Assembly (NCBI GenBank): GCA_050084985.1
Contig: JBITNC010000001.1
Location: 71,672,001-71,736,000 of the forward strand
Direction of reading: 5' to 3'
DNA: 64,000 bases
Origin: Nageia nagi
Taxonomy: Eukaryota; Plantae; Pinophyta
Shown here: in pieces, positions 1-64,000 of the stretch
Position numbering within the stretch: the first letter of the stretch is position 1
Layout of the letters: each line of letters begins with the position of its first letter
Translations under genes and position numbers: made by a program
The notes under the pieces: model-generated
The model's database searches: none
What the model saw: the letters and a program-made list of their open reading frames with translations, nothing else
What the model was told of the DNA's origin: nothing

Positions 1-1
1 A

Positions 2-2605
2 ATTTGTTCAAAGAGAGCAGTTCGAGATATACCAAGTATCAAAAAACCACCAAGTAGTATTTGTTCTTCATGCCAAAAGGGTAAGCTCACTAGATCCACT
101 TTCAAGATAAAGGAACACTATTCTAGCAAACCATTAGAGCTTATTCATACTGATTTGTGTGGTCCTATGAGAACACAAAGTTTAAATGGAGATAGGTACT
201 TCATGCTATGTATAGATGATTATTCTAGGATGACATGGATACTATTCTTGAAACACAAGTCAGAAGCACTTGAAAAATTTAAGACCTTCAAGAACCTAGC
301 AGAAAATTAGATTGGAAGAAGAATCAAATGTTTAAGATCAGATAGAGGAGGTGAATTAATTTCAGATGATTTTAATGAATTCAGTCATGAGTATGGTATC
401 AAGAGATAGTTTTCAGTAGCAAGAACACCTTAGCAAAATGGTGTAGTAGAAAGAAAAAATAGGTCAATTCAAGAAATGGCACAAACAATGTTGACAGAAA
501 GCCACATAGCTGACATGTTTTGGAAAGAAGCAGTCCACACAGCAGTTTATATTCAAAATAGATGTATGTTGAGGCCCCATGAGAATAAGACACCCTATGA
601 ATTATGGTTCAGTAAAAAGGCATCAGCAAAATACTTCAAAGTATTTGGGAGTAAGTGCTACATCAAGAGGATGGAAGAAAATCTTGGTAAGTTCGATGAT
701 AGAGCGGATGAAGGTATATTTCTTGGTTACTCAATAAAAAGCAAGGCTTACAAATGTTACAATAAAAGACTTAAAAAAATTGTTGAGAGTGCAGATGTCA
801 AGATTGATAAACTAAGAGTACCTCCAAAAGATAATAATGAAAATTTTCCAGAATATATTGAGGCAGATGAGGTAGAGGAACAACCAGAAAATCAACCAAA
901 GAATGGCTCAGGTAACTCACATAGTGGTTTAGAAATAGAAGAAAATCAAAAACACAAGACAGGTAAATAGCAAAAAGATCATCCAATTGACCAAATAATT
1001 GGAGATCTAGATACTGGAGTTTAAACAAGAAGAAGAACAATAAGAACATATTCTCTTCTCTCAAGCATAGAACCAAAAAATATTGTAGAGGTAAGTCAGG
1101 ATGAAAGTTGGATCAAAGCAATGGATGAAGAACTAGACCAAATTGAAAAGAATCAAACTTGGGAGTTGGTACCAAGGCCCAAAAATAAAAATGTGATTGG
1201 CACCAAGTGGATTTTTCACAACAAGCTTAATGAAGATGGAAAAGTAATAAGAAACAAAGTGAGATTGGTTTGTAAAGGGTATGCTCAAGTTGAAGGTATT
1301 GATTTTGAAGAAACTTTTGCTCCTGTTGCTAGATTAGAAGCTATCTGTATGTTTCTTGCTTTGGTAGTCTATAAAAACTTCAAAGTTTATCAAATAGATG
1401 TAAAATTAGCATTTTTGAATGGAAATCTTAATGAAGAAGTTTATATTGAGCAGCTACACAGATTTCAGATAAGTGAGAATCTAGATTTTATGTGCAAATT
1501 AAAAAAGGCACTTTATGGTCTAAAATAAGCACCTAGAGCATAGTACTCTAGACTTGATACATATCTACATCAGCAAGGTTTTAAAAAGGGTATGGTGGAT
1601 AGTAATCTCTACATTAAATCTGAAAATAATCACCAAGTTATCATTGTTATTTATGTAGATGATATTATTTTTGGAGGTAGCAAAGATGAAATGTGCAAAG
1701 ATTTTGCTAACCAAATGTAAACAGAGTTTGAAATGTCAATGATAGGTGAACTTTCATATTTTCTTGGTTTGCAAGTTAATCAAATAAAGAATAGCATTTT
1801 TATTTCGTAACTTAAGTATTTTAAATAGATATTGAAAAAGTTCACTATGGAGGATTGCAAGCCTATGAACACTCCTATGATGATAGGCTGCAAGCTAAGC
1901 AAGGATGATAAGTCACCATCAGTAGATCAGACTATGTACAGGTCAATGATTGGGAGCCTATTATATTTGACAGCTACCAGACCCAACATACTTTAGGTAG
2001 TGTGTATGGTTGCATGGTTCCAGGTAAGTCCAAAGGAAACACATGTGACTGCAGTAAAATAGATTTTTCGATACCTTAAAGGTACAATGGACTATGGCCT
2101 ATGGTATCCCATAGGAAAAGATTTCACACTCATTACTTTCTCAGATGCAGATTGGGTAGGATGTGTAGATGACAGGAAAAGCACTAATGGCGATGCATTT
2201 TACTTGGGTAATAATCTTGTCAGTTGGCACAGTAAGAAACAAGAATCGGTATCATTATCCATCGTAGAAGCAAAGTACATAGCAGCGATATCATGTTGTA
2301 TACAGGTTATATGGATGAAACAAATGATGAAAGATCTAGGAATTTAGATCACTGAGCCTATTTCAATTATGTGTGATAACACAAGTGCAATCAATATTTC
2401 TAAGAATCCAGTCATGCATTCAAGAATAAAACATATTGCTATTTGATATCATTTTTTGAAGGAAAAGGTTGCAGAAGGAGAGGTAAAGTTAGAATTTGTT
2501 CCCACATCAGAGCAAGTAGTAGATAAATTTACTAAACCATTACCCAAAGAATTTTTTGAGTACCTACGAAAGAAATTGGGAGTGGTGATATTGTCCAAGT
2601 ATTGA
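2..2605 (+). pseudogene. Copia pol (integrase, reverse transcriptase, RNase H) with many in-frame stops
   Basis: LELIHTDLCGP and KCLRSDRGGE (integrase); [21 protein letters not shown] and YVDD at 1652-1663 (RT); DADWVG..DRKST (RNase H). ORF-track pieces 476, 1121 and 2087 all share frame +2. Stop TGA at 2603-2605. Confidence 0.95.
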
Positions 2606-2625
2606 CTAGCTTTTGGGCGTACAAT

Positions 2626-2820
2626 CTCAGGGGGAGTAATTTTGTATTTGTTTATCTTTTTACTCCTGTATAATTATATTCTTTTGTATACTAATTCACA
2701 CCTAAGTATTGTGTATATGGACTCAGGGGGAGTCCACAACACCCCTTTGTATTTGTTGTCAAAGGGGGAGAAGAGTAACAAGTTTTTGCATGTGTTGCCA
2801 ACAATTCCAAAGGGGGAGAT
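2626..2820 (+). promoter_or_regulatory. Multiple polypurine tracts before the 3' LTR
   Basis: ctcagggggag at 2626 and 2722, aaagggggag at 2761, and aaagggggagat at 2809-2820 directly abutting the LTR TG. Confidence 0.85.
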
Positions 2821-4802
2821 TGTTGAGTATGGTGTAGCAGTGTTGTCATTATTGTCAACATGATGAGATCAGTGTGATAAGGTTCATATAGTTGCATGTG
2901 TCAAAGAAATAACATCAATAAGATCTACAAAGTTGTCGGATGCAAAAATGATAAAGGGACCAAAAGTTGTCATGAGGTACCAAAAAGTTGTCAAGAGGGT
3001 CAAATTACAAATGGAAGGTGATGGACAGTGAGAGATGGTTTGGATCAGTTTTTGGGTTGATAACAAACTTGTGTGAAGCATTGTAATGGTCAAATTTCAT
3101 ATTGGTTCAGTTTTGGGCACTCTTGTGGATTATGGTGCAATCAGAAATTTGTATAAAATTGGCTTCGTACAATTTGAATTGCAAGCAAACAGTGATGAAT
3201 CAGAGGTTGCAATTTAAATCATATATAGTACTATATACCAAGAATTTATATTCCAAATTTCATAGCAAGATCATAATCAAGGAAGAAATGGTACAAGCTG
3301 CAAAATGCCACTCTGTAACTTTTTGACTGTTTGAGCATAAATTTTGGAAATAGTAGGTTGGTTGTTTTGAGCTCTAAAAGTCTTCAAATTTAGAATTTAA
3401 AAGTTTTTACCGTATAACTTGATGATATAAACAACTTTGTATTTTGAACCATCTTGATTTGAGGCCTCGAACTATGAGAACCTATAACTTGCACAAATCC
3501 AAGCATAACAAAATACCTGTGAAATTTGTGTCGGAGGCCACTTTGCGAAAAGTACTGTGTGCAAACTATGAGGAGTTAAAGCTTAAAATTTGGATATAAT
3601 ATATTTAGTTTATATTAAAAACATGTGGTCCAAATTTCATGTTAAACTGTGCACTCAGTAAGAAGTTATAGCTCATCAAAAAAGCTATTAGAGCTTTTTT
3701 TCTTAATTTTCCAATTTTGGCCGACAATGGTTTTAAGTGACAAGCAAAAAGGAATAGTGTGTATGATTTGAAAAAAATGCTCTCTCCTTTTATTTTATAT
3801 CTCAGTTATCGCACTTCTATTTAAGGCTCAAGAGTTCTTTTATCATGTGACACTTTTAAAAAAAAAAAAAAAACCAAGAGAGGAGAAGATAAAAAGACAG
3901 ATTCGAGCTTTGAAAGATTTTTTGGCATCTATGTGAAATTTGTCATACCATTTTGTATCATACAGAAATGGAACACACATTCTAAGTGCATTCAAGGTAT
4001 TATCTTCAACCAATTTGAATAAATTCAGATTTTTCTGGGTTTGTGTTTTGGCAGTGTAGCTTGTTATTGAGAGGTGTGTGAAGCAGTATGAGTAACGGAT
4101 ATCTCAAAAATGAATGTTTTCTTGATAATTCTATAAGTGTTGAAAATTATATATGTTTGTGAGAAATTATATCAGTTTTGATTCAAAATATGAGGAGTTT
4201 CCTTGGTGAAAAATAACGGTAGCCCTTTCAGTGATATGAGCAACAGTTTCTTGATCCGATTTTGAGCGTTTTTAAGTAGACAGGAATCCAAAGCAAATGT
4301 GTATGAATTAAAAGGGGTTTTAGATTATAGATGAATTGAAAGCTATTGGCATGAGCATAAATAAAATAGAATATGATTCAGATTGTATTTTGTGAGAAAA
4401 GTTTTGAGCTAGACCATTCCGGGTCTTGGGTAACTGGTTATCAATATTTCATTCCATCTTATTAAATCTATCAAGTGGTGCTTGGTAAGTGGAGTTGGTG
4501 CTCCTTGCAGTGGATGCTGTAAATCTTAGGGGTTGGTGCTCCTTTCAATTGGTGCTGATAAATTATATGTAAAGTTGGTGCTTTACAATGGCTGGATTTG
4601 GATTGAAGTCCAAGCAATCTTTTTCAAGGATGTAGCCACATTGGTAAACCTTGTTATATCTTGTGTTGTGTGTTTGCTATCTTGGTGTGCTTGTTCTATT
4701 TGGTTTTATTTCTCTACTATACTATTTAAATTTTCTAGATTTAAAGTTTTAAAATTGAAACATTGATTCACCCCTCCTCTCAATGTCACACATAGTTCAA
4801 CA
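2821..4802 (+). repeat. 3' LTR of the Copia element (1982 bp)
   Basis: Starts TGTTGA right after the PPT and ends TCAACA. C-rich signal cattga-ttcacccctcctc-tcaatg at 4761-4785. Confidence 0.85.
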
Positions 4803-4829
4803 ACGACTACCCAGGTAAAATCTTGAGGT

Positions 4830-6220
4830 TCTTGATCTTACCTAATAATGAGTCATGGCTTTGTATCTCTAGGGTTGGTCTATCCTCCCCTAGAGCCTCC
4901 TCACTAGTGCTAACCTCCTTATCTAGAACCTCCATCTCAAGTGGATCCTCTATAGAAGCCATCCCAACATCTTACTCTCCCTCCACACCAAGATCCATGC
5001 TAGGATCCTCCACCTCCTCTAGCTCATCTTGCCATTAGATAATAATAGTAACTCCAACATCATCTACATTGATATCCTCATCCATATCCATGTCTTTATC
5101 AAGATTAGGTTCTACATAAACCAAGGGCTCAAGATCCTCTACTGGAAGGTACCCTCCCTTTGATATCTAGTAGGCTTAAGAGTAATATCTTGTATGAGCC
5201 TAAACTACCATATGACATAATCAAATTGAAAATACTCCAAAATGTTATTTCATCAACCACTAAGGAGCCTTATTTTTCTACTACCAATAAGCTCAACCTC
5301 AAGTTCATCCCATATTGGATATAGACAATATGAGTGAAAATTGACATGATCAAGAATGAGCTAACTCAGCATGTCATGATATAACCCCACATTGCGATGA
5401 ACCCCATATATAGGATGGATGTAGAAATTCTCCCTCCATTGCATGATCCTTGTGAGATACTTAGCATGAGAAGTAAAATCAAGAATAGGAAGTCCATGAG
5501 GGCATACCATAGAAATATGCTCATACACCCATGCTTATAAAGTGACTATAACAATCAACAAGGTCTTCTAACCCTAAGAATAAAAGAAAAGCTCCCTATA
5601 AAATTACACCAACAAAGTAGGATCCCAAGAAAAGATAGTGTCATGTTGCATCATATCTAACACTACTTAGATTAATGATCAAGGAAACCTACCACTACCT
5701 ATATTAGGTAATGCATAGCACTAGATACACCCCATCAATAATGAGAACCTAATACTCCACTGCTGATCATCATGCCAATACTAAAGATACTTGATCTCAC
5801 ATGAGCTAATCTTAGATATGATCATATAAACTTAGTCACCCTATATAAGTAAGAAATGATAAGTCTAATGTCATCTTGATTAAAGACATGTTGAATCCTT
5901 TAACCATGAATGGGTAATTTGTATAAGTGGTGGATATCCTCCATAGTAATCATCATCTCCCTTGTTACGAGATGAAAGGTAGACATGGTGGAGTGCCACA
6001 TCTCAATAAAATCCACCACAAGAGAGTAATCCTAATGGATACAACCCATGTATGTCCCAATGTTGAAACCCACACTTCAAAGAAATATGTGGTCCATAGT
6101 GTAAGAAAAGCATGATCATCCTAAAGGATTGTAGGGTAACAACCCCTAGGGTTGAACATAGCTTGAACCTAGAATGCAAAATTATCTCATTAATAAAAAT
6201 ATTAACTCTAAAGACCAAAT
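4830..6220 (-). pseudogene. Degenerate plant mobile domain (PMD, MAIN-like) gene, antisense cargo of a Tat/Ogre-like Gypsy element
   Basis: Minus strand 6007-5928 reads IEMWHSTMSTFHLVTREMMITMEDIHH, matching the PMD motif ERW..ET.TFHLP.GE.TITLEDV. Boundaries approximate. Confidence 0.75.
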
Positions 6221-7149
6221 GTTAGCAACTTAAATATATAATTCATAAAATCATCGATGATATAATGGCTAAGTCACATAGACACTAGCATATACTGACT
6301 AAACTTTGGTGACTCTAAAACCCTTCGACCATGGTTGATGACCACAGTTGTGGCACTTAGAAAATAAGAAAAGGTTAATAAAGTTACCAAAATGCAATTT
6401 GCAAATTAATAAAAAGTGCCTAAACATGCAAAAAATACTACTATAGATTCACTTTTTTAAATTAGGCACTAAAAATAATGAATTTCATAAAAATAAAATA
6501 AAAAGAGGGTTTAAAAACCCTACCTCCTCTTTCATTGATTGTCTCCAAAGAGCTCGTCTCCTCCTCAAAGCATGCTAGCTCACAAAATATGATAAGGTAA
6601 GAAATAGGTGGCCCATGGTGGAAAAAAGAGACAAGTCACTCAAAGATCATAAAAATAGAAAAATACAAATGAGAAAATGATAAGTCACTGTCTTTTTATT
6701 TTGACTGTGAATTGAAACACTAGCAATTTTAAAGTAGATGTTGATGATTAGAACCAGTCACTGGTGACTTATAACATTATAAAAATACTCAACATACAAC
6801 ATCTAAAAATTACAAAAGGGAAGAGTGAATAAAAAACTTAAGCCCTCCTTCTAGTTTAGGTTTAGCTTAGGTTCATATTGAGATGAAAGCAAAAAAATAT
6901 TATAATATGAAGTAATTAAGCCCTTCTTCTATGCAAGGTAAATACAAAAGTATGTGTAGCATATATTACAAAAATATAAAAAATCTAATTAAAACTCCTC
7001 ATCATTAATCCTTGATAAGATAATAAAAATACACAAAAATAAATAACACTCTTACTTGTTAAAATAGCTAAAGTCACATGTTTAAAACAAATTGAATTTC
7101 ATGAATAGTTCAAATTCAAAAAAATTGAACATGATTAACAAATGTGATA

Positions 7150-8170
7150 TGATCTTTTTATGTAAGATCATTATGTACCCTAGCTAATAGGATGGAAGTC
7201 AATAAAATTGTACACACAAAACCCATAATATATCTTGTATTAGCTTTGATATATGGAGGCAAGCCAAGCATCATCACATATCTACCACAAATAGTACATA
7301 GTATTGATATATATATGAGCATCATTTTCATGTACATGTATACATAAAACCTATAATTTATCTTGTACTAACTTCATCATACTAAGGTGAGCTAAGCATC
7401 ATCATGTATTTGCCACAAACAGCGCATAGTATCAAGATAGATATGAGAATCATTTTGGTATACACCACTATGGCTTACAAAATATGATAAAGTGTAAAAG
7501 TGACTAGAACATGAGTTGATCATGATTCGACCAATCAAATTTTACCTATTCATAGATATTTGGTAGAATTTAAATATCGATCAAGCATTAACACAAGTTA
7601 GGGGTCTTAAACAAAACCCCAACCTAAAAAAATGATTATCATAACATATACAAAAAACTCTAAAAATTGAAAAATGTATCAAAGACAAAATGAAACAAAT
7701 TGCTCACTCATTGATTTGACCAAAGTTAAGTGTTTCAAAAAAACTAAAACCTATGAGTAATTACAAATTCAAAAAATAACCCTTCTTTTGATAGGCAAAA
7801 GAAGGATGAGATTGGATATGACTAAGTACATTGTATGGACTTTTGTATAAGATCATTATGTAACCTAATTTGTGGGATCAAAAGTAGAACAATCAAGACA
7901 ATTGTATTCATAGGGTAACTTCTTTATCACATACTAGCTTTGGCATACATAGATGACATAGTAGCTCATCACGTACTACCACAAACAACAAATAGTATGG
8001 TGATATCGATAAATTTCACTTTGATAATACAATCCTGCTACTGTCAAAATATGTCAAATGTAAAAGATCAAAAAATGAATTTAATTATAATTCAATAAAT
8101 AAAATTTTTCTATTCATAGAGAATTGGTTAATCCAAAATATTGACTAAAGTTAAAAACACAAGTTAAGAA
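7150..8170. repeat. Nested degenerate direct repeats in the Gypsy 3' UTR (~128-bp unit inside a ~690-bp unit)
   Basis: The atcttgta..agcatcatca..ccacaaa..atagtat unit occurs at ~7232, ~7360 and ~7927. taagatcattatgta occurs at ~7162 and ~7848, and ctattcataga..acacaagtta at ~7546 and ~8110. Confidence 0.7.
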
Positions 8171-8254
8171 ACTTGAATACACCAATCTTCAAAATGGTAA
8201 GTTTTTGAGTTAACTCTTGCTTACAATTAGCAGATAATTCAAAAAGGGGAAACA

Positions 8255-9932
8255 TGTAGACACCCAAAAATTATCCTTCTTTTGATAGATAAAATAAGAA
8301 TAAAAAAATAGGATAAAATTAAAAAGTTAACCATATTCTATCAATCATCAACATTCAAATTCAATTATCAGTGACTCAGATGAAACACTTGTGTCCAATA
8401 CCTAGATGCTAGCGACTCTATAATTGGCAAAAGAAAAATAAAAATGAAAACTCCTAAAATATCTTAGGAAGAAAGCAAGGGATAATAGATGACTCATCAT
8501 CCATCCTGTGTATCTCAACTTTGGATCATATCCATGACAAAAATGGATAGGCTTTTCTATCCTAAATTCTGTCTAAAAATTAGAAACTTTTCCTATTTCT
8601 AAAATCTATAAATAAAGCCTTCTACAATGAAGCAAGGGATCTAATTTGAATACAAAGTTACTCTATCAAAATACCTCTAGATTAATTGAATTAAGTGCAT
8701 TATAGTTTCACATTTTTACATGTTTGTTTATGATCAATATTGTGCTTATTCTTATGATATAAATAGGTATGTTTGATGTCTTTTTTGTTCGCATATGTGA
8801 AGGGTCCACATGTGTGGAGCAACGAAACTAAATAGAGAGAGTCACATGAAATTGGAAAAGAAAAATCCAAACTTATTATAGGTTTCAGAAGATCATTTTT
8901 TAGGCTTGAATATATTGTAAATAGGCCTATAGAGGCCTAAATATTATTTTATATAAGCCCTTTTGCATGAAAATGAATTGAAATATATTTGTAATTGTAT
9001 CATTAAGGTCTATTCATGAGTAATAAAGAAAAATATTGGTCATGATATGTATTTTCTTGTTTGCTAATAGGGTTACTTTTTGAGTACAACACTAATGTAT
9101 CTAACACCTTTATTCTTCACAACACTCATACTTATATTTTTCATGCTAAGGAATCTATGCTAATAAACTTGTAACAAAATATGACATAGAAAAATATATA
9201 TAACTAACTTCATATCAAATTTTATTCTAACACATTTTACAATTTTGATCCAAATCTTGAATTCCCTAGAGCCATTTCCCATTCATCTTGACATCTTTTA
9301 TGTATTTGGGACTCAAAACCTAGATTTTGTCATCAAGATCATCTTCTTGGAAGGAAAATGTATTTAGCCAGATGTATAACACTATCTTCATGCTCTTGTA
9401 TCAAATAGATCTATTAGAATCATATGCTTGAACTATTAGGGCTTGAATCCTCAACATAAGGTCTACAATATGTAGCACCTTTGGAATCATCTTCATTTAG
9501 TTCCTAGGTCACTTGTGGTGGAGTCTTAGACTGTAGGAGGTAAGTGAAAACTTCTACCATAGCTTCACCAAATATTACCTTCTTTTCTTGATCAAAAGTT
9601 CATCAAAATTGAATACTCCTCAAAAGAGCTAAGACCACCTTTGTTCTAACTCTGCCAGACCTTTGACGATGTCTACACCTCACAAAACTATCAAAGTTTT
9701 GCCAAAATCAAATACCATGAAAGTATTGACTAAGTCATTTTTCTTACTAATTTTTTCATACTTTCAATGGGTTGAGTGTGTGTCAAAACTATCAAACTTT
9801 CACTAAAGTCAAACTTCAATATTTTGCATAAAATTATCTAATTGTAATCATATCAACAACATTATAGCTATCAAAAGGGTGTACCCATGCAAAATAACCT
9901 TATTTACCCAAAAAAATATGTATGGATATACA
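8255..9932 (+). repeat. Tat/Ogre-like LTR with PPT upstream and PBS downstream
   Basis: Preceded by aaaaaggggaaaca, starts TGTAGACACC, ends GGATATACA, and is followed by ttttggtgacttagcagagga (degenerate tRNA-Arg-type PBS). Confidence 0.6.
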
Positions 9933-9979
9933 TTTTGGTGACTTAGCAGAGGATTTGTGCCATCAAATATTAAACTTAT

Positions 9980-12900
9980 TCTTAGAAAATTGAAACCATA
10001 TATAGAAAAATTGATGATCTATACAAGATAATACCTAATACTACTCCTTCTTTAGATGTATTTTTTGGTAATATAACCAAAGCTATAGCCCATTCTATAT
10101 CAGATGGAATACTTATTTCTTGTGTGAGTATGGCTAGGGAGATAAACTGATCAATTAACTTTAAGCTAATGTTAGATCTTATCTTGAAAAATTTATTCAT
10201 CCACTTATCTACTTTTATCATCTATTGGGAAAATTTAGAGAACTTATCTTCAAAATTATCTTCGACCAAATCCATAAATTTATCATTGGACTTATATGCA
10301 GAGTTACAAAATGCTTTCATTTGTTCTAAAGTATATACACTTTTATCTTTCTTATAGATATGTGGCATCTTATTCTTAACAAAAATTATCATTGCTTCAT
10401 TTAATTTACTCATCTCCAATTTCAATTACTTTATACATCTTTCCACATAGAGCATTAGCTCTTGTAGATAAGCACATTTTGGGATATGGCCAATACTTTA
10501 TCATAGGTGTTACCAACATCGATGTCTATGATATCTTTTTGGTTCAATACTTTGATGATTTCTACATTCTCTACTAACATCTTGACTATTATATTCTTTA
10601 CATCCAATATAAATTTGTATTCTTCCATTTTCCTCTCGTAATACAATACATATTTTCAAATGGAATTCAACAAATCCAAAATGGAGATTACTTTGTTCCA
10701 ATATTTGATATCTATATTTTTCAAGGTATCTATGGGAAACTTTGCTTTTTTTTATGCTTGTATCTTTGAAGTTGGAGAATTCTATTCTTTACTTTTTAAC
10801 TTTTCTTCCAACTCAACCTTTATTCTATCCAAAATTGTCATAGACTACCTTCATGTATTAATCCTTCTTCATACTTGCATCCTAAGCAATCTTAATATCT
10901 TCTAGTAGCTTTTTCTTCTCTTCTTCTAAATTCTTGTACTCCTATTTTCCTTTGAGGGTTCCCTTCAACGCATCTATTTCTAACAATAGTGCTTGAATCC
11001 ATCCATTTTTCATGAGTAGCTCTATATCTTTAGCCTTTACATCTTTCTCTCTTTCTTTTATGATTTCATTCAACTTGGAGGATTCAACTACTTATTATAT
11101 CTATGATATCTATCGGTTCAAAAGGTTTATATGTTTCATATAAAATTATTTTTTCTTAAGGGTTGTGGCTTGTAGTTTTTCTATCTTCTTCTCAAATATT
11201 GTAATGTTAATGTCCATTAGGGTCATTTTAGTCTTCATTATCTTCCTTTTATCGATCTGGATAATCTTGTCTAATCTCAACTGGAGAGATATGCCCTAGC
11301 ATCATTAGGTTATTTGGTATTCACACCCATCTATGTTGTTGATATCTCCAACACTTGCTTTTGGAAATCTACTGTTGTATCTAGTTGAATCTAACCCAAG
11401 ATCTTTTATTTTATGATGTTTCTCAAACCATCTTTATTAGATTTTTAAATACTACCATAGCCAATGGATTGAGAGGTAGCATTAATTTTCTTGACAAAAA
11501 TGTGTTGGACCATAGTAACAACTACATATTCATCCTTTGATTTATCACTAATAGAAACCATGGGTTGTCAGCTTACCAAAATAGAATGGGGAGGATAGGT
11601 CATACCTTAGGTTTGTTTTGGAGATTGCTTTGTTGTTGTTTGCACTTTTGGTAATACTTTATGCCTCTTTTATGGTACTAGAGGCCCTTCCTTAATGGTG
11701 AAGGTGGTTTCCTTTGGATTCTCTATCTCTTGAACACCCAAAATGGTTGTGTCAATTTAGATTCATCACTTCCATTGGCTCCTAGATTCTTGATTGCATG
11801 CTCATCACTTTTAGTAATTGATCTTTGCATGATCACCTTTTGTGGCTTTTTCCTAAGTGGAGGTTTTTCCCTTTTCTTTACCCTTTTAGTTTTCTATGGG
11901 GCCTCTTCAAAGGATTTCTATATTTTTTAGATCAATTTTTTCTTGGTTGGAGCCTCTAGTTTTTCTAGTTGTTTTACTAGAGTGACATCTTTCTTTTCAT
12001 GTTTTGTCATTTTATGTTTATCCTCTTCTATGGACTTCTTCTCTAACTTCTTCAAATAATCCCTTTCTTCTTCAAACATAGTCTCATCACTAACCCTTCC
12101 AATGACATTTTGTCTAGGTATGATAGCCTATTTCTTATATTCTTCTAATAATGCTAACTCTTCAATAGTCATCTTGCCTTTACCTTTTATGGACTCTATA
12201 ATTGTTTCTACTATTTTGGCTTTCTTTTTTTATAATTCTATGGTAAATTCCTTATGATAGACATATGAGAATGCCTTATCCTGATCACACATTGATGGTA
12301 GAGACTTTTGTTTTCTTTCCACATGGTATTACATGAAATATTTCTTCTTATTCTCTAGCCAATTGGAATTGTCAAGGCTCTTTTAAAGAGCCTTAAGCAA
12401 ATTGATGTCCTTGTTGGAGGTGAAACAGTACTCAATCTTAACAATATACATTTTCCTCCATAAGTGTAGGCAAGATACCTCTATCAAGGCTTCTAAAAAA
12501 AATGGTCCATCTTTCAAGTTATTCTTGAAACCTTTGAATTTTTCCTTCAACACCCTAATGAATTTTGAGGCCTTTGAGTTGACCATATTTAGGTATGCTA
12601 TGAAGACTCCCATAGGATCATATGACCAAGAGACTATAATTTGTTGTATTTCCAACCTCTCCATCTTGTGTGTCAAGTATTCCCAACAAACTTTATTGTA
12701 GACTTGGATGGAGTTAAATCCTAATGCATAAGAATACATTCCCTTCTTGCCTTTTGGGACTCCCCATGATGTTTTCACATAATCTTCTTATCTGAAAACC
12801 TCCATCCCAAAGACCCATTATGAGATAAAGAATAGGAGTTTCATGGGATTCTCATATAACCCATTCAAAATGATGATTGTGAAATTTTTGGTGAAATAAA

Positions 12901-13950
12901 CATCCCCTTTATAAAAAATAGCCTTGCTTCAAATCAATTAGAATCATTTGGGACAACTAAGGTTGGTTCTTAACAAAAATAAAATTTAGATTGGGGTAGA
13001 TAAATTACCTCACAAAATCATAGTAAGCATTAGTTATACTAAGGCTCTATGTCCATTCATATACTCTTTGGGGATTTCCATTCTCATATGTCTAGGATAG
13101 GTATAGATCTAGGAAGACTTTGGGGAGTTTATGGAGGAGGATCCAACATAGTAGAGAGGAGAAATGATATGCATTAAGCCTATATTTATTGGAAAACCTT
13201 ATAGCCTCCTTATTACCTATGAACTCATACCAATCCATACAATACTTGGGAAAGTTCCCAATTACCCTATAGGCCATAGTCACATTCTCTAGCTACACTA
13301 TCTAAATATCCTTCTCCCCACACAACACCATGATCATCACGATGATCCATGATAAGTTCAATTTGAACCTTGAGAACCCATAGTATTTCTTTTTCTCTAT
13401 AGTGGAGATTAACAAGTATGGATTCAACCAATCTAATAGGTACTTGTTTGTGTTTGGTCCATCCACCCTCACTCTTGCCTAAGGCTTCTTGTCATCTAGT
13501 TCAAAGAAGGCTATGTACAAAGCTTTCTTGTTCAAGTTGAAGATAGTGACTCCTTATTGATTTTGTACTTTCTGGATCTCAACCAATGTTAGTGGGGCTA
13601 GGGTTTCTACTAGTTTTAGGCATGGGTGGTATCTTTCCCACATAAAGGGTACTATGAAATCTATTTTATACAAAAGATCCAATAGGGATTTATCTTTGTC
13701 CTCATTGGCTTTAGAGGGTCTAACCTTCAAATCTATATATGTCGATAGGCTAGTATCAAAGAAGTTTTCATTCCTATCCTTAATGATATTCTAAGATATG
13801 GAAGACTTACCCATTTTGGCAAAGATTTATGAATTTGGATGGCAGAAATAAGCTTGGAAGCTAAAATTGCAAGATGCTCTGTAGACCTTAAGCTCCAAAG
13901 CATGAAGGTAAAATGACTAAGGCATGCTCTAGCTAGATTAAAATCAATAA
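9980..13950 (-). pseudogene. Decayed extra ORF downstream of the Gypsy integrase (K/E-rich, coiled-coil-like)
   Basis: Chain of collinear minus-strand ORF fragments (9982, 10222, 10455, 12383) with purine-rich coding bias. No recognised domain. Confidence 0.45.
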
Positions 13951-14119
13951 GCATACATTTACTATATTAATTAATGAAATATTCACCTTAAAATTATGTG
14001 GTGGGAAAATTAGAAATTTAAAATATATACAACATTTACATAAAATACACCTACATGATTAATGAGTGGAATATAACTTTAAATGTTGGTATTTGATCAT
14101 GATCAGATGGATCTAACCA

Positions 14120-17100
14120 TCTAACCCATCCAAATTGAATGCATTCTTTTGGATTTCTCAAATGATGGCATATGGGTCGAACCATAAGGAATCAAACTCG
14201 TGATGATGTCTTGGCTTGGTGCAATCCTCATCCCATTTCAACACCAAATCTCCCAACTTGAAAGCAACATTGGACACATACCTCTTGTCAAACCATCTCT
14301 TCATATGGTATTCCTCTTCTAAATTTCTCTATACAAATTCTCTCAAAGCTCATCTAGGTAAATAAGACCAAAATTTCTTACTTGCAATGGATCTATATCA
14401 TCCATGTCATATCAATTAAGTAGTTGCAAGGTAGGTAACTTGATGTGAGATGAAAGTATTGCTCATTTTCCATATACTAGGATATAAGGGGAATTTTTAA
14501 TTAATGATTTGTATATGATTGATCAATCCATAATGCTAGGTCGAGCTTCTTATCCCAATCCTTATATTTTTCAATTATTGTCCTCTTCAAGTTTTTTATA
14601 AAAAATTTTATTTGTTGACTCAACCAATATGTTACCCTATGAGTAGTAATTAGAAGAGGTATTCCAATATATATCATATTTTATGGAAAATTTTATAACC
14701 TTAGCTCCTAGAAATACTAGACCATTGTCAGATATAATAGTTTGTGGGTTGCCAAACCTTGTAATAATCTTCTCCATAAAAGAGATGAGTGTATCATGAT
14801 CTTCATGCTTGGTAGAAAAAGACTCCATCCATCTTGTGAAATAGTCTATAGCTATTAAGATGAACCTTTTTTTGGCTAAGTATAAAATCAAGGCCCCATT
14901 ATTGAAAATGTTCTTTTATTGTAATAGCATGCAACAGCTTAGCAATCATTCTTATTCTTCCTACAAATCAATGACACTTGTCACATTTTTTGGCAATCTA
15001 GAAAGAATCTATGTAGAAAAAGGGCTAGTAAAAACCTTCCTATAAAATTTTGGCAATAGTTGTATATCCTAAGTAGTGACCTTCATAGAATCCTTAATGA
15101 AACTCTTTTAACACTTCCTCAACTTTCTTTGGATGGATGCATCTCAATAGCATTTCATCATGATTTTTTTGGTATAATACATCTTCTATCATGCAATAAT
15201 TGAGTGCATTTAATTCAAATCTCCTTCTTTGAGAAGCATTAAGCTCAAAATGGAGTCTACCATTAGAAAAATATGTAAAAAGCTGAGTTATCCAATCATC
15301 TAGTTTTTCTAGAACTACTAGAAGTTCTTAATATTCATTTTTTCAATTTCTATAATCATGATATAGTTAAAGCTCTAATCTTGTGCTAATTTTTTATAAA
15401 GAGCTTTCCCCTTAATTATTTTGGTTGTATGTATTTCCACATTGTACTACAAAATCTTAGTGATCTATTTGGATTTGTTGAAATCCATATCACCTTGAAT
15501 AATATAGCTTTGTACATTTGGATGTATAGTAATCACTATGATATTGGTCTTGGAAATATAGTACTTAAATTTATTAAAAGATTTCATGATGGTAAACACT
15601 TATTTCTCAATAAATCCATAACTTTCTTAGGCTTCATGTAGGGTCTAGCTAAAGAAGGCTATGGGATGCTCATTTTCTTTTATTTCAGAACTATGGTAAT
15701 TCTCTTCTCTACTTTGCATCATACAAGATAAAGTCCTTTGAAAATTTTGAATTATTTAAGACTGGATAGGACATAATAGCAAATTTTATCTTTTCAAAAG
15801 CATGCACTTGTTCTAGTGTCCATTTGAAAGGCACATTATTTTTGAGCAATTATGTTATAGGCTAAACAATTTTAGTAAAGTCCTAAATGAATCTTCTTAC
15901 AAAATTAATTTTACCTAAGAAGGCTTGTAGTTTTTTATGTTAAACAAAATAGAAATATTGGATATGGCTTCTTCTCTCTTTGGATCAATGGAGAATCTAT
16001 CTTTTGAAATTACATGCTCAACTTTCCTTAATCAATGACAGAGATGGATTTCTTCAAACTCAATGAAATTTTGAACTCTTAGTGCTTCAAAAAGGTTTCC
16101 TAGAGATGTTGCAAGTGATCACTCTTTCATTTTGAAAAAATTGTAATATCATCTAGGTATACCAAAATAGATTTGTTGATTAATTTTCCAAATACATAAT
16201 CTATTTCCCTCTTAAATATTTCTTTGATATTTGATACACCAAATGGAATTCATTGGAAAGCAAAGGTACTCCATTTTATAGTGAATGCAATTTTGTGTTG
16301 ATTCTTCATCTTTTACCTAAATCTAATTATAGCCAAAGAAACCATCAAGGAGAGAGAAGCATTTGTATCTTGCAATAGTGTGAAGAATATTTTCCATTGG
16401 AGGAAAAGGGTAATTATCCTTAAGTGAGGATCTGTTGAGATTCTAAAAATCTACACACAACCTACTTTCTCCATTCATCTTCCTAAATGGTACTAGATTG
16501 ACTACCCAAGTTGATTATTTGATGGGATAGATGATCTTTGCTTGAAACAACTTTTGGATCTCTTATTACATTATCACTTATATTTTAGGGTTTATCAACC
16601 TTTATTTTTATTAAAAAGGTATTAATCCTTCCTTTAATTCAATGGTGTGTTGGATGACATCTTTATTGAACACCTTCAAGTATTTATAGCTCCAATACAT
16701 GATACCAGCAAACTCCTTCATGAGTTCAACAATCTCCTAAATCTCTTTAGATGAATTACTTAGACTAATCTTCAAAACTTTGTTAAGGCCTATCCAACTC
16801 CTTGAATTTTTTAGGAGGAGACACTATGCTTTCTTTTCTCACTTGATTGTCTTTGTTAAAGAGTTTTTTGAATGCTACAACATCTTTTGGTAAGGTATTA
16901 TTCCTTAATTATAACACATCTTCATCTCTAAAAGCCTCAACCAATGACTCTTGGCTATTTGAACATAACAATTATGTTTCCAATAATCTATTTATGTCTT
17001 CATCACTATTAAACACTTGCCAAAATAGTCATTGTCCAAGACAAAGGGCTTAAGAATTAGTTGGATACCTTTCCTCTTCAACCAATGATGAGTGGGATCA

Positions 17101-18300
17101 AAATTTGATCCTTTTTGAGCTAAGGTATCAGCCTCATTATTCTAATCCCTAGGAACTATAGTGATATTTAAAGCATTGAAACTTTTTAGCAAATACCATA
17201 TTCTATTTTTGTATTTCTTTAGATAATGATGTTTTGTTGAGCACTTATTTTTCACTTGATTAATGATTAACTTTGAATCACCAAAAATAATCAGGCAATT
17301 TATCTTCAATTTATCTATTTATTCTAATTATAAATACAAGGCTTCATATTTTGTTGCATTATTTGTGAAACTTCAAGTCATATGAAAAGAAATATCTCTT
17401 TGTCTTGCTAGTAGGAAACTTCAAAATAACTCCAACAGCAACATCAATCTTTGATTTCACTACATCGAAATACAATTTCCATAACTCCTATTCCCTTAGT
17501 TCTTGAAGGGTAAGGATTAGAAATCAATTATCTCTTCAATAATTACATAATTTCCCATGTCTTTACCCTCAATATGCTTGATCATGAGTTTAAAAACTAA
17601 ATCTATAAAATTCAATTCCATTTTAGCTACATTGGTTAATGTGGCCTGCTTGATTATCAAATTTCCATGCGGGAGTTTCTCTGTGAGAAATCTTGAAGCA
17701 AGCTCATTGTAAACCTTAAATATTTTATTCTTAAATAAAATGATCATGTGGGAATAATCCATAGCTAGATACCTTCCTAGTTTTACGGTGAATTCTCTTT
17801 ATAAGCACAGAATAAACATAGGAGGAAGGTCTACAACTATGACATCCTAGACGATAGAGAATCTTAGACATTTGTGAAGCTTCATTAGGAAATCTTTCAC
17901 TACACCAATAGTTTTGACATTAGTACCATCAAAATGGATAATTCCAAGAGAATCCCTAATATAGGTTAATCATATGACATCAAATACCTTCTTTGACATT
18001 ACAATCATGAATGTCCTTGAGTCTATCATGCAATTGTGTACAATGTATCCTTCAAAATCAAGGGAGATGTAGAAAGGAGGAGGTCTATTCTTACCCCCAT
18101 ACCTAGTAACTTTATAGCTACATCTAGATAAGGTCTATTCTTACCCATACTTGGTAACTTTATAGCTACATCTAGAATATAGTTCCAACTTTCATCTTCT
18201 TTGGTGTGGATCATGAGTGCTACCTTCAATAGGTCAATTTGTCTAAGAATGTGCAAGGCATAAAAGAGTGATGCTCTTTATGGAATATTATTCAACTCAT
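14120..18300 (-). pseudogene. Ty3/gypsy pol remnant, order PR-aRH-RT-RH-INT (TatII-like)
   Basis: HNCMIDSR (protease, ~18030); WKLYFD, TNNATKYEAL and FGDSKLIINQV (aRH, ~17485-17100); RLCVDF*NLN (~16450); ILVYLDDI (~16160); IAIDYFTRW..IITRFGNPQTIISDNG (integrase, 14637-14891). Confidence 0.9.
18082..18177. repeat. 50-bp tandem duplication inside gag-pol
   Basis: ggtctattcttaccc..atac..gtaactttatagctacatctaga occurs twice. Confidence 0.8.
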
Positions 18301-18999
18301 CCATGATGTTATATGGAGAAATGCAAGAACTCTCATTTAAATATTTCTTTTTATAGTACTAAGTTACTTCTTGGGACCTTATTAGTGATGGGTATCTGAA
18401 TCTCTTAGCTTCCTTCTCCCTTTCATAGATTTTTGGGGAAGCAAAAGGTTGATCAATTTATTATTTTCTCAAAACTTATTTTTTTGAAAAAACTTTATTT
18501 GTGGTAGCAAATTCATTGAAAGGCCTCTTTGATCATAACTTAGAATGTGGTACTAATGGTATTTGATTAGAATTGACAAGATTGGATCTATCTCTGAGGT
18601 AGGAACTATCTAGTAGTATAATCAAGTCCCAACTACTTTGTTAGAAGATTTTGGGAGAATCACAAAATTTTCCTTTAATGTTGCTTCATCTACATAATAA
18701 CTAGTATTAACTCCTCTATTAGTTGCTAGCCTCATCTAATTTTGATATATGGGATAAGTATTCTAGACATGAGGATCATTATAGGCTTTGCACCAATCTT
18801 GATTAGGTGGAGGGTTGTATGCCTTCAAGGATATATAGATTTTATCTGATCATGGGGGTTCCCTTTGTTGTATTAGTTGATCTCTAATCAGTAAGGGATA
18901 CCTTCTTTATTTTCTTCCATCATCTCTTTGATCATAATAATCTCTCCTTTGAGCTACTCTCTATTCAATTATCCTTTGGTTTGATAAATTTCTCACTAA

Positions 19000-21900
19000 G
19001 AGACCCTAAGCATCCATATGCACTGCATGTTAGGTGACCCTATGAGACCTCAAGAACCTCAAACATTACAGGTTAGGATACCCTAAGCACCCATGAACAC
19101 CATGCACCAAGAGACCCCTTAATACCCCAAGAATCTTATGCATCATGTGTCATGATACCTTGAGCATGAATCCTCCTCATCACCCATGATGCCCTTTGCA
19201 CTTACAAGACCTTCACTCATGATCTATCCATATGTCCCATGAGGCCCTCTACCCTATGTGTGCATGCTCATGCCTGCACGTTCCTTGTTTACATCCACCC
19301 ATGCCTATGAGCCCTCATTTTCTCTCTACCTATGCACTCCTCTACTTCTATATTCTTACTCGAGTCCATTACCTCCCACCAAAACATTTTGTTAAACACT
19401 TCACATTCTTCCTACTAGACTATCTATGTTTTTTGTTAAATAGCTATTTTTGGAGACACCATGGTAGCTCTTATAGAGATTTTTGATCACTTTGGCTTAC
19501 CCCCAACTGATAAGGAGAATATAGCAAGAGAGTGACTTCTTATTGATCATTGTAATGTGGATGCTTGGGATAAATTTATGAGTGAAGTCCAACAAAGGCC
19601 CATTTCTAAGATAGAACCTATATATTAATAGCTACTTATTGTATTCCCCATATATGCCAAATATTGGAAACTCTATGCAGAGGCACAATGCAACAAGATA
19701 ATTATTCAATCATTACTACTTCAATTATCTTCACAATTTGATAGAGTTGATGGCCTCCCTCATGGAAATAAACTCTAAAAAAAAATTCTTATTACCACTC
19801 TACAAACAACTCAAGTCCAAGAATAGGAAAATAGAATAAAAATTATAGAGAGAATCTAAACCCCTTCTACTAATAAATTCCACCAAGTATAATAGCTTCA
19901 TGAATCTTTCTTTGAGATCAAAATCAAACAATATGCAATCACTTCTCAGTAGGAATAATTTATATATACCACTACAACCCAATAATAATCAAAGAAAAAA
20001 TAGGTGGAGGATCAAACCTCTTGGGTACAAGTAGCTAAAGGCAAGAAAACTTCTCCACTTGTAAATCTCATGGTGAATGTAAAATTTGAAGAAGAATGGT
20101 TTTGTCAACTAAAAGCTCTTAATTTGAGAGTTAGAGGAATACCAAAATCCCAAGACACTCAAAAGGCTAGTCTTGATTTTCTTCATGATACATTAGAGTT
20201 GCAGAATATCACACTATAGAAAGATTGGTTCACCCAGGATAAATCTCTTATCAACCACTTTCATTTAGTAGTAAATCATTTCCAATCCCTTAGAGAGAAA
20301 AAGAAATTATTCTCTCTCTACCAAGATCTACTTGGATGTTGATCTCACTCACATCTAGGTTGATGAGCTTTGGAAAGCTAGAGCATTGGTAGTAGTAGCC
20401 AAGAGATTGCAAGGTAATCATCTGTGACACCTCCCTATATGTTGGGTTCACCCCAAACCTCTATAATGATGCTAATATGATACCCATGTAGTACTCACAT
20501 TTATATTTTAGAACTGTAATAGCATGATTTGATCTTCACCTAGATCAGTTTGTAACATCATTCATAATACATACTTAATTCTTTTAAAAGAGACACATGA
20601 TAGCATTATCAAGGGTCTTTCCCCCTTCATTGGTTATTTTTGGATCTCTACATTTAATACATCTACACACTAGGGTAGATACAAGCATGGATCAGGAGGG
20701 GTAGCCTTCTTGGTCAATGATAGCTTGCATCATAGGATGTAGGTGGAAGGGATTGAAACACATGCATGATACATTTGGTTATCCATTGTGAGACCACCAC
20801 CTCTCTGAAGACTCTACACAGCAGGTTGTTATTTCCCTCTAAGGACCTCACATTATGCCATCCATGAGCAGGGTGAGTCTCCATTTCTGTACCTCTTCCC
20901 TGAGATCTCTAGATATGTAGTATAGGGGGATATCATCTTGGAAGGGTATTTCAATGGTAGGATAAGAAGTCTCTAGATATAGGATTTTAATGAGCAAGCA
21001 TATCCTATCCACCTTAAGGCTTTAGAGTAAGATGTTGAAATCTAATAAGCATATGATGATACTATGCCTACACTAGCCTATGGTATATCTCTTCTTGAGA
21101 TTGGAGAGACCCATGACCTCATCATTCTAAATGGTATTGCTCAATTTCTTAACTCTGGGCATCACACATATTTTCCTTATGCATGTGGATCTACTGTTGT
21201 GGACTACATCCTTGTTAGACCCCCACTTGTTTCCCTATGCTAGACCTTACATGTAGCCCCTTATCTCCCCCACATCAACCATACCCACTTGACACTTTCA
21301 CTCATATACTCCCCCTCCTCGTCACCCCCATTTCAACCCATCACCCCACCCCTCACACCTTATACAATCATCCACTTTGATAGGACTCTTACCTCAAATT
21401 ATAGTTTTATCTTGAAATAAAAACTTCCCTATATGAACTCTTTCTCCTCCATTAATGATTAGTCATTTTTCCTTTTTTATACCTTACAATCCATTATCAT
21501 GTAGATTTTCCCTCACACCATCCACCCCCCATCCTACCCTTGACATATTGGCCATTTCCTGGTGAACTAATGGTTCAATGCAGAATGTAAATCTAGCCAC
21601 TGCCAACTCAAAAAGGCCATCATCTTTGTAAAACCCCCTCATGTCATCCATTACCTACACTGCTCTTACTATTACCTCTTGTGAACCAAGAAGCATCACT
21701 TCTTTCCAAAAGATGATAAGAAATTATCTCAACACTCCATAATGATCCCAAATCTTTCTGACACTCTTTCTTACCTAGAATATACAACACTAACCACATC
21801 ACCTTACAAGATTGGAACATTTATGCCTCTTAGATCTAAATCAATCCCAACCACATCCCTTCACCTATCATCACTTGCCCTTCGTCCTTTGACTTCTTTT

Positions 21901-24310
21901 TCCCTCTCTTTTCCATAAATCCATATTTAAGCTTAGTTCTAGGAAAGCACCTAACATCAAAAACCTTCAAGCTAAATATCTCAAACATGCTAGTTTTGTC
22001 TTGCCCCCTTCCTCTCCCATCTCTTTAATACCATCATTTGCACTAGCTTCCCCACCACTTGGACCCTGAACATTATCCATCCCATCCACAAATTAGGTGA
22101 CCCTTATGATCTAAGCAATTACCATACCATTATGATTTACCACACTATGGTCAAGCTTTATGTAACCATTCTTGAGGACTACACATCTTAGATAAAAGAT
22201 TCTAGATGCATTAAAGTAAGAGGATAGGTAAGTTTTTACAATATCACCATACCACCAACCACATTCTCACTCTTTGAGCAATTATTAAGGAGGCCAAGTT
22301 TTTGAAGAACCTCATTTTTAGCTACTTTGTAGATTTTAGGAAGGCTTTTGATACTTTCCTACATCATAGACTCATGGATAGAATTAGATGATTGGGGATC
22401 CTTGAGTTAAGCCTTATAGCCATCTTAACTCTATACAAGTTAGTTTCTAAAAGGGTGCATACTACAAAAGGCTTATCTAAAATGATTCATACCACCATTA
22501 AGATGAAGTAGGGTTGCTTGCTTTCTTCAACTCTCTTTGATCTCTATATTAATGACTTAGAGTCACTTATACTCGATACTACTAGCATTAACATTAGATG
22601 TCTTCTCCATAACACTTTGTTCCCATCCTCCTCTTTATTGATGATATTGTACTACTCTCACACATAATAGAGGGTCTTCAATATTTGATGGATACCCTTG
22701 ATTTATTTAGCACTATACAAGACTTGGTGGTTAATCTCAACAAAATTAATATTATGGTATTCAACACCTTGAAGAATATTTTTGATCAAACTCAAATCAT
22801 TTAAAGAGAAATTTATTGAGACTACCACATCCTACACCTACTTGGGAATTATCTTCATGGGACCTTGATTCTCCATGCAAGTGACAAACCCACCCAAAGT
22901 ATGATGATGATATGCTATAATTTTCTTCTTGGAGAGATAGTGTATCTAACTCCATTTCCATGATATCCCATCCAAGCTCTAATTACTTCATACTTTGGTC
23001 ACTCCCATAATATTGTATAGTTTCAAGGTTTGGAGCCCTAGCTTAAGGAGCTCAAATTGGAACATAATCGAGAGGATATTAGTTTGTACTCTATTGCACT
23101 CTATTTAGAGAAAGATTTATTTAGTACCATATTATGTTGGTAGAGTTTGGCTACCAACTTTATAGATACAATCACTTGCATTGATGGTACTTTTTCTTCA
23201 TCATCTCCACACCTTTTCTTCTATGGGTAGATAGGACTGACACCCCTTCAAAGCCTTGGCATCATCCATAGACTTGGTAGCTTAGGTTTATCGTTGGTGT
23301 TGGTTCTCTAAGGCCTATGAGGTATTGCAACACTTTGAGTTTTCATCAAACTAGCTACTTATACCCTAGGGAGACACACATAGAGACTTAGATGTTACAT
23401 TATCTTTGATTAGATACATGCTTTACAAGGCCTATATTCAATGAACTTGGGCTTCCCCTAGTCTCCCCTCATACCCAAATTATTGCACTACTCTCATCAC
23501 TTCCTAAGGATTGTTATAGGGTTGATTTGACCCCTTGATTATGTCCATCTACACCTCCTTCTTAGCTTGCAAATGTTTCTAGGCTAGTTCAGAGTGTTTT
23601 CCCATTAGCTTTGGATCAAGATAAATCATAATTTGGCGTGTGAGCTTCAAGGTTATTGATTGTACTTAATAGATCCTAAGATTGAGGATCATTCAATCTT
23701 CATATGTTTGATTTATTATGAGATTCAAGGATGATATCACTATATTTTTTGGGATGCTTATAGCTTGATCTCAACATTCTTTCAGTTCCTAGACCACCAT
23801 TGTTTGGCACTCTATCTCAGAGAGACTTTCCTTCTCAATAAACATCTATTATCTACCTCCTAGCACCCAATAGGTGATCACTTGATTACCTCTTTCTTCT
23901 TAGTTACCTTGGGAGAGGGAGTTCATAGGAGGAGGATTGAGAAATCACCTTGACCTACTCCACATACTAGATAGAGAGTGCATACTAACCTTAGTGCTTT
24001 AAGGTCATAATAGATCATGACCTTCTTTAGCTATAGCAGCTTTGATGCAAACACAAATGAGATTAGGAGTGCACAATCAAACAGATCATGATACCTCTCC
24101 TCTAACCATGTTTACCTATTATGTTTATTTTTTTGACTATTTATTTTCTTTTAAGGATAAGCCCCTATATTATTCTTAGACTTCTCATAGTTTGCTTTAA
24201 GTGAGGGCCACTAAGCCCATCATGTTGCTTTAGACTTGTATACCCTTCAGTCCCATTGATCACTTTTGTTCATCTATGGATATTAATATAAATTTTTTCT
24301 TTCTTTCATC
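19000..24310 (+). mobile_element. Decayed LINE (ORF1 remnant plus APE-RT-CCHC ORF2) inserted into the Gypsy gag
   Basis: ORF1-like QLKALNLRVRGIP (20004-20219). APE motifs HGSGG, (D)FNGR and VVDYIL. RT motifs FVDFRKAFDT at 22326-22355, (Q)GCLLSSTLF and LFIDDI at 22631-22648. C-terminal EDH..YYEI. The 3' end is aatataaa plus (tttc)n near 24310. Confidence 0.88.
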
Positions 24311-24319
24311 AAAGATTAA

Positions 24320-25155
24320 AATTCAACAATATTCATCTAGTTGGCATTCTCTTATTGTTGCACACTATTGTTGGGGATAGGTGCATGGAGCACCAATTAT
24401 GGAATAAGTATAGGTAAGAAAAGTTATGGTTCCAGAGCAAGCAAAGCAATTTGAGGTTGTGATGATGGTAATTGCAACTAGGGTGCTTGAGCTACAGGTG
24501 GTAAAGGATAATTTTGTGTTAGAGGTTGCATGGAAGAGGAAGGTGCATATGTCATAGGTGTAAATAGTCTAGGAAGGAGTTTCCTTACTGAAATGAGGGC
24601 AAATTTAGCTTGTAAGGTAGCTTCATAGATCTCAAAAAATTATTGATGATCAACCATATAGATTATAGCAGCTATATCTAGAGTAAAATCTCTAAGATAA
24701 AATCTTAAATCCATGGAAGAGTGTGGTCTCATATCTAAAGGAATTCTAACCCAAGATTTAGCAAATCTAAGGTTGAAATTTGATATATTCTCCATAGGAT
24801 CTCTTTGAATGATAGTAAATTGAGATAGCAAAGAGTAAGAATCACCAACCTCATTAAACTCTAGAATCATAGGTTTTACAAGCTAAGCCCATGTGGATAT
24901 GGAATTGGTTGGAAGCATTTGGTACTAGTCAAGAACTTTACCAGAGAGAGACATAGCAAGTAATCTGAGCATCACATCTTTATAGACTATGTTATGCTCC
25001 TTCATCATCTTCATAATATTTTGATAAAGTTCATAAGTAGTTTTTCCATAACCATCCCAATGTTGCAAAGCTTTAGCTGTGTGCCCTAAAATCTCATGGG
25101 GATTCATAATATCAAGAGCTCCAAAAGCATTCCAATCTAGGTAGACTCTCAAGGT
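24320..25155 (-). pseudogene. Gypsy gag remnant of the TatII-like element
   Basis: DVMLRLLAMSLSGKVLD*YQMLPTNSISTW and QRDPMENISNFNLRF (Retrotrans_gag-like), on the same strand as pol. Confidence 0.8.
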
Positions 25156-25160
25156 ATGGC

Positions 25161-27275
25161 TTATTGAGCTATTTAAATAGGTTGATTGATTCTATTCCTT
25201 CATCTATGAGGTGAAATTGAATTCAATGCAGTGGTGGTCAAACTATCCCAATTGATCAATCAATTAGTACTATAACTGAATAATAAGTTCATAGAGTATA
25301 GATGGTGTACCAATCTAACTAATCACTATGTAACATACTAATTTGTACTGCATCATCATATTTTGCTGATTTCTTTATTTTTAGCTTTATTTGATCTTAT
25401 GTTAAGTTTATATGGTTATTACACTTTATAGGGATGATGAAAACTATATTTAGACTATTCTAGATAGGATTGGGAGTCTATTTGTGTGTGTTTTATTGGA
25501 TCTTGATCAAATTGTACTAAGGGTTAAGCATATCTTCTCAACCACTCTAGTCTATGTTGAGCTCAATCCTTGAGCTATATATACGTGTAAGCATTTCATT
25601 TTTTCATAATAAGAATTATCTCATTATGGTATCAAAGCTTTTAGATCCATTCAGTTAGAGGATAGCTTATGGGTTCATTTATAAAAATTAAAAACTTCTT
25701 GTGAGTTATAATCCCAAAGTTTGTTGATTTATTGGAGAAGAAATGGTTACCAACAACAACACCTTGCCCATTCCTAAGTTTAATGGAGAGGAGTATGAGT
25801 ATTATTCCATTAAGATGAAGACACTCCTCATAGGTAGGGATTATGGGATATCATTAAAGAAGGATTAAGTGAGCCACAAGACTTGAATATTCTTCAAGGC
25901 AATGATAAGAATGTAAATAAAGAGGATCAAAAGAAGAACTCTTTTTCTCTCTACCATCTTTAGAAAAGCTTGGATAAGAGTATCTTTCCAATGATACCTT
26001 CTTGTGTTTGAACCAAAGATGCTTGGAAAGTACTACAAGAAATTTATCAAGGAAGCACACAAGTGAAGCAAATGAGGCTTCAAATATTGAAGGGACATTT
26101 TTAGAATATCATAATGAAAGAGGAAGAGAGTGTGGGAAACTACTATGTAAGCATTAAAACTTATGTTATGAAGATGAGAACACTTGGTGAAATCATTTCT
26201 AATGAAGTAATGATGAAAAAAGTGTTGAAATCACTACTTCCAAGATAGAATAATATAGCCATTATCATTGAAGAGAGCAAAGAATTATCTACTTAACTTT
26301 GATATGCTCATTTTTTCCTTGATGAGCTAAGGCATTGTAACACCTTAGATAATATTATTGATATTTTCATTAAGGGAGTTACCAAAGCTAAGTTTATGAA
26401 GCTGAGGACTTTGTTATTGAGTACTCTTAGCATCAAAGGGGAGAATGTTGGACTTTCAACCACTCTAAGCTTTGTATTTCTAAAACTTTGACTCTTTATT
26501 TATAATCAATAAGGACAAGTCTAGCTAATCCAACTAATCAATTGGTCATTACTACATAACAAGCCAATTGATTCATAGAATACAAATGTTATATCGATCT
26601 AACTAACTAATTTGCAACATAAATATCAGTACTACATTATTAGATTTAGCTAATTTATTCATTTTTAGCTTTGTTTGATCTTGTGTTAATTTTAAATGGT
26701 TGTTACACTTTGTAGGGATGATAACAACTATGTTTAGACTATTCTAGATAGGATTGAGAGTCTATCTAAATGTGTTTTATTAGATTTTGATCGTATTTTA
26801 ATAATGATTGAACATATCTTCTCAACTATTAATTTATGTTAAGCTCAATCCTTAAGCTATATATACTTGTAAGCATTTCATTTTTCATAATGAGAATTAT
26901 CTCACCCTTGGTTAACTAATCGATACTACATAACTGGCCAACCAATTCATAGAGTATAGATGGTATACCGATCTAACTAATTAATCTATAACATAAAAAT
27001 AAGTACTACATTGTTAAATTTAATCAATTTATTCATTTTTATCTTTGTTTGATCTTATGTTAAGTTTAGATGGTTGTTATACTTTGTAGGGATGATAACA
27101 ACTATGTTTAAATTATTCTAGATAAGATTAAGATTCTATTTAAGTGTGCTTTATTGGATTTTGATCATATTATAATGGTTGAACATATCTTCTCAACTAC
27201 TAATTTATGTTGAGCTCAATCCTTAAGCTATATATACTTGTAAGCATTTCATTTTTCATAATGAGAATTATTTCA
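25161..27275 (+). mobile_element. Internally deleted Copia: 5' LTR, PBS, gag N-terminus fused to RH tail, PPT, 3' LTR, plus a tandem partial LTR copy
   Basis: The LTR ends tctca at 25623. PBS tggtatcaaagc at 25627-25638 (tRNA-iMet type). gag PKFNGEEYEYYSIKMKTLL; RH tail IDIFIKG..KFMKLRTLL. PPT at 26435-26445; 3' LTR 26446-26904; extra copy to 27275 (period 371). The 5' start is approximate. Confidence 0.85.
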
Positions 27276-27570
27276 CCCCTCTTTTCTCCCAATCCCACCC
27301 TCCTCTCTCACCCTCTCCCACCCTCCTCCATCCCCCTTGCCCTCTCCCCCTCTCCTTTGTCCCCATCATCCTCTCCCCCCTTACATGCCCCCTCCCTCAC
27401 CCTCTCTCTTTCGTACCCCCCTTCCCTTTCCTACCACCCCTACCCCCTTTTACTCCCCCACTAACACCCTTTACCCCTCCCCTCTCCCACTACATCCCTC
27501 CCCTTGCCCACTCCACCCTCCTCCATCCCCCTCGCTCCCTCTACCACCCTTACCCCCTTTCTCTCCCCCA
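27276..27570. repeat. ~300-bp C/T-rich low-complexity tract
   Basis: Nearly pure pyrimidine with many CCCC runs, followed by (TA)n near 27599. Confidence 0.9.
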
Positions 27571-27743
27571 TTAATAGTATTAAAAATTAAAAACTTAGAT
27601 TATATATATATATATATATAATATCTTGTTATTTAACTAAGTATGTTTACATGTAAAAACTACAAAAGTGAGGTGTTCCTACTAATACTCAAATCTTCAA
27701 AACAGAATTAAGTCTTCATGTACATTTATGTATATAAAAAATC

Positions 27744-28235
27744 TTAATCCATTATCTATATGATCATAATATATAGAGAATAACAATCCAATAAATACTC
27801 TCAAATGCTAAAGAGATAAATAATATATTTAGAGGAAATTTATTTTCTAAACTTTGCTTTAATAAGTTTGATTTAGTTTTATTCCATTCTTGTATAATCA
27901 AATTTATGCATAAAAAATGATAAAGGCTAATAAATCATAACTAGTTATCCCTTAATGAACTATTCAAAAACCAATAAACACCAATTCTATAAACCTAATC
28001 CATTACCTATATTACCATAATATATGGAGAATAACATTCCAATAGACACTCTCAAACCCTAAAGAGATAAATAATATGTTTAGAGGAAAGTTCTTTTTTA
28101 AAACTTTGATTTAGTAAGTTTGATCAAGATTTATTTCATTCTTGCATAATCAAATTTATGCATAAAGAATGATACAAGACTAATAAACCATAACTTGTTA
28201 TCCCTTAATGAACTATTCAAACACTAATTCTATAA
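27744..28235. repeat. ~250-bp tandem duplication
   Basis: taatccatta..gagaataaca..agagataaataatat..tttagaggaaa..cccttaatgaactattcaaa occurs at ~27744 and ~27995. Confidence 0.85.
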
Positions 28236-28870
28236 ATAACAAAAACCACTGAACTAACCCTATTGACAAAGTCTTGTATATAAATACACCATCAAACTAA
28301 CTCGATTATATAAATAACAAATACCACTAAACCATCATATGATCCTCTTTAAATTATCTTATATGGATTGAAAAGTTTAAAATACAAAATAAAGATTTAA
28401 TCATAATAAACCATGTAATTAAATATATAATGAATTGAAAATATTACACACCTCAAATGAAGGTGTTTTCCATCAAGGGTGTGAGTGAAGAAGTTATATA
28501 TTAATTGTGTTAGAAATAATATTTAAAATACATAAATGATAGGTTGGGACCAAGCATGGAATTTGATGATCTATAGACCATATTTTGCATTTGAAATCCT
28601 AAAATACAATTTTATTTTTTTATTGACCATAGATTTCGACTTGTTATTTTTTATAAAATCGTAAATTTTACAAATGAATATATTTAAAAATCGTAGACAT
28701 TATGTATATATATATATATAGATATATATATGTATATATACAATATATATAAAGTTCTATATAATTTTTTACTAAATTGAAATGGTTGATACTAAGATTA
28801 AAATTGGAGTGGTGTAATAAGTAGCAATAATAGCATATGCATGTAACGAATTGTTAACCAGTAGACTAGT

Positions 28871-30364
28871 AGTGGGCCTATACCAACTGGTAGTGAATTG
28901 GAGTTGTTAATGGAATTTTTGGTATTATAATTGCAATTATCTCAGTAACAAATTAACAATCTACTTGAAGTAAAGGAAGCATTCCTTTTGAGTTCTAAGC
29001 TTCGTAATCTCATTTCACTTAGTGAGTTACAACTAGGTAGAAACCAATTATTTGGTTTTATGCTAGGATTTGGCCATAGTGGTCGAAAACTTGGTAAAAG
29101 GTATGCTATCCTTACTCATTGTGTGATCTTTTGCATGAAATTATGTGTTTGATGGAATAGATCTTATTTGTAGTGAAGATTGACAATTTGGCATGATTAA
29201 TTTACCCATATAAGTAACAAGGTTTAACCTATCTAAACGGTCAATCCTTATGTATTTGGACATGATATTCCTATTTATATCTCATATATCTAAACGAGAA
29301 TGGGAATATGCATCACTATAAGAAAAGAGATACATTGCATGAAGTGCTTAATTGATTATTTGTTTTAGCATGCATTGTATGTATGCAATTTTTCCTTCTT
29401 CATATTATGATATTACCAATGCTATTGAATTTATTCTCTTTCATGAAACATTGGTGTAACTTTGAAATGGATAATTATAGTTTTACTTTTATTTTTGAAA
29501 TACAAATACATTTATTTAGTGAATTAGATTTTCTCAATATAGGTAGAGTATATGCACAAACATTTTATTTAGTATTCTAAGTTTTGTTGTTAATATTCAC
29601 TCAATTATGAAAAATCTATGGAATTAATTTTAAAAAGCTTAAGAAGGTTGGTGATCTACCAAATTGCTTTCCATCATATGTCTTGATTGTCAAGAGTTTT
29701 GTGCCTATTCCATGTATGTTTTTGCTATGCTTAATATTTTATAGTTTGCAAGGAATTTTTAACACATGAATCTTTGTGTCTGGGCTTGGTCTTGGTACAA
29801 AATATGTACACATCAATTGTGGATAATGCATGCTAGCATTTAAATTATCATCTTTGTGTACTTCACATATTGACCTCTTAGAAACCTACATCCAAAATCC
29901 AAATAGCTCTATTCAATCATAAGCATGCACCTATGTGCACTATACATGTTGTCCTCTTTGGAACCTACTTCTAAATAGCTTTGATTGAAATATATGTTTG
30001 TAATAGGTATCCTTAAAATAATCCTATGAATATTATTCAAGTTTTTTTTTTGTCTATCATTATGTAGTGCCAACTTTTGTGACCTAAAGCACCTAAAGAA
30101 AGTTGATTTTTCATTCAACTATATTGAGGGTGAAATTCCTCCTTGCCTACATCATATAGTGTGGTGAGTTTTGAAAGTTGTTTAACAAAGTTTTTCTATT
30201 TTAATATTGGACATGAATTTCTTTTATGTGTGGATTGTACTTATTGAAAATTCAAAAAAATTTACTAAGTATTAGCTTCATAACAACTTTTTACTTTGAG
30301 GTCAAGTTTTAATGTAATTGCTTTCATTATCACACATCAGAGCAACATCTTCAACAAGAATGTG
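28871..30364 (+). pseudogene. Intron-containing fragment of an LRR receptor-like kinase ectodomain (MRH1/MDIS, LRR-VI-like)
   Basis: SGPIP at 28871. An exon ending at 29100 reads KGSIPFE..LRNLISLSELQLGRNQLFG. Exon 30068-30163 reads ANFCDLKHLKKVDFSFNYIEGEIPPCLHHIV. Exon 30301-30364 reads SSFN(G)NCF..QQECG with a 1-bp deletion. Borders are GT/AG. Confidence 0.8.
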
Positions 30365-31656
30365 GTATGCTCATTGACCTCCTGTATTTAACGAAATGGA
30401 TTTGCGATGTCATGTGCAAAAATTAGTTTTCAATGTACTTTTGGGGACCCAAGGCACATTTGGGGACAATCACTTGAAAAACTTTTAAGTAAGTTGGTAC
30501 GCGTAACATGCTATACTTAATATAAATTTTATGTAAAAAAAATTTAAAAAACTAACACAATTAAAAATAACTAGAAAAAAAATCTAATGAAAGTCACTAA
30601 AAATTATTAATCGTCATAGAAATTTTTATTTACAAGTAATTTTTTTTTTTAAATTCCAACCCTGGTTGGAACATTAACCCACCCCTTGCATTGGTGATAT
30701 TTAAAAACTAATGATATTAAATTTGATGATACTTAAAAAGTGATGATGGGACCTATCAACCAATAGGTTTAAAAGGATGTTATTAACTTCACATTTTTAA
30801 GTTTTAAATACATTTCAAACATCACAAATTCAATAATTCTATACTTTAGATGAGTTCTAACGAAATTTAAAATTATAATCCTTTTTAAGAGGTATTGTTA
30901 TTGATTATAAATAAAATTTCATTCTTATGCTATAATTAAAAAATAATAATACTTAATTTAGTAGCATTATTCATATATTTTAATTATCACATAAAAAATA
31001 TTGATTATTTTTATTAATTTATACATATTATTTATTATGATTTAAAATTAGTACTTTTAAACATACACTTCCTTCAAATGAATGCAAAATAAATTGTAAG
31101 ATTTGTCCATTATTTATTTTATCATTTAATGCAAAGTGTTATTATTAGAAAATATTGATTATTACTTACTATGATTTAAAATTAATAAATGCAAATAAAA
31201 GCATTGAAATAATAATTGCAAAATAAAATGTAAGATTTATTTTATTGATTGTTATATTACCATTTGGTGCAAAACGTTGTAAGAATTTTAAAAAATAAAT
31301 GTTATAAATTTTTTTTGGATAAAATTTATTTAAATTTAGAATATAAAAAATAAAAAACTAATATAAATATATTTTTAGTCCATTATAGTTTGTTATTTAA
31401 TTTTTAAAAAAAATTATAATATTGTTATTTCTTAAAAAATATTAAACTATATTTTAAATGTAAACATATTGAAAAAAAATACAAAATATAATGTTTACCA
31501 TGATATATCCATTAATATATTAAGTTATTAAGTTATAAATACATATATGAATTATTTTTAAATTAAAAATTCATTGCAAATAGAAAAAACAGTAAATAAA
31601 TTTAAGAAATTTAAAACTAAATACAATCACAAACAAAAAGATGACAAGACACAAAC

Positions 31657-31684
31657 TTTTTAGAGGGTGTCAACCCTCTAAAAA
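31657..31684. other. Perfect hairpin (12-bp stem, 4-nt loop); candidate 3' terminal hairpin of a rolling-circle element
   Basis: tttttagagggt-gtca-accctctaaaaa, at the boundary between the very AT-rich tract and the chimeric locus. Confidence 0.6.
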
Positions 31685-32615
31685 AAATAAATTTTATTGA
31701 TAAATATTACATCAAGAAATGAATAATTAAAACCTGCGATTTAATTGGACTTTGACTTGACTCTAATTGTTGGATCAGCTACAAATATTATTCCTATTGC
31801 AGAAAGATGAATTTATTTCTTTTTTGCCTACAGTTCCACGGTCAGAGCTACAGAAAGATGAAAATAAGGGTCATACACAACAATAGATCATCATTAGAAG
31901 ATGATAATCTTCTGGAAAGAAGATAACAAATCTTTCAATTTCATTGCCATCCATTTTTTATCTTGTTCTTAGTCATATCTGCAAAGTAACTAATAAACTA
32001 ATTTAAACAACTCAACTCTAGACAAATTCTATTCTAACTATTGATTGATCGCACAAATTTTGATATAAAATGAGTCCAAATGAAAAGAGTGAGTGTTTAT
32101 CAGAGCCTCTCTTACTCCAGTCATATACCTTTGCATCCTTTAATGTTACAGTCCCTGATTGTTGCTCTCCTGGACTAAAAAAATATTAACAGAAAATCAG
32201 TCTTGATATCAAGAAAATAGCTTCAACAGAGAAAAAAATATAAACAAAAAATCCATGAAAGTACTTGCATGTAAAGATATCTAATTACCATTTTGGAGGA
32301 GCATAAATATCAATAATATAGATGACAGTATGAAACATTTCTTTCTTCCAATTCAAAGAGTCAAAACAAAAAAATACTTACCATAGCTTGCATACAAATT
32401 CTTCACACTCATAAGGAAAATATGATACTTAAGAAATTGAGAACGAGCTACATTCCAGTGTTAAAAGACTTTCATAACATCCTAAGCAAAATGAATTGCA
32501 AATAAATGGATTCTGGTGCATATACATTCATGACAGAAAAACTAGCAGGTTGATGCAAAAAGAAAAGAATGTATGTTTAGTAACATGAAAAAATTGTCCA
32601 TTCCCTAAAAATAAC

Positions 32616-34977
32616 CTTGGCCAGGGAGATAGTGAAGCCCCTCCAGTTGTTGGGCTCGCACTTATGTTCCAATTACTGCCAGCTTTAGCAGATGCTCCAA
32701 CAGCATGACCAGCTAACAGATGCTCCAATATTGGGTAAAAATGTGAATCCAAATCAAGAACAGCATCAACATATGTCTGCAAAATAGCAGTTGTCAATGG
32801 TTAGTTGTTTTGTAAGTTTAACAAAAGCATAAGATGCTCTAAGGAGAGACTCCCTCGTATAATTATTTGCACATCATTTTCTCATAACAGCAAAAGTTTA
32901 TAGCATTCAACTTCACATTATATCAATTGACTATGTTATTCTTGATTACTACAGGAGATTTATACAGCCACATATCCTGTAGTGCAACTTATATAAGTGA
33001 TAAGAAATATGGAATTTGACAAAAAAACTTGCTACTTTGTAAGTATTTTCTGTTTGGTGCATGCTGTAGCTTTGTTAAAGCTATGCCATGTGTAATTTAC
33101 CTGCATACATATATGTTAGAAACTGATGGTGTCACATGTTATCCGCTAGCCTACTTATAGATATTTAGCTTTTCCATTTTGAATTAGTACCCTTTCGTAC
33201 ATGGAATCCGACACATTCAGATGATAATAAGCCTAAATGTTTAATATAAAAAGTGAAGCACTGGCTCTCTCTCATGCAAGAGAAATTTCCTTGTGTGCGA
33301 GCTTCCATATGTGGCATGTCAAAGCAAAAGCACAGATTTTTGATTTCTCGAGTATCAAGAGTAATCACTAGGCATATAAAATAGTAAATCCAGTGATGAT
33401 GAAGCGCATTTAGGAGTTTCTTAAGACGATGATCTGTTTTTCTGAGGACCAACCATAGATCATCAGCATTGTGCATATTGAAAGGATAACCCATTCTGCT
33501 CTCCCACAAAATTAAGAATATTTGGGCTGCTAGTAGATTGAAGTTAGGTCAACCTACAAATCATGCATGCAATATAAGGTGATCTTGAAAGTTTTATAAA
33601 AAGTAAAAAGTTAAAACTAATTGGTAGGGATCGTCTACAGCTCTGAGAGTAGAAATCCTAGATAACAGTTCATTGTGCTTCAGTCCAGAGGAAATAACAA
33701 AATATTGTTGATGTTTCCTAAAGCGATTTAGAAGAACATCTATGTTTTGCCACAGCAGCATATCCTTTCATGTTATTTAACTATTGTTTAAATAAAATAG
33801 AGAGTACAAGTGCTTTAAATATATTTCATTATATATAGAATGCTATTTATACATTCTCATAATAAACAATTCTCTCCATTATTTTTTATTGGCTCCTGTT
33901 CGGTGCATGGTGTGGTTTTTTCAAAGTTATGTAACAGATTTTCGAGTTTAATAACTACATCCTCGTATTCACAAGAAGTTAGGCGGCAGAAATGGAATGA
34001 ATCAGTTATCAAGTATTTTCATTTGAATAGTTCCAATACATTCCAATTTCAAAAGAATTTAGGAAACAGAGTCGAAAACAAATCCAACCTAAAAAGTTAA
34101 AACTATGTCTGTAAACAGACCCATAAGATGTGATCTGCAAAAAACTTGTTGGCAAACTCAGCCTACAAGATCACTAGATAAAGTCATACATAGTCCTACA
34201 AATATATGATGTAGGTATGGTTTCAAGATCTATTTATTCAAGTGCATGAAATTTCATCTCAAAAAGCATCAAACATTCCACAAGAGGTTGTCAAAAGAAT
34301 AAAATTTTGAAGAAATACCCTTTTAAAACAGAGTATGCATTGAAGAAATACTCAATAATATGAGGAAAAAATAAGTTTTTATTAAAACCAATCTCTTGCA
34401 ATATGACATTAAAATTATCTAGCAAACAAATTTTGTCTGATTGGACATCACATTTACTTTTTTTCCCTGTACAGAATACAATGTAAATAATAGCCCAATA
34501 TACTTGAACAGGGCATGGTTATTGTCGATCCACTTATGCACTTCTTGTTCTCTGATGCCTTACAAGCATTTTCTCAGAGAGGGCAGGAATGAATAACATT
34601 CATAATCAGAACAACGCAAAACTTTATTTTGCATTTTGCTACCTTAGATACATACAACTATACGAGCATCATATCAGCAAAAATGAATATGATTATTGAA
34701 TCCCTTCCTGCAAGGTAGCATAAACTCAATATCTTACGCAAAACTCATGTATCATGCATATAAGAAACATAATGATTTCCCAAAAAGTATAGTAGTTGAC
34801 CTGTATACCAAGAACAAGAGCTGGATCAGGTATTAGAGTTGCAAGATTCACAAGGGCAGATTCGATGCCTTATCCCAACACGTCAAGCAACAGCCTGGCT
34901 TGCATATTTAGTACAAGTGCCCTAACATCTTGGGCAACTAGCCCTTGGAGTAATCTGCACTTAATTCTATCCAAAGC
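32616..34977 (-). pseudogene. MED16: Two consecutive MED16/SFR6 (Mediator tail subunit) exons with their intron; internal stop and deletions
   Basis: Exon 34977-34801 reads ALDRIKCRLLQGLVAQDVRALVLNMQARLLLDVLG*GIESALVNLATLIPDPALVLGIQ. Exon 32776-32616 reads TYVDAVLDLDSHF..LAGHAVGASAKAGSNWNISASPT. These match recalled SFR6 LDRIKCRLLEG..MQARLLLDMLGKGIESALVN..DPALV..IQ|AYVDAVLDLASHF. CAG/GT borders are intact. Confidence 0.88.
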
Positions 34978-35669
34978 CTGTAAAAGGAACCAGATTATTA
35001 ATTGATGTCCAAGTCCTATAAACATAAAAAACTGGGGCATCCTCTCTCGCACATTCCTTAAAATTTGATTTGATTACAACCTGTCACAGTTCGTTAAGCA
35101 ATGATATTTAATATGGTAATATAATGAATATGAAGGTTTTGGGGTCTCTTCATCTCACCTTAAATCTCAAAACAAAATATCATGCTATCATACTAACTAA
35201 AAGACTGGCAGATTGGTGCTCATGACCAATCTCATATTGAATGATAAACTCAGACAAGCTCATTTTGAATGATGAAAAGATCAACAAGATCAAAATCCAA
35301 ATGGAAACTTGACCAAACAAGAAACCTGTTAAAATGATGGCAGATCATTAATACTTGGAAGTAACAACCAATGGGTTTAAGATATGTAATAAATTGATCA
35401 AACGACATATCCACCTTGGTTTGTAATAAAATAATAAATATGTTATGCATTGCAAGAGTATGAGATGAAATAAGCAATGACAGCAAGATGCATGATGTAG
35501 CTAGATATTACTGATGATGGTATATTGATTTACTCGTACATGCAATTCTCCATTTTAACCCTTAAGAACAGGGAACACAAAAGGAAATCATCATATGCAA
35601 AGCCTTGCAATGTAATGTTTTCCACTTATTATCTAAATCGAAGATCAAAAAGCTCACATATGGACATGT

Positions 35670-36377
35670 TACACTCCACCTTGCTGTTGGTAAGTGTCTT
35701 AGTGGATTTCAAGCATCATACACCAGTATACTATAGATATTTGTCTCAAACTCAGTTATTCAAATCAGCTATAAATAGCATATTGGCTGTTATGACCCTT
35801 ACGATGCTTTTAAATTTCAATACCCAAGTACTGTAAAACTTGGGACACACGGTAGTTTGAGGGTATACAAAGTTTGGACTACAAGACCTGACTCCCAGTG
35901 AAAAAATCAGGATAGTAACAATTTGCCTATGGATCTAGCCATCTATCAAGGTTTTAAACAACCGTCCACAAACAAGGATTTCTAAATATACAAAAACTTT
36001 ATGAAGATAAAACAAATAACAGACAGATGTTATGATATATGATACACAACTCCAAAGATGTCTCGAAAACACCATTTCATCCCATGTAGAGCTTTGGCCA
36101 CCAACTCCTGAGTAGAGTATTATGGCTCATATCCTACACATTGGAGGTAAAAACTGAGAAAAACTATAAAAAAATTCTTTACGCAAAATATGTATAAAAC
36201 ATCTTAAAATTTGGAAACTAATCAGAAGTGAAAGGCACTTACCACGTTCCTCCTCATAACTGCTAAGCCTCCATGGGTGCTAGTATCAGAGGTTGTCAAC
36301 GTCTTATAGAATGAATGCCCATTACTTTTTAGTTTTGGAGGAGGAGGAGGACTTGGATCACTGGAAGACACAGTTTG
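35670..36377 (-). pseudogene. ARF: Three consecutive auxin response factor (ARF) B3-domain exon fragments
   Basis: Exon 36377-36243 reads QTVSSSDPSPPPPPKLKSNGHSFYKTLTTSDTSTHGGLAVMRRNV (ARF: HSFCKTLTASDTSTHGGFSV.RRHA). Exon 36133-~36050 reads DMS..TQELVAKALHGMKWCFRDIFG with a frameshift. Remnant 35708-35670 reads NPLRHLPTARWSV. Confidence 0.9.
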
Positions 36378-37033
36378 CTACGGAAAAACGCACCCATGAA
36401 ACTCTCCAAACATTCAACATGCACACCAAAATGGCAGAACCTATATAACATGATGAATTTAAATGAAAATGCATCTATTACCTCCCTATGGCTTTGGAGC
36501 CAAAGTATTCTGTGCGTAAACCTCATTGACTCCTATTGAGACTTTAAAAGCAATAAAACATAGCTAATGTAAGGAGAATTCAACAGAAACCATGCTACGT
36601 TTTGATGTGTTCATACTGCAAAAGAAACAAAACAAAGCCCCTGCACCTTAATCCAATTAACACCTAGATGTTGAGACCCTAGAAAATAAATGAAACAAAG
36701 CCCCTGAATTTGGTGCTCCTCCATGATTTCTGATGCTGCAGGCTAAGCAGAGGACGACGCGGAGGACCAACCCATTACATTGAATCACACATGGCCCTTT
36801 TCAATTTCAAATGCCCAACGGTCAAATCCAAGGGCCCTTTACTCCTTCAATAACCGTCATGGTGTCAAAATTTCATAAAAAATTCACCTAGATCCCATAA
36901 AAATGTTTTCCCACATATGTGTTAGGATTGGTAGTAGATACCCTAGCCCAAGTTTTCTTCTATCTGGTTTAGAGTGGCAAGTGACAACATAGTGCCTTAA
37001 AAAGTGAAGGATATCATATAACATGTGAAGTTA
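36378..37033 (-). promoter_or_regulatory. Putative promoter/5' leader of the chimeric locus
   Basis: GC/CpG-rich patch at ~36735-36830 (gaggacgacgcggagg), an ATG at ~36724, and shared sequence with the inverted copy at 44825-45355. Confidence 0.45.
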
Positions 37034-40000
37034 ATTTGTCTTCTTTTTTTGTGTGTAATTTAAACTTGAGTGTGCTTTTCTAAGAAGAAAATTATGTCCA
37101 TCATGAGGTACACATAATTTGTATAACAATTCATCCTTCATGTAAAAATCATGGAAAGTTTGCAAGTTGAAAGTAGATAGATGGATGCTAGAGAATTTTG
37201 CTAAGATATTTTCTTAATTTTTCTCTTAAGATCATCCTATTTTTAGTTTCACTAATCTAAAATTAAATAATGGCATGAAGCATTATCATCTTTTATCATA
37301 ATATTTACTTCTTCAATTTATATTTTAATAGCTAATTTTACCTAGATGTATGTTTATGTATTGTGTTTTTTTTCTTAACAGAACTAATATTGCTCATTCT
37401 TTATACCAAGGAAATATCTTATTTTTTATTCATTGGTTAGTTTATATATGCATAATAAAATACCTTTTGAATAAATTATTCAAAAGTAATTTTTCTTTCT
37501 TATTATCTATATGAACTTTTCTTTTTATTTCCTTAATATCAGGTATAGGACTATCATTATTTTAAGTTCTTAAACATTTATCACCTAGCATTTTTTCTTG
37601 AAATCTATACATAATAAGACTGAACAAACATAAAATGTATTCAACAAAAGAAACAATAATGAGTAAGAATTACAATGAGTAAGTGGGTTAATATCAAAGC
37701 AAGATTGTTATTTTATAAAAGGAACCCTTAAGTGCTCATTAGATATAGTGACATAATACAATAAGATTATTAATGCATTGCAAAGCAAAAAATAATAACC
37801 TAACATACGGAAACTGTAATTTCATAATCTTATTACTTAGATTCATCATAACATCAAACAAAGTTCTTGGTTGAAATAAACTCCTAGTCCAAAATGCTTT
37901 CATTCTAACCCCCAAGTCCATAATGTTTGTGATCTAGAACCCTAGGCCAATAACGTTGATGATATAGTGTGGATATTTTCTCACTCATTGAAGTTGAACC
38001 ATGTCATTCCTAATCACTCATATGATCATCTTTTAACACCATCAACTTAAAAAAAATCAATTTAACCATCAACAACAACCAAGGTTCACCCTTTAAGAGT
38101 ATAAGTTATTTGTCAATAGGTTTATCAACCCTATACAAATCAACTAAGTTATTTTGTATATCATTTAATCAATTTCATTTATAGTAGTATTTTTCATTGT
38201 TATATCTTCAAGAAAATTCACCATTTATGTATTTACATTTTTCATATATTGATTTATTGTATTATTACAATACATCATCATATTTCTTTATGTGCATTTG
38301 TGGTGAACCTCCCTCTCTTTTTATTTCTTTACTTTTCATATCAAAATACTAGATTATCCTCGTGTTAAAGCCTTAGGTCTAACCTTAAGGTAGTATGATT
38401 TCAATCTCTAACAATCTTTATCTTCTAAATCAGATCTAAAAACTCTTTTAATAAAATGTTATAGAAAAGGAATTTCAACTTTCATTTTGATCAAACATAT
38501 AAATAATTAGAATATGCAAAATAATCAAAGTAAGGTAGTCAAGTTGTTAAAAACAATCTTTGGTACAAATATATCAAAAAATATCATGATTAAGGATATT
38601 GATAGATCAAAATAGTGCAAAAGTTATATCAATAAAAAATCAAAATGATTCATATTAGTACTTTATCGTAGGAAATTCAAACTTTATATATTCCATAAGA
38701 CTATAAAGGTTAAATTTTGAAATGTTTGAGGAGAAGAAGATTCTAAATAATAGTTGTTATTATTTGAAGATGATTGAAGCATAAAAGTTAAGAATGATAA
38801 CAACTTGCTAGCTAGGTTTTTCCCTAATATTTTGAAAGGAGAAGAAAGATCCCTTTATAGTTTTGGAGAGGTGGCTTAAGTGTTTATGAATTAATATGGA
38901 TATAATATCAAGAAATTGTCTATCCAAGTAAAAACATATACAATCCATCCTATATCCTAAGATTCAATCAGGTATAATTATAGCCCTATATTAAACAACA
39001 TCAAAGATTAGTAAATAAAAATCTTTTTTCTTTTTTTTTTGGTAAGGATAAAAATAATTAGTGGGTTTTTAGAAAACAGGGCCCCAAAACCTGTACTTAC
39101 ATAGAAACATATTCATTACAATATCATAAAAATCTTATTTATATCCTAGTCCTAAACTTCAAAAGTAATTTTGGGCGTATATTTTTATTGATGATGATGA
39201 TGAATAGTATTAGTAATATCATTCAAAGATCTTCTATTCAATCTCTTAGTTTATAGCTTAAGGAATGGTCAAAACTCCTACTTTAATATTAGATAAGCAA
39301 AAATACATATAATACTGATAAGAAAATATGAAATAAATAAAATGATAAAGTATGCTTTTGATTTTTTGCTTTATATCTGCCTCATGGACATTGATTTTAG
39401 ATCTCTGGAATCACTTTTTGTATGTTTAAGAAAGTTTCTAGTCATTTTCTAAATATTCATAATTTATTAAAAAATTTAATTGTTTTACTAGTCTCTTAAT
39501 TTTAAAAATATTTTTAGCTTTTTGGATTTGTAAATGTATTAATAAATTTATGGTTTGGTCTCAAAAAAGTTAGTAAAATCATGTATTCAAAGTAAGAAAA
39601 AAAACCACCAAGAATCACTATTATAAGGAAGCCATGGATAATAACTTCAAATGAAAGGAAGTTATGGGACATACAAGTGATTTATCATTTATGGATAACC
39701 TCTAAAATGATCATTATTTTATTATGTGGATAAATACTCAAGTTAGAGTATATAAGAGTAAAAGAAAATAAAATCAAAACTATGAAAATTGCATTCATTG
39801 TATTATGTTTGCATGTAGTATAGGTATGGGAAATGGACTCCCATGCAAGGAAGATGATCACTAAACTTAAAGAGGTATGGTTAAACCATATTTTAGTTTT
39901 GAAACTAAGGTTTTAGCTACTCTAAGAAGCAAATACTTGATTTCCCACTAGCAATCAATGATAACAAAATCCCATTGCCTCTTGATTCCTTCATAATAGA

Positions 40001-40994
40001 AGAAAATTTTGTGTTAATCCAAATACCTCGTGCCATCCAACATATTGTAGTTTAGATGAGTCTTATTCTATATTTTAAAACCCCTCAAAAATTTGATTCT
40101 AAATCAAATTAGTTCTTCCAGATTCCTCATAGCCTCTTCGCCATCCTAAAATAGTATATTTCATTACTTCAAGAAACTACCACACCATAAAGAATAATAC
40201 ATAGTCATCCAATATCCCATAGGCTTTCCCCTCCAATACCATATATTGACATGAAGATAAGTACCCCACTACATTTTTGTCATAAGTTCTTAATGTCACC
40301 ATCAAAGGCTCCAAAGAGAAAGCAAAATATTATAATACAATTTTATTCTCAAGCTCTAAATAAGACATGAAGTAGAAAAACCTAAAACCCAATAAAACAA
40401 TTCCTAGCTTTTATCATAAATATCAACTTGGAGCCTCCATTAAGCTTGGCATCCTACATGCATGCCCTCCAATACCCCATGTATGAAAGATAAGACCCTT
40501 TCCATTTTTCAATTTAAACTATGAGGATGTCCATCAATAGGTTTGATATTATCCTAAAGCTTTAAAATATTTTTTAAACCCAAATTTTGAGCCCATCCTT
40601 CTAAAACCCACACCAAAATACCATGGGTTTGGATTACTCATTTTTTTTGGCTCACCAAAGTTATAGATATTTATTTTAACACATGAATTTATCCTTCAAA
40701 TAGGATGTCCCTTCTTCCTTAAGTAACCATAGTTTTCCATATACCACAACTACCATCATCACTTTATTTATCACTCTCATGCACCCATGGATGATGCAAC
40801 CACTAAGTCACCTTAAACTAAGCCACTATCACAAACCTTCAAAGAATATTTCAAAATGTTGAATTAAATCTCCTACCCTTTAAAACCCTCACCCTTCAAA
40901 AGATTAAATTAAAACCCCAAAAACCTCTTCTATGGCTTCTTGATGATCATTCTCCCTTCTAGGTCTTGACCTACTCCCCACAATGTTCCCAAGG

Positions 40995-42190
40995 TACTTG
41001 TGCAAGAATATGGATCCACTTTATAGCCAAAAAGTGGATGCTTTTTCTTTGATTTTTAGTTTGGTCACAATTGATCTCAAAATTTGAAGCACCTAGAGAT
41101 GGAATCTTGAAAAGGTCACTTTGGTAAAACTGTAGTGCTCCAAGTTTAGTTTTTAAATATATAATTTATTCCAATACCCATATGATAAAAATTAAATTTT
41201 GATAGACATATATAAAAATCATTATTTAAAATTTATAGTTTTAGGACCATACCTTTAATTGTTGGGCCAATATATTTTGACCTAAATTGAAGTATTTTTA
41301 AAAAAATCTTTTTGGGAAATGGTAGTTAAAACATTGAAGAATGTTGAGAATATTTTTTCATAATTTTTTGATAAAAAAAAATATTAATTTTTATTGGCCC
41401 TAATTATGTTTTTTAAAAGTGCTTTTGTTGGGCCACCATAACTTGACCTAAACTTATCCTTTTTTAGAATTTTTTTTTATTTAGTAGATAATTATGTGTA
41501 TAATGTTGTCATATAATTTATTTCATAATTTTTCAAAAAAACAATTATTAAAAAATAGAACAACATACTTTTTCAAGTTTATAGATAAGTTTGATTAAAA
41601 ATTAATCAAAAAATAGAAAATGTAATCCAATTATAAAAAAAATTACATATTTGAAATCTACACTCTCATATATAATGGGTTTTAATTTCATAAAAAAAAA
41701 TCTAAAAAAAAATTATCAAATGCATGTTTGAAGTTGGATTTTTCCATTGCTATTGATAGGAACTTGCATGTGCATTTCCAAGGCTGAGGATTGGCTCACC
41801 ATGCCTCTCCCAAGCCAAAATACAAGGCAAACCCTAAGGGAAGCAAATTAAAAATTTGGAATGGGATCCTGTTATAAAATGGGATCTCGATATGAATAAC
41901 ATTCTATTATATATCGAGGTCCTATTATTTAAAGTACAACATATCCATGTTAAAAGGAATGAGATCCTATTTTGCATGAATTTGTAATTTTCAAAATGGG
42001 ATTCCATTTATAGTTTTTTCAAAACAAGATCCCATTTTGAGTTTTTCAAAATGGGATCCTATTTTCATTTTGGCTTAGGAACCTGAAATAAAATGGGATT
42101 CCAATTTTTATAACATAGGATCCTATTCTATCTAAAAACAATTCAACTTCACTCATGTCCACTTTTAGTGGACCCAACTTCTTGCATGCA
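40995..42190. mobile_element. ~1.2-kb non-autonomous TIR element, copy 1
   Basis: Imperfect TIR tgcaagaatatggatccact / agtggacccaacttcttgca and a subterminal array of gggatcctatt motifs at 41860-42130. Homologous to 54360-55578. Confidence 0.65.
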
Positions 42191-42718
42191 CCCCCCAATT
42201 TCCTTACTCCATAGGCCACCATGTGTTCACCTTCCAAAATAAGTTAAAACTATAAACATAGATCCATAATGTAACCATCTCATTAAAGAGAGTTTTCATA
42301 GCCAAAAATCCATTCTTTTCCATTTAAGCTTAGATGTTTGTTGCCATTGACACCTTGGGGTTTTCCAAAGAATATACAAATGCTGCTAGGATCACCTGCA
42401 TCCACATATATGGAATGAGTTCAAACCCTTCTCAAAAATGATATGACTGAATATTTATCAAGTTACAAAGACTCTTTGAATGCAATCATATGCCTCGACA
42501 TCCACCAATATTGCAAACCTTGATTATTTCTCTCTTTACTTTCTAAATAAATATTAAGTAATAAAAATTTAGCTTGATATTAAGAAAATAAATTTAATAT
42601 AAAGAAACATGTCACATAAAAAAATCAATAAAAAAATTACATGTAAATATAAAAAATATATTTTTATTGGGACATAAAAAAAAATTATCATTTTAGAAGA
42701 GGTGATGTTGTTGTTCAT

Positions 42719-42925
42719 GGGGTGTCCTCTCTTGGATGTTGCTTAAAATTTTACTTGACTACTACCTATCACATGTCAGCTCAATTGACCTTTTTGAGCA
42801 ATGATATTTAATATGGTAATACAATCAATGAAAATAATTGTGAATATATATTCAGATATGAGGGTATTGAATATGATCTCAAATTCATCATCATTTATGT
42901 AAATATATTCTTAACCTTCAAAACA
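42719..42925. repeat. Degenerate direct copy of intron sequence 35033-35175 from the chimeric locus
   Basis: 25-bp identity agcaatgatatttaatatggtaata at 35097-35121 and 42797-42821, with alignable flanks (tgggg..tcctctct..cttaaaattt..acct.tcaca). Confidence 0.7.
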
Positions 42926-43949
42926 TTGAGGAAATTTATTTTCCTAACCAATTATTTGTAGGTGTATGCAAGGAAGAATAATTATTTTTAGTATCAAGAT
43001 TTCAACCCAAGAATATTGCATACAACATAAATTCCTTGATTTACATTATAAGACTATATAATTTTTCTCTACTATCCTTATTGAATAGGTGCCTCACCAC
43101 CTTCATGAAACATTAGATAGTCAAAGCTTTACCATATTTGTATGTCTTCTTGATCATAAAATGTTAGGTTACAATTATTATATAGTTGGAATATAATAAT
43201 ACCTTTGTAGTAAGTACAATAAACTTGACATGGTAATATTTAACATCAATGAGGATGTTCCCATTGATAATTAAGGAAACCTTTCGATGCACATTATCGA
43301 TATTCTTGTATTGCAATGCTTCTCAAGATTAATAACTAATTATTTATGATAAAGATTATTGAACAATATTTCTACATCCTTCCAAGGTGCAAAGATATAA
43401 TATTGGTTTGTGAGAGATATTACACGAAGAGTATTATTATGTTTTCAATTCCAATGTGTATATCCATATATATATATTGTGTGTGTGTGTGTGTTTAATA
43501 ATAAAAAATTTCTTATTATAGTTTAGGAAACTTGATTATTATTGTTAAGATTGTAAATTCTCATACATAGCTTAAATAATTGGTTATTTAAACATAATCT
43601 ATAGTATATGAAATTTTCACTTAGTTTGTAATAAAATTGTCTAATATTACGGTTGCATTGGTAGATAAAGTTAATTACATATAAATCATTAGGAAGAAAA
43701 GTCAATGTCAAGTACAAATATACAATAGATCATATGATCTTAATATACTAAACAACTAGATGTTAGACATGGATATTTAGCTTGAGTATGACCAAATTCC
43801 TAAAGCAAAGAGGTTTTTCTTTGCTAAATTTAAATTATATGGAATAATTAAATTATTTATTATCAAATACAACACTCCATCCATAAATAGTGTACATCAT
43901 CAAATTACTACCAAACAACATATAATAGAGGCATTGGATAAAACTTTAT

Positions 43950-44620
43950 ATCCCTCCAACTATTTAGAAGATTTTGAAAATCAATGGTTATATTATATAT
44001 AAAGATATAATCAAAATAATTATGATTATATCCATGAATTCATATGCTTAAGGATACTACTAACCTTCAACATCTCAAAAGAAAATATCATCTTCATGTT
44101 TAAGAGTAGGATTTTGAAGCATCTATTCCCAAAAATTATATGGAAATTAGCACACTCAGTACCATCTTCAATCATACACAACAAGAAAAAGAAAGCATAT
44201 TGCTAAAGCCTCATAATGATACAAGTTTGAATCCATATATCCTTATAAAGAGCCACATGGTTCTTCTCCTAATTTATCTCATTCTTCCTCTTCTAAATTT
44301 AAATTAAGTGTAAAGTGTTGTCAATATTGTAAGAATAAAGGCCATGCAAAATCTAAATTATATAATCTTAAGAAATAAAATATGGTGTATGTACATGATT
44401 CCAATGTGGAGACAAAGTAATACCATATAAATAGGAAGTGAGGACACTTAATATAAGGAGATGTGATAAAAAAAACTCAATTAGGTAACTTTAATGATAA
44501 ATATTTTTGAATGATATGACGGTTTATTCATAACTCACATCCACTTATTGCATAATTTCTCTTAGGATGAAAACTTGCATTTGGATATGCAGCCTTATCC
44601 ATATTCATTAGGATTAAAAA
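43950..44620 (+). pseudogene. Probable Copia gag zinc-knuckle remnant
   Basis: VKCCQYCKNKGHAKSK at ~44308-44356. The rest is highly decayed. Confidence 0.45.
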
Positions 44621-44824
44621 ATAATAGTTTCACCACTCCAATCACACACACTTGCACTATGTTATTTTCTTTTAACTCAAATTTTATGAATAAGGCCATA
44701 TGTGATATAACTAATATAGATTATTATGATTTTTTTTAGGTAAGACCTAACAATTTCATAAATAGGGTTTATTATATTATGTACTATAATACCTACATCC
44801 TACAAAAATATAATAAATATTATG

Positions 44825-45355
44825 AATTCACATATTATGTGATATCCTTAGCTTTTTAAGTCACTTTGTATTTTCTTACCACTCTAAACCAATCAATAGA
44901 AAACTTGGGCTAAGGTATCTACTAACAATCCTAACACTAGAAAAACATCTTTCTAAAACTTGTTAGTGATTTTTAAATGATAATTTGACACCATGACAAT
45001 TCTAAAAGGGGGAGTGGAGAGTTTTTGAATTTGATTGTTGGGATTTTGAAATTGAAAAGTTATCTATGTGATTCAATGTGAAGGGTTAATCCTTTCTTTT
45101 TCCTTTCCATGTTGTAGCTTACAAATACACAGTAGTTTCACTTTAGTTTTAATTTCTTTACAAGTTCATTTTTAGGGTCTCAACTTCTAGATGTAAATTG
45201 GATTTAGGTTCAAGGGATTTGCTTTATTTCTTTTGCATTATATAATTGAACACATCAAATTTTGGCATGGTTTTTATTGAAATATCCTTACATTAGCTTT
45301 GTTTTATTTCCTTTAAAAGTTAAATAGGATAAACCAATGTTTATATATATATATA
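44825..45355 (+). repeat. Inverted degenerate copy of 37033-~36515 (part 1)
   Basis: ccactctaaacca, gaaaacttgggcta.ggtatctacta.caatcctaacac, tttgacaccatgac, tgtgattcaatgt, tagggtctcaac and tccttacattagct all match the reverse complement of 36515-37033 in order. Confidence 0.9.
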
Positions 45356-48300
45356 TGTTAACACCTAAAAAGGAATTTTAATTTAATTTAAATATCATTT
45401 TAGGTATTTGAAATCATTTATTTATTAAATTAAATAAATTCTCTTATCATCATGCACTCTCATCTACCTTTATGTTTTATGATAACAAGTCAGCTCGACA
45501 TCACCATAAGCCCAATGAGGAGCCTTGGCACTAGACCTTGATAGGTGGTAATATACTTGTGTCATTATTGACCAATATTTCTTAATGCCACCTATCATAT
45601 TTGTATTTTTTTACACACTGACCTTTACATTCATGTGATACTTTCAATCCATTTATAAATAATATTTTGAGCTTCAAAGGAATGACAATGGCATTGAATG
45701 AAAGGGTAAGATATCTTGGAAAGCTAACCAAAAAACATCACTGAGATTCTAATGTTGTCATTGGATTGAGGTCATATTGGTGGCTCCATTCTTTAAGGAA
45801 GCTTCTCATTCATCTCCTTTTAGTTGAATATCACCTTCATTTATCATGATAGGTAAAGTACAAGTTTGTATCTTTAAATCCATTTTGATAGGTCAAGGTC
45901 GATGAGGTTATTTTCATCATATTCATACTTTGATTTACTATTATTTCATTATAAATTAATTAAATTGAATATTGTAAGTAGCCCTAATAATTATTATTTT
46001 AGTTATTATAGTCTACTTAGGTTGTACAATAGAATAACTTTGAAGTTATTTATTTGTTATGAAGGGCATATCCATGTCTAAAACACTTGAAATGTAATAT
46101 CATTCATATCTAAAAACCCTAGGTTTTTTAGCCTAATTAATGAAGGATAAATGATGTATTGAAAAGAAGTCAAGTTCACCAATAAAAGATCCCCCTCGAG
46201 TTAAACCTTCAGCCTATCAAGAACACCTCTTTTGTAACTTCCATAGAAGATCCGATCATGCCATAAAAGATTATTTTCATTTGAAAAATTAATATAGGAT
46301 TTGCATAATTAAGCAAAATTTAAGTTTGATCATTAGGTTTTAGATGAAGTTTACAGCAACATGAGATAAGGGCGATATAAAATGGGCCACAAAATGGACC
46401 CATATATCTATAAAATAAAAGGCTAAGGATCTTTAATCATTCATTTCCATAATTAAAGAAGTAAAAACTTGATGATGATGGGAAGAAATTGCATACTAAT
46501 ATTGTAAGTGTTTCTTAACCATAGCCACAACTACAACTACAACAACCGTTGGTTCTAAGTATGATTCTTGATTTTGATGGTATTTGGGTTGTTCCATAAA
46601 TTTTTTCTTATATTTTCCTATTTGTCTATTTATTTTTTATCATTAAATGAAAATATAAAATAAATCCTTAAAAATTACATTTTTTCAATGCTTGTATCCT
46701 AGCAATGCCACTAAATTCTAGTGATGTTACTAGGTTAATAAAATAATAAAATTCAAATGAGATAATCAAATTAGTAATTAAAATATGTATTAATTAAAAA
46801 TATTTTTTGTTAGGCAAAATTAACAAACTTAGCCATATGTTTCTCATTCAGTAACCTAGGTTTTTCAGTATTCATCTCCATTTGATCATAGAAGTTTAAT
46901 GTGTTTTTTCCTTGTCTTATAAATATTTATGAATTATATTTCTTTTGTAAAAAAGTTCTTTATCATTAACCAAGCGATGTCACTATATTCCAACAACATA
47001 ATTAGATTTTAATCTTGTTCTATGTGACTATTTATTATTTTCATGAAAATTTGTTCTCCTCTACTCATTGTTACAATAGTGTCATTCTTAGTTTTCGTAC
47101 AAATTTCATTTTAAAATCATTGAAAATTATGTTGTAAAATACTTATAAATATTTTTATTTTGTCTCTCACAAATATTTTTATGTGCTTTTCAAAGTGGTA
47201 TGTGTTTATTTCCTTTTTCATTATTTGTGTTTCTTTATATTTTATCTAATGATTATAACAAAAAGAGTAGCATGAACAATAGATTAAAATAACACACACA
47301 ACCTAAAAAATATATCGCCAAAATATGTCATATATATATATATATAATATATCATATTTGATACATATAATTCCCACCATGGGAACTCTGACCCACATAA
47401 GGGTTACAAGTGTGAGTCCTAGATCAAGACCTAGACCTACTCCTAGAAGTTGATACTACTTTCAAGGTTTGACCAAATTATAAAATTTGATTATCCTTTT
47501 CCAAAATCAATTCCTAGAGCCTCTTCATCTCCTAATGATGGATGATGTGCTAAAGGGACTACAATATCTCTATCTATCCCTATAGGGCCCCTATCTATTG
47601 TTCACATGTAGCTAGCATGTCCTATAATCTTAAAACCTATGCTTTTAGAGTTCCATTTGAACCTCTAAACTTGTTTCATGAATAAATAATTAGTTTATCA
47701 TAAATTTTTTGTAATAGGTCAACCTAGATAAACCACATTCAAAATGGATATACCTGAGATATAGGCCAAGGGTGCCGTAACTCCAGATGAAGATGGTACA
47801 AAAGGACCCATAACTCATTTAGAAGATGATAGACCATAAATATACATGGGCTCCTTCTCTTTCTTTGGCTCCTTCTCCTCCCACTCTGCCTCTTCTACCT
47901 CTCTCTCCTCTTTATCAAGATCTAATGACACATGCCTCATAGTATCCTACTAGAACCAATAATCCTAGGTGTGCTGAGGATGCGAATTTGGTACCCTAGG
48001 GGTGATGGAATTGAAGGATTTCATAAACCAAGATCACCTTGAAGCTTCTCCAACAAATCTAACATTCATCCTTCTATCAAATCAATAATCAATCACACAA
48101 AAAATAACACATCATGTGTAGTGGTTCCTCCATCTCTTGGGAGCACATCCACTTTGAACCATCATTCTATTACTTCTCACGAGATAACTCTCCTACAAAT
48201 TATTAAGAATTATTCTAAGATAATTCTTCTACAAAGCTCCTATAAGAGCATCTCTATAAGACAAGCATTACCATGCTTCATCAAGTTACATAATAAGGGG

Positions 48301-51300
48301 AATACCTCTCTATTTATAATAATAAACTCACCTCTTAACCATCCTTTTACCCAAGGGTAATGTTAAAAGTGTTTCTATATTTATTCCTCTTTCTATATTG
48401 ATTATATTAATGCTTTAAGGTGTCTAAATATACTTTAAGCATTAAGTGAATTTACATTAACAAGAAATATTATATAATATTACATTATAATTTTCAATAA
48501 GGGGCATGATCCTTAGACTCCTCCCACTCTACACTCCAATTGGATATAGAACTCCAACATGAATGGCTTGATATCTATAGTACCTAGCCATAGTTGGCCA
48601 AATCCTATGAATAGGTACATCTCATGTCATGCTAAATTGATAGAGTAACCTATCTTAATGATATAATTCCATGATACACCTATATCCCTAGATGTGATAT
48701 GGAGTTATACTCCATGAGAACTCCTCATTTGACTCATCCCAAACTAGTAAGTTAAAATAGGGATCCCATATGATATCCACCTCATCCAAAAGGTTCAACA
48801 ACCTCCAATACTATTCAACTCCCTGTGTAGCATCCATCCTTTGGGTCATCTACCACCTAGACTAATGGGGTATGTCTACCTAAATAATTGTAGGTAAATA
48901 GGTCCTCACCATACCAATATGCTCATAGGCCCATTCCTATAAGATGAATGAATGAGCAACAATCTTGTATCCCTTCCTCACAAAAATAAAGCTTTGAAGA
49001 TCTCTATACAACATAGCCAAAATGCATGATGCCCATGCATATCTCTTCTTATGTAGATATATCTCCTAGAAAATAAGAATCAACCCTATATGGAAGCATT
49101 CATGATTCTTATCACTACATAGGATAGTGTCGATAAGAACCAAAACATATAGTCATAACCATTATGTATTATTTATATCCTTTAGGGGTACATAAAATAT
49201 GTCATGAATGGGTACCACTTTCTTTTATTGATGATAATCCCACACACTTATAAGCCAATAGCAATGCTCCTCCATCTCCTCCATGGACAATGTGGCTCTC
49301 TATATCAATGTACTATTCATGGGTACCCATAAGATATGATGAATGTCAATTAGGGTGAGAGTGATCTCACCCATCGGCAAGTGAAATATCTTTATATCAT
49401 CACACCAACTCTCCATCAAGGTTATCAAGAATTACTTGTCACATGGGATGCAAGCAACAACCCTCATGTGACCAAGTTCAAATGTATCTAATTATCCCCT
49501 CTCCTCACTAGTGAGCATAAATGCAATAGCCACATCCATAGTGGGACTCCATGGCTTGCATCTCATCATATATGCATGGTATTGCACCCATTTCAAATAT
49601 AAAAACTATCAATAACTAAGTAAATAGGTAATAAATGCAATTTACAAAATTAAGTGAGGTAAAAATCTAACATTTATTGCTAAAATAAAAGAATTTAAAG
49701 TTAAATTTTAAACTTTGGAACATGTTAAAATCCATACAACCACTAATAAATGCATTTTTAGAAAATTTGAACCCAACAATGATGCTAGGATCCTAGTAGC
49801 ACCACAAGATTAAGGTGCCCATTTTTAGAAAATATTAAAAACCCATCAATTTTTCCTCTAAATTTATGGCAAAAATGAGTTCATTTTTACTCCATGCATG
49901 CAACAAACTAGCCATTTTGTTTTTACCCCTATAATTTTTATAATTTGCAAAAATTAAGAAAACTTGATCAAAAAAATTTGATCCTTAAAAAACATCCATA
50001 TACATGCTAAAAGAGAGGATTTCAAGAAATTTTTGGTACCTAATGTCCTTGGGACAAGGAATTACCAATAAGATCCCTATGGACCTAACCAAAAAGTAAT
50101 ACATTGGTCCATTCTAGTAATAGCTACAGTCTAAAAATTAGTAGCTCCTCCACTGTCCTTAAATAACTCAAACTAGCACCAAGAAAATTGAGAACCAAAT
50201 ATCAAGATTTTCAAATGCAAAAGTGAAAATGAAATATCAATATGCCTATTTATAAACTAACTTGCCCCCTTTTTTAATTATTAATTACATTAAACTTCAT
50301 TAAGTTTTCTAAATTATTAAGTTTTTTTTCATCTTCAACCCCATATGCATCCATCTCTGATCAACTCTTCATCTCCTTCAGGTCCCTTAAATTGGATGAT
50401 GTTGGTGTGATCCAGGCAACATCATTGGCTTCCAAACCTCCTTTTAAAGAATTTCCTTTATGTAAAATTCAAAAACCCTCTGCATGTAATAAAAATAAGA
50501 ATGTCAATACATAATTAGTCCAAAATTTTTAAATAAATCTCTTGGGGAAAATTGTTAAAATTTAACATGAAATGATCATTAAATTTTAAAATACCTATTT
50601 ATGTTGAATGAAACATGCAACATTTTTAGTTCATTAGTGCCACACAGAAACTCAAAGCTTTTCTTTTAATAAAACTCATGCATTATTCCAATGATGTTGT
50701 TGCATTTCTAGTGACACCGCTAGGTTATCAAGGTAAAGCATGTTCCATTTTAATGTAAAGGCTCATCATTTACAGTAAATTCATGAAAAATATGTCTCAT
50801 TCATTAGGTTATATCTCTTTTCATAATTTATACACATTAAATGGTTCTTGTTGATTCATTAAAACTATCATCTATCTTGTTAATGCATATCATGTTTTAA
50901 TAAAACATTAAATGTAATGTATTGCATATCGTAATATCTCTTATAATATGCATTGATTTTCATAAATATTGCATATAGATTAGTTTCCATTTTGTAAATA
51001 CTTATCATTGTTAATGAATACTTGTCCATGTTTTTACAATGCATCCATGTATACTTTTATATCATGTCTACTAGTTATACTATTAATAAGGTATTTATCA
51101 ATGGATGTGAATGGTACTAATGCATATCTCTACATATCATAACTTATCATACTATGGTAAAAGATGTTTGCACAAATTTTGCTTATCAAATATTTCTTAT
51201 CATACATTTCTTATCATATCTCGTTACAATGATTTGATTTGATTCTTATCATATATGATTATCATATCTTATCATATGTTAAAAGTGCTTTTCATATCAT

Positions 51301-52682
51301 ATTATTGCTCTTGTCATTGGCTTCCTTTGTAAGGGAGGGGCACTCTTATCAATTGTTTCTTTTTTAAGGAAGGGGCATTCTTATCACTTGATTCCTATAT
51401 TAGGGAGGGTCATTCTTATTAGAAATCCATGGAAACATGGTGGCTTGTGAAACCAAGTTGATGACTCTTATTATTTGACATATTTGTAAGGAAGTTCCAT
51501 TTTTAAGTATCACTTTATGACTCTATAAAGAAGTGTCATTATTATTAAAAATCCATGGCAACATGGTGGCTTGGGAATCCAAGCTGATCACATAAGTTGG
51601 CAATATATCTTCATACTCTTGGTGGGTAAGGCACCAAGGATAGGTTTGATATATTATTATTTAAATGTCTTACATATTATGATATTTAATGTCTATATTT
51701 GAGATATCTTGCATAAAACATTTCTTTTCTAAGTTCTTTTCATATTCCTTTATCTTTACCTTGGATTGCTCCTATGATGAGAGGTCCATCATGTCGCAAC
51801 CAAGATAAAAAGGAAGCATAATAATGGTGAAAAACTAGGGAATCCAAAGCTAGTACCATGAAGAATTTTTTTTTCAAGGAGTATTTTCTTACTTATCTTG
51901 TTATATTTCAAATTTATGCTTTGATTATCTTTTGTCCCAAAAGCATCAAATCATATTCAAAGTGGGGCATCTATTAACACCTAAAAAAGAATTTTAATTT
52001 AATTAAAATACCTTTGTAGGTATCTAAAATAATTTATTTGTTAAATTAAATAAATTCTCTTATCACTATGCACTTTCATCTACCTTTATGTTTTATGATA
52101 ATAGGTGAACTCGGTATCACCATAAGCCCAAGGAGGAGCCTTGGTACTAGACCTGCTATCTATAAAGGTGGAAGGGTAATGCATAAGCAATTATAACATA
52201 ATCTTAAACCCTTGATAGATGGTAATATATGTGTTTCATTATTTATGGGTCTTTCTTAATGCCACCTATAATATCTAGATTTTGTTATACATTGAGCTCT
52301 ATATTCCTATAATACTTTCAATCCATTTATGTATGATATTTTGAGCTTTAGTGGAATGATGATGACATCAAGCAAAAGGGTGAGGAATCTTGTAATTGAG
52401 CAATGTCATTGGGATCCTAGTGCTATCACTAAGTTGAGGTTGGATTTATGGCTTTGTTCTTTGGGGAAGCTTATCGCTCATCTCTTTTTAGATGAATATC
52501 ACCTTCATTCATCGTGATAGGTAAAGTATAGGTTTGTATCTTCCATAAATCTAATTTGATAAGTCAAGGTCAATTAGGTCATTGTCATCATATTCATTAC
52601 TTAGATTTACTATTATTTCTTGATAAATTGATTAAATTGAATACTATAAATAAACCTAATAATTATTATTTTGGTTATAATA
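45356..52682 (+). mobile_element. 7.3-kb non-autonomous Tat/Ogre-like LTR element (LARD-like) with PMD cargo and no detectable gag-pol
   Basis: LTRs at 45356-46010 and 51972-52682, PPT aaagtggggcatc before the right LTR, and TSD atata/ataca. The flanks rejoin as one continuous sequence. Confidence 0.85.
47700..49580 (-). pseudogene. Degenerate PMD gene
   Basis: 49420-49320 reads LMESWCDDIKIFHLPMGEITLTLIDIHHILWVP. Boundaries approximate. Confidence 0.8.
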
Positions 52683-52687
52683 ATACA

Positions 52688-52917
52688 TAATAATTTATCC
52701 CCAAAGCTAAAGGTAGGTAATAGATCCATTTTTATTTAAAAGGATCATGTTTGGTGTAGATGTTGAATGTTGGAGGATTTTAATGAGTGGGTTTTTTGCA
52801 AGAAAATGAATATTCTTATGATCCAATCCCTCCCCCTCCTCCACCTCTAAAAAATAGAATAGGCATTCATCCTATGAGACTTTGGCAACCTCTAATACTA
52901 TCACCCATGGAGGCTTA
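52688..52917 (+). pseudogene. ARF: Inverted copy part 2: intron end plus ARF B3 exon
   Basis: ccaaagc..aggtaatagat.catttt.atttaaa..gatccaa.ccctcc, then RHSSYETLATSNTITHGGL (52861-52917), homologous to 36515-36264. Confidence 0.88.
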
Positions 52918-53572
52918 TCACCAACTATTTTCTTCACCTTAAGTGTAGTTGATTTGTATTGGTACAATCTTTATGCATTAATGCCAGGAACTCCACTAAG
53001 TGATCATAAGAAGCATAAAAATGGTAAAAATAAAATATTATTGATTATCCAAATATTATAGCTTATTACATGCACTTCAAAATACCATATTTCAAAAGGA
53101 GGTGTTAAAAAAAGAAATGAAAGTAAAAGAGTTTTGGTGTAGATATGAATGGTAATATTCACTAGCCTCTCCACATGTGCAAGGTTTTATATGGCTAGAG
53201 GGAGCTTTAAACATGGATAATATAGATTGGATAAATGAAAATGGAGTAAAAAATTCACAAATATATTTTGATAAAATTGTGCATACATGGAATCCTCAAG
53301 GGGGATCCACATCAATGGAATATATAGGTAAGAATAAATCATCTAAGTATTTAGATATAGATTTATACAAGAATTATATAATAAACATAAATATCCAAGT
53401 CACTATGATATGTGTATTGTAGGTATTTCAAAATTTCTATCAACACCCATATTTGAGAAATACACAATAACTAGCACAATTGATGCAAATCTAGATTACG
53501 AAGAGATTCCTAATTGTGTAGAGTGTCACACAATATTTAGAGAGGGTCCTTGCCTAGAAAAGAAAAGAGGAA
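52918..53572 (+). mobile_element. Helitron-superfamily Rep (HUH) domain remnant, Helentron/Helitron2-like
   Basis: Motif 1 SPTIFFTLSVVDLYW. Motif 2 FWCRYEW*YSLASPHVQGFIWLEGA (53132-53206). Motif 3-like DYEEIPNCVECHT..GPCLEKK (53494-53570). A putative GT-AG intron at 53328-53422 joins motifs 2 and 3 in frame. Confidence 0.8.
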
Positions 53573-53767
53573 ATATGGTTTATATGTAAGTACTTATAAC
53601 TATTTGAATTAATTAAAAATATGGTTAGTTATCAAAATTGAGCTCTGTTATGCTAAATAGATAATTATATAAAACTTAAGTTTTTACACACTTAAAATAA
53701 AATATATATATATATAGTAATTTAAATCTTTATATTTATATATATCCATTATTCCTAAACTACTTTT

Positions 53768-56700
53768 TGATGTGATACAAGTATGTAATAGAAGCTTTAT
53801 TTTTTATGCCGATGTAGAAATATTCTAAGAATCGGGTGGCTAGTTGGTTGAAGAAAAACATGGAATACTATAGTAGGTTGATATACCAATTAAGCACTTG
53901 ACCAGCTAAGAAAAGTGGGAATGTGCATAACATAAGGGCATAATCATGAGTAATGAGATGGTATGCATATCGAAATGCTCTTATATGGTTTTAATGATCT
54001 TCTTTCCCTTTGAATAATTTAAATTTAAGTATCTCCCAATGATGAGGTAATAATGAATAGGAATAGAGAAGTGAATGGGTTCATTGCATATTTTCTCATA
54101 TGATGGCATGGGGTGATGACCTAAACTTTATGTCTCAAGATTTTTAATTTTTTTTGAGTGTTTGCATAATTTCATTATGAGGATCTAGTTGAGGTATTTG
54201 CACTAGTTGATTTGATGAAGAGGCTATGTAGGTAGTAATTTATATGGGAATAGTGGAAATATAGATTTTGGTGGATGGAATGTATTGGAACTGTGGTTTA
54301 GAGATAATTATCTACAATTGCAATATGGAATGTATAGTTAATTATTATATATTATATGCAAGTCAATGCAAGAATTTGGGTCCATTTTATGGCCAAAAAG
54401 TGGAAGTGTTTTTCTTGATTTTTAGGTTTGATCATGGTTGATCTCAATTCTCAAAATTTGAAGGACTTAGACATGGAATCTTGAAAAAGTTCATTAAGGT
54501 AAAAAAAATGTAGTGCTTTGAGTATAGGTTTTAAATATGTAATATATTCCAATACCCAGATGATAGAAATTAAATTTTAATAGGCATGTATAAAAATCAT
54601 AATTTAAAAAATATTATTTTGGGACCATACCATGCACATGTACGACTCACATAAGTTGACCTAAATTAAAGTATTTTTTAAAATCCTTTTGGGCAAAGTT
54701 ACCTAATACATTGAAGATATTTTTTATTATTTTTTGATAAATATTTTTTATTTATTAAATTTTAAGTGGTCCTAATTTTGTTTTTGAAAATTGCTCATGT
54801 ACGATACACATAATTTTACTTAAACTTGTCATATTTTCAAAAAACTATTTTGTGGAGAATTATTTGTAGATTATTCTTATATAATATTTTTTCAAAATTA
54901 TTTAAAAATAAAAAGTTATTAAAAAATAAGAAACCTTGATTTCTCAAGTTTATAGACCAATTTCATTTAAGATTAATTGAAAAATTGAAAACATAATCTA
55001 ATTGTAAAAAATAAAATTATATATTTAAAATTTACACTCTCTCATTTGTAATAGGTTTTAATATCATGAAATATTTTTGAAAAAATCTCCATAAAATATA
55101 TGTCTAAAGTCAATATTTTCTATTGACATTACCATGATCATGTATTTTTAGATCCAAGGCTAAGGGTTAGCTCACCATGCCTTTCCCTAGCCTAAATTTG
55201 AGCCAAAATACATTTAAATTTTAAAAGATAGGATCCTATTATGTAATACGATCCTATTTATTAAATATTAATGGGAACATGATTGAGAAAAAAATAATCA
55301 TGTTGTCGTTCCCCTCCCATTCTTTTTCCTATTCATGTTTAATAATCAGATCCTTTTATTTAAAATATGGGATCTTGTTCCTATTCATATTTCCATTCTC
55401 ATTCCCACTCTCATTCTTGTTCTCATTACCATTTAATAATAGGATCCTATTTTTGTATCAGGATCCTAAAGTAAAATAGGATCTCATTTTTTAAGTAATG
55501 TGATCTCGTTTACTAAGAAATTTTTTTAGGTACCAAAACTCCTAGCTTTTGTAGATTGAACAACTTCTTGAACTTACCCATGCTTGTGTTTGAACATGAT
55601 TTTATGTAAAGTGAAGGACATCCACAACTTTAGAAGGATGATGGGATTAGGAGTGCTAACCAATGCTTGACTTGGAATCCCAATAGTAAGTGGCCTTAAA
55701 GGTATTTGAGATTATTATACCCATGTTTAGATGGAGGAGATAGGATAAAGAGAAATAAGAGGTGGGAAAATGATGCTCACATTTGAACCAACAATGAAGG
55801 ATGGAATGAATAAAGGAATAACTTAAGTGGTTATAGGTGATGATAATGGGAATCCTAAACAAGTTATGAAATGATTTAATAGTTATGATTTCAGAATGGA
55901 ATATGTTGAAGCCATTTGTTCCAATTATGTTATATAATGAATAGGTAATTGTTATGTACTATATGCTTGATGTGATATAATTCTATAATAGAAGCTTTCT
56001 TTATGATGTTGATGGAGAAATGTTCTAGGAATAGGGTGGCTAGGTGGTAAATATGGAATACTATGGTAGGTTATTTTACCATTCAAGTGCTTTTCCAACT
56101 AAGGAAAATGGGAATGTACATTAGATAAGGACATCATCATGATTAATGAGATGGGATGCATATTAGAATGCTCTTAGATAGTTTTGGAGATATTATTTCC
56201 CTATAAATTTTTCAAATATAGGCATCTCCCATTAATGGGGTGATAATGAATGGGAATGGATTAAATGATTTCATTATAGATATGCTCACATGATAGCTTT
56301 GGATAATGGCCTTGAATTTTTACCTCAAGATTTTTTTTTTTTTTTCATGGATATTTTATAGCATTCCATATTGAAAAGCTAGTTTAGGTATTTGAAATAG
56401 CTTATTGGATGAGGAGGCTATGCAAGTAGTAGTTTGTATGGGAATCATGGAAGCATAGATGTTGGTGGATGGAATATATTGGAACTACAATTGAGAGATA
56501 ATAGTTTGCAATTACCATATGGAAGGGATAGGTAAATATTATGTACTATATACTTGTGTTTTGAAAGGATTTTTTATGAAGTGAAGGATATTCAAAACAT
56601 GAGGAGGAATGATGGTATTAGGAGTGTCCATCAATGCTTGACTTAACATCCCAATGGTAAGTGTAACTTAAGGTATTTGATATGATTGCACCCAAGTTTG

Positions 56701-56890
56701 GATGCAGGAGATAGGTTGAAGAGTAATTGGAGGTGGGAAAGTTATGCTCACATTTAAACCAAAAATGGAGGATCGAATGGATGAGGGAATAATTTGAGTG
56801 GTTGTAGGTGAGGATTTTAGGAACCCTAAAGAAGCTATGAAAGGATTTGATAGTTATGATTTCATAATGAAAGAATTGGAAGCCATTTAT
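53768..56890 (-). repeat. ~0.95-kb tandem duplication containing a Gypsy gag start; the first unit is split by a TIR element
   Basis: 53768-54360 plus 55580-55920 aligns with 55968-56890. The minus strand near 56050-56160 reads HDDVLI*CTFPFSLVGKALEW*NNLP. Confidence 0.75.
54360..55578. mobile_element. ~1.2-kb non-autonomous TIR element, copy 2
   Basis: Collinear with 40995-42190 (gccaaaaagtgga, tggaatcttgaaaa, ttccaataccca, gctcaccatgcct). The empty site is visible in the duplicate unit at ~56550. Confidence 0.75.
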
Positions 56891-58978
56891 TGTAGAGAGA
56901 TTTTAGATGTACTAGAAGGAATAAAGAGGACAATTAAGACTTATGTGAGGGAATATGGTATTAATTTCTTCATAAGAGGATTTTCAATGGTGGAACTAGA
57001 GATTATACTAGTAAATAAAAGATTTCATATGATAGGGATGGGTATGGTTATATATTTCAATTAATGCTGCAAGGATTTAGGATTTGTAACTAGGACTTCA
57101 TCAAAAGCATTTTCCCCTAGAATATAGGGATCTACATCTTATATATAGATAATATCATAAGGGGTAGTGGTTGAAATAATTGTTATGGAAATGCTAGTTG
57201 AAGGGTTATACATGACTAGAATAGATTTAGGAGACTCTTTTAGTTTTCTTCAATGCTTGGTTTTTGGTGTTTCACCATCAATTCTTCTTTGAATGGGAAA
57301 AATATATGTTGTGTGATTGGGTTTGTTTTTGTTACTTGTAATGAATACATGATCTTTTTTTCCTTTTGAAACATAAAGTTATAAAATGAAAAGGATAATG
57401 TGCAATGTAGCAACAATTCATATAAGTGATAATCAAATAGTCTTATATGATATTTGACATAGTTATATATATTTATTTTCCTAAAAGTGAATCTAGTCAA
57501 ATATTTTAATAAGGTAGGTTGATGATCTATAGGTTAGTTTTATCATACTTTCATCAACATCCTCATTTATGCAACTTTCAATAGCGTAGTGATTGACTAT
57601 TGTATTTGGAGCTTCATCATAACCACACACAATCACCCATGATCCAAAGGAGGGTAACGATTCACTTAGGGCTAACCAACCCAAGTGATAAATGAAAATT
57701 GAAGGTTGATGTCTTCTTATAGATATCTTAGGCTTAGAAAGATCAATCTATACCTAATATACTCTAAGTATGTGTGCCCAAATTCATCAAGTGAGCAATT
57801 CACATGCTTAGGTATTGAGGCCTACCCCCTCATTTTATCACATTAGAGTAAATAGTTTGAGGACTTAGCCAATTTAAAACCTCACTTACCTTTATATATT
57901 CATCCAAAATAACAATTTTTCCCACGTTAATTGCATTTATATATGGAGCACATTAAAAGAAGAAGATAATATGGATGAACATACAACTATATGAATGTAA
58001 TATTACAATCCCACCCAAGCTAATCTAGATCTAATGTAAGGGGAAAAAACTAATAACAGAAATAAAAGAAATAAATTAATCCCATATTGATCATTAGAAA
58101 TGTAAGAATAATAAATATACTACTTTAGAACATGAAATATGTAAGAATATATATTATAAATAATAGAAATTGAGCTTAAGTTTCCATGGATTATATGTAT
58201 GATCATGTTGTTGATGTGGAGTCCTTAGTTTTCATGTAAGATTTATCTTTCGATAACCTATAACATAATGTAAGGAAATAAATATAACTTTAAATGCACT
58301 TACATGATTTAGGGAGTTGCTTAAGCTACTAAAGGAGAAAGCCTTCCTTAGTAGGCAATCAACCCCCTAAACCAACTCAAAGTATTAATAAAAAGGATTG
58401 ATAACAAGCATGTAAATGATAAAAATGATTTGCATTTATGATACCTAATAATAATAAATGATGATGAGCATTTATGTAGATTATAATGATGGAAACAAGA
58501 ATGAACCATGGATACATGAATCTTAGTGATGAGCTTAAAAGAAAATGAACAACATAACAATAACAAGATGATGAAATGATAACATAGGTAAAGAGAGCAA
58601 TTCTTTGGGCATCCCCTCCATAAGCAAAAATAATTTAGGCAAGATCAAGGATGCATGATTTTGGAATGAAGAATGCACCCTCGATGATGAGCTACCATGA
58701 GAAAATGAAATGAACAAATCATGAATGAGCTTGAAAGATCATAAGATGCCTTTGGAGATGTTAAATGATATATAGCAATGTTGTGTGTTGAAATGACTCA
58801 AAGAAAATTCTATTTATAGGTGAAGAGAAACATGCTCTGCCCTTCAATATGATGGTAAAATGGTCAGTTAAGATTGATATTTGAACTTGGTACTTACAAA
58901 TTGATACAAATCATTGATCAAATCATGAAACTAATGGTTTGGATTAAAGTAATGCACTCAAGCATGGATCAAGAAAAA

Positions 58979-59108
58979 GCATAATATGATGGGGAGACAC
59001 ATATAGGACCTAGATGAGAGCATCATATGATGGGGAGACCTATCTAGGACCTGGATGAGAGCATCATATGATGGGAAGACCCATCTAGGACTTGGATGAG
59101 AGCATCAT
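58979..59108. repeat. 41-bp tandem repeat, 3 copies
   Basis: gcatcatatgatggggagacctatctaggacctggatgaga arranged head-to-tail. Confidence 0.9.
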
Positions 59109-59362
59109 GCTCTATAAAAAACCAAGCAAAAGTATCACATAATATTTTATATTTGATGATTGATATTATTTTAAGGATTTAATAATGATAACTAGTGGTT
59201 ACAAATTATGTTTCTACATATTTTGAAGAGTAGCAACCCTCATTAAATGACTTATTAAGATGTTAATTATATGTTTGACTTTAAGTAACCTAGATTAATA
59301 TGATGAAGGGGGTTTAAATGATGAAAATGATAAGATAAATGATAACTAATGAATTAAATTAA

Positions 59363-60218
59363 GGGAAAATTACTAAAATACCCCTATAATTCATCTTAAT
59401 TACAAAAATACCCCTACTTTTTTCAAAAGTATGAAAATACCCCTAGCACCTTTTAAAGAATAACATTATGCCTTATGTCAAATTCAGTTCAATTACATCT
59501 AGTGATTCCTTCATGTTTCATCAAATTCCTTACTCTTTATACATAATTCCATTTATAATGATTTATTATAGGAACAATAAGAGTCACTTGCATTATTAAA
59601 GTATTTACAACCCACATCCACTATACTCCTGTAATTGCCTGCAACTAAAGTACAAAGTTTATGCTATTAGAGTTGGTTCCCCAAGTGCTTCATCAGATTA
59701 AAGAGCTTAAGGGCATCCTTGAAAGAAACCTAATTTGTGCATATCCTACAAGAATTGCATTTTATGAAACCTCATTTCCATTAGACATTTTATGAAATAA
59801 TTTACTATTAGTTTCAACATGCATGTTTTCTACATATCCTATGCTCATTGCATTCCATAGAACTATGTAAGCATCATGCATTTATCAAACAATTCATGAG
59901 CTTTCTCAACATAACTTTTTTATGCATATTCTTATATTAGTACATTACATGAAACTATAGTTACATCATGCACCTTTTCTTACATTGAGGGGCCCTGCAA
60001 ATGTATGCAATGATGTAAAGTAGATTAAATATATAGGAATAAGGACTTTGATGAAATATAGTGAATCCAGAAGAAGATATTGAATGTAATTGAATTGAAT
60101 TTTACAGAAGGAAGAATATTGTTCTTTAAAATGCAACAAGGTTATTTTCATAATTTTGGAAAATGTAGGGGTATTTTTGTAATTACCATAAATTATAGGG
60201 TATTTTGGTAATTTTCCC
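59363..60218. mobile_element. Pack-MULE (856 bp)
   Basis: ~80-bp TIRs GGGAAAATTAC.AAAATACCC / GGGTATTTTGGTAATTTTCCC and a 9-bp TSD ttaaattaa / ttaaattga. Confidence 0.88.
59560..59975 (-). pseudogene. Captured PLS-class PPR gene fragment
   Basis: VEKAHELFDK.HDAYIVLWNAMSIGYVEN, NAILVGYAQ.GF.KDALKLFNLMKH, and VDVGCKYFN..SDSYC, with stops and frameshifts. Confidence 0.85.
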
Positions 60219-63059
60219 TTAAATTGATTAAGGGATAAAAATTGTTATTTTTAGGTTTCTAAACTTTGATAGTCAAATTTATTATTATTAAGTGATAAAA
60301 TGATATTGTTATTCCTTCTATTACCTTTTAGTTCCAAAGTTTAAAGGTTATTCAAGGTAATCTTACCCAAAGTGGAGCCAATAATATTTGCATCATTAGA
60401 GGATCAAAACTAGGTTGTTATGGTCTAGGAATATATCTCTTTTTCTAAAGAATAAGGGACTATAGTTTAGCACCATATCTTAATATTCTTCATTCACAAA
60501 TTGAAAATCATGTAGTTATTAGGCATGGATACCACTTAGGAACCTCCTTTAATAGGCCATTTGGTTCAAACCCATTATCATATCATATTAATATTAGGGC
60601 ATCCTCCTAAAAACATATCGACCATATTGGGTTTAAAAAGATACTATTTGATTCAAAAATAAATTTGGGATTTTTAGGATTAGTTTGTTTACTTGTATTA
60701 AGGGATTCAATGGTGAGCAATATAATATTTCCAATTTTGTAAGGTTTTACTCATTTTGGGTTTTAGGAATATTTCATCTTCTATGAGCTAAAAATTGATA
60801 TTTTATCACTTGTAATGGAAAGAGGACCTTTTGCCAATCATTTTGACAGGTTACACAACTAAGTTTTGTCAAGAAATGAAAGAGTTATGATATTTTGAAT
60901 TTTAACTATCAAGCTAATTTCTTAATATCATGTGTGCACAAGAATCCAAAATTTCCTTTACATTTGACCAATGGTAAGGTCACATCCTTCTTCTAAGGAT
61001 GTGTAATTATTATTTTATTAATTTAGATGTGATTTATATTTAGTTAGGAGCAATTTCTATGTTTACAATAAAAGGTCCTATTATTTGTGCAAGTTCCACT
61101 TAGATGTTTAAATTAATAAATAAACATTCCAATTATGGTACATTGGGCATAGTTATTGTAATTATGAGTAAATTAATATTTTTATACCAATAATTATGTA
61201 ATGATGATACCAAGGTAATTATTAAATATAAATGCAATATTATTCACCAAATTTGATACATAGCATATATTAACCCTTAATTATTATAATATTAATATTT
61301 AATAGGCTTATTTAGTAATTATTGCTTCCCTCTCAAGGTAGAGCATGATACCAAGGTGTTTTCACTAACTACAAGGTATTAAAAGATTCCACACTTGGAT
61401 GTTGGGCTTATGGAGGAATATTGGACCATTAAGATGCTAAATTGGGCATCCTAAGATACCCACATCTCCCTTGGAGACTCCTATATCGAATATGATGATA
61501 CATAGGTGTATGGACTCCCATAACCCAATGTTGGCATTCCTAGCTATTGAATGTGATTACTCCCATCTCAAGGTACCTCAATCTTAGACGTGGGATATGT
61601 GAGCATACAGATCACCCTTGGACACCTTTGGATGAGATTACATAAATCCCAATGCATTATTAGAATATTTAGTTACCTCTCACTATATAATGAGGATCCC
61701 TAAAAGATGAATGTATTTGATTATTATTATGATTTCTTACTCTTTATTTAGGTACTTCTCTTCTTATATTCCATTCTTTGGAATGAGGTACCTATAGCAA
61801 GGTACAATATAGGATTTACATGGTCACACACTTGGGGATTGATGCAACCTAAGTTATTAGCTAGTTATTCAAGGGTTTTGATATTACCCTTGAATTAGTA
61901 GAATACTGTTAGTGGATATTTGAGATTTCATCATAGTTGTTGAAGAAGGAAGCCTTGATGTAAGCCTTATCATACTATGGGTCTAAGCCCTAGTGTATTA
62001 GTCTTCATCACCTAAGCATTATAATTGGGATCTCCATTTATTATCAATAGAAGTTATATTATTCACTCATTACTTTACTATTTTGCTTTCTTTTCTACTA
62101 TGTTTAGTTCTCTATATCTAGATGTTGAATCTCTTGCATAATTTAGTAATTTTATGAGTGTTTGGTATCACTTTACTAGATGTTGGTATTTTGGATGATC
62201 TTTCATGTTTAATATGATATTATTTATCCCACATTTGTATGTGGGATTAATCTTAAGTGTTTGATCATTTCATGCTAGAATTTGGGTATTTTTGTATTTA
62301 TTTGAAGTGATATGGCCATTAGAGGTGTGATGTGGGATCCTAGGGAGAACTTTGGCCCATATTTGATGATTGTAGTGTGATGTTCCTCTCCTAGGGATTT
62401 GGCTTATTGGAATTGTTATTATATTCTAGGTTTACATAATATTAGAGTGAGCCAAATTAGGGCTCATCATAGTGGTATTATAGCTAAGATATTTCCATCC
62501 TTCTTGGTTAGATCTTAGAAGATTTATAGTTGTTGAGAAGAGAGGAAGATCTCTCCATCCTGTTGGAGAGAAATTGCTAAGAGTATATCTTGTCATTCTA
62601 TTGGGTAAAGATATAGAGGAGAATCTTGATGATTTCTTCATGGTACTATATTATATCTAGATAGGATTTTACATTTGCAAGCAAATTTGTGGAGACTTTC
62701 TAATTTTGGGAAGTTTCAAGGCCATAAACCAGTTTGTTGCACCTTTAGAAGCATATTTTGGGTGCTAGATCTCACATGTTGGCTCATTGGAGGATAATAT
62801 TAGAGTTTTTGGCATCCAATATATAGTTTTTAAGATCTAAAGGTAGATTTTTTAGCTTTTTACTTTAAATTGTAATGTTTGAGGAGTGAAAAGTGAGATG
62901 TAGGGCATTGGTTCCTAATTTGAACCATTCATCATTAGATTGTGGACTTGCATCAAGATTGTTCCATCCTAGAGGCACTAGTTTTCAAGTTTTAGTAAAT
63001 CTAAAAATTTCCTATTTCATTTCTATAATTTAAACTTTAAGTAAATTTTAAAATTGCAA

Positions 63060-64000
63060 TCATGGAGGGATAAGGTTTGTAGAAGTTTAAAATTATTTTA
63101 TGAAGAATTTAATTTAATTTGAAAAGCAAATTAATTTCAAATTAAATTATGGGGAGATAAGGAGTTTGAATAGTAATATGGAAAAGCAAAAATTGGACAC
63201 CTTAATAGCTATGTTGAAACAAGTTATTGACCCAAAGGTAGAAAAAGTATACAAGCTATAGATTTAGTACAATAAGATATCAAAAAATAATAATAAGATA
63301 TCAAAAAATTACAAAAATATGATAGATTTTAAGACACATTTGGACTTGAAAGGGAATAATGATATACTAAATATGGTTCAAGATGAAAAAAGAGCTATTC
63401 CATCAAATCAAGGAAAGAGCACACATATTTATTTATTACAAAAGTAAGAAGAGAATCGAGTACCTAAAGTACATCCAAAAGAGAAAAGCACCTATGTTGA
63501 AAAGGATAAGTATGAATCAATCTCCTTGCTAAGGATATAGAATCACTTAAGGATGAGCTTTTAAATAGCAAATAAGATTTCTTTAACTCTAATAAGGAGA
63601 ATAATATTGTAATATTTAGAATGTCTAAGTTAGTTGAAGAATTATATACCATTAGAAATGAAGAACAATCAAAGTACCTCTCACTTGAGGGTAAATTGAA
63701 GGCAATAGAGAAGAAATTAGAGCTCAGCCATAAACATAATAAGGATGCAATCTTAAACAAAAGGAATAGTTTATATAAGTTGGAAAATATTCAAATCAAG
63801 ATGTATGACTCATTAGAAGAAAAATATGTCAATACATGTAAACTCCTAAAAGCTACAAGAAGGAAATTTTCAAATGGGAAAAAAGATATGGAAAATTTTG
63901 AGAAAAGCAATAGACAAAGATTTCACCATTCAGAAAAGCAATAGATGGAGTTACTTGGAAGAGAATTTACATCAATTAGGAATGATCATTTCACCATTGA
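63060..64000 (+). other. Decayed K/E-rich coiled-coil ORF, probably the start of another retroelement's internal region
   Basis: ORF 63621-63944 and upstream purine-rich fragments. No recognised domain. Confidence 0.3.

Follow-up and report, generated by a model that had tools for sequence, protein, structure and literature searches.

A decayed mosaic pseudogene of ARF and MED16 fragments in Nageia nagi, with the MED16 piece apparently set within an ARF intron

In a 64-kb window of Nageia nagi DNA (the whole stretch that was analysed), exon pieces of an ARF gene and of a MED16 gene are found close together on the minus strand. How did parts of two genes come to share one short block, and was a transposon responsible? 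A preliminary description took the pieces for a tandem run, ARF then MED16, captured by a non-autonomous Helitron. We find the block, here called block A or copy A, to be a dead, non-functional mosaic pseudogene and ordinary genomic debris in a repeat-rich plant genome. The origin that we favour, with a probability of roughly 0.55, involves at least two DNA-level steps, in which an ARF piece was duplicated and a MED16 piece was patched in, followed by decay.

Block A (31657-37029, minus strand) is 5.4 kb long and holds two incomplete genes that share a strand and retain their introns. Its GC content is 30-41 % against 13-26 % in the flanks, and composition steps at ~31650-31700 and ~37050 mark both edges. 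At the 5' end, homology with a partial copy, B2, begins sharply at 37029 with the sequence TTCACAT in both, and the flanks upstream of this boundary are unrelated (alignment score no better than for shuffled sequence). The 3' edge carries a hairpin (31657-31684, minus strand; TTTTTAGAGGGT tgac ACCCTCTAAAAA) with a 12-bp stem, a free energy of -12.8 kcal/mol and a z-score of -5.2, which is unique in the window, though comparable hairpins number ~13 per 64 kb. When second copies of the hairpin and of the 5' terminus were sought in the window, only the 5' terminus was found, in B2. An nhmmer search of the window for further copies returned only the segments S1, S2 and S3 described below, and an Rfam search of it gave no match. 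Around block A, no LTRs were found, and no terminal inverted repeats, target-site duplications or tandem repeats beyond chance. We note that a sharp 5' end in two copies, a hairpin at the 3' edge and the absence of terminal inverted repeats and target-site duplications are also expected of a rolling-circle element.

Each ARF exon relic was searched singly, on its own, rather than as part of a joined spliced protein model. The contig L001, which carries a real plant ARF gene, served as the reference for relic matches, and published ARF motif strings (PMC11317251) were compared by eye. The first relic (36482-36613, minus strand; '...LCFIAFKVSIGVNEVYAQNTLAPKP*') was recognized by eye against motif 8, NLP..C..NV...TDEVYAQ..LQP (PMC11317251). 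A motif scan picked up NEVYAQ in it, extended by eye to 'NEVYAQNTLAP', and PDB and Pfam searches with this 25-residue piece gave no match. B3 exon 1 (36243-36377, minus strand; SFYKTLTTSDTSTHGGLAVMRRN) lacks ~8 codons before the donor and matched residues 113-150 of the Marchantia ARF DNA-binding domain 6sdg (E-value 3e-9), ARF1 (1.7e-7) and L001 (1.8e-6). For B3 exon 2 (36133-~36054, minus strand; DMSHNTL, a frameshift, then QELVAKALHGMKWCFRDIF), all five PDB matches were ARFs, the best at an E-value of 0.017 over residues 166-185, and L001 was matched at 5.5e-4. B3 exon 3 (35670-35717, minus strand; NPLRHLPTARWSV) is 56 % identical to 'QPKRHLLTTGWSV' of L001, with an E-value of 0.004 in a restricted search and 0.33 window-wide; a PDB search with it gave no match.

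Two further relics follow. The one at 35350-35560 (minus strand), which was absent from the preliminary description, reads NGELHVRV, a frameshift, NIPSSVISSYIMHLAVIAY and then FYYKPR. It matched ARF1 residues 231-249 (E-value 0.04) and L001 (0.001, restricted search), and FYYKPR matches motif 4 of PMC11317251 by eye. The relic at 35137-35267 (minus strand; SLSEFIIQY, 24-residue spacing to VSM, then LRFKVR*RDPK) matched exon 5 of L001 (E-value 0.043, restricted search) and, by eye, 7 of 9 positions of motif 4, while PDB and Pfam searches with the exon-5 ORFs gave no match. Pfam scans of all exon relics were blank, the relics being too short or too degraded for a match. The matches to 6sdg residues 113-150 and 166-185, to ARF1 residues 231-249 and to L001 exons 1-5 are collinear, which places the fragment in the ARF family. 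ARF relics reach ~35234 with tool support and ~31840 by eye. The last of these may be a 46-nt mini-exon bounded by AG and GT (32174-32129, minus strand), which reads '..QQSGTVTLKD' and by eye resembles ARF 'R[YF].GTI.G..D', and a pair of possible relics at 31840-31977 (minus strand), DKKWMAMKLKDLLSS and L*PW.EL, compared by eye with motif 5, SKWRS[LV][KQ]V[RG]WD[ED][PS][ST]...RVS[PL]WE[IV]E (PMC11317251). Searches of both stretches in PDB, Pfam and L001 gave no significant match.

Three segments of block A recur elsewhere in the window, in two partial copies, B1 and B2, which with A make three pieces of one unit within 21 kb. S1 (36261-37029, minus strand), which we read as ARF intron followed by the 'EVYAQ' exon, another intron and the beginning of B3 exon 1, is 72.6-72.9 % identical to 44827-45329 plus 52685-52920. 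These two stretches make up copy B2 (44827-52920, plus strand), which is interrupted by a nested LTR retrotransposon (LTRs at 45358-46010 and 51974-52682). With that element removed, A and B2 share 790 bp at ~73 % identity, and B2 breaks off inside ARF exon 1, after THGGL. Decay has gone less far in A than in B2; exon 1 reads TSDTSTHGG in A and TSNTITHGG in B2. S2 (35033-35131, minus strand; 70-71 % identical to 42831-42718) probably represents the start of an ARF intron, as it begins within 6 bp of the exon-5 relic. S3 (32063-32317, minus strand; 65-67 % identical to 42688-42408) holds the mini-exon and, like the segments far downstream, is probably ARF. In copy B1 (42408-42831, minus strand), S2 and S3 are contiguous, and just upstream, at ~42900-42920, 'FEG*E' can be read by eye.

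The gap between S2 and S3 is 29 bp in B1 versus 2715 bp in A. In A it is filled by a genomic fragment of MED16 (32318-35032, minus strand), 2.7 kb in all, in the place of the 29 bp and with no target-site duplication. In tblastn searches, the exon relic at 34807-34977 (minus strand), which carries an in-frame stop and has lost ~20 residues by deletion, matched MED16 proteins at E-values of 1e-17 to 1e-19, corresponding to residues 705-761 of XP_061349376 (P0013), named 'mediator ... subunit 16-like'. The next exon relic (32633-32782, minus strand) matched at 1e-5 to 1e-10, corresponding to residues 782-835 of the same protein. MED16 of Acorus aligns likewise to both, and the two are consecutive exons, since the reference protein P0009 reads through both; the intron between them is kept and is roughly 2 kb. 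These matches to named MED16 proteins fall in the central helical bridge region and establish the family, and Pfam Med16_bridge was recorded on P0013 residues 653-802 with an E-value of 5.6e-4, below the family cut-off. A PDB search with the MED16 pieces gave no match, a MED16 protein search of copy B was negative, and no further copy of the fragment was found across the window.

Thus, by alignment with B1, the MED16 piece would lie inside the ARF fragment, in one of its introns. The presence of ARF and MED16 exon pieces on the minus strand, as originally described, was confirmed by the PDB, L001 and MED16 protein matches, and the relic alignments bear out that introns were retained, that copying was at the DNA level and that neither gene is complete. 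The same-strand mosaic also stands. The tandem order does not, as the MED16 piece is nested and its flanks are contiguous in B1. Small segments that had been appended to the MED16 run (at 32381, 32174-32129 and 31978) gave no match to MED16 proteins; those at 32174-32129 and after 31978 do exist and by eye are more like further ARF exons. No repeats were found at the MED16 junctions (35033/35032 and 32318/32317). The 29-bp filler of B1 was considered as a remnant of the MED16 insert and rejected, as the sequences are unrelated.

In the origin that we favour, a genomic ARF piece comprising most of the DNA-binding domain with its short introns would first have been duplicated as a self-contained unit whose 5' end was fixed. 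Its products in the window would be A, the most complete, B1, with intron 5 and the mini-exon, and B2, with the 5' 790 bp. Local duplication or rearrangement is favoured over transposition for this step, given that three parts of a single unit are found so close together. In a second step, confined to copy A, the piece with two consecutive MED16 exons and their intron would have been patched into the ARF intron. Since 29 bp were replaced and no target-site duplication was left, we infer a repair-type (filler or templated) insertion rather than insertion of a transposon or capture at an end. All parts would then have decayed through stops, frameshifts, deletions and loss of CpG. Alternatively, B1 could have lost MED16 by deletion.

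A less probable but still tenable view makes block A a non-autonomous, Helitron-like (rolling-circle) element; it would have transduplicated ARF, gained MED16 later and be kin to the copy beside a Rep-like scrap. In favour of this, the block is well delimited, two copies in unrelated flanks have the same sharp 5' end, terminal inverted repeats and target-site duplications are absent, and the stable stem-loop falls exactly at the 3' compositional edge. The termini that were tested for HLE1, HLE2 and proto-Helentrons do not bear out the original Helitron assignment. HLE1 elements begin with TC after A, but here the boundary falls between T and TCACATG in both copies, and TT is preceded by C in copy A and by A in copy B2, so that TC is present with no A directly before it. 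HLE1 elements also have a palindrome of 16-20 nt some 11 nt ahead of a 3' CTRR, with T after it. The palindrome here (31684-31657) is not followed by CTRR or CTAG 10-12 nt on, the next 40 nt being GTTTGTGTCTTGTCATC..., and the sole CTAA near the 3' edge falls inside the hairpin stem. For HLE2, no terminal or subterminal inverted repeats of 12-16 nt were found; the reverse complement of the first 50 nt gave two weak 10/12 matches in the last 700 nt, with 4.4 expected, and neither was near the end. The T at both edges (before TC in both copies, and in TTT after the hairpin and a G) recalls HLE2 insertion at TT (PMC4067079), though it is weak evidence in DNA of 13-25 % GC. For proto-Helentrons, which insert between A and T, the TT start is present but CTAG is not, and copy A is flanked by C and by A or G.

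The shared 5' part had been taken to link block A to a Rep-bearing copy. The claim of a common 5' ~770 bp holds in that 37029-36261 matches B2 at ~73 %. This is the only terminal sequence that A shares with the copy beside the scrap, the 3' end being seen in one copy only, and it contains no recognizable Helitron left end, as it holds ARF exon relics and the rest reads as ARF intron. What had been called a Rep-bearing copy amounts to a putative scrap (53130-53586, plus strand; ..YEWQYSLASPHVQGFIWL..) of roughly 150 residues beside B2 and on its strand, with an HUH-like motif that by eye partially matches the Helentron motif (V/I)ExQxRGSPHxH (PMC4067079), including SPH. It is internal, joined inside ARF exon 1, and no helicase was found downstream. 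Pfam and the ESM Atlas returned nothing for it (Atlas noise only, with scores around 0.80). A word-index protein search, whose candidates span 0.55-1.75x the query length and so leave full-length relatives outside, was blank and uninformative for the scrap, the MED16 exon 2 ORF and the ARF exon 1 ORF. Same orientation is weak evidence for a Helitron, because two fragments agree by chance 50 % of the time. Maize Helitrons are known for stepwise capture (PMC3288121), but here MED16 sits in mid-intron with a 29-bp replacement, and three pieces in 21 kb suit local rearrangement better than independent insertions. None of the tests run demonstrates that block A was built by a Helitron, and we regard a Helitron-like carrier as possible. 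It is more doubtful that block A is a non-autonomous gymnosperm member of the Helentron or proto-Helentron type, one whose unusual ends start in TT/TC, finish in a stem-loop and have neither CTAG nor subterminal inverted repeats, and that it captured an ARF DNA-binding-domain fragment and then MED16.

It is improbable that an ARF gene died in place, in which case its long introns would later have received the AT-rich flanks as insertions, and B1 and B2 would be copies of it. The gene-like exon order with short introns, from 36613 to ~31840, and the lesser decay of A agree with this, but the N-terminal motifs WHACAGP and YFPQGH and PB1 motifs are absent from all 64 kb, and the homology with B2 starts at the compositional edge of A, which is unlikely to be a coincidence. 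Capture by a Pack-MULE, CACTA or hAT element or in the interior of an LTR retrotransposon is more improbable again. Exon capture in gymnosperms is known from every major superfamily (PMC13477047), and direct repeats (41001-41821 and 54367-55197) lie on either side of the B region, but block A is not surrounded by LTRs, long terminal inverted repeats or a target-site duplication, and the introns kept between ARF relics and between the MED16 exons argue against an RNA route or retrocopy. That the assembly is chimeric here, or that ARF and MED16 form a functional fusion gene that is expressed, is suggested by nothing beyond the unusual juxtaposition and can be dismissed almost outright, as the window contains no N, the junctions have no repeat, every exon relic of block A holds stops and frameshifts (with deletions too), and the block has no long ORF.

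The locus is of little importance in itself, as the giga-genomes of gymnosperms abound in decayed mosaics of gene fragments. The corrected anatomy, one gene fragment within another's intron with a sister copy as the 'before' state, would make it a small but clean example of a repair-type patch. Annotation of ARF or MED16 families and calls of 'chimeric genes' should mask loci of this kind, and several gene fragments on one strand are insufficient as evidence for a Helitron. If the unit proved mobile, the Helentron-type elements of conifers, which are poorly described, would gain a non-autonomous family that captures genes; if the HLE2-type reading were true, it would document stepwise multi-gene capture by such an element in a seed plant.

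Filler or templated insertions arise at double-strand-break repair. Block A would resemble them in its ectopic genomic DNA, the loss of a few tens of bases and the lack of a target-site duplication and of element termini, and differs in size, its 2.7-kb insert being near the upper end of their range. Unlike HINEs/DINE-1 and the proto-Helentron (PMC4067079, PMC11417382), it has neither 12-16-nt subterminal inverted repeats nor a CTAG end. It shares with maize non-autonomous Helitrons (PMC3288121) several same-strand fragments, retained introns, a 3' hairpin and the absence both of terminal inverted repeats and of a target-site duplication, but not the 5' TC preceded by A, CTRR ~11 nt past the palindrome, the A/T target or a partner with both termini. 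Gymnosperm genomes contain on average ~400,000 captured gene fragments each, Platycladus orientalis has ~395,000 annotated pseudogenes, and ~14 % of fragment-bearing TEs are mosaics of more than one donor gene (PMC13477047). Block A differs from these giga-genome fragments in having no identifiable host transposon and one fragment nested in the other's intron, and is like them in being intron-containing, decayed, partial and set in TE-rich DNA.

Fragments of an ARF gene run collinearly along the minus strand of the block at 31657-37029 (copy A), and the exon pieces named in the preliminary description are real. Exon relics were each searched singly, and long motif strings and an ARF1 sequence were compared with them by eye only. 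Exon 1 (36377-36243) aligns with ARF DNA-binding domains of known structure (PDB, E 3e-9) and with the reference L001 (E 1.8e-6), a 1.9-kb metagenome contig (ERZ1034427 NODE-5757, 1-1930) and clearly an intron-containing plant ARF gene. L001 covers part of a class-A-like ARF, with six or seven exons of the DNA-binding domain separated by short introns, and is host DNA within the metagenome. The frameshifted exon 2 (36133 to ~36054) gave PDB matches exclusively to ARFs (best E 0.017) and matched L001 at 5.5e-4. Exon 3 (35717-35670) found no match in the PDB search and is 56 % identical to L001 (E 0.004, restricted search).

The ARF relics extend well beyond 35670, further than the preliminary description had it. 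The relic 'NIPSSVISSYIMHLAVIAY' (35529-35473, minus strand) corresponds to ARF1 residues 231-249 and to L001, with 'NGELHVRV' and 'FYYKPR' on either side. At 35267-35137 (minus strand), 'SLSEFIIQY', 24 residues, 'VSM' and then 'LRFKVR*RDPK' match L001 (E 0.043, restricted search), and the translation, set against motifs 4 and 9 of PMC11317251, fits the ARF exon '..SPSEF[VI][IV][PS][LY]...GMRFKMRFE..'. Upstream of exon 1, '..LCFIAFKVSIGVNEVYAQNTLAPKP' (36613-36482, minus strand) matches ARF motif 8 by eye.

The two MED16 exons reported earlier are also genuine. A full HMMER search with a 60-residue ORF retrieved proteins named MED16 by NCBI; in one of them, Pfam Med16_bridge aligns below threshold with the residues concerned. 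By tblastn, the minus-strand relics at 34977-34807 and 32782-32633 cover residues 705-761 and 782-835, respectively. P0009, a protein reading through both, shows that the exons are consecutive; the intron between them is ~2 kb here. An in-frame stop interrupts the first exon, which also lacks ~20 residues, and no MED16 exons other than these two are present. On the 3' side of the MED16 piece, three minus-strand segments follow in the correct ARF order, as judged by eye: an AG/GT-bounded 46-nt mini-exon '..QQSGTVTLKD' (32174-32129) resembling '..GTI.G..D', 'DKKWMAMKLKDLLSS' (~31960-31915) resembling 'SKWRSLKVRWDEPS', and 'L*PW.EL' (~31860-31840) resembling 'VSPWE.E'. The small segments noted previously at 32174-32129 and past 31978 are present and ARF-like by eye, but PDB, Pfam and L001 searches with the segments downstream of the MED16 piece gave no significant match.

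Self-comparison of the window revealed three segments that copy A shares with two partial sister copies, B1 and B2. S1 (37029-36261, minus strand) is ~73 % identical to 44827-45329 plus 52685-52920 on the opposite strand (B2), while S2 (35131-35033) and S3 (32317-32063), both on the minus strand, match 42831-42718 and 42688-42408, respectively, on the same strand (B1). The ARF exon-5 relic ends 6 bp before S2, and 'FEG*E' lies directly upstream of S2 in B1. S2 and S3 are 29 bp apart in B1 versus 2715 bp in A, where the interval (35032-32318) contains both MED16 exons. MED16 protein searches found no match in B1 or B2, and no relatedness was found between the 29-bp filler of B1 and the MED16 insert. 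Instead of the one breakpoint predicted between 35670 and 34990, there are two junctions, at 35033/35032 and 32318/32317. The simplest reading is an insertion in copy A, in which the MED16 fragment would have entered an ARF intron and replaced 29 bp, with neither a target-site duplication nor element-like ends. We regard the block as a dead duplicate of an ARF fragment with a repair-type MED16 patch, at a probability of roughly 0.55; the parent ARF would be class-B-like. As three parts of the same unit share 21 kb of a giga-genome, local duplication and rearrangement fit better than independent insertions.

Copy B2 is itself disrupted. Its 7.3-kb gap is an old LTR retrotransposon (45358-52682; LTRs 45358-46010 and 51974-52682, 78-89 % identical) sitting in the ARF 'EVYAQ' exon, and no pol domain was detected in the interior ORFs of this element. 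B2 breaks off within ARF exon 1, past 'THGGL'.

The preliminary description had proposed a Helitron-like capture. A mosaic formed at the DNA level and a discrete unit both stand, but the Helitron assignment is not supported, and a Helitron-like carrier is a less likely reading than the one above. In favour of a Helitron, the block has distinct edges, where GC rises from 13 to 30 % (~31650-31700) and drops from 39 to 26 % (~37050). Homology between A and B2 begins abruptly at TTCACAT, and the upstream flanks score no better than shuffled sequence. Terminal inverted repeats and a target-site duplication were sought at the block and are absent, again as a Helitron would have it, and a stable hairpin (stem of 12 bp) lies at the 3' edge; as there are ~13 comparable hairpins per 64 kb, the chance that one falls no more than 50 bp from a particular edge is ~2 %. 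However, judged by the definitions in PMC3288121, PMC4067079 and PMC11417382, the block lacks CTRR or CTAG ~11 nt past the palindrome, an A|T target and 12-16-nt subterminal inverted repeats. Its 3' end occurs in a single copy in the window, and the shared 5' 790 bp contains ARF exon relics; the remainder of this stretch we read as ARF intron. The shared strand of the fragments, taken earlier as a Helitron sign, is a coin toss for two fragments. Kinship with a 'Rep-bearing copy' (B2 and its neighbour) holds for the shared 5' part (S1), but the Rep is only a scrap (53130-53586, plus strand) with a partial Helentron-like 'E.Q....SPH.Q' motif seen by eye, no match in a Pfam search or in the other searches made for it, and no helicase found downstream. 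This scrap is joined within an ARF exon, so the junction is secondary.

The window is AT-rich (GC ~31 %) with abundant transposon debris, including several repeat families, a Ty1/copia pol fragment (1-2344, plus strand; integrase, SH3_retrovirus 5e-22, RVT_2 2e-37) and a separate integrase-core fragment (14640-14915, minus strand; rve 6.6e-10). The ARF, MED16 and copia sequences identify the window as plant DNA. CpG observed/expected is 0.12 window-wide but ~0.3 in the ARF part of the block and in its MED16 part alike; deamination has worn the block less than the DNA around it, and to the same degree in the two parts. Repeats of ~350 bp (82-88 % identical) and ~230 bp (88 % identical), tandem and dispersed, occupy 25272-27278 and 27745-28228, beside low-complexity ORFs, rich in proline, that overlap in three frames (27204-27618). 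The extremely AT-rich, palindrome-containing stretch at 30750-31650 (GC 13-17 %) adjoins the 3' hairpin of the block and includes a 134-bp tandem duplication (31026-31135 and 31160-31273). One direct repeat pair (41001-41821/54367-55197) encloses B1, B2, the nested LTR element and the Rep-like scrap. This pair and two others (53767-54357/55967-56551 and 55580-55920/56550-56891), 74-80 % identical, may represent either old LTRs or dispersed copies of a single repeat family.

Captured gene fragments average ~400,000 per gymnosperm genome, and ~395,000 pseudogenes are annotated in Platycladus orientalis (PMC13477047). Given that average, the block is an ordinary object for a genome class rich in captured fragments.

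Follow-up and report, generated by a model that had tools for sequence, protein, structure and literature searches.

Helitron-like elements have been divided into HLE1, the canonical Helitrons, and HLE2, which comprises Helitron2 plus Helentron (HELIANO, NAR 2024; PMC11417382). The DUF6570 domain is specific to HLE2 and has been proposed as its marker, and of eight classes of land plants that were sampled, six proved to hold HLE2 elements, against an earlier view that they were absent from land plants (PMC11417382). The RepHel proteins of land-plant HLE2 carry Rep motifs of the types PTIFFTLSxxDxxW and YEWQHRGSPHxHG (PMC11417382). Capture of gene fragments has been described for maize Helitrons, for the Culex element Helentron-Cq-32A, which holds histone fragments, and for a Phytophthora proto-Helentron (PMC4067079). 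In the published Helitron and Helentron captures, the captured gene fragment derives from DNA and retains an intron, is decayed and frameshifted, and directly adjoins sequence of the element; a diverged copy resembling the parental gene is also present, and the cargo sits between intact element ends in several copies (8 and 25 in the Helentron cases) (PMC4067079). The premise of a first-pass annotation of the present locus, namely that gene capture is mainly a trait of canonical Helitrons, is therefore dated, Helentron capture having been described in 2014 (PMC4067079).

The locus reported here lies in a window of 64 kb (the whole stretch of DNA that was analysed), which is AT-rich (31% G+C) and full of decayed repeats. 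At 52917/52918, sequence derived from an auxin response factor (ARF) gene and ending in ..TLATSNTITHGGL abuts Rep motif 1 SPTIFFTLSVVDLYW, with no filler. The locus is probably inert genomic debris, in which a dead ARF fragment and a dead HLE2 Rep scrap were brought together by a chance non-homologous join. Its features are the following:

36261..37052, minus strand: ARF copy A, a paralogue in inverted orientation, whose exon runs past the breakpoint (..THGGLAVMRRNVV, then GTAAGT)
44802..45329, plus strand: ARF copy B part 1, which precedes the B3 exon and looks like intron sequence, 73% identical to 37052-36531(-)
45356..46010, plus strand: left LTR-like direct repeat, which aligns with 51972-52684 and begins TGTTAACACC (TG)
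51972..52684, plus strand: right LTR-like direct repeat, with the purine tract AAAGTGGGG just upstream at 51959-51967
52685..52917, plus strand: ARF copy B part 2, the intron end and the 5' part of the B3-start exon
52915..52920, plus strand: breakpoint, ARF ..GGAGGCTTA joined to Rep TCACCAACTATTTTC.., with an ambiguity of at most 2 nt (CA)
52918..53019, plus strand: Rep block 1, motif 1 SPTIFFTLSVVDLYWYNLYALMPGTP, frame 1, profile positions 444-483
53034..53152, plus strand: Rep blocks 2-3, with two frameshifts, profile positions 490-529, found by tblastn
53156..53305, plus strand: Rep block 4, HUH region, frame 2, profile positions 534-580 (E 5.6e-9)
53470..53574, plus strand: Rep block 5, His/Cys block LDYEEIPNCVECHTIFREGPCLEKKRG, frame 1, profile positions 595-629

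The breakpoint was placed by aligning copies A and B side by side, together with Rep homologues reading ..HQIG[SC]PTIFFTLS. Near it, copy B is identical to copy A at 38 of 44 positions up to GGAGGCTTA (GGCTTA), after which the two diverge completely; a reading of TLATSNTITHGGL as native Rep sequence was rejected on this ground. In the Rep homologues, the native sequence is ..LRGTRAYW.KC..EL.DMIHQIG[CS], followed by PTIFFTLSAAD.., and since nothing resembling LRGTRAYW precedes the SPTIFF of the window, the Rep sequence begins at 52918. The homologues have ..SNMIHQIG[CS]P.. at the position of TLATSNTITHGGL and tblastn alignments extend into it; some of them creep upstream of the breakpoint because the ARF-derived SNTITHGG mildly resembles SNMIHQIG. 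This resemblance (52891-52917) falls exactly at the breakpoint; it looks accidental at the protein level, and it could be a trace of microhomology used in joining.

Around the join, four stretches of open frame can be read: (i) NRHSSYETLATSNTITHGGLSPTIFFTLSVVDLYWYNLYALMPGTPLSD.. in frame 1 (52858-53058), (ii) ..TIFQKEVLKKEMKVKEFWCRYEW in frame 2 (53045-53152), followed by a TAA at 53153-53155, (iii) YSLASPHVQGFIWLEGALNMDNIDW..YFDKIVHTWNP in frame 2 (53156-53419) and (iv) LDYEEIPNCVECHTIFREGPCLEKKRG in frame 1 (53470-53574). The first-pass annotation had described an ARF exon running directly into Rep motif 1 within one frame. The direct join is borne out, as the frames that it quoted are present and both halves are far beyond chance; the single frame holds across the join, but the ARF exon upstream of HSSYETL lies in another frame. 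Indeed, copy B has a 2-nt insertion relative to copy A, which throws the exon's upstream stretch (..DPIPPPPPPLKNR) out of that frame. Continuity of the frame across the join is probably a coincidence, because the ARF part is frameshifted and keeps only ~16 B3 residues; an in-frame join has a prior of one in three, and both partners are broken.

On the Rep side, a family profile of 1467 positions was built from 28 full-length members, and the searches were made with separate, unjoined pieces. The window matches the family proteins and the profile only at 52897-53574, in five collinear pieces that lie in three frames and span positions 444-629 of 1467; they make up 0.66 kb or ~13% of RepHel. An 88-aa Rep piece gave 33 hits by phmmer against 1.84 billion representative proteins (best 2.8e-10) and no candidate in a word-indexed search of 5.8 billion proteins, and the Cryptomeria protein P0044 matched the window by tblastn with a summed E of 1e-34. 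In brief, (i) block 1 is 61-69% identical to P0040-P0046 by tblastn and 66% identical to P0159; (ii) blocks 2-3 read NIIDYPNIIAYYMHFK in frame 3 and TIFQKEVL..FWCRYEW in frame 2, and the TAA at 53153-53155 replaces the conserved Q of YEWQHRGS; (iii) block 4 has a degenerate HUH motif (SPHVQGFIWL), with H-V-Q at 53174-53182 against H-V/I-H in the homologues, and runs on to ..FDKIVHTWNP; (iv) block 5 has tblastn matches with P0012, P0041, P0045 and P0046. The damage thus includes at least three frameshifts, an in-frame stop, a one-codon insertion and the change of HVH to HVQ.

Rep homology stops at 53574, upstream of the catalytic Tyr motif (YISKYASK in P0045; Y..KY..K in P0045 and P0044). The block that had been called motif-3-like is present, but it is the His/Cys block situated between the HUH and Tyr motifs, and the Tyr motif itself is missing. 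No match to profile positions beyond 629 occurs anywhere in the 64 kb, and neither DUF6570, the N-terminal Rep half, the Tyr motif nor a PIF1-type helicase was found in the window by profile and tblastn searches. A search for Helitron_like_N, which the same annotation had proposed, gave a divided answer: the window's own Rep pieces had no Pfam hit of any kind, being below detection, whereas their homologues carry this domain (PF14214). Compared with the RepHel of land-plant HLE2 (PMC11417382), the window copy shares the Rep motif type and differs in being an internal 0.66-kb pseudogene with a spoiled HUH motif, from which DUF6570, the Tyr motif and the helicase are missing and in which no termini were recognised.

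In the phmmer search, the named relatives of the Rep piece come from Ginkgo biloba (gene models) and Cryptomeria japonica, and they carry Helitron_like_N and, where long enough, DUF6570. A search with the Ginkgo protein P0012 returned the combination of DUF6570, Helitron_like_N and PIF1 in Cryptomeria and Ginkgo, followed by fungal and animal proteins of the same architecture, some of them with Herpes_teg_N or OTU domains. Because the closest full-length relatives, from Ginkgo and Cryptomeria (P0002, P0012, P0035, P0040-P0047), carry DUF6570, the fragment is supported as belonging to the non-canonical HLE2 lineage, an assignment that depends on the marker in its homologues; the earlier proposal of a Helitron2/Helentron-type Rep agrees with it. 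Among the Pfam accessions listed for the relatives of P0012, we recognised none that we take to be an AP-endonuclease (Exo_endo_phos) domain and, since these relatives would then be devoid of the endonuclease, the lineage may be nearer to Helitron2 than to Helentron proper. The full-length family profile matches Helraiser (a bat Helitron, HLE1; 7lcc) collinearly over Helraiser 522-1467 (E 5.6e-38), whereas the Rep-only family profile does not detect it at E<=1; this agrees with a Rep remote from those of canonical Helitrons. Among the Ginkgo HLE2 gene models, two (P0047 and P0051) jump from ..LFPTGEAEWLQPR to NMIHQIGCPTIFFTLS, omitting ~100 residues that other members have; this is either an internal deletion or a prediction artefact.

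On the other side of the breakpoint, the ARF identity is carried by copy A. Its exon (36225-36377, minus strand) matches the DNA-binding domains of Marchantia ARF2 (6sdg, E 2.5e-9) and Arabidopsis ARF1 (4ldv, E 1.6e-7), and SSDPSPPPPPKLKSNGHSFYKTLTTSDTSTHGGLAVMRRN aligns with ARF residues ~108-150. Copy B alone, which in comparison is frameshifted and retains ~16 B3 residues, gave no significant ARF match, and it is therefore assigned to ARF through its DNA homology to copy A. In the self-comparison of the window, 52685-52920(+) is 73% identical to 36513-36261(-) (E 1e-38); when the nested element at 45356-52684 is removed from copy B, 821 nt align with 37052-36261(-) (E 4e-111). At the level of homology, the left side is established as ARF-derived. 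An ESM Atlas look-up of this side returned B3/ARF clusters and the EcoRII N-terminal domain, which is taken as a lead only, and the window's own pieces gave no B3 hit with Pfam.

The exon of copy B part 2 reads ..DPIPPPPPPLKNR, then a frameshift, then HSSYETLATSNTITHGGL, and its B3 domain is incomplete, ending after ..THGGL, about 16 residues in. Past the Rep scrap, the downstream sequence was searched for what is missing of this exon or of the ARF gene, and nothing was detected. In copy B part 1, the left edge of homology lies at ~44825. The stretch at 44825-45355, which had been called a leader, in fact belongs to this ARF fragment as its upstream half, and was separated from the remainder by the nested LTR-like insertion.

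This insertion is a 7.3-kb element (45356-52684) that splits ARF copy B and is bounded by LTR-like direct repeats of 0.65-0.71 kb, 82% identical to each other (K2P 0.208). No gag or pol was recognisable inside it. Its LTR-like repeat belongs to a very high-copy family in air-metagenome contigs, and the loose ends of these contigs pile up at 51974 and 52684. The insertion may have produced a 5-bp target duplication (ATATA/ACATA). Copies A and B of the ARF fragment differ by a K2P of 0.318 and, given 0.208 for the repeats, the ARF fragment is older than the nested insertion. With a conifer rate of 2.2e-9 per site per year, these values correspond to ~70 My for copies A and B and ~50 My for the LTR-like repeats.

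Other repeats in the window were also recorded. Frames at 476-1528 resemble, by eye only, the C-terminus of a Copia-type integrase (..KTPYELWFSKK..) and a reverse transcriptase. Three copies of a ~350-bp repeat, 82-88% identical, occur at 25272-27278 and 27337-27621, and beside them is a proline-rich open frame of 94 codons (PSPPLLCPHHPLPPYMPPPSPS..). A gag-like reading of 43781-44375 was discarded, having no Pfam support.

The first-pass annotation had concluded that a rolling-circle element acquired the ARF exon and that this copy preserves the junction between donor and element. For such a capture, a double-strand break in a Rep gene of HLE2 would have been repaired with ARF sequence as filler, or by template switching, giving a non-autonomous ARF-carrying element of which the locus would be a decayed and further-truncated copy that still shows the junction. 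Several features agree with this: the ARF fragment came from DNA, since it retains intron sequence, and its ends are arbitrary, both of which are seen in captures by Helitrons; ARF and Rep meet without filler; and Helentrons and HLE2 are documented to capture gene fragments (PMC4067079; PMC11417382). The locus also resembles the published captures in having a diverged parental-like copy, copy A (71-74% identity). However, a capture should show the ends of the element on either side of its cargo and recur in several copies with the junction in common, and neither was found here in the data searched. What there is of Rep is internal and truncated on both sides; helicase and DUF6570 are absent, no termini were recognised and only 13% of RepHel is left, and the junction falls within the Rep catalytic domain, a position equally expected from random deletion. 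Acquisition by an HLE2 element is consequently considered unlikely, and the claim of a preserved donor-element junction is not upheld.

An HLE2 element would be expected to end in short terminal inverted repeats with a 3' hairpin and to show T-T insertion (or TT..CTAG, of the proto-Helentron type). Comparison of 43000-44840 with 53570-57200 for inverted termini gave only AT-rich matches of 11-15 nt, none of them convincing. Several dispersed copies of the junction would have supported capture, but the window, the protein search, the JGI metagenomes and the air-metagenome contigs listed yielded no second one. Indeed, the 67-aa junction peptide, compared with 5.8 billion proteins, matched only P0159 and P0160, both of which are Rep-only fragments. 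The exact junction 20-mer had one match in the JGI metagenomes (L001), which was rejected as a chance match since only those 20 nt are common; L001 also has an unrelated 23-nt match (91%) elsewhere in the window.

Sequencing runs with near-identical DNA were found only among air metagenomes (X1-X3; 52478-53577, 92-99% identity), and this DNA is presumably wind-borne gymnosperm pollen. Over 51000-56000, the depth of the contigs reaches thousands at the LTR-like repeat and at the repeat at 54340-54840, and is ~0.6-2 in the junction bin. Contigs at 92-96% identity cover 52478-52852 and, from 53026 onward, several Rep stretches. The contigs over 52478-52852, one of them at 94% identity, run from the LTR-like repeat into the ARF part, so that they probably come from the same locus in a related plant.

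These contigs also bear on the chance that the ARF-Rep join was made by misassembly. No independent contig among the air-metagenome matches listed bridges 52917/52918, as would be expected of an assembly chimera. On the other hand, the join has neither an N nor a repeat, both flanks are low-copy, and the contigs at 92-96% identity come near it on both sides (52478-52852; 53026 onward). A misassembly is thus highly improbable.

The stretch at 52685-54339, within which the breakpoint lies, consists of short low-copy pieces that have no relation to one another. Such a mosaic would suit an origin in which both fragments were passengers of another carrier, for example a Pack-type DNA transposon or the interior of a non-autonomous LTR retrotransposon. 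The sole candidate outer repeats, an LTR pair formed by 41001-41821 and 54367-55197 around the mosaic, were nevertheless rejected, because the right copy is a solo insertion in a tandem unit whose other copy (55967-56891) lacks it. Moreover, no Pfam-recognisable gag, pol or transposase lies beside the mosaic and no convincing terminal inverted repeats were found, so that transport by another carrier is judged quite improbable. As to the tandem unit itself, its ~0.93 kb consist of X (53767-54357) and Y (55580-55920), and it occurs again at 55967-56891 (76-81% identity). A 1.2-kb insertion (54358-55579) interrupts the first tandem copy, and its initial 830 bp belong to a high-copy repeat also present at 41001-41821.

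The reading that we favour remains that of inert debris, for which the truncations, the frameshifts, the lack of a downstream ARF remainder, the low depth at the junction and the old divergences are counted. As to the manner of joining, we infer the following sequence of events. An old ARF duplicate of 0.8 kb (an intron and the first part of the B3-start exon), which ends abruptly in mid-exon, would have become attached, through non-homologous end joining, to 0.66 kb from the interior of a RepHel gene of HLE2 type (DUF6570 family). This join may have arisen through deletion of everything between two unrelated neighbours, or through double-strand-break repair that stitched the ARF and Rep fragments together. 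The 7.3-kb element with LTR-like direct repeats would later have inserted into the intron part of the ARF fragment, after which everything decayed. The shared frame would then be a coincidence, with no protein made and no mobility conferred. Against debris it can be said that both fragments are short with abrupt ends, a pattern that would equally fit fragment capture by a mobile element, that the second ARF fragment in the same window hints at fragment shuffling in the region, and that a handful of old dispersed copies of the same junction could exist in the host genome, which the searches did not cover.

The junction might be the relic of a filler-DNA-type capture of ARF sequence into an HLE2 Rep gene, with other old copies elsewhere in the genome, which we regard as rather doubtful. 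If it were true, no earlier breakpoint between a host exon and a non-canonical Helitron would have been preserved in a seed plant, and HLE2, a group recognised in land plants only in 2024, would gain a case of gene-fragment shuffling among seed plants. The locus has no functional consequence, since both partners are dead. As it stands, it mainly confirms that HLE2 elements of the DUF6570 type once lived in this gymnosperm lineage, and that pieces of genes and transposons become stitched together and build up in its genome.
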